From assembly GCA_023419875.1 (NCBI GenBank), contig JAEZXM010000105.1, positions 1-43,064 on the forward strand: a DNA stretch of 43,064 nt. Direction: 5' to 3'. This stretch comes from Pseudomonadota bacterium (GTDB taxonomy: Bacteria > Myxococcota > Myxococcia > Myxococcales > Anaeromyxobacteraceae). This document shows positions 1 through 43,064 of this stretch, piece after piece; the first letter of the stretch is position 1; each line of letters begins with the position of its first letter. Both the position numbers and the translations under genes were made by a program. The notes under the pieces were generated by a model that saw only the letters and a program-made list of their open reading frames with translations, had not been told where the DNA came from and did no database searches.

Positions 1-702
1 GTTGAAGAGGTCGTTCTCGTCCTTGGGGAGCAGAACTCCTTTGAGCTGGGCGCGCAGGTACTCCAGCGCTCCGGCGAGATCGCGGACAGCGTCGAGCCGA
101 TCCTCTGGCGTGGCGCGATACCGTCGATACTTCTGAACCGCCGCCCTGACCCGCTCTTCAACCCGCGTGGGCGAGCCGGGTGGTAGCGCAGCGCGAGCGA
201 GGACCTCGAAACCTTCCTCTGCAAGCTGGACGATCTCGCCGTTCTCGGCGAGTTCATAGCCGCGGACGTAGTCGGCGAGCAGAAGGTTGACTTCCTCCCG
301 GAACGCCCGGCGACCTTCGGCCTCATCGAACTCGGTGTAGTGATAGCCGCAGTCGTTGTACCGATGGTACTCGCCTTCACTGGCTGGCATGGACGCATGG
401 TCGTGGAGCAGCTCGATCATGTCGAACAGGTCTTCTTCCGAGTACCGTTGCCAGTGCTCCCAGATCGGCCAAAGCCCCTCCTTCCGAAGAGCGAACAGAA
501 CGAAGGACTGAACGTCGCCGACCTTGCCCGGGATGAAACCATCCGTGCAGTTGATCCCAAGGTGCTGCTGGAAGTACCCGTCGCCCTCCATCTTCTGGAA
601 CATCGTGTAGAAGAGCTTCTTGAGCGTCGGGAGATCGAGCCTCTCACCCGCTGGATGTTTCCCTGTTCGGACGGAGTAGTAGCGTCGAGAGGGCCTCTTC
701 AC
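1..702 (-). CDS. AbiJ-like/HEPN-type putative abortive-infection protein, 3'-partial (runs off window edge; not in ORF track)
   Basis: Hand translation from GTG at 702 is open for 234 codons to base 1: MKRPSRRYYSVRTGKHP...EEDLFDMIELLHDH...YELAENGEIV...DAVRDLAGALEYLRAQLKGVLLPKDENDLFN. An AGGAGG RBS overlaps the hsdR stop. The sequence resembles AbiJ N-terminal + HEPN proteins; the catalytic R-x4-6-H would lie just beyond the edge. Confidence 0.65.
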   Translation of the reverse strand, partial: MKRPSRRYYSVRTGKHPAGERLDLPTLKKLFYTMFQKMEGDGYFQQHLGINCTDGFIPGKVGDVQSFVLFALRKEGLWPIWEHWQRYSEEDLFDMIELLHDHASMPASEGEYHRYNDCGYHYTEFDEAEGRRAFREEVNLLLADYVRGYELAENGEIVQLAEEGFEVLARAALPPGSPTRVEERVRAAVQKYRRYRATPEDRLDAVRDLAGALEYLRAQLKGVLLPKDENDLFN

Positions 703-713
703 CTGGCAGCCTC

Positions 714-3700
714 CTAACGGCCGTGCGCACCTGTCGCGGGGACCGCTGTGAGGTCCCCGTGAACCTTCCTCACGAGATACTCGGTGAGGACAGCACGGAA
801 GTGCTCGTCGTTCAGGAACCGGGCGGCGATGTCGGCGTTCTTGTCCATCCGGTCCACGAACGCCCCCTCGATCCTTCCCTTCACGGCCAGGGCGAAGTTG
901 TCGATGGGGTTCACCGCCGCGTGCTGTTGCACGGTCTCGTCGGCCTTGAGCTCCTCGGCGACTGAGTCGATGGCAAGCTGGTCGGCCTTCTTGAAGTCCG
1001 TTCCGAAACGCTCGTTCAGGACATCGATGATCTCTGAGAGCAGCACCTCCTCGGGCTCCGAGCGCTTCATCCCAGCCTCGTCCGGCCCGTAGACTGGGAC
1101 CTCCTCGCCGGCGGTGAGGATGATGGGCGCATCTTCCCGGACGAGAGAGAGGCGGTAGTAGGCGAGCTTCGTCTCGGCATCGAGGGCGAGGGGCGTCTTC
1201 TTCGGGTCCGCCGGCAGCTTCGTCTCCAGGTAGCGGCCGAACGTGTACAACTTCTCCAGCGCCGAATCGGTGAACGGCAGGATCTGGGCGAGAAAGGCAT
1301 AGAGCCGGACGTAGGCCCCGAGCGCCGTCCGGAAGGCGTCTTGGACCTCCTGGTCCTTGGCCTTGAACCGATCCACCGCCGGGTCGAGATGGCGGTACAG
1401 CTCGGCGTGGTCGGCGCCGGTCTGAACCTTCCTCGGCCGGTAGAACACCTTACAGAACGCCTCCACCTCCGACGGCAGGAAGACCTGCGGCGCCTCCAGC
1501 TCGTGCTGGAGCTTGTAGAGGTTCTGCGGGTCGGGCGACTCCGCGACCTGAGTCTGCTCGTAGTACGGCTGGAAGGAGACCCTGATCTCCTCCTCGTCGT
1601 TCACGAAGTCGAGGACGAAGGTCTCCTCCTTGCCCCGGCAGGTCCGGTTGAGCCGAGAAAGGGTCTGAACCGCCTGGACGCCGGCCAGCCTCCTGTCCAC
1701 GTACATCGTGTGGAGGAGCGGCTGGTCGAAGCCGGTCTGGTACTTGTTGGCGACAAGGAGGACGTTGTAGGCGTCCGAGGCGAAGGCGGCGGGGAGCTGC
1801 TTCTCCCCGAGGCCGTCGTTCATGCCGGGCTCGGTATAGCTCTTCCCCGGGACGTCCGGGTCCTCGACGGTCCCCGAGAAGGCAACCAGCGCTCGGACGT
1901 CGGTGTACCCCTTCTCCTTGATGTACTTGTCGAACGCCTGCCGGTAGCGAACGGCGTGGAGGCGGGAAGCGGTGACCACCATCGCCTTGGCCTTCCCGCC
2001 GATCCGGTGCCTCACTCGGTTCCGGAAGTGCTCGACCATCACCTCGGTCCTCTGGGCGAGGTTGTGCGGGTGGAGCGAGACGAACCGAGCGAGCTGGGCG
2101 GCGGCCTCGCGCTTCGGGACCTTGGGATCGGCGGCGGTCGCCTTGAGGAGCTTCCAGTAGGTCTTGTAGGTCGTGTAGTTCTTGAGGACGTCGAGGATGA
2201 ACCCCTCCTCGATGGCCTGGCGCATCGAGTAGAGGTGGAAAGGACGGGGTTTCCCGTCCTCGCCTTTGCGGCCGAAGACCTCCAGGGTCTTCGCCTTGGG
2301 CGTCGCGGTGAAGGCGAAGAAGGACAGGTTCTTCTGCCGGCCGCGCGACTCCATCGCCCGCTTGAGGAGCTCCTCCGCGTCTTCCTCCGGGCTCGCCGCC
2401 TCGCTCGCCGTCTCCGCCTCGGCGGCGGCGAGAGAGGCTTCCTCCGGCGTCGCCGTCTTCGTCTTCTGCGTTCGGAGCACCTCCTTCAGCTTCGCTGCCG
2501 ACTCGCCGCCCTGGGAGCTGTGGGCCTCGTCCACGATCACCGCGTAGGCGCGGTCCGGGAGCGTGCCGATCTTCTCGGCCGCCACCGGGAACTTCTGGAG
2601 GGTCGTGACGATGATCGGGACGCCTTTCTCCAGCGCCTCAGCGAGCTGCTTCGAGTCCTGATCGACCTTCTGGACGAACCCCTCGGCGTGATCGAACTGA
2701 TGGACGGTGTCCTGGAGCTGCTTGTCGAGAACGCGCCGGTCGGTCACCACCACGACCGAGTGGAAGACTCGTGCATCTTCCCGGTGAAGCTCGGCCAGCC
2801 GGTAGGCGACCCAGGCGATGCTGTTGGACTTGCCGCTGCCGGCGGAGTGCTGGACGAGGTAGTTGTGGCCGGGCCCCTCCGTTCGTGCCGCCGCCTCCAG
2901 TTTCCGGACCGCGTCGAGCTGGTGGTATCGCGGGAAGATCATGGTCTCGACGATCTTCTTCTTCCCGCCCTCGACCTTCTCCTCCTCCTGGCGATGGACG
3001 AACCGGGCGAGGATGTCGAGGAAGCTGTCCCGCGCGAGCACCTCCTCCCAGAGATAGCTGGTCTTGTAGCCGGACTTCACCTCGGGGTTCCCGGCCGCCG
3101 TGCCGTTCCCCCGGTTGAAGGGGAGGAAGAACGTCTCCTGCTTCCGAAGCTCCGTTGTCATGTAGACGAGGTCTGGATCGACCGCGAAGTGGACCAGGGC
3201 TCGCTTCCCGAACCGGAAGACGGGGAGATGGGGATTGCGGTCGATCCTGTACTGCGCGATGGCATGCTGGACGTTCTGGCCGGTGAGCGGGTTCTTCAGC
3301 TCGACGGTGGCGATGGGGAGGCCGTTCAGCGAGAGGAGCATGTCGAGCGACTGCTCGCTCCCCGGATCGAACCTCACCTGCCGCGTCGCCGTGAGCCGGT
3401 TCTTGGCGTACTTCTCCAGGAGGTCCGGGTTCATGCCGTGGGACGGCTTGAAGGCGGCGACGCGGAGCCACTTCCCCATGAACCCGAAGCCGTGGCGAAG
3501 AACGTCGAGCATCCCTTGGTGATCAAGGGCATTCGCGAGCCACTCGATCACCGTCTTCCCGACGTTCTCGCCGTGCTGGCTCCTGAGCTGGCCCCAGGTC
3601 TCGCCCTGCGTCTCCGCGATGAACCGGAGCACCTCGGCCGCGTCGAGCGCCAGGGAGCGGTCGAAGCGGGTGGGGTCGCCCTTGTGCCAGCCGTGGCCGA

Positions 3701-3752
3701 GGAGGTGCTCCTCGATGGCGGTCTCGAAGGCGCGCTCGGTGTGCTGGGGCAT
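714..3752 (-). CDS. hsdR: Type I restriction endonuclease subunit R
   Basis: 1012 aa; nuclease motif D...LNGLPIATVELKN; helicase motifs QHSAGSGKS, DEAH, FTATP, TGFDQP, QTLSRLNR. Confidence 0.97.
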   Translation of the reverse strand: MPQHTERAFETAIEEHLLGHGWHKGDPTRFDRSLALDAAEVLRFIAETQGETWGQLRSQHGENVGKTVIEWLANALDHQGMLDVLRHGFGFMGKWLRVAAFKPSHGMNPDLLEKYAKNRLTATRQVRFDPGSEQSLDMLLSLNGLPIATVELKNPLTGQNVQHAIAQYRIDRNPHLPVFRFGKRALVHFAVDPDLVYMTTELRKQETFFLPFNRGNGTAAGNPEVKSGYKTSYLWEEVLARDSFLDILARFVHRQEEEKVEGGKKKIVETMIFPRYHQLDAVRKLEAAARTEGPGHNYLVQHSAGSGKSNSIAWVAYRLAELHREDARVFHSVVVVTDRRVLDKQLQDTVHQFDHAEGFVQKVDQDSKQLAEALEKGVPIIVTTLQKFPVAAEKIGTLPDRAYAVIVDEAHSSQGGESAAKLKEVLRTQKTKTATPEEASLAAAEAETASEAASPEEDAEELLKRAMESRGRQKNLSFFAFTATPKAKTLEVFGRKGEDGKPRPFHLYSMRQAIEEGFILDVLKNYTTYKTYWKLLKATAADPKVPKREAAAQLARFVSLHPHNLAQRTEVMVEHFRNRVRHRIGGKAKAMVVTASRLHAVRYRQAFDKYIKEKGYTDVRALVAFSGTVEDPDVPGKSYTEPGMNDGLGEKQLPAAFASDAYNVLLVANKYQTGFDQPLLHTMYVDRRLAGVQAVQTLSRLNRTCRGKEETFVLDFVNDEEEIRVSFQPYYEQTQVAESPDPQNLYKLQHELEAPQVFLPSEVEAFCKVFYRPRKVQTGADHAELYRHLDPAVDRFKAKDQEVQDAFRTALGAYVRLYAFLAQILPFTDSALEKLYTFGRYLETKLPADPKKTPLALDAETKLAYYRLSLVREDAPIILTAGEEVPVYGPDEAGMKRSEPEEVLLSEIIDVLNERFGTDFKKADQLAIDSVAEELKADETVQQHAAVNPIDNFALAVKGRIEGAFVDRMDKNADIAARFLNDEHFRAVLTEYLVRKVHGDLTAVPATGAHGR

Positions 3753-5083
3753 CAGGCAGCCTCCTGGGCGGCGACGTCGAGCTGGCCGGTGACGGCGGCG
3801 GTGACGAGGGCCTGGCGGTACTCGCGAAGTCCGTCGATGCTCTTGGCGGCGGCAGCTTCGAGATCATCGAGCTTGCCGACTTCGGCATCGAGATACGCGG
3901 CGATCTCATCCTGCTCTTGGCGGGGCGGTACGGGGATGAACGGGCGCTTGAGATCCCGGATGTTGATCCCCTTCACGGTCGCGCCGACGATGCCGGCCGC
4001 GAGCTGCGCCCACACCGGCGCCGACTGGACCGCATAGAGAAGCCATCGAGGATTGACGCCGGGAGCAGGCGCGATCCGGGCTGCATCCTGGGTGAGGTTC
4101 GCCCCGGCGACGTCCTCCGGGACCAGCGCGGCCATCCCGATGCTGCCACGGATTGCGTAGACGATGTCATCAGCCGCCAGACGCGACCGGGCGTACCCCG
4201 CCTCGATCTCGAGTGTGGTCCTGTGGAGCATCTCGGGACGGAGCGTCTCCCGCGTGCAGTTGCCGCTCTTCACGATGGATACGCCTTCGTCCACGTTGGG
4301 CCCGGGCAGAACGATCCCGTACATGATCGGCCGGCCGGGAGCCGTGAGGTACATTAGTCGCTTCACAAACCAGTGCTCGGGGATCGCGCCGAGTGGGGTG
4401 CCGGTGTTCCGGCGCTTTGCCTTGGACAGCACACCCACGACGACTTCGCCGATGAGGGCGGCGCGTCGCTCCTCGGCAACCGCGACGAGCTGTTCCTTCC
4501 TCTCGATGAGGGCGTCGATGGCGGTCGTCCTGTGGTCGAGGAAGTCGGCGATGGCTCGCTGCTCGGGAAGAGGCGGCACCGGGATCGCCAGCCTGCGAAT
4601 GTCTGGCATGTAGATCGTCTGGTGCGTGGACCCCATCATCATCCGCGCGAGCTCGGGCTTCATCGCCCGGAACGCCCAGAGCAGGTAGTCGGGGAGGAGT
4701 CGCGGTCCGCAGACCCAGTTCGCGAAGTCCTGGGTCGTGGCCATCGGTCTCGGCATAATGCCGGAGAAGCCGACGGACGCGGTTCTGGAGAGGACCACGG
4801 TCCCTGCCGGGAGCACTCTCGCAGCCGAGTTCGCGACGCCAAGGGCGCTGATCTTCTCCGCCGTGTCGCCGAGGTATTTCTGGTTCGCCTCCCGCAACTG
4901 CCAGACGTCCGCGAGGGAGAACCACGGGATCGTGCACTCCTCGGGAGTCCAGTATTCCGGGTGCTGCCGGCTCGGGGTATGTCCCGATTCGAGGCGCGCG
5001 ATCAGGCACACTTTCGCGCTGTCCCAATGAAGGGGGATGCGAGCGGCCCAGGGCAGCCCGGACGGCTTGGTCCGCACGCTCAC
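3752..5083 (-). CDS. hsdS: Type I R-M specificity subunit S (two TRDs)
   Basis: 443 aa; two conserved IPVPP..EQ..IA..LD helical spacers and C-terminal YRQALVTAAVTG; overlaps both hsdM and hsdR. Confidence 0.95.
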   Translation of the reverse strand: MSVRTKPSGLPWAARIPLHWDSAKVCLIARLESGHTPSRQHPEYWTPEECTIPWFSLADVWQLREANQKYLGDTAEKISALGVANSAARVLPAGTVVLSRTASVGFSGIMPRPMATTQDFANWVCGPRLLPDYLLWAFRAMKPELARMMMGSTHQTIYMPDIRRLAIPVPPLPEQRAIADFLDHRTTAIDALIERKEQLVAVAEERRAALIGEVVVGVLSKAKRRNTGTPLGAIPEHWFVKRLMYLTAPGRPIMYGIVLPGPNVDEGVSIVKSGNCTRETLRPEMLHRTTLEIEAGYARSRLAADDIVYAIRGSIGMAALVPEDVAGANLTQDAARIAPAPGVNPRWLLYAVQSAPVWAQLAAGIVGATVKGINIRDLKRPFIPVPPRQEQDEIAAYLDAEVGKLDDLEAAAAKSIDGLREYRQALVTAAVTGQLDVAAQEAA

Positions 5084-7167
5084 CCGAGCACCTCGCCCAG
5101 CATCCCTTGGATCTCCCCCTCCAGCTTTCGGATGTCCGCCTCGATATCCGCGAGCGGCCGGAGCGGCGTGAACTTGTAGAAGTGGCGGGTGAACGGGATC
5201 TCGTACCCGTCCCGGGTCTTCGACTCGTCGATCCAGGCGTCGGGGACGTGCGGCTTCACCTCCCGGTCGAAGTAGGTCTGGATGTCCTCCTTGCGCGGCA
5301 CGTTCTCGTAGTCGCGCAGCTCGGGGTCGGGCTCGAGGTTGCCGCTGGCGTCGCGGCAGACCTCGGCCGTCTCGTCCCGCTCGCCGAGCGCCGAGAGGAT
5401 CGCCTTCCGGACGGGCGCGGAGATCTTGCCGACGGGCTCGATGGCCGCATCGAGCGCCTCCTCGAACTGGCTGCGGTGCTTCCAGACACGGTCACCGCCC
5501 AGCCCCGCCAGTGCCGCGAGGAGCTTCTCCTGGAGCGTGCGCCCCTCGGTGGCTTCCAGCTCCCCGGCCTTCCCCTTCTTCTTGGTCCGGGCAAGGTTCT
5601 GGAACGCGGTCTCCTCCTTCAGGCACGCGATCCGCTCCGGCGTTGCCTGGAACGCGAGCCGCAGGGGGCGTTCCACCACGATCCGCCGATAGCCGAAGTC
5701 GTCGTTGTCGAAAATCCTGGACCGCTCCATCTCCCTGAACTCGCCGTACAGTTTCACGATCTCTTCGATCTGGGCTTTGGACAGCTCGTTCCGCTTGTTC
5801 CCGAGGCTCTTCTTCATCTTCTGGAAGAGGTCGGTGGCGTCGATGAGCTGGACCTTCCCCCGCCGTGCCTCTGGCTTCCGGTTGGTGATGACCCAGACGT
5901 AGGTGGAGATCCCGGTGTTGTAGAAGAGCTGGTCGGGCAGGCCGACGATGGCCTCCAGCCAGTCGCTCTCGATGATGTACCGCCGGATCTCGCTTTCCCC
6001 GGAGCCAGCGTCGCCCGAGAAGAGCGGCGAGCCGTTGAACACGATGGCGAGTCGGCTCCCGCCGCCCTTCACGGGCTTCATCTTCGAGAGCATGTGCAGG
6101 AGGAACAGCGTGGAGCCGTCGCTGATCCGGGGCAGGCCCGGCCCGAACCGGCCCGAGTAGCCCTGCGTCTCGTGCTCCGCCTGGATGGCCGCCTGCACCT
6201 GCTTCCAGTCGACGCCGAACGGCGGGTTGGAGAGCATGTAGTCGAACCGCGTGCCCGAGTGGCCGTCCTCGGTGAAGCTGTTGCCGGGGGTGATGCTCGA
6301 GGGGTTCTGCCCCTTGATCATCATGTCGGCCTTGCAGATGGCGAAGGACTCGTCGTTCAGCTCCTGGCCGAAGACCGAGAGCTTGGCCGCCGCGTTCAGC
6401 TCCCGGAGGTACTCTTCGGCGACCGACAGCATCCCGCCCGTTCCGCAGGCCGGATCGTAGAGCGAGCGCACGATGCCGGGCTTCTGGAGCGCGTCGTCGT
6501 CCTCGACGAAGAGGAGGTCCACCATGAGGCGAATCACCTCGCGAGGGGTGAAGTGCTCCCCGGCCGTCTCGTTCGACTGCTCCGCGAACCGCCGGATGAG
6601 CTCCTCGAAGATGAGCCCCATCGTGTGGTTCGGGACCGTGGCCGGGTGGAGGTCCACCTCCGCGAACCGCTGGAAGACGAGGTAGAGCAGGTTGTCGCGG
6701 GCGAGCTTCTCGATGTGCGTCGCGAACCCGAACCGCTCGAGGAAGATGTCTCGGGCATCCCGGGAGAAGCCCTGGATGTACTTGAGCAGGTTCGGGCCGA
6801 GGTGGTTTGGGTCACCCTTGAGCTTCTCGAAGTCCAGCTTCGAGACGTTGTGGAATGGGACGCCCGTGATCCGGTTCAGCACCGGGCCGAGGTTCTGCTC
6901 CTTCACCTTGCCGCCCTTCATCGCCTCGGCCTTGGCGAGCACCTTCGGCTTCGTGTCGCGGAGCACGCAGTCGAGTCGCCGCAGGACCGTCATCGGCAGG
7001 ATGACCTTGCCGTAGTCGGACTGGCGGTAGCTTCCGCGAAGAAGGTCGGCGATGGACCACAGGAAGTTCGCGATCCCGCTGAAACCGTTGAGCTTCTGGC
7101 CGTGATCGGCCGGAAGCTGGAGTTCCTGCTGGTCCTTGGTGGTCAAGGCTTGGGAAGGGCTGGCCAT
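5080..7167 (-). CDS. hsdM: Type I R-M N6-adenine methyltransferase subunit M
   Basis: 695 aa; GEHFTP, YDPACGTGGML (SAM binding), catalytic NPPF, LFYNTGISTY. Confidence 0.97.
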   Translation of the reverse strand: MASPSQALTTKDQQELQLPADHGQKLNGFSGIANFLWSIADLLRGSYRQSDYGKVILPMTVLRRLDCVLRDTKPKVLAKAEAMKGGKVKEQNLGPVLNRITGVPFHNVSKLDFEKLKGDPNHLGPNLLKYIQGFSRDARDIFLERFGFATHIEKLARDNLLYLVFQRFAEVDLHPATVPNHTMGLIFEELIRRFAEQSNETAGEHFTPREVIRLMVDLLFVEDDDALQKPGIVRSLYDPACGTGGMLSVAEEYLRELNAAAKLSVFGQELNDESFAICKADMMIKGQNPSSITPGNSFTEDGHSGTRFDYMLSNPPFGVDWKQVQAAIQAEHETQGYSGRFGPGLPRISDGSTLFLLHMLSKMKPVKGGGSRLAIVFNGSPLFSGDAGSGESEIRRYIIESDWLEAIVGLPDQLFYNTGISTYVWVITNRKPEARRGKVQLIDATDLFQKMKKSLGNKRNELSKAQIEEIVKLYGEFREMERSRIFDNDDFGYRRIVVERPLRLAFQATPERIACLKEETAFQNLARTKKKGKAGELEATEGRTLQEKLLAALAGLGGDRVWKHRSQFEEALDAAIEPVGKISAPVRKAILSALGERDETAEVCRDASGNLEPDPELRDYENVPRKEDIQTYFDREVKPHVPDAWIDESKTRDGYEIPFTRHFYKFTPLRPLADIEADIRKLEGEIQGMLGEVLG

Positions 7168-7290
7168 GGGGTCCCAATCCTACTCGGAACGCGGACCTGA
7201 AGGTCCGATCCGAGGGCCGATCCACGTTCGTGTCGGGGGGGTGTGGGATGGGGGTATCCGAGAAGTGCAGTTGAGCCTGGGCGTGCACCC

Positions 7291-7968
7291 ATGACCAAGT
7301 TCGTCTTCCAACTCGCGGTGGTGTTCCTTCCTGGCCTGATCTGGTCCACCATCGTGGACCGGCTCTGCACCAGAACCCGTGCGAGGTCGGAATCGAGCAG
7401 GGTTCTCCGAGCCTTCGGGTTCGGTGTCGCGAGCTACTTCGTCTATTTCATCGTCTACTACGCTGGCTTCCGCCTCTGGTTCGGCGTGTGGCCGGCCGTA
7501 TTAGCGGGAATCACCTCGGCACCCGGCGTCGGGGATCTTCGCGTTCTGAGGCCCCAGGACATCCTGTTCACGAGCTTGCTGGCGGCAGTGTTGGCTGTGC
7601 TGTGGGCGGCCGGCTCGAATCGCAAGGTGTTCATGCGCCTTATGCAGTGGCTTCGCGTCACGAGGAAGTACGGAGACGAGGGCGTCTGGGAGTTCACCTT
7701 CAACAGAGGTACACCGTCTGTCGAGTACGTGAACGTCAGGGATTTCGAGAACCGAGTCGTTTACGCTGGGTTCGTGCAGGCGTTCTCGGAGGGCGGGCAA
7801 TATCGGGAGATCCTGCTCGAGCATGTCCGCGTCTCCGAACTCGACAGCGGGAGGCACCTCTTCGAGATGCCGGTGGTCTATCTGTCCCGAAAGCCAGACT
7901 CGCTTCACATCGAGTTCCCGTTCAAGCCGCAGCCAAAGAAGGAGGAGGACCAATGTCCGACGACCTGA
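7291..7968 (+). CDS. Membrane protein, probably DUF6338-like (about 3 N-terminal TM helices plus soluble beta-rich C-terminal domain)
   Basis: From ATG 7291: FLPG motif in the first TM, hydrophobic segments, then VWEFTF...YVNVRD...VYAGFVQAFSE...EILLEHVRV...VYL....IEF, the pattern I associate with DUF6338. Confidence 0.65.
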   Translation: MTKFVFQLAVVFLPGLIWSTIVDRLCTRTRARSESSRVLRAFGFGVASYFVYFIVYYAGFRLWFGVWPAVLAGITSAPGVGDLRVLRPQDILFTSLLAAVLAVLWAAGSNRKVFMRLMQWLRVTRKYGDEGVWEFTFNRGTPSVEYVNVRDFENRVVYAGFVQAFSEGGQYREILLEHVRVSELDSGRHLFEMPVVYLSRKPDSLHIEFPFKPQPKKEEDQCPTT

Positions 7969-8108
7969 AGCGTGTAGTGCGAATTGATGATGGCACGCTC
8001 AAGAAGGGCGGCGTGAACCGTGAGTATCAGATCCCGCAGCAGCAGCGCCCGCCAGACCCGCCACCGATGAGGCCGCCGCCTGCTCCTCCGTCCAAGAAGA
8101 GTGAGTAG
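7953..8108 (+). CDS. Pro-rich micropeptide 1 (51 aa)
   Basis: Strong RBS AAGGAGGAGG before ATG 7953; MSDDLKRVVRIDDGTLKKGGVNREYQIPQQQRPPDPPPMRPPPAPPSKKSE; paralogue directly downstream. Confidence 0.75.
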   Translation: MSDDLKRVVRIDDGTLKKGGVNREYQIPQQQRPPDPPPMRPPPAPPSKKSE

Positions 8109-8111
8109 GAA

Positions 8112-8276
8112 ATGGCACACGAGACTAAGGGCGGGGGACGCATCGACGGCGGAACGGATCAACGGGGTGGCGTGAACACGGGCTATCAGATCTCGCCTCA
8201 GCAGCGTCCACCTGACCCGCCTCCGATGAAGCCGGCGACCACGACGAACCCGGCGCCACAACCGAAGAAGGACTAA
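8112..8276 (+). CDS. Pro-rich micropeptide 2 (54 aa), paralogue of micropeptide 1
   Basis: ATG 3 nt after the peptide-1 stop; MAHETKGGGRIDGGTDQRGGVNTGYQISPQQRPPDPPPMKPATTTNPAPQPKKD; 23/32 identical to peptide 1 over residues 10-41, with many synonymous differences. Confidence 0.75.
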   Translation: MAHETKGGGRIDGGTDQRGGVNTGYQISPQQRPPDPPPMKPATTTNPAPQPKKD

Positions 8277-8286
8277 GGGAGGGAGG

Positions 8287-8670
8287 ATGGCCAAGAACAA
8301 CCGCATCTTCATCAGTTTCGCCGCCGAGGACGCCGACTACCGCACGATGCTCGTCGGTCAGGCTCGGAACGGGAGGTCGCCGTTCGACTTCATCGACATG
8401 TCCGTGAAACAGCCCTGGGACGAGAAGTGGAAGACGAACTGTCGCACGAAGATCAAGGGGTGCGACGGGCTCATCGCGCTCATCAGCTGGAGGACGATGC
8501 ATGCAGATGGAGCGCGCTGGGAGATAGGCTGCGCCAACGACGAGAGGGTCCCTGTTCTCGGCGTCCAGATCAACTCGAATGCGCCCGCCGCAGTGCCTCC
8601 TGAGCTCTACGGCAAGCCCGTGATCGCGTGGACTTGGGACGGGATCGCGACATTCATCAACGGACTGTGA
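8287..8670 (+). CDS. Stand-alone TIR domain protein (ThsB/MTH538-like)
   Basis: 127 aa; RIFISFAAED, KIKGCDGLIALIS, WEI (catalytic Glu), VPVLGV, WTW; RBS GGGAGGGAGG. Confidence 0.9.
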   Translation: MAKNNRIFISFAAEDADYRTMLVGQARNGRSPFDFIDMSVKQPWDEKWKTNCRTKIKGCDGLIALISWRTMHADGARWEIGCANDERVPVLGVQINSNAPAAVPPELYGKPVIAWTWDGIATFINGL

Positions 8671-9233
8671 TGGAATCCGAGCAAGCCAAGTCGACGGCGC
8701 CGGACTCGCGCGACGAGAAGGACGCGGAGAGCGAGGCCAAGCGCTGTGCGTCGTCCGTTCTGCTGGGGGTGAGGCGGGGGGAGTACGGGGAGTCCTTCAG
8801 CCAGCACCGACTCGAGCAGTACAAGCTCTACGTCGAGATGGCCGATCGCGTGAGCAGCCGGCGGATGACGGCTAACTCGTTCTTCGTGACGATCAACACG
8901 GCGCTCGTGGCCTTCCTCGGTCTCGCGGTCGCGAAGGACGAGACGGAGCGCCTCGGCTGGTACGTGGCGGTATCCGTAGCGGGGGTAACGGTGAGCGCGC
9001 TGTGGTACTTCCTGATCCGGTCGTACCGGGATCTCAACTCGGCCAAGTTCAAGGTTGTCCACCTCGTCGAGTCGGGGCTGCCGCTCAGGCTCTATGACGC
9101 GGAGTGGGAGATGGTGGGCCGAGGCGAGAACCCGAAGCTCTATCTGCCCGTTACCCACATCGAGACGAAGGTCCCCTTGCTGTTTATCTCTATCTACGTC
9201 GGGCTCGCTGCGTACGTGCTCGTGTTCACGTAG
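8670..9233 (+). CDS. Small 3-TM membrane protein, resembles the RipA/8xMP (octameric membrane protein) putative pore family
   Basis: TGATG overlap with the TIR gene; motifs LEQYKLYVEMADRVSSRR..ANSFFVTINT, WYFLIRSYRDLNSAKFKVVHLVE..LP, EW, TxIE..VP; three hydrophobic helices. Confidence 0.7.
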   Translation: MESEQAKSTAPDSRDEKDAESEAKRCASSVLLGVRRGEYGESFSQHRLEQYKLYVEMADRVSSRRMTANSFFVTINTALVAFLGLAVAKDETERLGWYVAVSVAGVTVSALWYFLIRSYRDLNSAKFKVVHLVESGLPLRLYDAEWEMVGRGENPKLYLPVTHIETKVPLLFISIYVGLAAYVLVFT

Positions 9234-9240
9234 CCCTCGC

Positions 9241-9831
9241 CTACCGGCGGCGGGGCTTCCTCATCGCCTTTCTGATCTGCTTGGCGATCCCGTCCCACGT
9301 CCAGTTGATAACTGGGACCCCAAACAGCGCTCCCGGCATTCGTCCCTTGTCGGCTCTGTCTATGTAGACGCCGAACATCGGGACGCCCTCCTCCTTTGCG
9401 ACCTTGATCTCCCAGAGGACACCCTCGGCGGCGTGGGTACCATCACCGATGAGCACGATCACGACGTCGCAACCCTTGATGCGGGGCCGTGTCTGCGTCT
9501 TCCAGGCGTTGTCGAACGGCTTGTGGAGCGAGAAGTCGGCCAACTCGAAAGGTGTATCCGAGTTGCGGCTCTGCCCGACGAAGAGGTTGCGTGCGGCCTC
9601 GTCCTCCACCGCGAAGCTGATGAAGGCCCGTGGCTTCCGTACCGCCGCGGTACTCCTCCCTGCTCGCGGCTTCTTCTTCGGGGGCTCGCCGGTTGGAGGT
9701 GGAAGGCCCGGCGCTTTCTCTGCCCGAGTAGCCGCGATCCATACGATTGCCGCACCGAGAAGCAGCAAAGGAATCGCAAGCGCTCGAAGCAGCGCCCGAG
9801 GGTCGGCGCGTAGCCTATCGAACCAGGTCAT
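9241..9831 (-). CDS. TIR domain protein with N-terminal transmembrane anchor and Pro/Lys-rich linker
   Basis: 196 aa; TM ALAIPLLLLGAAIVWIAA; then AFISFAVED...IKGCDVVIVLIG...WEI...WTWDGIA; aligns without gaps to the 8287-8670 TIR. Confidence 0.85.
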   Translation of the reverse strand: MTWFDRLRADPRALLRALAIPLLLLGAAIVWIAATRAEKAPGLPPPTGEPPKKKPRAGRSTAAVRKPRAFISFAVEDEAARNLFVGQSRNSDTPFELADFSLHKPFDNAWKTQTRPRIKGCDVVIVLIGDGTHAAEGVLWEIKVAKEEGVPMFGVYIDRADKGRMPGALFGVPVINWTWDGIAKQIRKAMRKPRRR

Positions 9832-9864
9832 GGGTCATGGTCACGGCGGCATCGCCGGCGGAGG

Positions 9865-10059
9865 TCAAGCGTCTTGGCACGCAGGGCACATGAGGCGGGC
9901 GCGATGCCGTTGGTAGTCCGTGATGATCCAAAGGCGAGCGCCAGGCTGCAACAACAGGTCCGCCGGTCTTCCACAGCGAACGCAGCGCATGAACAGCGAG
10001 GAGCGAAGCGCATGACGCCGCGTCGCTCGGAGCGCTTTCTCAACATCGAGAGTGGGCAT
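9865..10059 (-). CDS. Putative small zinc-ribbon protein (64 aa)
   Basis: Two CxxC pairs (CVRC, CPAC); GGGA upstream of ATG; co-oriented and 33 nt upstream of the TM-TIR gene. Confidence 0.4.
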   Translation of the reverse strand: MPTLDVEKALRATRRHALRSSLFMRCVRCGRPADLLLQPGARLWIITDYQRHRARLMCPACQDA

Positions 10060-10260
10060 GCGTCCCGCGTATCACACCGTGCTGACGGTCCGTCCACCTC
10101 GGGTCCTTGGGACCAGGCGGAAGTCTCTGTCCTCGGCCTCGGTACAGAACCCGACCACGAACGTTTGCGGCCTGGCGCGAGGCGTATCGGCGCGCGAGCC
10201 GCGCGGCCTTGACCTCCTCCGGATAGGTTCTTCCTGTTCGAGGGGCAGCGCACCGCGTCG

Positions 10261-12867
10261 TCATGCGGATGGTTTCGGACGCCGGCGAAAGAGCGGAGTC
10301 CAATTGGCCCCACGCTCCCAGAGCGCGGTCACGGTGACCGTAGGGACGTTGTAGTAGAAGACGAGGAGCTTTCCGGTGTTCCCGTATCCAAGAAGGCGAT
10401 CGTGAAGCTTGTCCTGGGTCCACGGGTCCCGCCGCCGCATGGTCTTGGGGCGCAGGATCGCAGCGGTCTGCTCCTGAAGGAACGCCTTTAGAGAGTCACG
10501 CTCCCTGAGATCGGTGAACACTTCCCGTCCCGTGAACATCTCGTCGCGGTCCGAGACGACGTCGGGGGGCGGCAGCAACGACACGTTCCTCAGGCCATGC
10601 TTATCGAGGAACCTGCGGAGAGTCGTAAGGCCCGAACGCCTGCCCATTGAGAACGCGATGGTCACTTGCCGGTTTCTGAACCCGGCGACGCGGTCACGCG
10701 ACAAATGGGATGTGAGGCGCTCGTGGAGCGCGGTATCCGGCAGCTTGAGCCACTGAATGAATGCCGTCTTGGTGTGTCCCGCCGCACCACAGAAGTCATC
10801 CCACAAGACAATCTGCCCGCGCCCGCGCGACTCAAGCGCAAGCTCGAGCTGCATCACTCGACGCCGGAGCTTCGCAGGGATGTCATTCATGAGGTATGTC
10901 AGGAGCGCGCTGCTGTCCCCAGTTGCGCCGAGCGGGCACACTGCACGGACCTCACCGTTAGCGAGCGCTGAGTTCATGATGCGCTCGAGTGAACGCGCGA
11001 AGTACCGTCGGTCCTTGAAGTCAACGTGTTCGAGCATCCGAAGCGCCGCGCGAGCCATCTTCTCCGACTGGAACTGCCTAAGGAAGGCAGCAATGGACGC
11101 AGCAGTGATTGGCCCTCTACCCGGGACCTGGTACTGACCGAAGGTGTCGTGGAGGCTCTCGATCCGGGGCCACGCGGCCTTCAGGAAGTGCTCGAGCGAG
11201 GCGGCCTGGTAGGTCCTGACGCTCGATGCCTTGACGTTCGACGCCTCATCCCGACGCAGAGCAGCGCCCTTCTTCGCCAGCGTTTCTTCTGCAACCTTGA
11301 TCTCTTCGGGATGCAGCTTGGCGCGCCGGAACGCGGATGAGTCGACGGGCTGCCCGTAGTTACGCATGATGACGGAACGAGCAGCGATAAACACGGGAAG
11401 GACGCATTCTTCGGGTGCGAACACGTACCCTTCGGCACTCGATATGCGGCGACCGGCCTCGGCCCGTTCCCCGCCGAACGCTGTTGCGGCGAGCTTGAAG
11501 TCCTCTGCCGTGTCACCAACGAACGCGTGTCGGTCCATGCCGGACCGGGTGAGGTCCGGGACGTTTACAGCGGGTGGGATGAGGCGAAGTGGCTGGGCAT
11601 GTGCGCCAAGAAGCTTCGCGAAGCGAGTCGCTTTCTCCGTGATCTCGCGCTCGAGCTTGCCGGATCGCACAGCATCGCGCAGCGAAAGCCATAGGGTCAG
11701 GTCCTCGCCCTTGGGGCTCTTCTCTGAGTTCTTGATGAAGAAGGCGCGCTTGGGCAGGCGTCGCTCGCGAAGCATCCGCGCATGCAGTAGCTGGCGATCT
11801 CCAACGAGTTCATCGTCCGAGAGCGACAGCCAGTCCCGGATCGAGGTGAGGCTCCCGCGTCTAGCCTTCTCGGCCAACAGGCGGCGTGCGACGAGCTCGA
11901 GTGCTTGGACCTTGTGGTGCTGGTAGACCTTCTCGAACAAGAAGTTCTTCGTGACCGCGAGCTCGTGGAGCGCACGAGATCCTGGCGCGCTCAAGACCAA
12001 CGTCGTTATGAGGCCGCTCTTTGGGGGAGCCCACTTGGCGTAGTCGCGGGGGAGCTTGGCCACGGGAACGCTGACCGTGTGGACCTTCTCGATGATGCGC
12101 TTCACGTCGACCGCGGACGGGATGCCCGCCATGGCGCTGTCGCGCGGCATGTAGTCAAGCTTGTCCGCATCGAACGGTCCGTTCAGCAAGAGCGAGAGGT
12201 ACTCCTTCCCTGGGTCGACTGCCCCCGCGACGACGTAGCCCGCTATGCGTCGGGTCGCGTCATCGACGTCCTTGATGAAATCGGCTCCTACCTCGGTCGC
12301 GCCCAGAAAACCGCGAAACGCACGCGAACGGATGAAGACAGCGGCGAACGCCTCGCTGGGAGAGGGTACCTTGCGGGTCTTGTACTCCGTCGTGATCCTG
12401 GAGATGAGCTCCCTCACGCCAGGGAGTTCCGCGACGAGCGGCTCCGAAACATGACTGAACGCGGAATGGCCGCAGTCGTGGACCAGCGCGGCGATCCGAA
12501 GCAGCTTCGTGGTCACGTCATCAACGATGCGTTCTCCTGCAAGCCCCGAGTTGCGCTCCAGGCCGTCGATGAGCTGCTGCATCTGATGGAGCACGCCGAG
12601 GGAGTGCTCGAGCCGGCTATGGCCGGCGCCAGGAAACACCCAATGAGCGACACCGAGCTGCCGGATGTACCTGAGCCGCTGAAGCAGCAAGGTGTCGAGG
12701 AGAGCCGCCTCCCAGCTGAAGAGACGGATCGTTCCCCAGACCGGGTCGTTGATAACCTTAGGGCGCGCATGGGAGTGGCCAGCACGCAGACGCTCCGTAT
12801 GCGGAGCGACCCACTGGTCACAGAGGCGTTCGAGCTCAGCGGTGAGGGCAGCGGCCGGGTCCGCCAC
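10261..12867 (-). CDS. HD-superfamily phosphohydrolase (SAMHD1/YdhJ dNTPase-like) fused to a C-terminal phosphoribosyltransferase-like domain
   Basis: N-term DPVWG, LQRLRYIRQLG, HSRLEHSLG, AALVHDCGHSAFSH, DADKLDY, KVYQH. C-term FLRQF, GDSSALLTY, IVLWDDFCG, LGYG..GKLLVFYYNVP..T...LW....WTPLFRR. Start placed at in-frame GTG 12867, just past the upstream stop (ORF track start 12915). Confidence 0.85.
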   Translation of the reverse strand: MADPAAALTAELERLCDQWVAPHTERLRAGHSHARPKVINDPVWGTIRLFSWEAALLDTLLLQRLRYIRQLGVAHWVFPGAGHSRLEHSLGVLHQMQQLIDGLERNSGLAGERIVDDVTTKLLRIAALVHDCGHSAFSHVSEPLVAELPGVRELISRITTEYKTRKVPSPSEAFAAVFIRSRAFRGFLGATEVGADFIKDVDDATRRIAGYVVAGAVDPGKEYLSLLLNGPFDADKLDYMPRDSAMAGIPSAVDVKRIIEKVHTVSVPVAKLPRDYAKWAPPKSGLITTLVLSAPGSRALHELAVTKNFLFEKVYQHHKVQALELVARRLLAEKARRGSLTSIRDWLSLSDDELVGDRQLLHARMLRERRLPKRAFFIKNSEKSPKGEDLTLWLSLRDAVRSGKLEREITEKATRFAKLLGAHAQPLRLIPPAVNVPDLTRSGMDRHAFVGDTAEDFKLAATAFGGERAEAGRRISSAEGYVFAPEECVLPVFIAARSVIMRNYGQPVDSSAFRRAKLHPEEIKVAEETLAKKGAALRRDEASNVKASSVRTYQAASLEHFLKAAWPRIESLHDTFGQYQVPGRGPITAASIAAFLRQFQSEKMARAALRMLEHVDFKDRRYFARSLERIMNSALANGEVRAVCPLGATGDSSALLTYLMNDIPAKLRRRVMQLELALESRGRGQIVLWDDFCGAAGHTKTAFIQWLKLPDTALHERLTSHLSRDRVAGFRNRQVTIAFSMGRRSGLTTLRRFLDKHGLRNVSLLPPPDVVSDRDEMFTGREVFTDLRERDSLKAFLQEQTAAILRPKTMRRRDPWTQDKLHDRLLGYGNTGKLLVFYYNVPTVTVTALWERGANWTPLFRRRPKPSA

Positions 12868-12869
12868 GA

Positions 12870-13283
12870 CTACTCGAGCTGCTGAGCGAAGTACCGTCCG
12901 AGCTGCTCGAACCACTTGCCATCAGGAAGTCGCTTCAGCTGAGCCTTCGCGTCAGATGGCCCGATCTTGAACTGGGCCTTCTCCAGGTCCGGATTCATCA
13001 GAGACAGCACGCGATCCTGCTCACCCTCGAGCAGCATCTCGCTCGCCTCGGAGCACACCCCGAAAATGGGGTCCACGTGGAAGGTCAGATTCCGGAGGAG
13101 GCCCCGACGCGCAGTCTTCTTCGCCTTCTCGACAGTCGAGACGAAGGCCCGGTGGAAGTCCTCTCCCTCAGCGGGGAAGTCCTTCTTGTAGATCCGGAGT
13201 CCGAACAGGAGCCCTCGGTAGAAGGTCACTCTGTCCATAGGCGATGCCCCCTCGCTGCGTCCTGGCTTCGATTCCACGCTCAC
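12870..13283 (-). CDS. Hypothetical protein (122-137 aa), possibly winged-helix
   Basis: Fills the space between the MerR and HD genes with 18-nt and 2-nt gaps; GAGG-type RBS before both GTG 13283 and ATG 13238. Confidence 0.7.
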   Translation of the reverse strand: MSVESKPGRSEGASPMDRVTFYRGLLFGLRIYKKDFPAEGEDFHRAFVSTVEKAKKTARRGLLRNLTFHVDPIFGVCSEASEMLLEGEQDRVLSLMNPDLEKAQFKIGPSDAKAQLKRLPDGKWFEQLGRYFAQQLE

Positions 13284-13301
13284 TTCCTCAACCTGCCCGA
13301 C

Positions 13302-13757
13302 CTACTCACCGTGTGCGTTGACGGCCGCCAAGCGGCTCGTAACGTCCCGCCGAATCGTCTTCATCTCGACGATGAAGCGGAACGCGTACTGCCCGGTCGT
13401 GAGCTCCTCCAGCAGCCGGCGTGGTGAGCTGCTGAAGTAGACCTCCGTGCCGTCAGTGACCAGGAAGCGAGCGTTCGAGGGCTCGCCCCGTACCTGTGGA
13501 TGGGCCCGCTGTAGCGCCTGAAGCGACCGCTTAAGCCTGGCAACGCCCACGCCTGCCTTCAGGAGTTGCGCGACGGTGCGCAGCATGACGAGGTCCACGA
13601 AGGAGTACATCCGCGGACTGCCTCTTCCTCGCCGGCTCGTGTGGGTCGGGACGACGACCCCCGTCCGGCAGAGGTAGTCGACCATCGCCGTCGACAGGCC
13701 CGCGACCTCGGCCGCGAGACCGATCTCGTACCCCTGGCGAGTCGATCCGCTACCCAT
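13302..13757 (-). CDS. MerR-family HTH transcriptional regulator
   Basis: GYEIGLAAEVAGLSTAMVDYLCRTGVVVP...GRGSPRMYSFVDLVMLRTVAQLLKAGV, then LVTDG.EVY and GQ..F, typical of a MerR-like subgroup. Confidence 0.88.
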   Translation of the reverse strand: MGSGSTRQGYEIGLAAEVAGLSTAMVDYLCRTGVVVPTHTSRRGRGSPRMYSFVDLVMLRTVAQLLKAGVGVARLKRSLQALQRAHPQVRGEPSNARFLVTDGTEVYFSSSPRRLLEELTTGQYAFRFIVEMKTIRRDVTSRLAAVNAHGE

Positions 13758-13764
13758 AGAATCG

Positions 13765-13793
13765 AGTTTAGATCGGGACTCTGAAGTTCTCCA
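13765..13793 (-). promoter_or_regulatory. Possible sigma70-type promoter for a leaderless merR transcript
   Basis: Minus strand TGGAGA-17 nt-TAAACT ending 7 nt before the ATG; no RBS present. Confidence 0.3.
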
Positions 13794-14398
13794 GTCGAGA
13801 AATCCGGGGCTGCATGCCGGCAGGATGCTCGCCTGGCTCCCTCATGGGTCACCGCGACTGCAAACGGCGTGCTGGGGCGGCGTGCTACGGGCGAACGAGC
13901 CGCCTGTGGAAACGGCACTGGCTGAACGGAGCGGCGCGCGGACGCGAGTCCGCAGGACGACCGATCATCGGTGGACGACGTGCGGATGGGCTCCGATGTC
14001 GGGTGACCCTCCGAACCGGAACTCGAGCAGGGTGAGGGCGCTAGACCGGCAAGGTTTCTGCTGGTCGGCATCGTGGCTGTAGGGGTGCTCCGAGAAGAAA
14101 CACTCGCCGTGCGGTCCACCCGACAGCCTCAAGGAGGCCGAGCGGCCCACAGGTTAGGCGATGCTGCGCGGGGTCATGGGCCAGGCGATGCGATCCAGCG
14201 TTTCTCAGCCGACGAGGGGATCTAGAAGCGGAGCGAAGGGGAACGGCAGGCGCCTGGAGGCGACGCTCAAGCCCAGGTTCGGTGAGGCTGCGAGTGAACT
14301 ACTTCGCAGTCAGACGGCACTAACAGCGCGGGCGGATCTCGTTGTGGTCGGCGGGGCGCGGTAGTCTCGCTGCAAGACTTCGAACGCTGGAGGGACTC

Positions 14399-14755
14399 AT
14401 GACTCGTGCCGAAGCACTACAAGGGCTGGACCGGAAGGAGCACATGGTGATGTGCTATCTCTGGTCTCGTCAGTTCGAAGCGCCACTCGAAGCGGGATCA
14501 CATAAAGTGAAGGCTGGTGTGAACCTGACAATCACGCGCCTGCGCCAGCGCGACGCCGTCGGCATGGTTCACTACTACTGGAGCGCCGTCACCGGTACCG
14601 AGCGAAGCGTGCCGTTCGCGAAGCTACTGCGAAGCGAACGGTTTGACGTTTTCGAGACCGAGACCACGCTGTTCGACTTTAGAGATCGCTTCAACGACCA
14701 GTGGTTCCGAGCCACCGCCCCGCCGATGTGCCCGTTCTGCGGCCAAACCTTCTAG
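14399..14755 (+). CDS. Hypothetical protein (118 aa)
   Basis: GGAGGG RBS before ATG 14399; globular-looking composition; ends MCPFCGQTF. Confidence 0.65.
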   Translation: MTRAEALQGLDRKEHMVMCYLWSRQFEAPLEAGSHKVKAGVNLTITRLRQRDAVGMVHYYWSAVTGTERSVPFAKLLRSERFDVFETETTLFDFRDRFNDQWFRATAPPMCPFCGQTF

Positions 14756-15014
14756 CGCTCGTCATGGGCAGGCGGCACAGAGGCGTCGCGCGCTGCTATC
14801 CGAGGCCAGAGCGGGGCTTAGCCTGCTCGTGATGGATCGAGGGGTTCCGCTTGTCCGCCGAGCGAGCCTGGTCCGGCGCTGCACCGACCAGATGCTGACG
14901 TCGCCCCGCCGTCGTTGACGAGCGGGCGGAGCGTGGGCTCGCCTGAAAGAGGTGGCGCGGGGGCTTTCGCGCATGCTCGCTCGAGGACGACGTGGTGGGA
15001 AACTTGAGCAGCGC

Positions 15015-16541
15015 ATGGACGGCCCTCAGAATCATCATGTGGAGCCGATCACGACAAACATCTCGGGGATCAATCCAACCTTCAAGGACTCCGAGTTGGT
15101 ACTCGGGCTGGTCGCGCCGGTCGGGACGGACTTCGATAAGTTCCATCACTTGCTCACGAGGCGGTTGGCGGAATTCGGCTATGCCGTTAACCCGGTGAAG
15201 CTGAGTGCCTTGGCCGACAACTTCCAAGCGAAGACCCCGGCTCCTCCCGCAGGCGCTTCTACGGAGGCGATACGCATCAACCGGCTGATGCATGCCGGCA
15301 ACTATCTTCGCTTCGAGTCACGTCGGGGCGAGTTCTTGGCGCTTGCTGCCGCAGCCGACATTCGAGCGCACAGAAGAGATGGTGAGGTTCTCCAGAAGAC
15401 GGCCCACGTCGTTCGTTCACTGAAGCATCCGGATGAAGTCCGTGCGCTGCGACGAATCTACGGTGCCGGGTTCTACCTGGTCGGCGTGACGGTGAACGAG
15501 AAGCAGCGACGCGAGTACCTGTGCGATCACAAAGGGTGCCGACCGGACGAAGTTGCCGAGCTCCTGCGCAGGGATGAGCACGAAGAAGACCCTGGGTACG
15601 TCGATGAGGAGGGTCAGAACTACGGACAGAGAACGCGGGACACCTTCCAACTCGCGGACGTCTTCATCCCGCTTGACTCCGAGGACCGGCTCGACCGCTT
15701 CCTCAAGCTGGTGTTCGGCTGCCCATTCGAAACACCCACGCCGGAGGAGTACGCGATGTACCTGGCGTTCGGCGCAGCCCTTCGGTCCGGTGACCTGTCT
15801 CGCCAGGTGGGAGCGGTCGTGGTTACCGAGAAGGGGGATCTGGTCAGCGTCGGAGCGAATGACGTCGCTCGCGCCGGTGGCGGTCTCTACTGGCCGGGAA
15901 AAGGGGACGAGCGCGACTTCGTTCGCAACGAAGACTCGAACGAGGTGCAGCGAGACGTGATTCTCCAAGACGTGCTCAAGCGCCTACTTCCCGAGGGTCA
16001 GGATGAGGCCTCGTGGATCGAGCGGGGCAGGAAGCTCCTCAAGCCTAGCCCTCTGATGGACATCACGGAGTATGGCCGGGCGACCCACGCGGAAATGGAG
16101 GCGCTGCTCTCGTGCGCGAGAAACGGCATTCCCACCCGGAACGCGACTCTCTTCTCGACCACGTTCCCATGCCACAACTGCGCGAAGCACATCATCGCGT
16201 CCGGTGTCAGGCGGGTCGTGTACGTTGAGCCGTACCCGAAGAGCCAAGCGGCGAGACTTTTCAGTGATTCGATCAGGTTAGCGGGGGTAACGAAGGGCAC
16301 CCGTCGAGTTCTGTTCGAGCCGTTCGTGGGCATCGGGCCCAGACGATTTCTTGACCTCTTCTCTGTCGGTCTCTCATCGGGTACAAGTGCCGCTCGGAAG
16401 AAGGGAGGCGCGGTGATTCCCTGGAGTCCCGAGAAGGGAGTTGTCAGGGTCCCCTGTCTTCCGAACTCGTACCTAGATCGAGAAAAGTTGGCGGAGAAGG
16501 AACTCTCCGCGCGCACGACTCCACCGAGGGAGCCCAGATGA
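15015..16541 (+). CDS. Anti-phage dCTP deaminase (P-loop kinase-like domain + deaminase; Dcd/AvcD type)
   Basis: SELVLGLVAPVGTD, SLKHPDEV, GQRTRDTFQLADVF, LRSGDLSRQVGA, HAEMEA and FPCHNCAKHII (Zn-deaminase), YVEPYPKS. Start uncertain (14952-15015). Confidence 0.93.
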   Translation: MDGPQNHHVEPITTNISGINPTFKDSELVLGLVAPVGTDFDKFHHLLTRRLAEFGYAVNPVKLSALADNFQAKTPAPPAGASTEAIRINRLMHAGNYLRFESRRGEFLALAAAADIRAHRRDGEVLQKTAHVVRSLKHPDEVRALRRIYGAGFYLVGVTVNEKQRREYLCDHKGCRPDEVAELLRRDEHEEDPGYVDEEGQNYGQRTRDTFQLADVFIPLDSEDRLDRFLKLVFGCPFETPTPEEYAMYLAFGAALRSGDLSRQVGAVVVTEKGDLVSVGANDVARAGGGLYWPGKGDERDFVRNEDSNEVQRDVILQDVLKRLLPEGQDEASWIERGRKLLKPSPLMDITEYGRATHAEMEALLSCARNGIPTRNATLFSTTFPCHNCAKHIIASGVRRVVYVEPYPKSQAARLFSDSIRLAGVTKGTRRVLFEPFVGIGPRRFLDLFSVGLSSGTSAARKKGGAVIPWSPEKGVVRVPCLPNSYLDREKLAEKELSARTTPPREPR

Positions 16542-16735
16542 CGAAGATCTTGCGGAACATGTCGACCGAGGCAAGCAGGGCGTTCTGGGAAACTGTCGAG
16601 AGTTCTGCTGCGGAAGTGGAGCAGTGGCCCGCTTGGAAGCGGGCAGGGATCAACGTGGCGCAAGTCCGCGATGAGGCCGAAGGAGCCCTCGCTGAGCCTA
16701 GGCCTGCTGAAGGCACACCGCCCAGCGACCAGTAG
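16538..16735 (+). CDS. Small protein (65 aa) translationally coupled to the dCTP deaminase
   Basis: ATGA overlap, GAGGGAG RBS; FWETVESSAAEVEQWPAWKR amphipathic Trp-rich core. Confidence 0.6.
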   Translation: MTKILRNMSTEASRAFWETVESSAAEVEQWPAWKRAGINVAQVRDEAEGALAEPRPAEGTPPSDQ

Positions 16736-16795
16736 GGAGTCACCGCTCTCCGGGTGGTCCAGGCGTTGGAATCGGGTACACGCAGAGTCCGTAAA

Positions 16796-16850
16796 CCTGG
16801 TGCCATTTCGTGTCGGCAGACGTCGCTTCCTGCCGTTTCCTGGCACCAGG
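16796..16850. repeat. Inverted repeat near island end
   Basis: CCTGGTGCCA (16796-16805) / TGGCACCAGG (16841-16850) perfect 10 bp; inner CGGCAG/CTGCCG pair. Confidence 0.6.
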
Positions 16851-16911
16851 TGTCACCCCTAACCCTTGATTACCCTTAGCTTCGGTGGGGTTAGCAGCCG
16901 GTCGAGTACTT

Positions 16912-16955
16912 CTGAAAATCCCCGTGTCGCTGGTTCGATTCCGGCCCCAGGCACA
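16912..16955 (+). pseudogene. 3' half of tRNA-Phe(GAA): att-site remnant
   Basis: CTGAAAA anticodon loop, TCCCC, GTGTC, T-arm GCTGG-TTCGATT-CCGGC, acceptor strand CCCAGGCA. Upstream TACTT cannot pair with TCCCC, and no D-arm or GCCTGGG 5' strand is present. Confidence 0.88.
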
Positions 16956-16978
16956 CACAACAGAGCTCGAGCTTCGGT

Positions 16979-17017
16979 AGGCCCCGCGGCGAAAGCCGGC
17001 GGGGCCTCGGTGTTTTT
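16979..17017 (+). terminator. Rho-independent terminator (probably the native tRNA-Phe terminator)
   Basis: AGGCCCCGC-GGC-GAAA-GCC-G-GCGGGGCCT followed by CGGTGTTTTT. Confidence 0.8.
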
Positions 17018-17152
17018 CAGCACTCGGTGGGGGTCGACGGAAGCCGTGTGCGGACTGCCACTGGGTACCGTGTCGCCATTGCCGCAATGTGGCTAGGGCC
17101 GCGAGACTGCGTAGGAACTGCCAAGGCGCACAACGTGCAGGGGGGAGGAGAC

Positions 17153-17818
17153 ATGTGCCTGCTTCGCTCCCTCGTGGTCGCGCTCGCGATGATCGTCCTC
17201 TCCGTGCCGGTTCGTGGACGGGGGGACGACGGGCTCGAGCCGCACATGACGTTGTCGAGCGTGACCCTGGAGAGGACGACGCTCAGCGAGGCGCAGCGCC
17301 TTCTCGGCCCGGCTGAGGTTCGTCACAACGGCGGCGACGCGGCCGCGAGCGCATCCGGAGCGTGCTACGTCGGGGCAGACGGCACGACGCTCGCTCTGAT
17401 CTCCAACATCGAGATGGGAGGCGGCACCACCATCACCGACGTTCAGCTGGTCGCGCGCGGTGCGGAGCCCGACTTCTCGAGCGACGACAGGTACGTCGTG
17501 CCGCCCGAGCACAGGCCCCGCTGCGCACAACTCGGATCGCTCTCCGAGGCCACAGCAACGCGTGGCGGCCTCAGGCTCGGGATGACGAAGGACGACGTGG
17601 TTCGGCTTCTCGGTCCTCCTGCCGAGTCGGAGGATCATCGCCTCCGGTTCGCCTCCGAAGTGAAAGTGCCGATGACACCGGAGCAGAAGGAGGCGTTCGA
17701 GGCCCACAATGGCCCTGGTGGAAATGACCTCCTCCTCTTTCGAGCGCGCACCATCGTGATCGAGTTCGTCGGAGAGAAGGCAGCGGTGATCAGGCTATCC
17801 CAGGTCACCTCGAGCTGA
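17153..17818 (+). CDS. Exported hypothetical protein with two SmpA/BamE- or BLIP-like repeats
   Basis: GGAGGAG RBS; signal-peptide-like N-terminus; repeated TTLSEAQRLLGPAE and LGMTKDDVVRLLGPPAE. Confidence 0.65.
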   Translation: MCLLRSLVVALAMIVLSVPVRGRGDDGLEPHMTLSSVTLERTTLSEAQRLLGPAEVRHNGGDAAASASGACYVGADGTTLALISNIEMGGGTTITDVQLVARGAEPDFSSDDRYVVPPEHRPRCAQLGSLSEATATRGGLRLGMTKDDVVRLLGPPAESEDHRLRFASEVKVPMTPEQKEAFEAHNGPGGNDLLLFRARTIVIEFVGEKAAVIRLSQVTSS

Positions 17819-18559
17819 CGGCGGGACCCAGCAACGGAGAGCTTCCGGCTCCGACGCGGCGCCCCGGTTTCTACCCGCCCGCCCCTTCAGGCGCGCGAGC
17901 GTCGCCGCGATCCCCACCACACGTCCGATGCACAGGCACCCCGGCGCGCCGGTGCGCGGCAGCGCCGGCGCATTGGCGAGGGCGGCGGCGGGTGTCGCGG
18001 CGGGCCAGCCGCGGGCGAGAAGCGCGGCCGCGATCTGCGCGCGCGCCGGGACGCCCATGAGCACGACGACGGTCACGGACGATGGCGGGAGCGCGTCCAG
18101 GATCGGACGCCACGTCGCCTCCGCGTGCCCGGACACGACCAGGAACCCGGACGCGAGGCCGCGGTGCGTGACCGGCACGCCGGCGAGGGCGGGCGCTGCG
18201 AGGGCGGAGGAGACGCCGGGGACGACCTCGAACGGAACGCCGGCCTCTGCCAGCGCCAGCGCCTCCTCCCCTCCGCGACCGAGCACGAACGGATCGCCGC
18301 ATTTCAGCCGGACGACCCGCCGGCCGCGCCGCGCCGTGCGGACGAGGAGCCGGTGAATGTCCTCCTGCGTGACCTCCTTCGTGCCGGCGCGCTTCCCGAC
18401 CGAGATCCGCCACGCGCGGTGCGCGAGCGCGAGGACCTCCGCGGAGACGAGCGCGTCGTGGAAGATCACCTCCGCCTCTTCGAGCCGTCGCGCGGCCTTC
18501 ACGGTGAGGAGCTCCGGGTCTCCGGGCCCGGCCCCGACGAGCGACACGAAGCCGTTCAT
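17795..18559 (-). CDS. cobA: Uroporphyrinogen-III C-methyltransferase (C-terminus atypical)
   Basis: From ATG 18559: VSLVGAGPGDPELLT, VVRLKCGDPFVLGRGGEE, VVPGVSS, PVTHRG. Confidence 0.88.
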   Translation of the reverse strand: MNGFVSLVGAGPGDPELLTVKAARRLEEAEVIFHDALVSAEVLALAHRAWRISVGKRAGTKEVTQEDIHRLLVRTARRGRRVVRLKCGDPFVLGRGGEEALALAEAGVPFEVVPGVSSALAAPALAGVPVTHRGLASGFLVVSGHAEATWRPILDALPPSSVTVVVLMGVPARAQIAAALLARGWPAATPAAALANAPALPRTGAPGCLCIGRVVGIAATLARLKGRAGRNRGAASEPEALRCWVPPSARGDLG

Positions 18560-19110
18560 GAGTAGATCCGGTTCAACGCCTCGAGGAGCAGGGGCCTCCG
18601 CGCCGCCATGGGCGTGCCGGCGGCGCGCCACGCCGGCCGAAGCTCGCGCGCCAGCGCGTGCCACCGCGACAGGTCCTCCGGGAGCATTGCCTCGAGCGCC
18701 TCGCGCACGAGCCCGGCGAGGGCCGGCGCCTCGCCCGCGGTGGAGACGGCGACGGTGGTGCCGCCGCGCCGCACGACGCCCGAGGCGAAGGCGCTCGCCG
18801 AGGCCGGATCGTCCACCGCGTTCACGAAGATCCGCCTCGCCTCCGCGGCGTCGGCGACCTGCCGGTTCACCTCGGGGGTGGCCGCGGCGACGACGAGCCA
18901 CGCGCCGTCCAGGTCCGCGGGCTCGAACCGCCGCCGCTCGAGCCGCACGGGCTGTTGCTCGAACTCGGGGAGCGCCTCCGGTGCGACCACCACCACCTCG
19001 GCCCGCGCGGCGAGGAGGCCGCGGAGCTTCCCGAGCGCCACCGCCCCGGCGCCCACGAGCACCACCCGACGCCCGGCGACCCTGAGGAAGAGCGGCAGGA
19101 GCTCGATCAT
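18556..19110 (-). CDS. Precorrin-2 dehydrogenase/sirohydrochlorin ferrochelatase (CysG N-terminal/SirC-like)
   Basis: From ATG 19110: LPLFLRVAGRRVVLVGAGAVA, VVAAT, FVNAVDDP, VAVSTAGEAPALA; 4-nt overlaps with both neighbours. Confidence 0.9.
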   Translation of the reverse strand: MIELLPLFLRVAGRRVVLVGAGAVALGKLRGLLAARAEVVVVAPEALPEFEQQPVRLERRRFEPADLDGAWLVVAAATPEVNRQVADAAEARRIFVNAVDDPASASAFASGVVRRGGTTVAVSTAGEAPALAGLVREALEAMLPEDLSRWHALARELRPAWRAAGTPMAARRPLLLEALNRIYS

Positions 19111-19934
19111 CCCTCCCTCGCCGGCTCGGGATCGAGGACCGGCGCCGCCTTCACGACGGGCGCCGGGCTCTCGCGGGTCGCGTACCAGTAGGAGCCGGCC
19201 ACGAACACCGCGCCGCCCACAAGGTTCCCGAGCGTGACCGGGACGAGGTTCCGGACGAACCCGGCCCAGCTCACGAGCGCCGGATCGTGCGGCGCGAACA
19301 GCGCGAGGCCGAGCAGGGTCATGTTCGCGACGCTGTGCTCGAACCCCGCACCGATGAAGCCGAAGAGGCACCAGAAGATGAGGACGAGCTTGGCGATGTC
19401 CTCCTTCGTCCGAGCGGCCATCCAGATCGCGAGGCAGACGAGCACGTTGCAGAGGAGCCCCCGGAAGAACAGCTCGGTGACGGGCGCGGCCATCTTCGCC
19501 GCGCTCACCTGAAGCACGAAGTCCTTCATGGGCGCCTTCGCGACGAGGCCCGCGGCGGCGGTCGTCGCGGCGAGCAGGAGCGAGCCCGCCACGTTCCCGG
19601 CGAAGGAGAGGCCCCAGACGCGCAGGGTGCTTCCCCAGCTCACCGTGCGCCCGAGGCTGCCGAGGGTCATGACGAGGTTGTTCCCGGTGAAGAGCTCCGA
19701 CCCGGCGAACACGACGAGGGTCAGCGCGAGGGCGAAGGAGGCGCCCATGAGCGCCTTCGTGCCGGGCGCCGCGGCGCCCGCGAGCGGCGCGCCGATCGAG
19801 AAGATGAGCACGATCCCCAGGCCCACGTAGGCGCCCGCGAGCGCGGAGAGGACGAGGTAGCGGAACGGCTCGCGAGCGGCGAGATCGGCCTTCTTGCGCG
19901 CGGCGTCGGCGAGGGCGGTGACGGTGGACTTCAT
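19107..19934 (-). CDS. nirC: Formate/nitrite transporter (NirC-like)
   Basis: GSELFTGN, GLLCNVLVCLAIW, GFEHSVANM, VTLGNLVGG. Confidence 0.92.
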   Translation of the reverse strand: MKSTVTALADAARKKADLAAREPFRYLVLSALAGAYVGLGIVLIFSIGAPLAGAAAPGTKALMGASFALALTLVVFAGSELFTGNNLVMTLGSLGRTVSWGSTLRVWGLSFAGNVAGSLLLAATTAAAGLVAKAPMKDFVLQVSAAKMAAPVTELFFRGLLCNVLVCLAIWMAARTKEDIAKLVLIFWCLFGFIGAGFEHSVANMTLLGLALFAPHDPALVSWAGFVRNLVPVTLGNLVGGAVFVAGSYWYATRESPAPVVKAAPVLDPEPAREG

Positions 19935-19955
19935 GGTCGAGGACTTCCTTTCCGG

Positions 19956-21407
19956 TCAGTAGATCTCCCGCTGATACCGCTTCTCCTTCACGAGTCCGTC
20001 CCAGAAGGCCTTGGCGTCGCCGTCGGTGCGCCCGCCGTGCTCGGCCGCGAGGCGGCGGAGCGCGGCATCGACCTCCGGCGCCATGCGCCGGAGATCGCCG
20101 CTCACGTAGACGTGGGCGCCCTGCGCGATCCAGCGCCAGAGCTCCTCGCCGTTCTGGCCGATCCGCTCGGCCAGCGTCACGCCGGGCGTCCCGTCGCCGG
20201 GGAAGGCCTTGTCGAGCCGCGTGAGCACGCCATCGGCGAGGAAACGTTCCACCTCCTCGCGACACAGGTCGTCCGCCTCGGTCGCGCCGCCGAAGAAGAG
20301 CCAGGACCAGCCGCCGGCGGCCGTCGCCTTGCGCTCCTGGAGGAAGGAGCGAAAGAGCGCCATCCCCGTGCCGCTGCCGATCATGATGATCGGCGCGTCG
20401 CCACGAGCGGGGAGCCGCACCCGGCCCGGATTCACGAACACACGGACCGCGCCGCCCACCGGGAGCCGCTGCGCGAGCCAGGTGGAGGCGAGCCCGTTGG
20501 GAGTGACCCCCACGACGAGGTGCGCCTCGCCGGGGTGGAGGCGCGGCGACGACGCGAGCGTGTAGAGGCGGGGCTTGAGCCGGCCGAGCGAGCCCGCGAC
20601 GTCTCCGACGGAGGGGCGCTTCGGCTCGAAGCTCTTCAGGACCTCGTCGAGATCTCGCAGATCGCAGTCCTCCGCGAGGGCGGCGCGGAGCGAGACGCTC
20701 CGCTTCGCCGGGCTGACGACGCGCTCCCGGCCGCTCGCGCCGAGGGTCGCGAGCGCGGCCTCCACCGCCTCGACGGAGTTCTCGGGGAAGACGCCGAACG
20801 AGTCGCCCGGCTGGAAGCTCTCGCTCGCCTCGGCGGCGTCGAGCACGAGGTGGACGACGGGCGCCGTCGCGCCCGGGTGGTGCAGGATCTCCCGCGCCAG
20901 GAGGCGCGCCGGAAAGGTGATCTTCCCGGACCTGGGGGTCGCCGCGCCCGGCTTCGGCGCCGGCTTCGCCGAGGGAGCTGCGGTAGCGGAGGGTGTCGAG
21001 GCAGGCGAAGCAGGCGCGGCGAGGAGCTCCTTCAGCTTCGCCGCGGTCGGCGCGCCGCCGGGGCTGCAGAGCACGAGCTTCTTCTCGGCGCCGCTCGCCA
21101 TCGCGGCGGCGTAGGTGCGGCAGTCGTAGCCGCAGGCGTGGCAGTCGAGCTGCGCGAGCGTCGCCATGAGGCGATCGTTGAGCGGGCGCCCCTCGGCGAG
21201 CGCGAGCCGCTCGGGCAGCTGCAGGTTGGGGTCGTGCCAGGGCTCGGCCTGCGGCGGGCTCGCCGGCGGGACCGGGACTGGCACGGAGGCGGCGCCGCCC
21301 GCCGCAGGTGCGCCGCCGCCGAGGAGCCCAGCGAAGAACCCGTTCAGCCAGGCGCGCTGACTGGGCGTGAACGGGGCGCTCTCGGGCAGGAACGGGATCG
21401 TCGTCAC
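19956..21407 (-). CDS. CysJ-like NAD(P)H flavoprotein reductase with an N-terminal 4Fe-4S domain in place of flavodoxin
   Basis: From GTG 21407: LDCHACGYDCRTYA...LCSPGG Fe-S motif; PRLYTLASS, GLASTWL, MIGSGTGMALFRSF, RYQREIY. Confidence 0.85.
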   Translation of the reverse strand: MTTIPFLPESAPFTPSQRAWLNGFFAGLLGGGAPAAGGAASVPVPVPPASPPQAEPWHDPNLQLPERLALAEGRPLNDRLMATLAQLDCHACGYDCRTYAAAMASGAEKKLVLCSPGGAPTAAKLKELLAAPASPASTPSATAAPSAKPAPKPGAATPRSGKITFPARLLAREILHHPGATAPVVHLVLDAAEASESFQPGDSFGVFPENSVEAVEAALATLGASGRERVVSPAKRSVSLRAALAEDCDLRDLDEVLKSFEPKRPSVGDVAGSLGRLKPRLYTLASSPRLHPGEAHLVVGVTPNGLASTWLAQRLPVGGAVRVFVNPGRVRLPARGDAPIIMIGSGTGMALFRSFLQERKATAAGGWSWLFFGGATEADDLCREEVERFLADGVLTRLDKAFPGDGTPGVTLAERIGQNGEELWRWIAQGAHVYVSGDLRRMAPEVDAALRRLAAEHGGRTDGDAKAFWDGLVKEKRYQREIY

Positions 21408-23230
21408 GCGCTCACTCCGTCGGTGGCGAGGCAGAGCGCCCGCAGCTCCTCGGGGCCGTGGCGGCTCGCGAAGTCGTGGAAGGTCTCCGCCCCGCGTCGC
21501 CGCGCGAGGTAGCCGCGCAGCAGTCGCTCGAGGAGCGGCGCCAGCTCGGGCTGCGGGACGTCGCGGACGATCTCGCGGCCGAGCGCCTGCTCGGGCCCGG
21601 CGCCGCCGCCCACGAGCACGTGATAGGCCTGGGCGGGCGCGCCGTTCACCTCGGCGGTGACACCGAGCAGGCCGATGTCGGCGACGTGGTGCTGCGCGCA
21701 GGAGTGGGGGCACCCGGTGAGGTGGATGTTGAGCGGGGCGTCGAGCTCGAGCCTCGACTCGAGGTGCTCCGCCAGGGCGAGCGCGTGCGCCTTCGTGTCG
21801 GTCGCGGAGTACTTGCAGCCGGTGTTGCCGGTGCAGGCGACGAGGGCGCCGCGGATGGACGTGGCGTTCCAGGCGAGCCCGAGCGCCTCGAGGGCGGCCT
21901 TCGCCTCGGCGACCCGCTCGTCGGGGATGTCCGGGACGATGACGTTCTGCCAGACGGTGAGCCGGAGCTCGCCGGAGCCCAGCCGGTCGGACAGCGCGGC
22001 GAGGCCGCGGAGCTGATCGACGCGGAGGCGCCCGACCGGCAGCACCACGCCGAGGTACGAGCGGCCCGGCTGCCTCTGCGGGTGGAACCCGACGTGCCCG
22101 AGCTTCGTCCACGGATGGCGCGGCTCGCACGCGTCGAGCGGCAGGCGGAGGAGCGGCGCCGCGAGGTGCTTCTCGGCCTCGGCGAGGACCTTCTCGTGCC
22201 CGAGGCGGTCGAGGACGTACTTGAGCCGCGCCTTCTTGCGGTCGGTCCGATCGCCGTGCTCGAGGAAGACGCGGACGATCGCGGCGGCGACGGGGATACA
22301 CTCCTCCGGCCGGACCAACACGCCCTCATCGCGGGCGAAGTCGCCGTGCCCGGTGATCCCGCCGAGCGCCAGCCGGAAGTAGACGCCCGCGGGGACGCCC
22401 TTCCCCTCGGCGACGCGCACGGCGGAGAAGCCGATGTCGTTCGTGTCCTCGAGCACGCCGACGCCCCCGCCGCCGTCGAAGGCGACGTTGAACTTGCGCG
22501 GGAGCCCGTAGAGCTCGCGGTGGTTGAGCAGGTGGTGGTGGAGGCCGCGCGTGAGCGGGCGCGTGTCGACGAGCTCGTGGGGATCGATCCCGGCGGTGGG
22601 GCTGCCGGTGACGTTGCGGACGTTGTCCGCCCCTGCGCCGCGGTTGACGATCCCGAGCTCGTGGAGCGCGGTCAGCACCTCGAGCGGGCGGTCCGCCGGG
22701 ATGCCGCGGAGCTGGAGGTTCGCCCGCGTGGTCACGTCGGCGTGGCCGGCGCCGTGGCGCTCGGCGATGTCGGCGATGCCGCGGAGCTGGTGGGAGGAGA
22801 CGATCCCCCCGGGCAGGCGCAGCCGGCACATGAAGGCGCTCTCGGCCGGCGCGACGAAGAACAGCCCGTGGAACTTCCAGCGGTAGACGTCGAGGCCGGC
22901 CGGGAAGCGCCCCTCGCGCGCGTGCTCCACGATCCGGTCCCAGGCGTCGAGCGGGTTCTCGGCGCGCTTCGCCTCCTCCTCGCGGGTGAGGGCGCGGCCC
23001 TCGGCGAGGAAACGATCTTGCGCGCGCAGGTGGACGAGCTCGGGGCGCTCGGGGTGGTCCGAGGCCTGGCGGTCGACCGGCCGGCCGTCGGTGCCGGCGC
23101 GACCGTCGACGAGCGGGAGGACGTCGCCGACAGCGGGCAGGCCGCTCCGGGTCCGGGCGGTGTCGACTCCCCGCAAGAAGCCGGAGAGGTAGCTCCGCTG
23201 CTCCTCGGTCAGGCTTGGCTTCTCGGACAT
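21404..23230 (-). CDS. nirA: Siroheme [4Fe-4S] nitrite reductase, NirA family
   Basis: 608 aa; KFHGLF, MCRLRLPGG, TTRANLQ, GADNVRN, LPRKFN, CTGNTGC, GCPHSC; GAGGAGG RBS. Confidence 0.92.
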   Translation of the reverse strand: MSEKPSLTEEQRSYLSGFLRGVDTARTRSGLPAVGDVLPLVDGRAGTDGRPVDRQASDHPERPELVHLRAQDRFLAEGRALTREEEAKRAENPLDAWDRIVEHAREGRFPAGLDVYRWKFHGLFFVAPAESAFMCRLRLPGGIVSSHQLRGIADIAERHGAGHADVTTRANLQLRGIPADRPLEVLTALHELGIVNRGAGADNVRNVTGSPTAGIDPHELVDTRPLTRGLHHHLLNHRELYGLPRKFNVAFDGGGGVGVLEDTNDIGFSAVRVAEGKGVPAGVYFRLALGGITGHGDFARDEGVLVRPEECIPVAAAIVRVFLEHGDRTDRKKARLKYVLDRLGHEKVLAEAEKHLAAPLLRLPLDACEPRHPWTKLGHVGFHPQRQPGRSYLGVVLPVGRLRVDQLRGLAALSDRLGSGELRLTVWQNVIVPDIPDERVAEAKAALEALGLAWNATSIRGALVACTGNTGCKYSATDTKAHALALAEHLESRLELDAPLNIHLTGCPHSCAQHHVADIGLLGVTAEVNGAPAQAYHVLVGGGAGPEQALGREIVRDVPQPELAPLLERLLRGYLARRRGAETFHDFASRHGPEELRALCLATDGVSA

Positions 23231-23258
23231 GGTCCTCCTCGCACTTGATCCCGGTCAA

Positions 23259-23274
23259 AGCAAGGGTGAGGCCA
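23259..23274 (-). promoter_or_regulatory. Sigma54 (-24/-12) promoter of the nirA operon
   Basis: Minus strand TGGCCTCACCCTTGCT = GG-N10-GC, 28 nt upstream of the nirA ATG. Confidence 0.75.
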
Positions 23275-23572
23275 GGCCGCATTCGCCGAATACACCGAGA
23301 GTCGTGGGCACGCCGGGCGGGGCCAGCCCGCTCTTGCGGCTGCGAGTGAACGTCGGCAGGGCACGAGACGCCCTGCCCCGCGACACTCGAGCGCCCCTCC
23401 CACCTGGGCGCTAGCCGCTGGCGTGATCCGGACAGGTCGTGTCGAGTGGAGGTCGCCTTCCGCAGCGTGGGCATGCTCGGGCCGTGAACGCCAACCCCGC
23501 GTACCCCGCGTCCGCCCTCGAGCGCGATCCTGCTACACTCCCCTTCGCCAGAGCTCTTGCGGGGGAGGGACC

Positions 23573-25900
23573 ATGCGTGGATTCGATCCCCGTCGTCGTG
23601 CTGCGCTCCTGTGCCTCGTCGCAGCCTCGGCCGTTCCCGCAATCGCCGGGGCAGCGGGCCCGGATGCTTCACCGTCGGTGCAGGCACCGCAGCCCGCGCC
23701 AAACGCTCCGGCACAGCAACCGGTCCTGACCGCCCCGCCCGATCCGGCCGGGAGGGCGGTCGAGCGAATGCGGGCCGCGGTCCAGGGTCCGAATGCGCTG
23801 GTCGTCTCGGGTGGAAGCAGCCTCGGGGTCTACGAGGCCGGGGTCCTCTACTACATCACCCTCGTGCAGGCGTCGGCCTTCGACGAGGTCCGGGGCGCCG
23901 AGGCCGTGCGATTCTCGGTCGCGAGCGGCACGTCGGCGGGTGCCATCAACGCCTTCATGGCCGCGATGGCGACCTGTCAGCAGCCCAACCCGGAGCCGCG
24001 CGCATCGCCGTTCTGGCTCTGGACCACGGTCGACTGGAACGACCTGCTCGCCGAGAAGAGAGACACCGGCGAGGTGAACGCGTGTGGCAGGCTCGACGGC
24101 GCGCTGACCCGCAGGCCCATCCGCGGAGCCGTGGCCAGGCTCGACCAGGCCTGGACCAGCTACCGCTGGCGCTCGTGCGAGGTGCGCTTCGGCGCGGCCG
24201 TGACCTATCTCACGCCTCTCCTGGTCCCGCTCCGTCCGCCGGGCCCGGGATCCCCGTCCACCATCGAGGTCTCCCGCCTCACCGAACGTTTCGCGTTCCG
24301 GATGACGAGCGACGGCGGGCCGGCCGTCCTGCACGCGTTCCCTGGGAACGGCGAGCCGGGATTCCCGATCCTCGCGCCCACCACGACGTCCGGAACGCTC
24401 GCCGGAGATCCCCTGCTCCGGGAGCGGAAGGACGTGATGGAGCTGCTCCTCGCCTCGTCGGGGATCCCGGTCGCCTTCGATCCTCTCCCGCTCCAGGTCG
24501 TCTACGAACCCGGCGGCGCCGCCAGCACCCACTGCTTCGTGGACGGCGGCGTGCTCGACAACGTGCCGCTCTCGACCGCGATCCGGCTCCTGGAGAACCT
24601 CCCCGCCTCCGCGCGCGGCGGAGGGCGGCCGACCTACGTCTACGTGGACGCCGCGAACACGGATCCGGCCGCCGTTCCACCCTCCGGAGCGGGACCCGGC
24701 GCACCCTCGCCGAAGTCCCGCCGCAGCATGGTCGGCGACCTCGGCGGGCTGCTCGGCGACCTCATCACCGGCGCCCGGCAGGCCGAGCTGGCCGACACGA
24801 TCGCCGACAACCGGGAGGTCCGCGAGTCGCTGGAGCTCCCGCGGCGAAAGCACTTCATCACCGGGGAGCTCCTGGGCGCGTTCGGCGCGTTCTTCGACGA
24901 GAGCTTCAGGCGCTATGACTTCTTCGCGGGCATGGCGGACGCCGAGCGGAGCCTGGGGCCGTCGTTCGAGACCGTTCGCGGCGCCCGCCCTCCCGCCGTG
25001 GACGCTCCCGAGTTCGCCTGCTTCCGGGCGGTGTGGCGCGTGGACGGCGCGGAAGCGATCCGCGAGGCGCTGCACGGACCGGAGTGCGCACACCTCCGGC
25101 CATCGCCCGAGGACGAGGGGACGGAGGCGCGCCTCCGGCGCGACCTCTGGCGGCTTCTCTCCATCATCGGACCAGGCGACCTGGACGGTCCTCAGCCGCG
25201 GCTGGCGTACCGGTTCCTGAGGCGGCTCGATCGGGCGACCGGGCCCGAGGGCGCCGGCTGGAAGACCGGCTACGAGTACGTCACGCTTCGCAACGGCCGA
25301 AAGCTCGCGAAGGGAGACGGAGGCCTCATCGCGGTCCGCGAGCAGCTCCAGGAGCTCTCGAACCGGCTCTCGGAACAGCTCCAGAGCGGCGCGGGCCTGG
25401 CGGGCCTGCTCTACACGCGCCTGGCGGCGACGGCCGGGAGCGAGCTCGCCGACTCGGCGCTCGCGCGGCGGAGGATCCCGTGGAGCCTGTCGATCGGGCT
25501 GTTCGGCAAGGGCGCGGAGGTGTCGCTGGCGCGGAAGATCTCCTCGGGCGAACCGGTAGGCCTGGACCTCGCGGGCGGCATCCAGCTCGCCGACTTCGCG
25601 CTGGAGCGGCGGGAGATCCCCTGGTACACGGACTTCCACGTCTTCTTCGGGCCGCGGGCCGAGATCCGCCTCACGCGCATCTCCCCGCTGGAGCTGCTCG
25701 TCGGCGGGTATGTGGTCGGGCAGGGCGGCTACTCGCAGGGCCGCAGGCCCATCTACCGGCTCGGCGTGTCGCTCCGGACCGAGCTCCAGGCGTTCCAGCG
25801 CATCTACGGTGGGCTCTCGTACACGAACTTCTTCGAAGAGGCGGACCGGTTCCGGCAGGCGGACTGGTCCGGCTCGTTCGGCCTTCGCTTGTGGCTGTAG
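23573..25900 (+). CDS. Exported patatin-like phospholipase with C-terminal beta-rich domain
   Basis: GGGAGGGA RBS, signal peptide; SGGSSLG, GTSAG, DGG motifs; ends in amphipathic strands with terminal FGLRLWL. Confidence 0.85.
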   Translation: MRGFDPRRRAALLCLVAASAVPAIAGAAGPDASPSVQAPQPAPNAPAQQPVLTAPPDPAGRAVERMRAAVQGPNALVVSGGSSLGVYEAGVLYYITLVQASAFDEVRGAEAVRFSVASGTSAGAINAFMAAMATCQQPNPEPRASPFWLWTTVDWNDLLAEKRDTGEVNACGRLDGALTRRPIRGAVARLDQAWTSYRWRSCEVRFGAAVTYLTPLLVPLRPPGPGSPSTIEVSRLTERFAFRMTSDGGPAVLHAFPGNGEPGFPILAPTTTSGTLAGDPLLRERKDVMELLLASSGIPVAFDPLPLQVVYEPGGAASTHCFVDGGVLDNVPLSTAIRLLENLPASARGGGRPTYVYVDAANTDPAAVPPSGAGPGAPSPKSRRSMVGDLGGLLGDLITGARQAELADTIADNREVRESLELPRRKHFITGELLGAFGAFFDESFRRYDFFAGMADAERSLGPSFETVRGARPPAVDAPEFACFRAVWRVDGAEAIREALHGPECAHLRPSPEDEGTEARLRRDLWRLLSIIGPGDLDGPQPRLAYRFLRRLDRATGPEGAGWKTGYEYVTLRNGRKLAKGDGGLIAVREQLQELSNRLSEQLQSGAGLAGLLYTRLAATAGSELADSALARRRIPWSLSIGLFGKGAEVSLARKISSGEPVGLDLAGGIQLADFALERREIPWYTDFHVFFGPRAEIRLTRISPLELLVGGYVVGQGGYSQGRRPIYRLGVSLRTELQAFQRIYGGLSYTNFFEEADRFRQADWSGSFGLRLWL

Positions 25901-25906
25901 CGCCGC

Positions 25907-27289
25907 TCAGGCCGGCGTCGCCGGGGTGGCGTCCGCAGCCGCCCCGCCCTCCGGCGCCTTGATCACCGTCTTCCCCACCCAGCTCTCGCGCGCCCAGCGG
26001 ACGACGTTCACGAGGGCGCGGATGGTCTCGTCGGCGAGCAGCACGAGATAGAGCCCGATCACCCCCCAGCCGAGCGCGTTGCTCAGGACGATCACGGGGA
26101 TGACACCCCACATGAACGCGACGCCCACGGTGAGCGAGAAGCGGCCGTCGCCGACGGTCTTGAGCGCGACGCCGCCCAGGATGTTCGCGGCACGGATGGG
26201 CTCGGTGAAGAGGCTCACGACGAGCAGCCAGAATCCGAGCCGCTTGATGCCGGCGTCGGCCGTGAAGATCCCCAGCACGGAGTCGTGGAAGACGAGGAAC
26301 ACGGCCATGTTGACGAAGGCGAAGGCGGCGGAGATGCCGAGCACCCGCCAGTACGTGCGCCGCACGGCATCGAGGCGCCCGGCCCCGAGCATGTGGCTCA
26401 TCACGATCTGCCCGGCGGCGGTGAGGCTCCAGGTGACCGACATGTCCACGAAGATGAGGCGCTGCATGTACGTGTTCGCGGCCATCGCCTGGAGGCCGAG
26501 CGAGATGATGAGCACCGAGACGACGAAGCTCTGCACGGTGTAGCTGAAGGGCTCGAGGGCCGCGGGCACGCCGATCCGGAGGATCGGCCCGAGCACGGCG
26601 CGCACCCGGGCAGTGAGCCGCGGCATCCGGAAGCGGATCCCGAGCCGCCGGTGGACGAGCCACATGAGCAGGAGGAGGCCGGTGAGGTAGGCGAGCACGG
26701 TCGCGAGCGCGACCCCGCGGACGCCGAGGCGGGGCCGGCCGAAGGCTCCGCTCATGAAGAGCACGTTGAGGCCGATATTGAGCGCGTTCGTGACGACGGC
26801 GACCACCATGGTCCAGCTCGTCAGCGTCCGGGACGCCAGCACCGAGGTATACGCGCCTCGCGCCCCGACGAGGACGAAGTTGAAGGCGATGACGCCGAGG
26901 AACTGCGCGGCGAAGGCGGCCGCGCTGGGGGTCATGCCGAGCCAGAGGCCGATGTGCGGAGCCCAGAGGAAGAGCGCCACCGACAGCACGAGGCCCAGGC
27001 CGACGCTGATGACCAGGTTGCCGATCCAGGTCGGGACGACGGACTCCTCCCGCCCCGCGCCCATGTACTGGCTCGCCACCGCGGTACCGGCGGTCGCAAA
27101 CTGGGGGAGGATGAAGTAGCCGAGCCAGAGCACGCTGGCGAGCGACCCGATCGCAGCCGCAGGCTCGTCGCCGATGCGGGACAGGAACCAGGTGTCCGCC
27201 GCCACCACGAGCCCGGCGGTCACCTGCTCGATGAAGATGGGCCACGCGAGGTCGATGAGCCCCAGGTTCAGTCCGCGTCTCGCCGACAT
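25907..27289 (-). CDS. MATE family efflux transporter
   Basis: LAWPIFIE, DTWFLSRIG, ASQYMGA, NALNIGLN, LGVRGVALAT; about 12 TM; GGAG RBS before ATG 27289. Confidence 0.92.
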   Translation of the reverse strand: MSARRGLNLGLIDLAWPIFIEQVTAGLVVAADTWFLSRIGDEPAAAIGSLASVLWLGYFILPQFATAGTAVASQYMGAGREESVVPTWIGNLVISVGLGLVLSVALFLWAPHIGLWLGMTPSAAAFAAQFLGVIAFNFVLVGARGAYTSVLASRTLTSWTMVVAVVTNALNIGLNVLFMSGAFGRPRLGVRGVALATVLAYLTGLLLLMWLVHRRLGIRFRMPRLTARVRAVLGPILRIGVPAALEPFSYTVQSFVVSVLIISLGLQAMAANTYMQRLIFVDMSVTWSLTAAGQIVMSHMLGAGRLDAVRRTYWRVLGISAAFAFVNMAVFLVFHDSVLGIFTADAGIKRLGFWLLVVSLFTEPIRAANILGGVALKTVGDGRFSLTVGVAFMWGVIPVIVLSNALGWGVIGLYLVLLADETIRALVNVVRWARESWVGKTVIKAPEGGAAADATPATPA

Positions 27290-27402
27290 CGTTCTCCCCT
27301 CCGGAGACAGATGCATAGCACTCGGGCCGCCCCGCGTGAGGCCCCCCGAGCGCACGCGGCGCACGCTTGACCTCCGGGTTCGCGTGTGCGTTTCGTCGCG
27401 AG

Positions 27403-28440
27403 ATGGAGCCTGCCAGGCGTCAGAAGCGGTCCTTGCGGCGCGCGCGCCCCACCATGGTGGACGTCGCCCGGAAGGCTGGCGTGAGCCTCAAGACCGTGTC
27501 CCGGGTGGTGAACGAAGAGGGCCCGGTCAAGGACAGCACGATCCGGTCCGTCCAGGCCGCGATCGCCGCCCTCGGGTTCCGGCGGAACGAGGGCGCCTCG
27601 GCTCTCCGGCGCGGCACCACCACGCGGAGCCTGGGCGTCCTGCTCGAGAACGTCTCTGACCCCTTCTACTCCGCGCTCACCCGTGCGGTGGAGGAGGTCG
27701 CGCTCCGCCACGACTACCTCGTCTTCACCGGCTCGTCGGACGAGGACGCGGCGCGGGAGCGGCGCCTGGCGCTGGCGTTCTGCTCCCGCCGCGTGGACGG
27801 GCTGGTCATCGTCCCGACGCCGGACGACCACCGCTACCTCGCCCCGGAGGTGCGAGCCGGGACGCACGTGGTGTTCGCCGATCGCCCAGGGCCTGGGCTG
27901 CCTGCGGACGCGGTGCTGGTCGACAACGCCGGCGGGACCCAGGCCGCGGTCGAGCACCTGGCGGCCCACCGTCACAAGCGCATCGCGTTCCTGGGCGACG
28001 ACCGGCGCATCTTCACCGCGGCCGAGCGGCTCCGCGGATACCGGCGCGCGGTGAAGCGCGTCGGGCTGTCGGCGGACGAGTCCCTGATCTCGATGGGCAC
28101 ACCCACGGAGGAGTCCGTGCGCGCGGCCCTGGCCCGTTTCGCTGCGCTCCGCCGGCCGCCCACCGCGCTCATCACCGGGAACAACCGCACCACCGTCCTG
28201 GTGCTGCGCATCCTGGCGGCGTCACCGTCCGCCCGGCCGGCGCTGGTCGGGTTCGACGACTTCGAGCTCTCGGAGGTGGTGGTGCCGGCGGTGACGGTGA
28301 TCGCCCAGAACCCCGCCGCGATCGGTGCGGCGGCGGCGGACGTGATGTTCTCGCGGCTCGCCGGAGATCGCCGCCCGCCCCGCCGGGTCGTCCTCCCGGT
28401 TCGCCTGATCGCGCGCGGGTCCGGAGAGCAGCCGCCCTGA
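27403..28440 (+). CDS. LacI-family transcriptional regulator
   Basis: TMVDVARKAGVSLKTVSRVVN, RRVDGLVI, VGFDD, LIARGS. Confidence 0.95.
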   Translation: MEPARRQKRSLRRARPTMVDVARKAGVSLKTVSRVVNEEGPVKDSTIRSVQAAIAALGFRRNEGASALRRGTTTRSLGVLLENVSDPFYSALTRAVEEVALRHDYLVFTGSSDEDAARERRLALAFCSRRVDGLVIVPTPDDHRYLAPEVRAGTHVVFADRPGPGLPADAVLVDNAGGTQAAVEHLAAHRHKRIAFLGDDRRIFTAAERLRGYRRAVKRVGLSADESLISMGTPTEESVRAALARFAALRRPPTALITGNNRTTVLVLRILAASPSARPALVGFDDFELSEVVVPAVTVIAQNPAAIGAAAADVMFSRLAGDRRPPRRVVLPVRLIARGSGEQPP

Positions 28441-28550
28441 GCTGGGTAGCGTCCGCCATGAGCGCGGAGTGAAGCCCCACCCGGGCGGAGAGTTGCACAA
28501 ACCCACGGCATGCACCTTCCTCCCGGCGGCGCCCCACCCAGGAGGTCCTC

Positions 28551-30878
28551 ATGGCCGAGAAGCGCGCGTTGCTCGTCTCGAGCGGCTGGCTGCAGGCCGC
28601 GCTCCTCGTCTTCCTCACCGGCTTCACGATCCTCGGGATCATGGCGTACCAGGCGTACACGGACACGCCGCCCATTCCGGAGCGGGTGGTGACGGAGGAC
28701 GGCCGCGTCCTCTACACGCGCGAGGACATCCAGGACGGCCAGCAGCTCTTCCTTCAGAGCGGGCTCATGCAGTACGGCTCGGTGTTCGGCCACGGGGGCT
28801 ATCTCGGACCCGACTACACGGCCGACTACCTGCGCCGCGCGTCGGTCTTCGTGGCGAAGGAGTACGGCGAGTCCGAGACCTCGGGGGGGCCGAGGACCAT
28901 CGCCGACTTCCGGACGAACCGATTCGACGCGGCGACGGGGCGGGTGGTCGTGAGCGACGCCCAGGCGGGCGCGTTCGAGCACGTGAAGCGGCATCTGCGA
29001 ACGACCTTCGCGAAGCCGAGCGCCGAGACGGGGCTGCGCCCGGGGCTCCTGGCGGACCCGGCCGACCTGCACGATCTGACCGCCTTCTTCGCCTGGAGCG
29101 CCTGGGCCGCGTCGACGGAGCGGCCGGGCAAGACATACACGTACACGAACAACTGGCCGCCGGAGCCGCGCGTCGAGAACCGCCCCACGGGCGCGGCGAT
29201 CGTGTGGAGCGTCCTCTCCCTCGTGGCGCTGCTCGGCGGCGTGGGGCTCCTCTTCGGCGCGTTCGGCCGCTGGCGGTCGCTGGGCTGGCACGGCCGCGAG
29301 GGCCAGACGCTCTCGTTCCGTACGCCGGGCACCGTGTCGCTCACCCCCGCGCAGCGGGTGACCGCCTGGTTCTTTCTCGTGATGGCGGCGCTGTTCCTGG
29401 TGCAGACGCTCGTCGGGGCGGCGTCGCAGCACTACCGCGCGGAGCTCTCCAACTTCTTCGGGTTCGACCTGGCGCGCTTCCTCCCGTTCAACCTCATGCG
29501 CACCTGGCACGTGCAGCTCTCGATCTTCTGGGTGGCGACCTCGTTCCTCGCGGCCGGCATCTTCATCGCCCCGATGGTCGCGGGACGGGAGCCGGCCGGC
29601 CAGCGGTGGCTCGCGATCGCCCTGCTCGGCGCGCTCGTCGTGGTCGTCGCGGGGAGCCTCGCCGGACAGGCGGCGGGCATTCACGGATGGTCGCGGAACA
29701 TCTGGCTCGCGAACCAGGGGTTCGAGTACCTCGACCTCGGCCGGCTCTGGCAGGTGCTGCTCGTCGTGGGCCTGTTCTTCTGGGTGGCCATGCTCTGGCG
29801 GACGGTGCGCCCGCGGCTCGCGCGGGAGCGGTTCGGGAACATGCCCTGGCTGTTCTTCTTCGCGGCGCTCGCCATCCCCGCCTTCTACGCCGTGGGCCTG
29901 CTCGCGCACCCGCGGAGCCACTTCAGCATCACCGAGTTCTGGCGGTTCTGGGTGGTGCACCTGTGGGTCGAGGACTTCCTCGAGCTCTTCACCACGGTGA
30001 TGGTCGCCTACCTCTTCGTGCTGCTCGGCGTCGTCACCGAGCGGGTGGCGCTCGCGCTCGTCTACCTCGAGATGATCCTCTACGCGGTGGGGGGCGTCGT
30101 CGGGACGATGCACCACCTCTACTTCTCGGGCGGGCCGGCCTCGCACCTCGCCCTGGGCGCCTTCTTCTCGGCGGCGGAGGTGATCCCGCTCACCTTCCTC
30201 ACGGTCGAGGCCTGGAGCTTCCTCCAGCTCGGGAGGCGGCAGTGGACGGCGGGCGGCGGCGCCCAGGGCGCGTTCCCGCACCGCTGGGCCATCCTGTTCC
30301 TCGTCGCGGTCGGGTTCTGGAACTTCCTCGGCGCGGGCATCTTCGGGTTCCTCATCAACCTGCCCATCGTCTCGTACTACGAGATCGGAACGGCCCTCAC
30401 CTCGAACCACGGCCACGCCTCGATGATGGGCGTGTACGGGAAGCTCGCGGCGGGGCTGGCGATGTTCGCCGTGCGCTACCTCATCCCCGCTGGCCGCTGG
30501 CCCGAGCGCCTCGCGAAGACGAGCTTCTGGTCGCTCAACATCGGGCTCGCCTGGATGGTGTTCGCGACGCTCTTCCCGATCGGCATCCTCCAGCTCGAGC
30601 GCTCGGTCTCGGTCGGCTACTGGGAGGCGCGGGACCTCCTGTACCTCACCTCCGGCTATCTCTCCTTCATCGAGTGGATGCGCCTGCCCGGGGACGTGGT
30701 CTTCATCGTGGGCGGGGTGCTGCCGCTCCTCTGGATCTGCTTCCTCGGGGTGCGCCACGCCCGGAGCCTCGGGCGCACCGGCGCGCAGGAGAGCGCCCTC
30801 TTCACCGAGGTCACAGGCGGAGAGCGCGGCGAGATGGGCGGTGCGACCGCCGCGGGGAGCGTCGGGGAGCGGCCGTGA
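28551..30878 (+). CDS. norB: Quinol-dependent nitric oxide reductase (qNor), copy 1
   Basis: 775 aa; GSVFGHGGYLGPDYTAD, YTNNWP, RTWHVQL, WVVHLWVEDFLELF, GTMHHLYF, NHGH. Confidence 0.92.
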   Translation: MAEKRALLVSSGWLQAALLVFLTGFTILGIMAYQAYTDTPPIPERVVTEDGRVLYTREDIQDGQQLFLQSGLMQYGSVFGHGGYLGPDYTADYLRRASVFVAKEYGESETSGGPRTIADFRTNRFDAATGRVVVSDAQAGAFEHVKRHLRTTFAKPSAETGLRPGLLADPADLHDLTAFFAWSAWAASTERPGKTYTYTNNWPPEPRVENRPTGAAIVWSVLSLVALLGGVGLLFGAFGRWRSLGWHGREGQTLSFRTPGTVSLTPAQRVTAWFFLVMAALFLVQTLVGAASQHYRAELSNFFGFDLARFLPFNLMRTWHVQLSIFWVATSFLAAGIFIAPMVAGREPAGQRWLAIALLGALVVVVAGSLAGQAAGIHGWSRNIWLANQGFEYLDLGRLWQVLLVVGLFFWVAMLWRTVRPRLARERFGNMPWLFFFAALAIPAFYAVGLLAHPRSHFSITEFWRFWVVHLWVEDFLELFTTVMVAYLFVLLGVVTERVALALVYLEMILYAVGGVVGTMHHLYFSGGPASHLALGAFFSAAEVIPLTFLTVEAWSFLQLGRRQWTAGGGAQGAFPHRWAILFLVAVGFWNFLGAGIFGFLINLPIVSYYEIGTALTSNHGHASMMGVYGKLAAGLAMFAVRYLIPAGRWPERLAKTSFWSLNIGLAWMVFATLFPIGILQLERSVSVGYWEARDLLYLTSGYLSFIEWMRLPGDVVFIVGGVLPLLWICFLGVRHARSLGRTGAQESALFTEVTGGERGEMGGATAAGSVGERP

Positions 30879-31192
30879 CGGGCGCCGGGCCGGTGCTCCT
30901 CGGAGCCATCTACGCGGGGCTCCTCTGGGCCATCGCGCTCGGGCTGGACGCGATCGGCCGCCGCGCGATGCGGCCCCGCAGGCCCGTCCCCGCGGACGAA
31001 CCGGCGCTGGCGGGAGACGTCGCCCGGTTCCACCGCGCCATCGGAGGTGCGGTCCTGGGCGCCGGCGGGTTCCTCCTCGCCGCGCTCGGCCTTGCGCGCC
31101 GCGATGGGGCGGCGCTCCTGCTCGTCCTCCTGGCGCTCGGGTGCGCCGCGGGCGCGTTCCGGCGGCTCGCGCCGCTGTGGCGAGAGCCGTGA
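30875..31192 (+). CDS. Small membrane protein (105 aa, about 3 TM)
   Basis: GTGA overlap with the qNor stop; three hydrophobic segments; host-like codon usage. Confidence 0.65.
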   Translation: MTGAGPVLLGAIYAGLLWAIALGLDAIGRRAMRPRRPVPADEPALAGDVARFHRAIGGAVLGAGGFLLAALGLARRDGAALLLVLLALGCAAGAFRRLAPLWREP

Positions 31193-31288
31193 GGCCGCTC
31201 GCCTCGGCGCGCCGCGCCCGCGGATGAGGAATAATGCCAGCCGTACCCGCCCAGCGCGGGCTCGCACGAAAGCCGAGGCCACCCTCCC

Positions 31289-32130
31289 GTGGACATCCAT
31301 CGCGCCGTCATCACCGCAGCGGGCGACTCGCAGCGGACATTGCCCCTGCAGACGCTCGTCGATCAGGACGGGCAGACGAAGACCGCCCTGCGGATCATCG
31401 TCGAGGAGGCCCTCGCGGCGCGGGTGGAGGAGATCTGCGTCATCGTCGCGCCGGGGGACGAGGCGGCGTACGCGGCGGCGGCGGGGCCGCACGCGAAGCG
31501 GCTCCGCTTCGTGGTGCAGGAGCATCCTGCGGGGTACGGGCACGCCGTCCACTGCGCCCGCGACTTCACCTCGCGTGAGCCGTTCCTCCTCCTCGTCGGC
31601 GACCACCTCTACGTGAGCGGGAGCGAGAAGCGGTGCGCGCAGCAGCTCGTCGAGGCGGCCCGAACCGAGCGGTGCGCCGTCTCGGCGGTCCAGCCCACGC
31701 ACGAGAGCAAGCTCCCCTTCTACGGCACCGTGGGCGGCCAGCGGGTCGCGAACCGGAAGGGCTTCTACGAGATCGCCCAGGTGATCGAGAAGCCGACGCC
31801 GACCGAGGCGGAGCAGAAGCTCATCGTCCCGGGCCTGCGGGCCGGTCACTACCTGTGCTTCTTCGGGATGCACGTTCTCTCTCCGCTCGTCATGGAGCTC
31901 CTGGGCGAGGCGCTCCGCGAGGCGGACGGGCGGCACAAGGTGCCGCTCACCCCCTGCCTCGCGAAGCTCGCGGCGCGCGAGCGGTATCTCGCGTGCGAGC
32001 TCAGCGGCACCCGCTACGACATCGGCCTCACCTACGGCCTCCTCTCCGCCCAGCTCGCGCTCGCCCTCGCCGGCCGCGATCGCGACGAGGTCCTCTCCAT
32101 GCTGGTCGAGCTCCTGGCCGCAAGGGCGCG

Positions 32131-32137
<7 letters not shown>
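31289..32137 (+). CDS. Sugar-phosphate nucleotidyltransferase (GalU-like)
   Basis: [38 protein letters not shown]; lacks the usual G.GTR signature. Confidence 0.8.
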
Positions 32138-35475
<3,338 letters not shown>

Positions 35476-35484
35476 ACCCGGGCG

Positions 35485-37062
35485 TCAGGTCTTGAGCCCG
35501 AGCCGTCGCGCCAGGTGGTGCAAGTTCGAGCGGTGCACGCCCAGCTCCCGCGCGGCGGCGGCCCAGTTGCCGCCGTGCCGGGCGACCGCGTCCTCGACCA
35601 TCGTCCGCTGGTAGAGCTCGAGCGCCTCGCGGAGCGGGAGGACGGTCTTCGGCCCGGCGCGATCCGGCGAGGCGGGACGCGCAGCGGCCTCCGTGGCGGT
35701 CCGCACGTCCTCGATCTCGTCCGGCTCGAGCGCGAGGTGCCGCTCGTCCACGACCACCGGCTCCCCCGCGCGGCCGCCGGCCTGTGCGTGGAGCACGGCG
35801 CGGTTGAGCAGGTTCTCGAGCTCGCGCACGTTCCCGGGCCAGCTCGCGGCGGTGAGCGCGCGGCGCGCGCTCTCGGTGAGCCGCACCGGCCCGAGGCCGA
35901 GCCGGCGGCGGAGCAGGTCGAGGAAGTAGCCGGCGAGGAGCGGGACGTCGCCGCGCCGCTCGCGGAGCGGCGGAACGTGGATGGGGTAGCCGGCGAGGCG
36001 GTGGAAGAGGTCCGAGCGGAAGCGCCCCGCGTCCACCTCTCGCGCGAGGTCCCGGTTCGTCGCGGCGACGATCCGCACGTCCACGCGGTGGACCCGGTCC
36101 GAGCCGACGCGCTGGATCTCCCCCTGCTGCAGGGCGCGGAGGAGCTTGGGCTGGACGGCGGCGGGGAGCTCGCCGACCTCGTCGAGGAAGAGCGTCCCGC
36201 CGTTCGCCACCTCGAACTTGCCGGTGCGGTCGGCTGTGGCCCCGGTGAAGGCGCCGCGCACGTGACCGAAGAGCTCGCTCTCGGCGAGGTGCTCGGGGAG
36301 CGCGGCGCAGTTCACGTAGATGAGCGGCTCGTCGTGGCGGCGGGAGGCGGCGTGGATGGCGCGGGCGACGAGCTCCTTGCCGACCCCGGTCTCGCCCGTG
36401 ACGAGCACCGCGAGATCCGAGGAGGCGACGAGGCCGATCTCGCGGCGCACCTTCTCGATCGCCGGGCTCGTCCCGAGGAGCTGGCCGCCGCTCCGCCGGC
36501 TCGCGTCGCGGAGGAGGTCCCGGCTCACCTCCGTGTGGCGCGCCGCGGTCCGCTCGAGCGCCTCGATGAGGCTCGTCGTCCGGAGGGCCGCGCCGGCGAG
36601 CGCGCCGAGCGCGTCGAGGAGCCTCATGTCCAGGCCGTCGAACGCTGCGGGATCGAGCGCGTCCGCGGTGAGCGCGCCCACCACCTCGCCCGAGTCCACG
36701 AGCGGGCAGCCGAGGCAGGCGTGGACCTCCTCGAGCGCGTGCGCGTCGCCCTCGAGCAGCCCGTCGAACGGATCGGGGAGCGGCGAGTCCCGCGGGAACA
36801 CCACCGGCCGGCTCGCGCCGAGGATGACCGCGAGCCGCGGGTGCTCGGCGCGCGCGTAGCGGCGGCCCAGCGCCTCGGGCACGAGGCCATGGGCGGCGAG
36901 GGGGACGAGGGTGTCGCCGTCGAGGCGGAGGAGGGCGGCGGCGTCGCACGGGATCGCGCGGCGCACGGCGCGGAGGAGCCGGTCGTAGCGGTCCTTGGCC
37001 GGGAGCGAGGAGGTGAGGTCGGCGGCGATGGTGAGGACTGCCTCGAGCGGCTCAGGACCCAT
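35485..37062 (-). CDS. norR: NO-responsive sigma54 activator NorR
   Basis: GAF domain with LPDPFDG and VHACLGC; GETGVGKE, ESELFGHVRGAFTGA, WPGNVRELEN; HTH GNWAAAARELGVHRSNLH. Confidence 0.95.
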   Translation of the reverse strand: MGPEPLEAVLTIAADLTSSLPAKDRYDRLLRAVRRAIPCDAAALLRLDGDTLVPLAAHGLVPEALGRRYARAEHPRLAVILGASRPVVFPRDSPLPDPFDGLLEGDAHALEEVHACLGCPLVDSGEVVGALTADALDPAAFDGLDMRLLDALGALAGAALRTTSLIEALERTAARHTEVSRDLLRDASRRSGGQLLGTSPAIEKVRREIGLVASSDLAVLVTGETGVGKELVARAIHAASRRHDEPLIYVNCAALPEHLAESELFGHVRGAFTGATADRTGKFEVANGGTLFLDEVGELPAAVQPKLLRALQQGEIQRVGSDRVHRVDVRIVAATNRDLAREVDAGRFRSDLFHRLAGYPIHVPPLRERRGDVPLLAGYFLDLLRRRLGLGPVRLTESARRALTAASWPGNVRELENLLNRAVLHAQAGGRAGEPVVVDERHLALEPDEIEDVRTATEAAARPASPDRAGPKTVLPLREALELYQRTMVEDAVARHGGNWAAAARELGVHRSNLHHLARRLGLKT

Positions 37063-37125
37063 GTTGTCGGAGTTGTAACGCGAGTTGTGCGGGCCGCAAC
37101 GCGGCCACGTTGTCCGACGAACAAC
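37063..37125. promoter_or_regulatory. Three tandem NorR enhancer boxes
   Basis: GTTGT-N7-GTAAC (37063-37079), GTTGT-N7-GCAAC (37084-37100), GTTGT-N7-ACAAC (37109-37125). The third is an exact match to the GT-N7-AC NorR core; the others are variants. Confidence 0.8.
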
Positions 37126-37163
37126 GATCGCGCCAAACAGCTGAAATCTCGGCGGATCCGGGT

Positions 37164-37179
37164 TGGGCCCGCCCTTGCT
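37164..37179 (+). promoter_or_regulatory. Sigma54 promoter for ric-norB
   Basis: TGGGCCCGCCCTTGCT = GG-N10-GC, downstream of the NorR boxes. Confidence 0.7.
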
Positions 37180-37192
37180 CTATCGGTCCGCC

Positions 37193-37858
37193 ATGATCGA
37201 CACCAACGCCACCCTCGCCGACCTCGCCGTCCACCACCCCATCGCCACCCGCGTCTTCCTCCGGCACCGCCTCGACTTCTGCTGCGGCGGCGACCGCCCA
37301 CTCTCCGTCGCGTGCGAGGAGAAGGCGATCGATCCGAACGAGGTCGCGAAGGAGATCCAGGCCGAGGGCGAGCGCCTCGGCGGCGACCTCCAGCTCTGGG
37401 CCGAGCGCCCCCTCGCCGAGCTCGTCGACCACATCATCACGCGCTACCACGTTCCGCTCCGGCGCGACCTCCCGAACCTCGTCGCGCTCGCGCGCAAGGT
37501 CGAGAACCGCCACGCGGACAAGCAGACCTGCCCCCGCGGGCTCGGCGACCTGCTCGGGGGCGTCGAGGCGGAGGTCGGCTCGCACCTCGACAAGGAGGAG
37601 CAGATCCTCTTCCCGATGATCAAGGCGGGCCGCGGCCCCGACGCGGGCATGCCGATCCGCGTGATGGAGCTGGAGCACGACCAGCACGGGCAGAACCTGC
37701 GCCGCATCCGCGAGCTCACCCAGGACCTCGTCCTGCCGCCTGAGGCCTGCCGCTCCTGGACCGCGCTCTACGAGGGGCTCGCCCGGCTCGAGGCGGAGCT
37801 CATGGAGCACATCCACCTCGAGAACAACATCCTCTTCCCCCGCGCCCTGGCTGAGTAG
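37193..37858 (+). CDS. ric: Iron-sulfur cluster repair di-iron protein (RIC/YtfE)
   Basis: LDFCCGG, HIITRYH, HLDKEEQILFP, MELEH, HIHLENNILFP. Confidence 0.95.
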   Translation: MIDTNATLADLAVHHPIATRVFLRHRLDFCCGGDRPLSVACEEKAIDPNEVAKEIQAEGERLGGDLQLWAERPLAELVDHIITRYHVPLRRDLPNLVALARKVENRHADKQTCPRGLGDLLGGVEAEVGSHLDKEEQILFPMIKAGRGPDAGMPIRVMELEHDQHGQNLRRIRELTQDLVLPPEACRSWTALYEGLARLEAELMEHIHLENNILFPRALAE

Positions 37859-37893
37859 CCGAGGTCGCCAGCAGCAGATCGGAGCCCCACACC

Positions 37894-40206
37894 ATGCACA
37901 ACAGCAAGCGACTCTGGATCGCGCTCGGCCTCGCCGTGGCGGGCGCGTTCGCCATCCTCGGCTTCTTCGGCCGCGAGGTGTACCGCGCCGCACCGCCCAT
38001 CCCCGAGCGCGTCGTCACCGAGGGTGGACGCGTCCTCATGACGAAGGACGACATCCTCTCCGGGCAGCAGGTATGGCAGACGATGGGCGGGCAGCAGGTC
38101 GGTTCGATCTGGGGCCACGGCGCCTATCAGGCGCCGGACTGGACCGCGGACTGGCTGCACCGCGAGCTCACCGCGCTGCTCGATCTCTGGGCGCTGCGCG
38201 AGCACGGGAAGCCGTACGACGCGCTCGGCGGCGAGGCACAGGCGGGCCTGCGCGGCCGGCTCGCCGAGGTCGTCCGCACGAACCGCCACGACGCCGCGAC
38301 GGGCACGGTGACGGTGAGCGACGACCGCGCCCTGGCGATGGCCCAGGCCGCCGCGCACTACGACGCGCTCTTCGGTGGCGACCCGGCGCTCGCCGGGCTC
38401 CGCGAGGACTACGCGCTCACGAACGCGCCGGTGCCGGATCCCGCGCGTCGCAAGCTCCTCGCGTCCTTCTTCTTCTGGACGTCCTGGGCCGCGTCCACCG
38501 CGCGCCCCGGCACGGCGGCGACGTACACCAACAACTGGCCGCACGAGCCGCTCATCGGCAACGTCCCCACCGGCCCCAACGTGCTCTGGTCGGTGCTGAG
38601 CGTCGTGGTGCTCCTCGCGGGCATCGGCGCGCTCGTCTGGTGGAAGGCTTTCAAGGACCGCGAGGAGGCTCCGCCCGCGCCGCCGCGCGCCGACCCGCTC
38701 GACCGGATCGTCGTGACGCCCTCGATGAAGGCGGCCGCGAAGTACGGCGTGGTCGTCGTCGCGCTGCTCGCGGCGCAGGTCAGCCTCGGCGCCCTCCTCG
38801 CCCACTACACGGTCGAGGGCCAGGGCTTCTTCGGCTACAGGCGCCTCGCCGAGCTCCTGCCGTACGCCGTCGTCCGCACCTGGCACCTCCAGCTCGGCGT
38901 GTTCTGGATCGCGACCGCGTTCCTCGCCTTCGGCCTCTTCCTCGCCCCGGCGATCGGCGGCGCCGAGCCGAAGCATCAGCGCCTCGGCGTGAACGTCCTC
39001 TTCGGCGCGCTCCTCCTCGTCGTGGTGGGCTCGCTCGCCGGCGAGTACCTCGCCATCCAGAACCAGCTCGGCGACAGGATCTCCTTCTGGTTCGGCCATC
39101 AGGGCTACGAATACATCGACCTCGGCCGCGGCTGGCAGATCGCCCTCTACGGCGGGATCGGCCTCTGGCTCTTCCTCGTGGCGCGGGCGCTCCTCCCCGC
39201 CCTCCGGCAACGCGACGATCGGCGGGAGATCCTCTTCCTCTTCACCGCCTCGGTCGTGGCCATCGGCCTCATGTACGGCGCCGGGCTCATGTACGGCGCG
39301 CGGACCCACCTCTCGGTGATGGAGTACTGGCGCTGGTGGGTGGTGCACCTCTGGGTGGAGGGCTTCTTCGAGGTCTTCGCCACCGCGGCGATCGCGTTCC
39401 TGTTCGTCCGGATGGGGCTCGTCCGCCCCGGCAGCGCCACCCGCGCGACGCTCTTCTCGACGACGCTCTACCTCGCCGCCGGCATCCCCGGCACCTTCCA
39501 CCACCTGTACTTCTCGGGCACGCCGGTCTCGATCATGGCGGTGGGCGCGTCGTTCAGCGCGCTCGAGGTGGTGCCGCTCGTGCTCGTCGGGTTCGAGGCC
39601 TTCCACAACCTCCAGGTCTCGCGCGCGGCGGCGTGGGTGCGGCCGTACCGCTGGCCCATCATGTTCTTCCTCGGCGCCACCTTCTGGAACCTGGTCGGCG
39701 CGGGCCTCTTCGGGTTCCTCATCAACCCGCCCATCGCGCTCTACTACGTGCAGGGGCTCAACACGACGCCGGTCCACGGCCACGCCGCGCTCTTCGGCGT
39801 GTACGGCCTGCTCGGCCTCGGGCTCGTGCTGCTCGTCCTCCGTCGGCTCCGTCCGGGCGAGGAGTGGAACGAGAAGCCGCTCAGGGTCGCGTTCTGGGGG
39901 ATGAACATCGGCCTCGCGCTCATGATCTCCCTCTCCCTCCTCCCGATCGGCATCCTCCAGGCGTCGGCGAGCATCGAGACCGGTCTCTGGTACGCGCGCA
40001 GCGCCGAGTTCCTGCAGCAGCCGCTCATCCAGGGCCTGCGCTGGCTCCGGATGATCGGTGACACGATCTTCGTCGTCGGCGTCGCGAGCCTCGCCTGGTT
40101 CACCGCGTCCTGGGTCCTCGGCCGGTTCCCGGCGCGGGCGCCGGAGGTCCTGTCCGTCGAGCCCGGCGGCCTCGAGGAGGAGCGGGCGCGCAAGCTCAAC
40201 GCCTGA
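37894..40206 (+). CDS. norB: Quinol-dependent nitric oxide reductase (qNor), copy 2
   Basis: 770 aa; GSIWGHGAYQAPDWTAD, WRWWVVHLWVEGFFEVF, GTFHHLYF, VHGHAALFGVYG. Confidence 0.95.
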   Translation: MHNSKRLWIALGLAVAGAFAILGFFGREVYRAAPPIPERVVTEGGRVLMTKDDILSGQQVWQTMGGQQVGSIWGHGAYQAPDWTADWLHRELTALLDLWALREHGKPYDALGGEAQAGLRGRLAEVVRTNRHDAATGTVTVSDDRALAMAQAAAHYDALFGGDPALAGLREDYALTNAPVPDPARRKLLASFFFWTSWAASTARPGTAATYTNNWPHEPLIGNVPTGPNVLWSVLSVVVLLAGIGALVWWKAFKDREEAPPAPPRADPLDRIVVTPSMKAAAKYGVVVVALLAAQVSLGALLAHYTVEGQGFFGYRRLAELLPYAVVRTWHLQLGVFWIATAFLAFGLFLAPAIGGAEPKHQRLGVNVLFGALLLVVVGSLAGEYLAIQNQLGDRISFWFGHQGYEYIDLGRGWQIALYGGIGLWLFLVARALLPALRQRDDRREILFLFTASVVAIGLMYGAGLMYGARTHLSVMEYWRWWVVHLWVEGFFEVFATAAIAFLFVRMGLVRPGSATRATLFSTTLYLAAGIPGTFHHLYFSGTPVSIMAVGASFSALEVVPLVLVGFEAFHNLQVSRAAAWVRPYRWPIMFFLGATFWNLVGAGLFGFLINPPIALYYVQGLNTTPVHGHAALFGVYGLLGLGLVLLVLRRLRPGEEWNEKPLRVAFWGMNIGLALMISLSLLPIGILQASASIETGLWYARSAEFLQQPLIQGLRWLRMIGDTIFVVGVASLAWFTASWVLGRFPARAPEVLSVEPGGLEEERARKLNA

Positions 40207-40235
40207 GCCGGGCCCCTCCCCCCTGGCCCGGACGA

Positions 40236-40267
40236 GAGGCCCGGTCGGCGCGAGCCGGCCGGGCCTC
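40236..40267 (+). terminator. GC-rich hairpin after norB copy 2
   Basis: GAGGCCCGGTCGGC-GCGA-GCCGGCCGGGCCTC: 14-bp stem, GNRA loop, weak U tract. Confidence 0.55.
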
Positions 40268-40295
40268 GTGCTGTCGTGCCCCGCCCAGGGCGCAC

Positions 40296-40326
40296 TTGAC
40301 CATTCATGGACACGCGCGTACATGAA
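40296..40326 (+). promoter_or_regulatory. Sigma70-type promoter with overlapping palindromic operator of the toxin-antitoxin operon
   Basis: TTGACC-17 nt-TACATG; inverted repeat TTCATG (40303-40308) / CATGAA (40321-40326). Confidence 0.55.
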
Positions 40327-40331
40327 AGGAC

Positions 40332-40607
40332 ATGAAGCTCCGCACGAGTTCTTCCCGGCTCAAAGCCAAGATGGGCCAGTACATGCGCGCGGTGCGCGCT
40401 GGCAAGGAAGTCGTGATCACCGACCGGGACCGGCCGGTGGCCCGGCTGCTTCCTTACGACGAGCCTGCGCCGACCGGTGCCGAGCTGGTGATCGCCCGAC
40501 CGAAGGACCCGGACGCCCCTCCGCTCGGAGCGGTCGAGGTGCGGGCGATCGTCTACCGCGGCAGGGCGACGACCGAGCTGCTCGTGGAAGACCGGGCGCG
40601 GCGATGA
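40332..40607 (+). CDS. Phd/YefM family antitoxin
   Basis: LKAKMGQYMRAVRAGKEVVITDRDRPVARLLP. Confidence 0.9.
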   Translation: MKLRTSSSRLKAKMGQYMRAVRAGKEVVITDRDRPVARLLPYDEPAPTGAELVIARPKDPDAPPLGAVEVRAIVYRGRATTELLVEDRARR

Positions 40608-41020
40608 TCGCCCTGCTCGACACCAGCGTCGTGCTGCGGAAGCTCTTCGGCGAGAAGGGCTCCCTCGCCGAGTGGTCGCAGGTGTCGGAGGCCTTCGCCT
40701 CCCGGCTCCTCCTCGTGGAGCTCGGCAGGACGATCGACCGGAGCCGTCTCGCGGGTGACATCGACGACGCCCAGGTGGAACACCTGCACCGGGAGGCGCG
40801 ACACCTCCTGCGGTCCATCGACGTCGTCGCCCTGAGCGAGCCCATCCTCATCCGTGCCGCCTCCCCGATGCCGACCACACTGGGCTCGCTGGACGCGATC
40901 CACCTCGCGACCGCGCTCGAGCTCTCGGCTGCGGGGAAGACGTCACTCTTCCTGGCCACGCACGACACGCAGCTCGCTCGCGCGGCACGTGCATCGGGCC
41001 TCGAGGTGTGCGGCGCCTGA
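40604..41020 (+). CDS. vapC: VapC (PIN domain) toxin
   Basis: ATGA overlap; LLDTSVVLR, LVE, LGSLDAIHLATA, THDTQLARAA. Confidence 0.9.
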   Translation: MIALLDTSVVLRKLFGEKGSLAEWSQVSEAFASRLLLVELGRTIDRSRLAGDIDDAQVEHLHREARHLLRSIDVVALSEPILIRAASPMPTTLGSLDAIHLATALELSAAGKTSLFLATHDTQLARAARASGLEVCGA

Positions 41021-41089
41021 GGCACGGCGTGCCGAGAGCGGCGCGACGCCACCGGCGGCGGTAGGATTCGCCGGCCCACGCCCGCCGCC

Positions 41090-42034
41090 ATGCCCCAGCT
41101 CGCCGCCCTCGCCAAGGTCGTCCCCGTCCTCCTCGTCATCGCGCTCGGCGTGCTCCTCCGCCGCCTGCGCGTCCTCGGACCGTCCACCGCGGGCGAGCTC
41201 AAGAAGCTCGTCGTGAACGTCACCCTCCCGGCGCTCCTCTTCCTCGCCTTCGCACGGCTCGAGGCGGAGGTCCGGTACCTGGGGCTCGTGGGGGTCATCT
41301 TCCTCGCCTGTCTCGCCGGCCTCCTCCTCGGGATGACGCTCCGGCGCGTCGCCGGGATCCGCGCGCGGACCTTCCCCGTGCTCCTCACCGGGTTCGAGGC
41401 CGGGATGATGGGGTACGCGCTCTACGCGTCGATCTACGGCCAGGAGAACCTGCACCGCTTCGCGCTCGTGGACCTCGGACACGTGGTCTTCGTCTTCGCC
41501 GTGCTCATGCCGTTCCTCGAGCGGACGACGCGCGGGCCGCGCCCCATCGGCGCGACGCTCCTCGGCGTCGTCCGCACGCCGGTCATCGTCGCCATCGTCC
41601 TGGGCCTCGTGGTGGGGGCGGCCGGGCTCCTCGAGGCGGTGTCCGCGGCGCCGCTCGGGGCCGCGATCCCCGACGCGATCGCGCTCGTCGGCAGCCTCAC
41701 CACCCCGCTCGTCGCGCTCCTCATCGGCTTCGACCTCCGGCTCGAGCTCCGAGGCCTCGCGCGGCCCGCGTACACGCTCGCGCTGCGGCTGCTCGTCTGG
41801 ATCCCGTTCGGACTCCTCGTCTCGGAGCTCGTGATCCGGCGCTGGCTCGGCCTCGATCGCGGCTCCGCCGCGGCGCTGATGCTCCTCGTCGTCCTCCCGC
41901 CGCCGTTCGTCATCCCGATCTTCCTGCCCGCAGGCGAGCGCGCGGAGCTCGACTACGCCGTCCGGACGCTGGCGCTCGCGACCATCGTGGCACTCGCCGG
42001 CGTGACCGCGGTGGCGGTGCTCTTCCCCGCCTGA
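41090..42034 (+). CDS. AEC (auxin efflux carrier) family transporter
   Basis: LKKLVVNVTLPALLF, MGYAL, RTPVIVA, PLVALLIG; about 10 TM. Confidence 0.85.
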   Translation: MPQLAALAKVVPVLLVIALGVLLRRLRVLGPSTAGELKKLVVNVTLPALLFLAFARLEAEVRYLGLVGVIFLACLAGLLLGMTLRRVAGIRARTFPVLLTGFEAGMMGYALYASIYGQENLHRFALVDLGHVVFVFAVLMPFLERTTRGPRPIGATLLGVVRTPVIVAIVLGLVVGAAGLLEAVSAAPLGAAIPDAIALVGSLTTPLVALLIGFDLRLELRGLARPAYTLALRLLVWIPFGLLVSELVIRRWLGLDRGSAAALMLLVVLPPPFVIPIFLPAGERAELDYAVRTLALATIVALAGVTAVAVLFPA

Positions 42035-42111
42035 TCCTCGCGGAACGAGCTCCCGGCACGCGCCTTGCGATGCAGGCGCGAGAACGTCCTTTCCGTGCGG
42101 GGAGCCCCGAA

Positions 42112-42771
42112 ATGCCGACCCCTCTCTTCGAACGCGTCCTCCTTGCCACGCGCAGGCGTGGCCGGGGAACCGCGGTGCTCGTCCTCTCCGCCCTGGCCGT
42201 CGGCCTCTGGGCGCTCCGCGGGCGGTGGGCGCCGGGCGGATTCCCGTACCTCAACTACAACCTCGTCCTTGCGTGGATCCCCTGGCTCCTCGGGCTCGCC
42301 GCGGTGCGGGCGCGGACGCCGCTCGGCTTCCTCGCCCTCCTCCCCGCCTGGCTCGTCTTCCTCCCGAACGCGCCCTACCTCGTGACCGACCTCCTGCACC
42401 TCCGCCCGCGGTCGCCGGTGCCGGTCTGGTACGACGCCCTTCTCTACGGTGCGTACGCGGCCGCCGGGAGCGCGCTCGGGTGGACCTCGCTCTCCATGGT
42501 GCGCGAGCGCGCCGCGTCGCTCGTGGGCGAGGTCCGCGCGGAGCTCGCAGCGATCGCTGTCTCGGTGCTCGTGGGGTTCGGCGTATACCTCGGCCGGTTC
42601 GGGCGCTGGAACTCGTGGGACCTCTGGCGCCGCCCGCAGGCGCTCCTCGAGGGCGCGGCGGCGTCGGTCTCCGTACGCGCGGCGGTGTTCAGCGCGATGT
42701 TCGGCGTGTTCGTCTGGGCGGGGTGCCTCATGGTGGCGCGGGTCGAGGCGCGGACGTACGAGCGCTCCTAG
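42112..42771 (+). CDS. DUF1361 family membrane protein
   Basis: NLVLAWIP, FLPNAPYLVTDLLHL, GVYLGRFGRWNSWD. Confidence 0.85.
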   Translation: MPTPLFERVLLATRRRGRGTAVLVLSALAVGLWALRGRWAPGGFPYLNYNLVLAWIPWLLGLAAVRARTPLGFLALLPAWLVFLPNAPYLVTDLLHLRPRSPVPVWYDALLYGAYAAAGSALGWTSLSMVRERAASLVGEVRAELAAIAVSVLVGFGVYLGRFGRWNSWDLWRRPQALLEGAAASVSVRAAVFSAMFGVFVWAGCLMVARVEARTYERS

Positions 42772-43064
42772 CCGCCCTGGCGGCCACGACCACGCCCACC
42801 GGCTGCACGGCGAGGAGCAGCATCGCCGCGAGGAGCCCGGCCCGGTCCGCGGCGAGGCCGACGAGGATCGGCACCGCGAGATCGAGCACGCTGAAGGCGG
42901 AGGCCACCGCCTGCACGACGTGAGGGCGATCCGGCAGCGCCGCGAACGCGCGCGCCTTGAGGAGCGGGTCGTGCGCGGCGGTGAAGAGCCCCGAGACCGC
43001 GGCCAGGGCGGCGCTCGCCGCCCAGTGCGGCGCGGCGAGCCAGGCGAGGTGGCTCGCGAGCGAG
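42728..43064 (-). CDS. MFS transporter, C-terminal fragment (5'-partial)
   Basis: Frame is open from the window end: ...VSGLFTAAHDPLLKARAFAALPDRP...PILVGLAADRAGLLAAMLLL; G.LAD..G motif of the last MFS helices. Confidence 0.7.
   Translation of the reverse strand, partial: SLASHLAWLAAPHWAASAALAAVSGLFTAAHDPLLKARAFAALPDRPHVVQAVASAFSVLDLAVPILVGLAADRAGLLAAMLLLAVQPVGVVVAARAARSARTSAPRPAPP

Follow-up and report, generated by a model that had tools for sequence, protein, structure and literature searches.

The peptide genes described here lie in a window of 43,064 nucleotides, by which is meant the whole stretch of DNA that was analysed; its GC content is 69%, and neighbouring genes were identified by Pfam scans of long open reading frames (ORFs). 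The features concerned are the following.

7291..7968, plus strand: DUF6338-family membrane protein of 225 aa, with ATG at 7291 and an ORF open from GTG 7243 (Pfam PF19865)
7939..7949, plus strand: Shine-Dalgarno-like run AAGGAGGAGGA, within the 3' end of the DUF6338 gene and 3 nt ahead of the peptide A ATG
7953..8108, plus strand: peptide A, 51 aa, ATG start, A-type RVVRIDDGTLKKGGVNREYQIPQQQRPPDPPPMRP; its first 16 nt overlap the end of the DUF6338 gene
7980..8075, plus strand: core motif of peptide A (residues 10-41), from alignments
8112..8276, plus strand: peptide B, 54 aa, ATG start, B-type GGGRIDGGTDQRGGVNTGYQISPQQRPPDPPPMKP; it begins 3 nt past the peptide A stop
8139..8234, plus strand: core motif of peptide B (residues 10-41), from alignments
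8287..8670, plus strand: ThsB-like TIR protein of 127 aa (Pfam PF08937, E 4e-8; PADLOC ThsB models)
8628..9233, plus strand: 8xMP-family membrane protein of 201 aa (Pfam PF24838, E 7e-43), sharing 43 nt with the TIR gene
9241..9831, minus strand: second ThsB-like TIR protein, 196 aa (PF08937, E 2.4e-10), with an N-terminal hydrophobic helix and convergent with the block

The order of the block is DUF6338, peptide A, peptide B, TIR and 8xMP. The TIR gene at 8287..8670, preceded by a GGGAGGGAGG run, begins 10 nt downstream of peptide B and belongs to the same operon-like block, which is flanked by a type I RM system and by TIR and HD-PRTase genes. The SLATT label first given to the protein at 8628..9233 has to be replaced, as Pfam assigns it to 8xMP (PF24838) and no SLATT model in Pfam or NCBIfam matches it.

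Peptides A and B are paralogues. They are encoded on the same strand and can be aligned from Met1 onwards without a gap; a BLASTP comparison yields 21 identities over 36 positions (E 3e-7 for this single comparison), and the MAFFT alignment of A and B has 30 invariant columns. Between residues 10 and 41, 23 of 32 residues are identical and nine of these 23 are specified by different synonymous codons, exactly the figures that the original prediction had obtained by hand. Nucleotide identity at codon positions 1, 2 and 3 is 27, 25 and 17 of 32, respectively, and dN/dS between the two genes is 0.128 over 50 codons (NG86; dN 0.268, with a dS of 2.09 that is saturated). Five other computable pairs give ratios of 0.18-0.37, two further pairs being too saturated in dS to compute. 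In homologues, the same frame stays open although the DNA diverges, so that the proposal of two tandem paralogous micropeptides under purifying selection holds. Because the folding energy of 7930..8300 is the same as that of shuffled sequences (z -0.02), and an Rfam scan of the whole window returned no family at threshold, RNA structure does not explain the conservation between A and B.

Both peptides carry the core motif of a larger family, in which about 30 residues follow the pattern (L/I)xEGxΦxKGG(V/I/Q)Nxx(Y/F)QIx(2 or 4)RPPxPxPM(K/R)P within proteins of about 50-75 aa. The family comprises at least 144 proteins at E<=1e-3, and 123 of the 150 sequences collected are no longer than 80 aa. 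The linker of four residues between QI and RPP, found in A and B, is the minority type (15 of 142 parsed sequences); many members read RPPAPAP, and the tail that follows the motif varies between members. The window peptides have 14 close homologues: those of peptide A include P0003 and P0005-P0007, at 86-92% identity, while P0004, P0008 and P0010-P0015 are of the B-type. In three further cases, A-type and B-type homologues are apparently located on one contig, as judged by a proxy for shared contigs. A profile search of 1.84 billion representatives produced 47 matches, 45 of them credible; the other two, P0024 (1528 aa) and P0055 (1466 aa), were low-complexity false positives on reading and were dropped. 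No model in Pfam, NCBIfam, PHROGs or PADLOC covers the family. The original prediction that annotation pipelines would miss these peptides is thus correct as regards family libraries, but several sources do list them, as "hypothetical protein".

Other searches mostly came back empty. A tblastn search of phage and plasmid collections with peptide A gave no match, and a search of solved structures with the peptide profile gave none at E<=10. A peptide-profile search for loci, confirmed by tblastn against peptide A, found none in genome contigs, none in viral contigs and one in metagenome contigs (L004); such confirmation is probably too strict for a short proline-rich query, and a degenerate DNA motif pattern was used instead. 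Among 400 genomes of the window's own phylum, the narrow peptide profile had no real match besides the window, one weak match being discarded because it lies inside a 2358-aa frame. A locus search with the endolysin-like P0034 found nothing. In a protein-atlas search, the best feature score was 0.77, which is uninformative, and a query for sequencing runs over 7200..9300 listed none.

The peptides are hydrophilic, basic and proline-rich. In the AF2 model, the peptide has no regular secondary structure, and a signal peptide is absent. The GG pair lies at residues 19-20 of the 51-aa peptide A and the 54-aa peptide B, with 20 more conserved residues after it in all members. A ubiquitin-like or Pup-like tag processed at a C-terminal GG was rejected on this ground, the GG being internal with conserved residues behind it. 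The earlier suggestion of processing at [K/R]GG is unsupported, the KGG being situated inside a motif conserved on both sides.

The conserved partner of the peptides is the upstream DUF6338 gene, not TIR or 8xMP. All three genome loci found by the motif DNA pattern have the peptide directly downstream of a DUF6338-like gene. Conversely, all ten loci fetched through DUF6338 homology alone (L015, L016, L020-L024 and L026-L028) have a small proline-rich ORF that abuts or overlaps the DUF6338 stop. The motif HMM recognises seven of the ten clearly, at 23-47 bits; the other three are degenerate, at 14.5 bits, 9.3 bits and no match, with KGG and a proline-rich tail visible by eye (bit scores are given since the E-values refer to tiny databases). 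Besides the window, this layout of a peptide directly downstream of, or overlapping, a same-strand DUF6338 gene is present at 13 other loci, a count that includes several related, and so non-independent, alphaproteobacteria. The homologue tables of DUF6338 and of the peptides further share 16 entries apparently on a common contig, again by proxy. The geometry is that of coupled genes: the peptide start overlaps the DUF6338 stop by 4 nt (ATGA or GTGA) in three loci, follows it with zero gap in one and stands at -16 nt in the window, and a Shine-Dalgarno-like sequence precedes most peptide starts. Two loci were set apart. At L009 (G093), which is outside the pairing counts, the DUF6338 gene is interrupted by TGA and no convincing proline-rich ORF was seen; at L017, a weak match with a canonical DUF6338, a different, duplicated proline-rich 44-aa ORF is present, which is not a motif member.

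The one published precedent found for this arrangement is Pseudomonas stutzeri ATCC 14405, where "operon 9" comprises the DUF6338 gene Pstu14405_RS12030 followed by SEP1, SEP5 and SEP2, which were detected by mass spectrometry with 85, 114 and 44 PSMs, respectively (Anal Chem 2023, PMC10433244). The authors of that article obtained no homologues by tblastn and proposed that the peptides arose de novo and are strain-specific. As in the window, the P. stutzeri genes are same-strand, tandem, paralogous, basic and proline-rich ORFs behind DUF6338, in their case of fewer than 50 aa and with PPPPKK-like tails. SEP2 presents GGVN, then QRP, then a proline run, and by eye resembles a degenerate form of the window motif (PMC10433244). 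Unlike the window, with its two peptides, P. stutzeri has three, and their motifs are much more degenerate, the likeness being judged by eye (same source). Whereas those peptides were called strain-specific in PMC10433244, the pairing and the sharp motif are here conserved across distant bacteria and prophages, which argues for an old, mobile two-gene module rather than strain-specific de novo genes. Our literature searches on the motif, 8xMP, DUF6338 and the general theme returned no paper about the peptide family.

The upstream gene matches PF19865 with an E-value of 3.3e-7 and 30.5 bits, above the gathering cut-off of 26.5, and it has 184 homologues at E<=1e-10, most of the close ones carrying a precomputed PF19865 annotation. 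The AF2 model of the protein (mean pLDDT 77.8, and 83-96 over residues 151-210) shows three to four membrane helices followed by an Sm/LSm-like barrel at the C-terminus. According to this model, the C-terminal domain has the Sm/LSm fold: residues 124-212 match Sm/LSm chains (Foldseek best E 3.2e-4), VIA superposes the barrel on 5vsu_F with a Z of 9.5 and an rmsd of 2.3 A over 75 of 77 residues, and 29 chains reach Z>=8. Sm, LSm or Hfq chains account for almost all of the top 40 among the 50 structural matches listed. This SH3-like barrel fold usually assembles into rings. Judged by the K/R-rich loops in the sequence, the Sm-like domain is predicted to be cytoplasmic. No natural fusion of DUF6338 with the peptide occurs among 120 listed homologues or the 47 profile matches. 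Complex prediction for DUF6338 (69-row alignment) and peptide A (39-row alignment) gave a score of 0.04 (mark 0.32), which counts neither way on binding.

In contrast to DUF6338, the TIR gene is a facultative associate of the peptides. Most DUF6338-peptide loci have neither TIR nor 8xMP within the 1.5-6 kb read on each side. The TIR and 8xMP pair itself recurs in G106 and G118. In G106, a distant genome of the same phylum, 8xMP, TIR, peptide and DUF6338 lie on one strand; in G118 (L031), the layout of TIR, 8xMP and convergent TIR is that of the window, with no DUF6338 and no motif ORF within 11 kb. These loci bear on the possibility that the peptides are Thoeris-like TIR components, e.g., precursors cut at [K/R]GG into ligands of TIR or 8xMP, as the original prediction proposed. 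The combination of all four genes on one strand in both the window and G106, in differing order, speaks for such a role, as does the presence of ThsB-type TIR proteins (PF08937 on 8287..8670 and 9241..9831; PADLOC ThsB models). However, the scarcity of TIR and 8xMP near other cassettes and the G118 block that does without peptides are difficult to reconcile with it, both sides of the KGG are conserved, unlike a cleavage site with a discarded part, and the PADLOC scan did not find a ThsA effector (SIR2 or Macro with a SLOG/STALD sensor), giving a weak ThsA1 STALD match (E 0.014) on the second TIR protein and none on six other scanned proteins. We regard this as the least probable of the explanations considered. 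Among the mechanisms suggested earlier, that of antitoxins or plugs for adjacent membrane proteins fits best, with the correction that the partner would be the upstream DUF6338, since most loci have no TIR or 8xMP.

The proline-rich stretch raises two further explanations. PPD, DPP and PPP are strong ribosome-stalling triplets, and RPPDPPPM could stall ribosomes in an EF-P-dependent manner, the peptides serving as cis-acting arrest or leader peptides that tune the downstream TIR and 8xMP genes. The conserved stretch of about 30 residues up to PPPM, followed by a variable tail, has about the length of the exit tunnel, and the ORFs are packed tightly before the TIR gene, which in the window is 10 nt downstream. 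Yet the peptide is the last gene, with no regulated gene downstream, in L007, L016 and L020-L023: in L007, the next same-strand gene is about 370 nt off and is a conserved neighbour common to L006, and the five others are flanked by housekeeping genes or opposite-strand phage genes. In addition, the RPPAPAP of many members is a weak staller, the motif is also N-terminal on proteins of 100-236 aa, including an enzyme, and RNA structure is not in excess. Arrest peptides are thus a very unlikely explanation.

Alternatively, the peptides could be stand-alone effectors that, like proline-rich antimicrobial peptides, enter the tunnel of the ribosome, DUF6338 being their exporter or immunity protein. 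Their hydrophilic, basic and proline-rich composition suits this idea, as does a Tyr-to-Arg-Pro-Pro-x-Pro spacing that presumably resembles apidaecin-type insect peptides. An antimicrobial role for proline-rich SEPs is also raised by the authors of PMC10433244. Against this, there is no signal or leader peptide, the cassettes have no dedicated ABC exporter, the motif lies internally and not at a free C-terminus, phage proteins that look intracellular carry it as a fusion, and no solved chain matches in sequence. This second explanation appears highly improbable.

Diverse longer proteins carry the motif as well, at either terminus or in the middle; four of them have PHROG domains: a GH19 endolysin (phrog_181), phrog_419, phrog_25433 and phrog_19048. 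Two phage contigs from IMG/VR, L018 and L019, have the motif gene inside a terminase-portal-capsid module, immediately upstream of the gene for a head maturation protease (phrog_530). Because many phage proteins bear the motif where the fetched stretches contain no DUF6338 gene, the target of the motif could be another conserved protein. One possibility is that the motif is primarily a phage peptide for head assembly or maturation that the host mimics as a bait, so that a phage protein, such as a prohead protease, binding or cleaving the bait would free DUF6338 to kill or seal the cell. The variety of motif-bearing proteins, the protease neighbourhood in two of the three phage loci and the (L/I)xE-G at the beginning of the motif are consistent with such a guard. 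That neighbourhood is also a hint in favour of the decoy or sensor for a phage protease that the original prediction put forward. However, L018 and L019 have their head genes in common and count as about a single observation, L004, the third phage-like locus, has no protease near its motif gene, and a motif-bearing endolysin fits a role in head assembly poorly; on balance, we consider a guard of this kind unlikely, though it merits consideration ahead of the readings above.

A related, equally tentative proposal treats the motif as a portable docking peptide contested by phages and hosts. Phages would attach it to head-module proteins, the endolysin and other cargo, and host and prophage cassettes would produce it as a free bait keeping a ring-forming, Sm-gated DUF6338 pore shut. 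Capture or cleavage by the phage, or decay of the peptide upon a stop in host translation, would open the pore, and attached TIR and 8xMP proteins might also be armed. Should this doubtful proposal be true, it would define a new class of micropeptide-guarded defence and a first function for DUF6338.

On the best reading of these observations, the peptides serve DUF6338 as cytoplasmic ligands or regulators and would bind it physically. It is fairly probable that A and B are translated, disordered, cytoplasmic partners of DUF6338 within a coupled cassette of a defence, exclusion or toxin-antitoxin kind. The data themselves establish that the ORFs are coding and under selection, the existence of the family, its pairing with DUF6338, the geometry of coupling, the fold and the genomic contexts, whereas physical binding, the direction of regulation and a role in defence are inferred. 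In this model, the peptides would be made together with DUF6338 by translational coupling, their proline-rich motif would dock on the cytoplasmic Sm/LSm domain, and the docked peptide, acting as an antitoxin-like plug or a bait, would determine the state of the membrane protein. DUF6338 and its peptide or peptides would form a mobile cassette; in the window, the peptide is duplicated and the cassette is joined to the TIR and 8xMP pair. The genomic contexts agree with such mobility: the cassette sits in a defence island in the window, occupies prophage moron positions elsewhere, and in two cases lies beside a TIR and 8xMP pair. Outside the window, its neighbours are phage tail, tape-measure, Mu portal or antirepressor genes, among which it is inserted, or housekeeping genes, between which it lies. 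It is patchy, being present in about 1% of sampled genomes. As DUF6338 has no match in PADLOC or PHROGs, it is this gene context that points to a possible role in defence.

No part of bacterial genomes is charted as poorly as the small proteins. Here, a micropeptide family of at least 144 members has a conserved gene partner and a sharp motif that recurs in phage proteins, and DUF6338 gains a testable model, in which a proline-rich peptide controls a membrane protein whose Sm-like domain is cytoplasmic. If the defence or exclusion reading is true, it would provide a new sensor-effector logic and would explain why a 30-residue tag is carried by many phage proteins.

Compared with known systems, the peptides share a short, conserved, proline-rich sequence of tunnel length with ribosome arrest peptides (SecM, MifM and RAPP-type) and insect proline-rich antimicrobial peptides. 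They differ from the former in that most loci have no regulated downstream gene and larger proteins contain the motif too, and from the latter in that the window peptides have neither a secretion signal nor a free C-terminal pharmacophore. As in Thoeris, the ThsB-like TIR genes of the window adjoin membrane-protein genes; unlike Thoeris, the window has no ThsA (SIR2, SLOG or Macro), and none of the libraries searched counts the peptides or DUF6338 among Thoeris components. In organisation, the cassette resembles toxin-antitoxin, abortive-infection and superinfection-exclusion cassettes, which likewise combine a membrane protein and a small partner in a compact, coupled unit with a patchy distribution over defence islands, morons and housekeeping insertions, although no sequence relationship to known toxin-antitoxin or exclusion systems appears in PADLOC, NCBIfam or PHROGs. 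The resemblance to a type II-like toxin-antitoxin pair concerns gene layout and contexts. Finally, the modelled C-terminal domain of DUF6338 has the N-terminal helix and five bent strands of Sm/LSm/Hfq proteins and superposes on SmF, LSm and SmAP at Z 8-9.5; unlike them, it is fused to membrane helices and its identity to Sm/LSm chains is 8-18%. Some LSm domains, those of the EDC3 type, bind short linear motifs.

The two proline-rich micropeptides are encoded in tandem behind a gene of the DUF6338 family:

7291..7968, forward strand: DUF6338 gene (PF19865; 30.5 bits, above the 26.5-bit cut-off), upstream of the peptides
7953..8108, forward strand: peptide A, 51 aa
8112..8276, forward strand: peptide B, 54 aa

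Both ORFs are found exactly where the original prediction had placed them (7953..8276), and they align without gaps from Met1 as claimed, with 21/36 identities in BLASTP (E 3e-7) and 30 invariant columns in MAFFT. A codon-by-codon script reproduces the earlier hand count: residues 10-41 are identical at 23 of 32 positions, and 9 of these 23 codons differ synonymously. Over the same residues, nucleotide identity is 27/32, 25/32 and 17/32 at codon positions 1, 2 and 3, respectively, while dN/dS between A and B (NG86) is 0.128, with a saturated dS (2.09). Folding of the 7930..8300 RNA is no more stable than that of shuffled sequences (z -0.02), and no Rfam family reaches threshold anywhere in the window. 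Because identical residues are specified by differing codons, dN/dS is low and no RNA signal is found, the target of selection is the protein sequence and not the DNA, as had been proposed, nor the RNA.

Neither peptide has a matching model in Pfam, NCBIfam, PADLOC or PHROGs, and the homologues that a profile search was expected to recover do exist. A word-indexed search yields 14 additional proteins of 49-60 aa, which are of two types, A-type (RVVRIDEGTLKKGGVNREYQIP...) and B-type (GGGRLxxVTSxRGGVNxxYQIP...). The two types share a contig in three further cases, as judged by the proxy of equal longest-contig size, and the tandem arrangement is therefore conserved within a clade. An exhaustive profile search among 1.84 billion representatives gives 47 matches at E<=1e-3, two of which, giant repetitive proteins, were rejected as false positives; a wider profile gives at least 144 proteins at E<=1e-3, a lower bound since it was counted among 8000 scored candidates. 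Across 150 sequences the core reads (L/I)xEGxΦxKGG(V/I/Q)Nxx(Y/F)QIxxRPPxPxPM(K/R)P. Family members are mostly small (at most 80 aa in 123/150), with variable, basic termini and usually a K-rich tail. Among 142 parsed sequences, the linker from YQI to RPP has two residues in 127 and four, as in the window, in 15, and a Met follows the Pro run in 124. The AF2 model of peptide A has no regular secondary structure (mean pLDDT 69).

The peptides are tightly associated with DUF6338. A degenerate DNA pattern of the motif matched three species genomes, and in all three the motif ORF directly follows a homologous membrane-protein gene. A second search used DUF6338 alone, and is thus unbiased as to the peptide; it gave two new strong loci in a 401-genome class sample (L015, L016), four in a viral-contig collection (L020-L023) and four in a 391-genome order sample (L024, L026, L027, L028). 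At all ten, a small Pro-rich ORF is located at the DUF6338 stop. The motif HMM scores seven of these loci at 23-47 bits, with unrelated segments at 12.2 bits or less in the same scans; scores are weak at L026 (14.5 bits) and L016 (9.3 bits), and the L023 ORF, which has no HMM match, reads by eye DTLKKGG...PPSKPRPEPKP. The more canonical DUF6338 genes of L008, L010 and L017 are also trailed by small Pro-rich ORFs of looser pattern; no such ORF was found after the DUF6338 gene of L009, which is broken by a TGA. The DUF6338 and peptide tables have sixteen longest-contig sizes in common, which serves as a proxy for contig sharing, and no natural DUF6338-motif fusion was found among the listed DUF6338 homologues. 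At every locus the peptide start adjoins the DUF6338 stop or overlaps with it: three loci have ATGA or GTGA, one has TAAATG, and the window has an offset of -16 nt. An SD-like sequence usually precedes the start, and this geometry is the hallmark of translational coupling. That the peptides act in cis by arresting translation is very unlikely, since their gene comes last in most cassettes and the motif also occurs within larger proteins. In L017 (G613; 1971..2573 and 2089..2223), the DUF6338 3' end and a 44-aa Pro-rich ORF (MAKEPIPPPTR...KPKPPPLPPPKKQ) occur twice in tandem, another instance of peptide duplication. DUF6338 was also matched in the control genome of Haloferax volcanii, so the family extends to archaea.

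The DUF6338 fold, predicted from a 69-sequence alignment (mean pLDDT 77.8), comprises long hydrophobic helices at residues 2-26, 34-64 and 88-110 and, at about 129-208, a helix and five bent strands (pLDDT 83-96 over 151-210). Nearly all the chains that Foldseek and, independently, VIA retrieve for this model are of the Sm/LSm/Hfq kind; the best VIA superposition has Z 9.5 and rmsd 2.3 Å over 75/77 residues, with 29 chains at Z>=8. Ring formation is typical of Sm-like domains. As K/R-rich loops flank the helices, the positive-inside rule would, in our reading, place the Sm-like domain in the cytoplasm, the same compartment as the leaderless peptide. Altogether, the peptides are probably partners of DUF6338 in the cytoplasm, or its regulators: the free peptide would bind or regulate the membrane protein by docking its Pro-rich motif on a Sm-like domain that may form a ring, and the pair would belong to a mobile cassette, whether of defence, exclusion or toxin-antitoxin type. 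Export of these leaderless peptides as effectors resembling proline-rich antimicrobial peptides (PrAMPs), whose richness in proline they share, is likewise very unlikely. Many DUF6338 proteins, among them nine homologues (P0086, P0091, P0124, P0131, P0140, P0144, P0150, P0153, P0158), carry a conserved YLARPP(D/E)x(I/L)HIEFPY where the Sm-like domain has its final strands; this element resembles the RPPD of the peptides and reads YLSRKPDSLHIEFPF in the window protein.

In the window, the block runs DUF6338, peptide A, peptide B, TIR, 8xMP, and its neighbourhood is a defence island:

714..7167, reverse strand: complete type I RM system (HsdR 714..3752, HsdS 3752..5083, HsdM 5080..7167), directly upstream of the DUF6338 block
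8287..9831: ThsB-like TIR gene overlapping the gene of the membrane protein 8xMP (PF24838), and a convergent second TIR gene
10261..12915, reverse strand: 884-aa protein, HD/dGTPase-like (N-terminal) and PRTase-CE (C-terminal; PF24390 E 6e-22, PADLOC PRTase_III-A E 1e-17), convergent with the TIR genes and probably involved in defence
13302..13757, reverse strand: MerR-family regulator, right island edge
14952..16541, forward strand: 529-aa cytidine-deaminase/MafB19-like deaminase domain protein, right island edge
23423..25900, forward strand: 825-aa patatin-like phospholipase, outside the island
40058..41020, forward strand: PIN-domain ORF, outside the island

The convergent TIR and HD/PRTase-CE genes thus flank the block on its other side, with the MerR and deaminase genes beyond, followed by housekeeping genes (sirohaem and sulfite reductase, MatE, NorB, sigma-54 activator). 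Elsewhere, contexts vary. L020-L023 are (pro)phage contigs on which the cassette, often on the strand opposite to the phage genes, neighbours, depending on the contig, a beta-helix tail protein gene, antirepressor, Arc and Mu F genes, tape-measure and tail-chaperone genes, or Mu portal and Schlafen-like genes; these sites are moron-like. L006 and L007 adjoin a GyrB/ParE-type gene, L005 and L015 an AMP-binding enzyme gene, and L016 is located between HisG and EPSP synthase. Given this variety, DUF6338 plus peptide is the minimal unit, mobile and rare (about 1% of sampled genomes). A BrnT/BrnA toxin-antitoxin pair directly follows the cassette in an alphaproteobacterial MAG (L006, 6283..6748), and a PIN_10/DUF433-HTH pair is located next to that of G106 (L010).

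The motif is also found in proteins of more than 80 aa (27/150), at the N-terminus, the C-terminus or internally. P0034 is a GH19 endolysin-like protein (PF00182 and phrog_181), and others carry phrog_419, phrog_25433 or phrog_19048 domains. Genes of this kind occur on three phage-like contigs, L018, L019 and L004, whose fetched stretches encode no DUF6338, a family that itself has no PHROG match. On both L018 and L019, it is immediately followed by a head maturation protease gene (phrog_530) in a module of terminase, portal, head-morphogenesis, protease, decoration and capsid genes, an arrangement in line with the peptides serving as bait for a phage head-maturation factor; in L004 the motif gene has no such protease neighbour, and we consider the bait reading unlikely. 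Since the motif is borne by varied phage proteins without DUF6338 and by host cassettes, it has the character of a transferable short linear motif common to both.

The TIR and 8xMP genes are separable from DUF6338 and the peptides, since genome G118 (L031/L037) has TIR, 8xMP and convergent TIR in the same geometry as the window, with no DUF6338 or motif ORF within 11 kb. In G106 (L030), a distant member of the same phylum, 8xMP, TIR, a Pro-rich ORF and DUF6338 follow one another on one strand; the same four gene kinds, reordered, make a functional link between the two modules possible. No ThsA gene was found beside the TIR-8xMP modules, which look like an undescribed module of TIR plus membrane effector. 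Cleavage of the peptides at KGG into Thoeris-like ligands, which would act on the TIR or 8xMP proteins, is the least probable reading considered here. The second window TIR protein (9241..9831, reverse strand) begins with a hydrophobic helix and continues, within its N-terminal 65 residues, with a Pro-rich basic linker (PGLPPPTGEPPKKKPR) similar in composition to the tails of the peptides. In G106, too, the TIR protein (L010, 2287..2835) has a hydrophobic helix at its N-terminus.

Full-text literature searches returned nothing relevant on the motif strings, 8xMP or the general theme, and the one match for DUF6338 was PMC10433244 (Anal Chem 2023). In that article, a 194-aa DUF6338 gene of Pseudomonas stutzeri ATCC 14405 precedes three novel Pro-rich ORFs (36, 47 and 41 aa), whose peptides were detected by digest-free mass spectrometry at 85, 114 and 44 PSMs with 98-100% coverage; there, the authors report no homologues and suggest de novo genes. 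By eye, the peptides as given there show GGVN, DGIN or NGAN, followed by (Q/I/V)RP and by a Pro run that ends in KK, and would be degenerate versions of the family motif. These reported detections are independent evidence that peptides with this layout are translated. The family, its motif, the obligate DUF6338 pairing, the modelled Sm-like fold of DUF6338 and the copies carried by phages are new; the layout itself has been seen once before, so that the window peptides are new members of it, and P. stutzeri DUF6338 with its three peptides is the closest known case to the window cassette.

Follow-up and report, generated by a model that had tools for sequence, protein, structure and literature searches.

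Results

Three genes lie on the minus strand of the window, by which we mean the whole stretch of 43,064 nucleotides that was analysed, as seen in its list of open reading frames and in the sequence. The first gene of this local operon (13302..13757) encodes a MerR-family HTH regulator of 151 aa, which scores 36.4 bits (E 5.5e-9) on Pfam MerR_1, above the cut-off of 21.6. It is followed by a small gene (12870..13283, minus strand; 137 aa from GTG 13283), the product of which belongs to a winged-helix family without a name, and by a gene encoding a fusion of an HD enzyme and a PRTase domain. The large open reading frame spans 10261-12915 (-), and an internal GTG at 12867 gives a protein of 868 aa (10261..12867). 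This start agrees with the N-termini of homologues and with the length of a database record, P0001, that has 868 aa and 100% identity. When the small gene is read from GTG 13283, 18 nt separate it from the MerR stop codon and 2 nt lie between its own stop and GTG 12867; the tight order and the gaps given in the original prediction are thus seen in the sequence, and the genes and both enzyme domains were found as it had described them. The ATG at 13238 is nevertheless the likelier start of the small gene, giving 122 aa and a gap of 63 nt after MerR, because GAGGGGG precedes this ATG, the Atlas record of the protein begins at residue 16 of the 137-aa version, and the protein is annotated as 123 aa in close relatives.

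The SAMHD1-type HD core

Residues 36-345 of the fusion (11833..12762, minus strand; coordinates checked by translation) form a SAMHD1-type HD core, in which the motifs HSRLEH, HDCGHSAFSH and DADKLDYMPRD are read from the sequence. Pfam matches the protein to HD (PF01966) at E 3.2e-6, a single-sequence phmmer search matches SAMHD1 chains at E about 1e-19, and a profile, A1, reaches E 3e-38 to SAMHD1 and 1.5e-46 to 2hek. The metal-binding H...HD...D set is made up of H88, the dyad H130-D131 (12475-12480, minus strand) and D235, and it aligns to the SAMHD1 motifs. All of these residues are invariant in 30 sequences together with H83, R85, H134, H139, K236, Y239, R242 and D243, and the DxDKxDYxxRD motif is likewise intact and invariant. 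R85, H134, H139, K236, Y239 and D243 align to substrate and catalytic residues of SAMHD1, which we take to be R164, H210, H215, K312, Y315 and D319 around the HD site. A complete SAMHD1-type HD domain, as originally proposed, is therefore present, with its catalytic set intact. Metal and catalytic residues are shared with SAMHD1 and with bacterial and archaeal SAMHD1-like dNTP triphosphohydrolases (2hek, 2o6i, 9mr6), and the QRLR and DxDKxDY motifs are common to SAMHD1-like enzymes and the core described here. The fusion misses the NCBIfam cut-off for Dgt-type dGTPases (TIGR01353; 26.8 vs 152.35 bits), and the PADLOC dGTPase model matches it at E 3.1e-5 over 60 residues only.

The HD superfamily also includes cyclic-nucleotide phosphodiesterases, and the HD domain could in principle erase a nucleotide second messenger while the PRTase domain makes or modifies the signal. 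We regard this as very improbable, since the core follows the SAMHD1 triphosphohydrolase signature, including R85, H134, H139, K236, Y239 and D243, and genes for a cyclase, a CD-NTase or a sensor are absent from the operon. The signal-making or signal-erasing role that had been suggested for the operon received no supporting result.

Downstream of the core is a helical middle region (residues 346-592; 11092..11832, minus strand) that is HD_assoc_2-like in relatives; PF19276 is annotated on many homologues of the fusion and is also found in HD-only relatives. Compared with SAMHD1, the fusion has this helical region of 250 residues and a PRTase-CE domain, and it is without the SAM domain.

The PRTase-CE domain

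The C-terminal domain (residues 593-862; 10282..11091, minus strand) is identified as PRTase-CE by PF24390 at E 6.3e-22; its score of 79.1 bits exceeds the cut-off of 27, and the match spans positions 2-253 of the 253 in the profile. The PADLOC model PRTase_III-A is also matched, at 1.3e-17. Beside the three motifs of the HD core, a fourth motif was read: IVLWDDFCGAAGH. The AF2 model of the domain (pLDDT 77.3) best matches a type I PRTase fold, at moderate scores. The first nine Foldseek matches are all PRTases, with probability up to 0.96 and a best E of 5.3e-3. In VIA the best match is an OPRT domain, at Z 8.5, and the titles of at least 32 among 50 matches name PRTase-fold proteins (PRTases, PRPP synthetases, PyrR, PurR). 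Pfam family, PADLOC model and predicted fold thus agree on the C-terminal PRTase-like domain that had been proposed.

D690 and D691 of the PRPP loop (10795-10800, minus strand) are invariant in 30 sequences, as are several further positions of the domain across several phyla. The variant loop that was noted at the outset holds for the window copy: here and in the close clade it reads DDFCGAAGH and the usual S/T-G is missing, which makes PRTase catalysis uncertain in this copy. The family consensus, DDFxGSGxQ, is nearer to the canon.

Conservation of the gene pair

The fusion protein has 355 homologues at E<=1e-3, and a gene of ~125–145 aa lies directly upstream in 11/11 other fusion loci examined, from four phyla (E<=1e-28), which places the observation beyond chance. 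The conserved unit consists of the small gene and the HD gene, not of three genes. L094 has MerR at this place, with 70% identity, and L095 retains it in part. MerR was not found upstream of the pair in L083, where the first 500 residues of the query are matched at 55% identity, or in the 11 other fusion loci. It is a lineage-specific addition that holds this position in close relatives only. Of the three-gene operon first described, the neighbourhood check accordingly upholds the pair and restricts the MerR part to L094 and L095. In L013, a MerR homologue is found upstream of the pair on the opposite strand.

The small genes that precede fusions are distant homologues of those ahead of HD-only relatives (hhalign 98.6%, E 5.5e-16). 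Among SAMHD1-like HD proteins, the fusion falls in a separate clade (100/100 support) defined by the upstream partner gene, which directly precedes the HD gene in 40 of its 45 members and in none of the 36 members of the sister clade, with HDs of roughly 400-480 aa. From this distribution, the PRTase domain was added later to an existing pair. The distance from the stop of the small gene to the HD core is 73-288 nt (median 137; 39 loci), and the pair is present in one copy per genome in 5/5 genomes. Distances between small proteins track those between HD proteins (r 0.86; 0/999 permutations as high), as co-inheritance would also bring about. C-terminal regions other than PRTase-CE are seen in three relatives, and those of L004 and L013 are mutually dissimilar.

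The small partner protein

No match to the small protein was found in Pfam, PADLOC, NCBIfam, PHROG or PDB sequences. Its family has 552 cluster representatives at E<=1e-3, and the members are mostly acidic. The AF2 model (pLDDT 91.9) finds winged-helix matches at Z 5-6.5, by which the predicted structure is a winged helix. Fold matches are middling for the models of both this protein and the PRTase-CE domain (Z at most 8.5, Foldseek E<=1e-3 in none). A comparison with YwgA/Panacea-like partners had been drawn, and it lacks sequence support: PF13274 is matched by 0/84 and 0/15 family members in Pfam sequence matching.

A complex prediction with controls is consistent with the partner role of the small protein. 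Modelled with the fusion, it scored 0.78 in all three runs against 0.00 for the best control, this score being the confidence of the model and not a measurement. A score of 0.78 is reached by 116/157 solved complexes and 2/215 mismatched pairs, counts that hold only roughly here as alignments made for this analysis were used. The runs have at least 78% of contacts in common, with a small-protein pLDDT of at least 83. Predicted contacts lie at fusion residues 159-478, including 380-401 and 439-478, with none in the PRTase domain, and much of the docking surface falls in the helical middle region. The model supports binding of the small protein to the HD and helical part rather than to the PRTase domain, and the pairing with HD-only proteins points the same way.

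Genomic context

The window copy lies within a low-GC defence island, where it is accompanied by a type I RM system, a gene for dCTP deaminase (PADLOC dCTPase, 5e-157) and two TIR genes of ThsB-like type. Strong matches to the module occur in 3/401 genomes of the phylum of the window and in 1/401 of the phylum of G401, namely G401 itself, and the pair is rare and patchy in distribution. It is present on a Mycobacterium plasmid, adjoining IS elements, and on 3/80 viral-contig loci, and transposases or an integrase adjoin L017, L018 and L028. The majority of loci are on chromosomes, without a clear position inside a mobile element. Around the other fusion loci, the genes are mostly ordinary metabolic or regulatory ones, PADLOC matches at E<=1e-5 being limited to 2/54 flanking ORFs, both at one of the 11 loci, and no synteny beyond the pair is shared among loci. 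A defence role is suggested by the surroundings in the window and gets little support from the flanks elsewhere.

Housekeeping roles are also known for SAMHD1-like HD enzymes. The pair could accordingly be an enzyme of nucleotide-pool homeostasis or stress with a regulatory subunit, balancing dNTPs and salvage under MerR-type stress control and without a role in phage conflict. The ordinary genes in most flanks fit with this, as does a weak resemblance of the MerR protein to HspR-type stress regulators (30.8 bits, the cut-off being 105). We nevertheless find it improbable in view of the patchy distribution, the lack of shared synteny, the plasmid and viral-contig copies, and the low-GC island of RM, TIR and dCTP deaminase genes around the window copy. 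Moreover, the PRTase domain belongs to a retron-effector family and not to a salvage PRTase family, and the 36 members of the sister HD clade are without the partner.

Discussion

None of the PADLOC models covers the complete system, in line with the original view that it is not a named system. Parts of it are shared with several known defence systems. Effectors of type III-A retrons (Retron-Eco11, type III-A3) have in common with the fusion the PRTase-CE domain, the PADLOC PRTase_III-A match, the conserved acidic pair of the PRPP loop and a variant C-terminal Gly...N-x-P motif. The retron PRTase is also accompanied by a winged-helix protein or domain (PMC7736814). The PRTase effector of Retron-Eco11 is reported to reduce PRPP, and mutation of its PRPP loop to abolish defence (PMC12746101). 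Here, in contrast, the PRTase follows an HD enzyme within one polypeptide, and the winged-helix partner is encoded by a separate upstream gene and predicted to sit on the HD part. No Rfam family, and so no retron ncRNA, reaches the gathering score in the window, a scan of nine ORFs around the operon shows no RT domain, and none of the PADLOC retron models matches the small protein.

ShosTA offers a second parallel as a two-gene system in which the toxin ShosT acts on nucleotide metabolism and joins an N-terminal pyrophosphatase-like hydrolase domain to a toxic C-terminal PRTase whose DD pair is needed for toxicity (PMC11961720). The N-terminal domain is a Rossmann-fold PPase in ShosT and an HD domain here. 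The partners differ as well: ShosA is DprA-like and did not co-purify with ShosT (PMC11961720), whereas the partner described here is a winged helix and a predicted binder. Models for ShosT and ShosA are absent among the PADLOC matches at E<=0.01. In Clover, likewise, an HD dNTPase that is toxic on its own is restrained by a product of the neighbouring gene, the pair being the dGTPase CloA and the nucleotidyltransferase CloB; CloA and a single-gene defence dGTPase are reported to be homologous and to share the catalytic dyad H126/E129 (PMC12265719). The fusion, by contrast, is far below the NCBIfam dGTPase cut-offs (26.8 vs 152 bits), and its partner, which is without enzyme motifs, would act by binding and not through a nucleotide signal. 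DS-32, a validated two-gene defence system from DefensePredictor, consists of a NADAR protein and a PRTase (bioRxiv 10.1101/2025.01.08.631726). A PRTase-like protein is common to both, but NCBIfam DS32_1 gives no more than a marginal match (E 0.093), which covers the last ~40 residues, the partner protein is a different one and DS-32 is without an HD domain.

PRTase folds can serve as ligand-sensing or regulatory domains, as in PyrR and PurR. Thus, in a defence or toxin module, the HD dNTPase might be the sole effector, gated by a non-catalytic PRTase-CE domain that reads PRPP or nucleotide levels. PyrR (Z 5.8) and PurR (Z 5.3) are among the fold matches of the domain, and the S/T-G is absent from the PRPP loop of the window copy. 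The same small partner in HD-only relatives and the three relatives with other C-terminal regions, dissimilar between L004 and L013, also speak for a single effector. Against this stands the invariance of D690, D691 and other PRTase-CE positions in 30 sequences from several phyla. The consensus DDFxGSGxQ moreover resembles the Eco11 loop, the mutation of which abolishes defence (PMC12746101), and ShosT likewise requires its DD pair for toxicity (PMC11961720). On balance we consider a sole HD effector unlikely, although the PRTase domain may be a regulator rather than a second effector, given that a partner of this kind also accompanies HD-only relatives and that three relatives have other C-termini.

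The pair resembles a mobile module, so far undescribed, of anti-phage or toxin–partner type. There is, in our estimate, about an even chance that it is a mobile two-gene nucleotide-depleting module with a local MerR gene, serving as anti-phage defence or as a toxin-partner pair. The analysis itself shows the gene order, the domains, the catalytic motifs, the conservation of the pair and a predicted complex; the enzyme activities, the toxicity, the direction of regulation (inhibitor or activator), the trigger and the defence role are inferred. The large protein would be the effector, its SAMHD1-type HD domain hydrolysing dNTPs and its PRTase-CE domain consuming PRPP or diverting purine salvage, and together they would collapse the nucleotide supply needed by a replicating phage. 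The small winged-helix protein, translated just before the effector, would bind the HD and helical region as a subunit that restrains or senses; infection would provide a cue that alters this control. MerR would set transcription in this lineage only. The interpretation first put forward is thereby supported in part: the domains stand, the partner role fits the predicted complex, MerR lies outside the conserved unit, and the Panacea likeness gained no support from sequence, nor signalling from any result.

An addiction (toxin-antitoxin) module that stabilizes mobile elements without real protection against phages would also account for a tightly coupled pair whose small member is a predicted binder of the enzyme, and for its location on a plasmid and next to IS elements, transposases and an integrase. 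This seems quite improbable, as the loci are mostly chromosomal and not clearly within mobile elements. Many nucleotide-targeting TA systems also defend, ShosTA among them (PMC11961720), and the two roles are not mutually exclusive.

Nucleotide depletion has proved effective against viruses in hosts from bacteria to humans, with SAMHD1 as the best-known enzyme, and the fusion joins two separately studied depletion routes, of dNTPs and of PRPP, in one protein. A more tentative possibility is that the pair represents a widespread, unnamed immune class, in which a small acidic winged-helix subunit clamps the HD and helical parts of a SAMHD1-like dNTPase and frees or activates the enzyme on infection, and the C-terminus is swappable, with PRTase-CE here and other domains, or none, elsewhere. 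The dNTPs and the PRPP needed to remake them would then be removed simultaneously, and a SAMHD1-type enzyme would be controlled by a protein partner, unlike control by allosteric nucleotides or by the signal of Clover. The dedicated partner, from an unnamed family with hundreds of members and predicted to lie on the body of the enzyme, makes restraint a testable model. Confirmation would add a new two-gene system to defence catalogues and give a functional context to the HD clade defined by the partner, of which only some members carry the PRTase domain.

Gene organization and start sites

The three genes of the operon lie on the minus strand. A MerR gene (13302-13757; 151 aa, Pfam MerR_1 E 5.5e-9) comes first, then a small gene whose ORF (137 aa) occupies 12870-13283, and last a large ORF at 10261-12915. 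The gaps of 18 nt and 2 nt claimed in the original prediction are both present in the sequence, the in-frame GTG at 12867 of the large ORF being situated 2 bases past the stop of the small gene. We place the start of the large protein at this GTG because the resulting protein is as long as its database record (868 aa) and its N-terminus lines up with those of the homologues. For the small gene ATG 13238 is the probable start, since GAGGGGG precedes this codon, the Atlas entry opens with residue 16, and gene calls in close relatives give 123 aa. A promoter scan found none and an Rfam scan of the window returned no family. Upstream of MerR there are only weak inverted repeats, and the terminator-like sites (6 vs 2.4 expected) are uninformative.

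A SAMHD1-type HD domain joined to a PRTase-CE domain

The large protein matches Pfam HD (E 3.2e-6) and human SAMHD1 chains at about 1e-19. With a 30-sequence profile, E is 3e-38 for SAMHD1 and 1.5e-46 for 2hek, an HD protein of Aquifex. The SAMHD1 alignments span the motifs KVINDP, QRLRYIxQLG, HxRxEHSLGV, HDxGHxxFSH and DxDKxDYxxRD. In an alignment of 30 sequences across phyla, H83, R85, H88, H130, D131, H134, H139, D235, K236, Y239, R242 and D243 are invariant; this set includes the H88, H130-D131 and D235 of the complete SAMHD1-type domain that had been proposed, which the profile match also bears out. Assignment as a Dgt-type dGTPase was rejected (NCBIfam 26.8 bits vs a cut-off of 152), and the PADLOC dGTPase model matches weakly (3.1e-5). 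Only two partial matches were found in the phage collection, both to the HD part; one of these has host-like genes around it, falls outside the integrase and is not accompanied by the small gene.

Pfam PRTase-CE (PF24390) matches the C-terminal domain over its whole profile (E 6.3e-22). The domain also matches PRTase_III-A (1.3e-17), the PADLOC model for effectors of type III-A retrons. An AF2 model of the last 290 residues, built from an 11-sequence alignment of the loci, has pLDDT 77.3 and pTM 0.78. Foldseek gave nothing at 1e-3 for this model; its rows 1-9 are all phosphoribosyltransferases (best E 5.3e-3, probability 0.96). VIA, which is independent of Foldseek, places the OPRT domain of UMP synthase first (Z 8.5), with UPRTs at Z 7.9 and 7.7, and, judging by title, PRTases, PRPP synthetases, PyrR or PurR make up at least 32 of its 50 rows. 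The scores of both searches are moderate, but fold and family match agree, so that the modelled domain is taken to be PRTase-like. This was one of the points on which the original prediction had staked its refutation, and the PF24390 and fold matches uphold it. The PRPP loop is variant in the window copy, as had been read, with DDFCGAAGH against the family consensus DDFxGSGxQ, and D690 and D691 are invariant in the 30-sequence alignment. In Retron-Eco11 the loop is close to the family consensus, and PMC12746101 reports that its mutation abolishes defence. Within a defence reading, the main rival to a second enzyme is that the PRTase domain would serve as a sensor. The same domain has another carrier: a 615-aa protein on a Burkholderia contaminans plasmid (L098, NZ_CP090643.1, 5041-6888) fuses an uncharacterised N-terminal domain of ~330 aa to PRTase-CE (E 3.5e-18), with an integrase adjacent.

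The small gene accompanies the fusion

A word-indexed search returned 355 fusion homologues at E<=1e-3. PF24390 is found on 117 of the 120 listed, which are mostly 836-963 aa long, are all generically named, and carry record labels including Polyangiaceae, Labilithrix, Micromonospora, Rhizobium, Gemmataceae and Acidobacteriota. With the single protein as query, a genome-contig search gave no relative and a metagenome search gave 3 loci; an alignment, through its HD motifs, fetched 80 genome loci, 11 of which encode the PRTase fusion. These 11 span Myxococcota, Actinomycetota, Pseudomonadota and Thermodesulfobacteriota, and in every one a small gene (~125-145 aa) is found directly upstream, matching the small-protein profile at E<=1e-28. 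The three-gene operon that had been predicted is accordingly conserved in part: the small gene stays with the fusion (11/11 loci), but MerR is confined to close relatives. It occupies the same position only in two metagenome loci whose fusions are 82-85% identical, and was not found there in the same-genus locus L083 (55% identity) or in the 11 fusion loci. At L013, a locus from the wider HD family, a MerR homologue is encoded upstream of the pair on the opposite strand.

The pair is uncommon and patchily distributed: in the window's phylum, 3 of 401 genomes have a strong match, and of 401 in the phylum of G401 only G401 itself has one. Of 80 viral-contig loci, 3 have the pair and one of these the full fusion. 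On plasmid pSMC-8_3 of Mycobacterium sp. SMC-8 it is adjoined by IS1634 and IS21 elements; here the small gene and HD gene are followed by a 197-aa PRTase-CE fragment, and the fusion appears split or disrupted because this fragment is annotated separately. Transposases or an integrase flank three of the other fusion loci. Their flanks have no common synteny and hold mostly ordinary genes; of the 54 ORFs in these flanks, PADLOC matches only 2 at E<=1e-5, and both belong to a single locus of the 11. Outside a defence reading, the main rival is that the large protein is a regulated housekeeping enzyme.

The window copy itself is found among defence genes. GC content steps near 17 kb, from 61-67% in 1-17000 to 69-76% in 17001-43064, and restriction-modification, TIR, HD-PRTase and deaminase genes are thereby placed in a low-GC island. 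A type I restriction-modification system, named from gene order and translation, comprises hsdR (714-3752), hsdS (3752-5083) and hsdM (5080-7167). On the plus strand at 8287-9233, a 127-aa ThsB-like TIR gene overlaps the start of a gene for a PF24838 8xMP octameric membrane protein (E 7e-43), and a second ThsB-like TIR gene lies at 9241-9831 on the minus strand. As a scan of the nine ORFs around these genes gave no match to a ThsA model, the TIR genes may form a TIR and membrane-protein module rather than a classical Thoeris system. Beyond the operon, a dCTP deaminase defence gene (14952-16541, plus strand; PADLOC dCTPase 5e-157) follows a 137-aa ORF that matches no family (14342-14755, plus), and a 65-aa ORF (16538-16735, plus) overlaps the stop of the deaminase gene. 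An ARAGORN scan of the window gave no tRNA.

An older pair within the HD family

The small-protein profile also gave weak matches directly upstream of HD-only relatives (HD and HD_assoc_2, ~515-617 aa), and a broadened profile added further ORFs at this position. Profile-profile comparison identifies the small proteins of the two sides as homologues (98.6%, E 5.5e-16). In a tree of 81 HD cores, a single 45-member clade (100/100 support) holds every partner-associated enzyme. The small gene is present in 40 of its 45 members, two of the five misses being without upstream DNA, and the ORF occurs at none of the 36 loci of the sister clade. Across 39 loci, 73-288 nt (median 137) separate the small-gene stop from the conserved HD core. 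Distances between small proteins correlate with those between HD cores (r 0.86; 0/999 permutations as high), which co-inheritance alone would also give. A protein of the clade that has no small partner (L075, Chitinophagaceae, 4056-6377) carries a Ser/Thr protein kinase domain (Pkinase E 8e-24) ahead of its SAMHD1-like HD.

A weakly supported branch (86/16) has the 12 fusions on one side; with three enzymes that have other C-terminal regions (L004, L020 and L013), they make up a 15-member group (96/92). On the HD tree no enzymes are closer to the fusions than these three, whose HD genes encode 786-814 aa (at L020 the contig end truncates the ORF). Regions of ~230 aa stand in place of the PRTase domain in L004 and L013; these regions have no Pfam family and no mutual similarity, and that of L004 scores low in Atlas (at most 0.83). 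Such replacement suggests module swapping at the C-terminal position. Because HD-only relatives share the partner and the fusions nest within the partner clade, it is the small protein with the HD enzyme that makes up the core module, and the PRTase-CE domain was added later.

The small protein and its predicted complex

The small protein has no family in Pfam, PADLOC, NCBIfam or PHROG, and no PDB sequence matches it below E 0.24. Its model (pLDDT 91.9) has the order helix-strand-helix...helix-hairpin-helix-helix. Foldseek gave no match at E<=1e-3, and VIA gave generic winged-helix matches (Z 5-6.5), among them LmuC, JetB, a DarTG complex chain and the WH domain of the Ec86 effector. Naming a closest relative was rejected, the VIA scores being too close together. 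Atlas returned unnamed clusters only, plus MJ1567 at rank 23. The family numbers 552 cluster representatives at E<=1e-3. All 96 database members are 'hypothetical' except for one with an unrelated automatic name, and no Pfam domain was found among them or in the eleven longest members (169-273 aa). No fusion to the HD gene was seen, the best 150 of the 552 representatives all being at most 273 aa, and five genomes were found to have a single copy each. There are no conserved polar residues pointing to catalysis; P98 alone reaches 90%. Members are mostly acidic (pI <7 in 71 of 84, median 5.35; 8.7 for the window protein), which is weak evidence for a protein-binding subunit over a general DNA binder.

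Complex prediction for the small and large proteins gave 0.78 in each of three runs, and 0.00 for the best of three controls. This mark is reached by 116 of 157 solved complexes vs 2 of 215 mismatched pairs, counts that are approximate because custom alignments were supplied. At least 78% of contacts are common to the runs, and the pLDDT of the partner is at least 83. On the large protein the contacts fall at 159-167, 223-226, 273-289, 380-401 and 439-478, that is, in the HD and helical regions; the PRTase domain has no predicted contact, consistent with the occurrence of the partner beside HD-only relatives. On the small protein the predicted interface includes 69-76 and 88-92. The prediction supports binding of the two proteins.

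Possible function and precedents

The best-supported reading is of an effector that would deplete a nucleotide pool under control of its bound partner. The large protein would have two enzyme activities and be toxic; the small protein would inhibit or activate it in response to some trigger, and the pair would act in defence. Three precedents argue for this reading. The Retron-Eco11 PRTase effector is described as lowering PRPP once triggered (PMC12746101), ShosT as a hydrolase domain joined to a toxic PRTase (PMC11961720), and Clover as a dNTPase that is toxic and is restrained by the product of the adjacent gene (PMC12265719).

Both domains are already known, PRTase-CE and HD-CE being catalogued in Pfam, as are nucleotide-depletion defence or toxin-partner modules as a kind; the fusion with its partner, and the partner family, would be new. 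PADLOC has no model for the small protein or for the whole system, and the literature searched, paper texts from a library with few subscription journals, gave no account of an HD-PRTase fusion with a small partner or of the partner family. Within these sources, nothing contradicts the view that this is not a named system. Of most interest here is the conserved partner.
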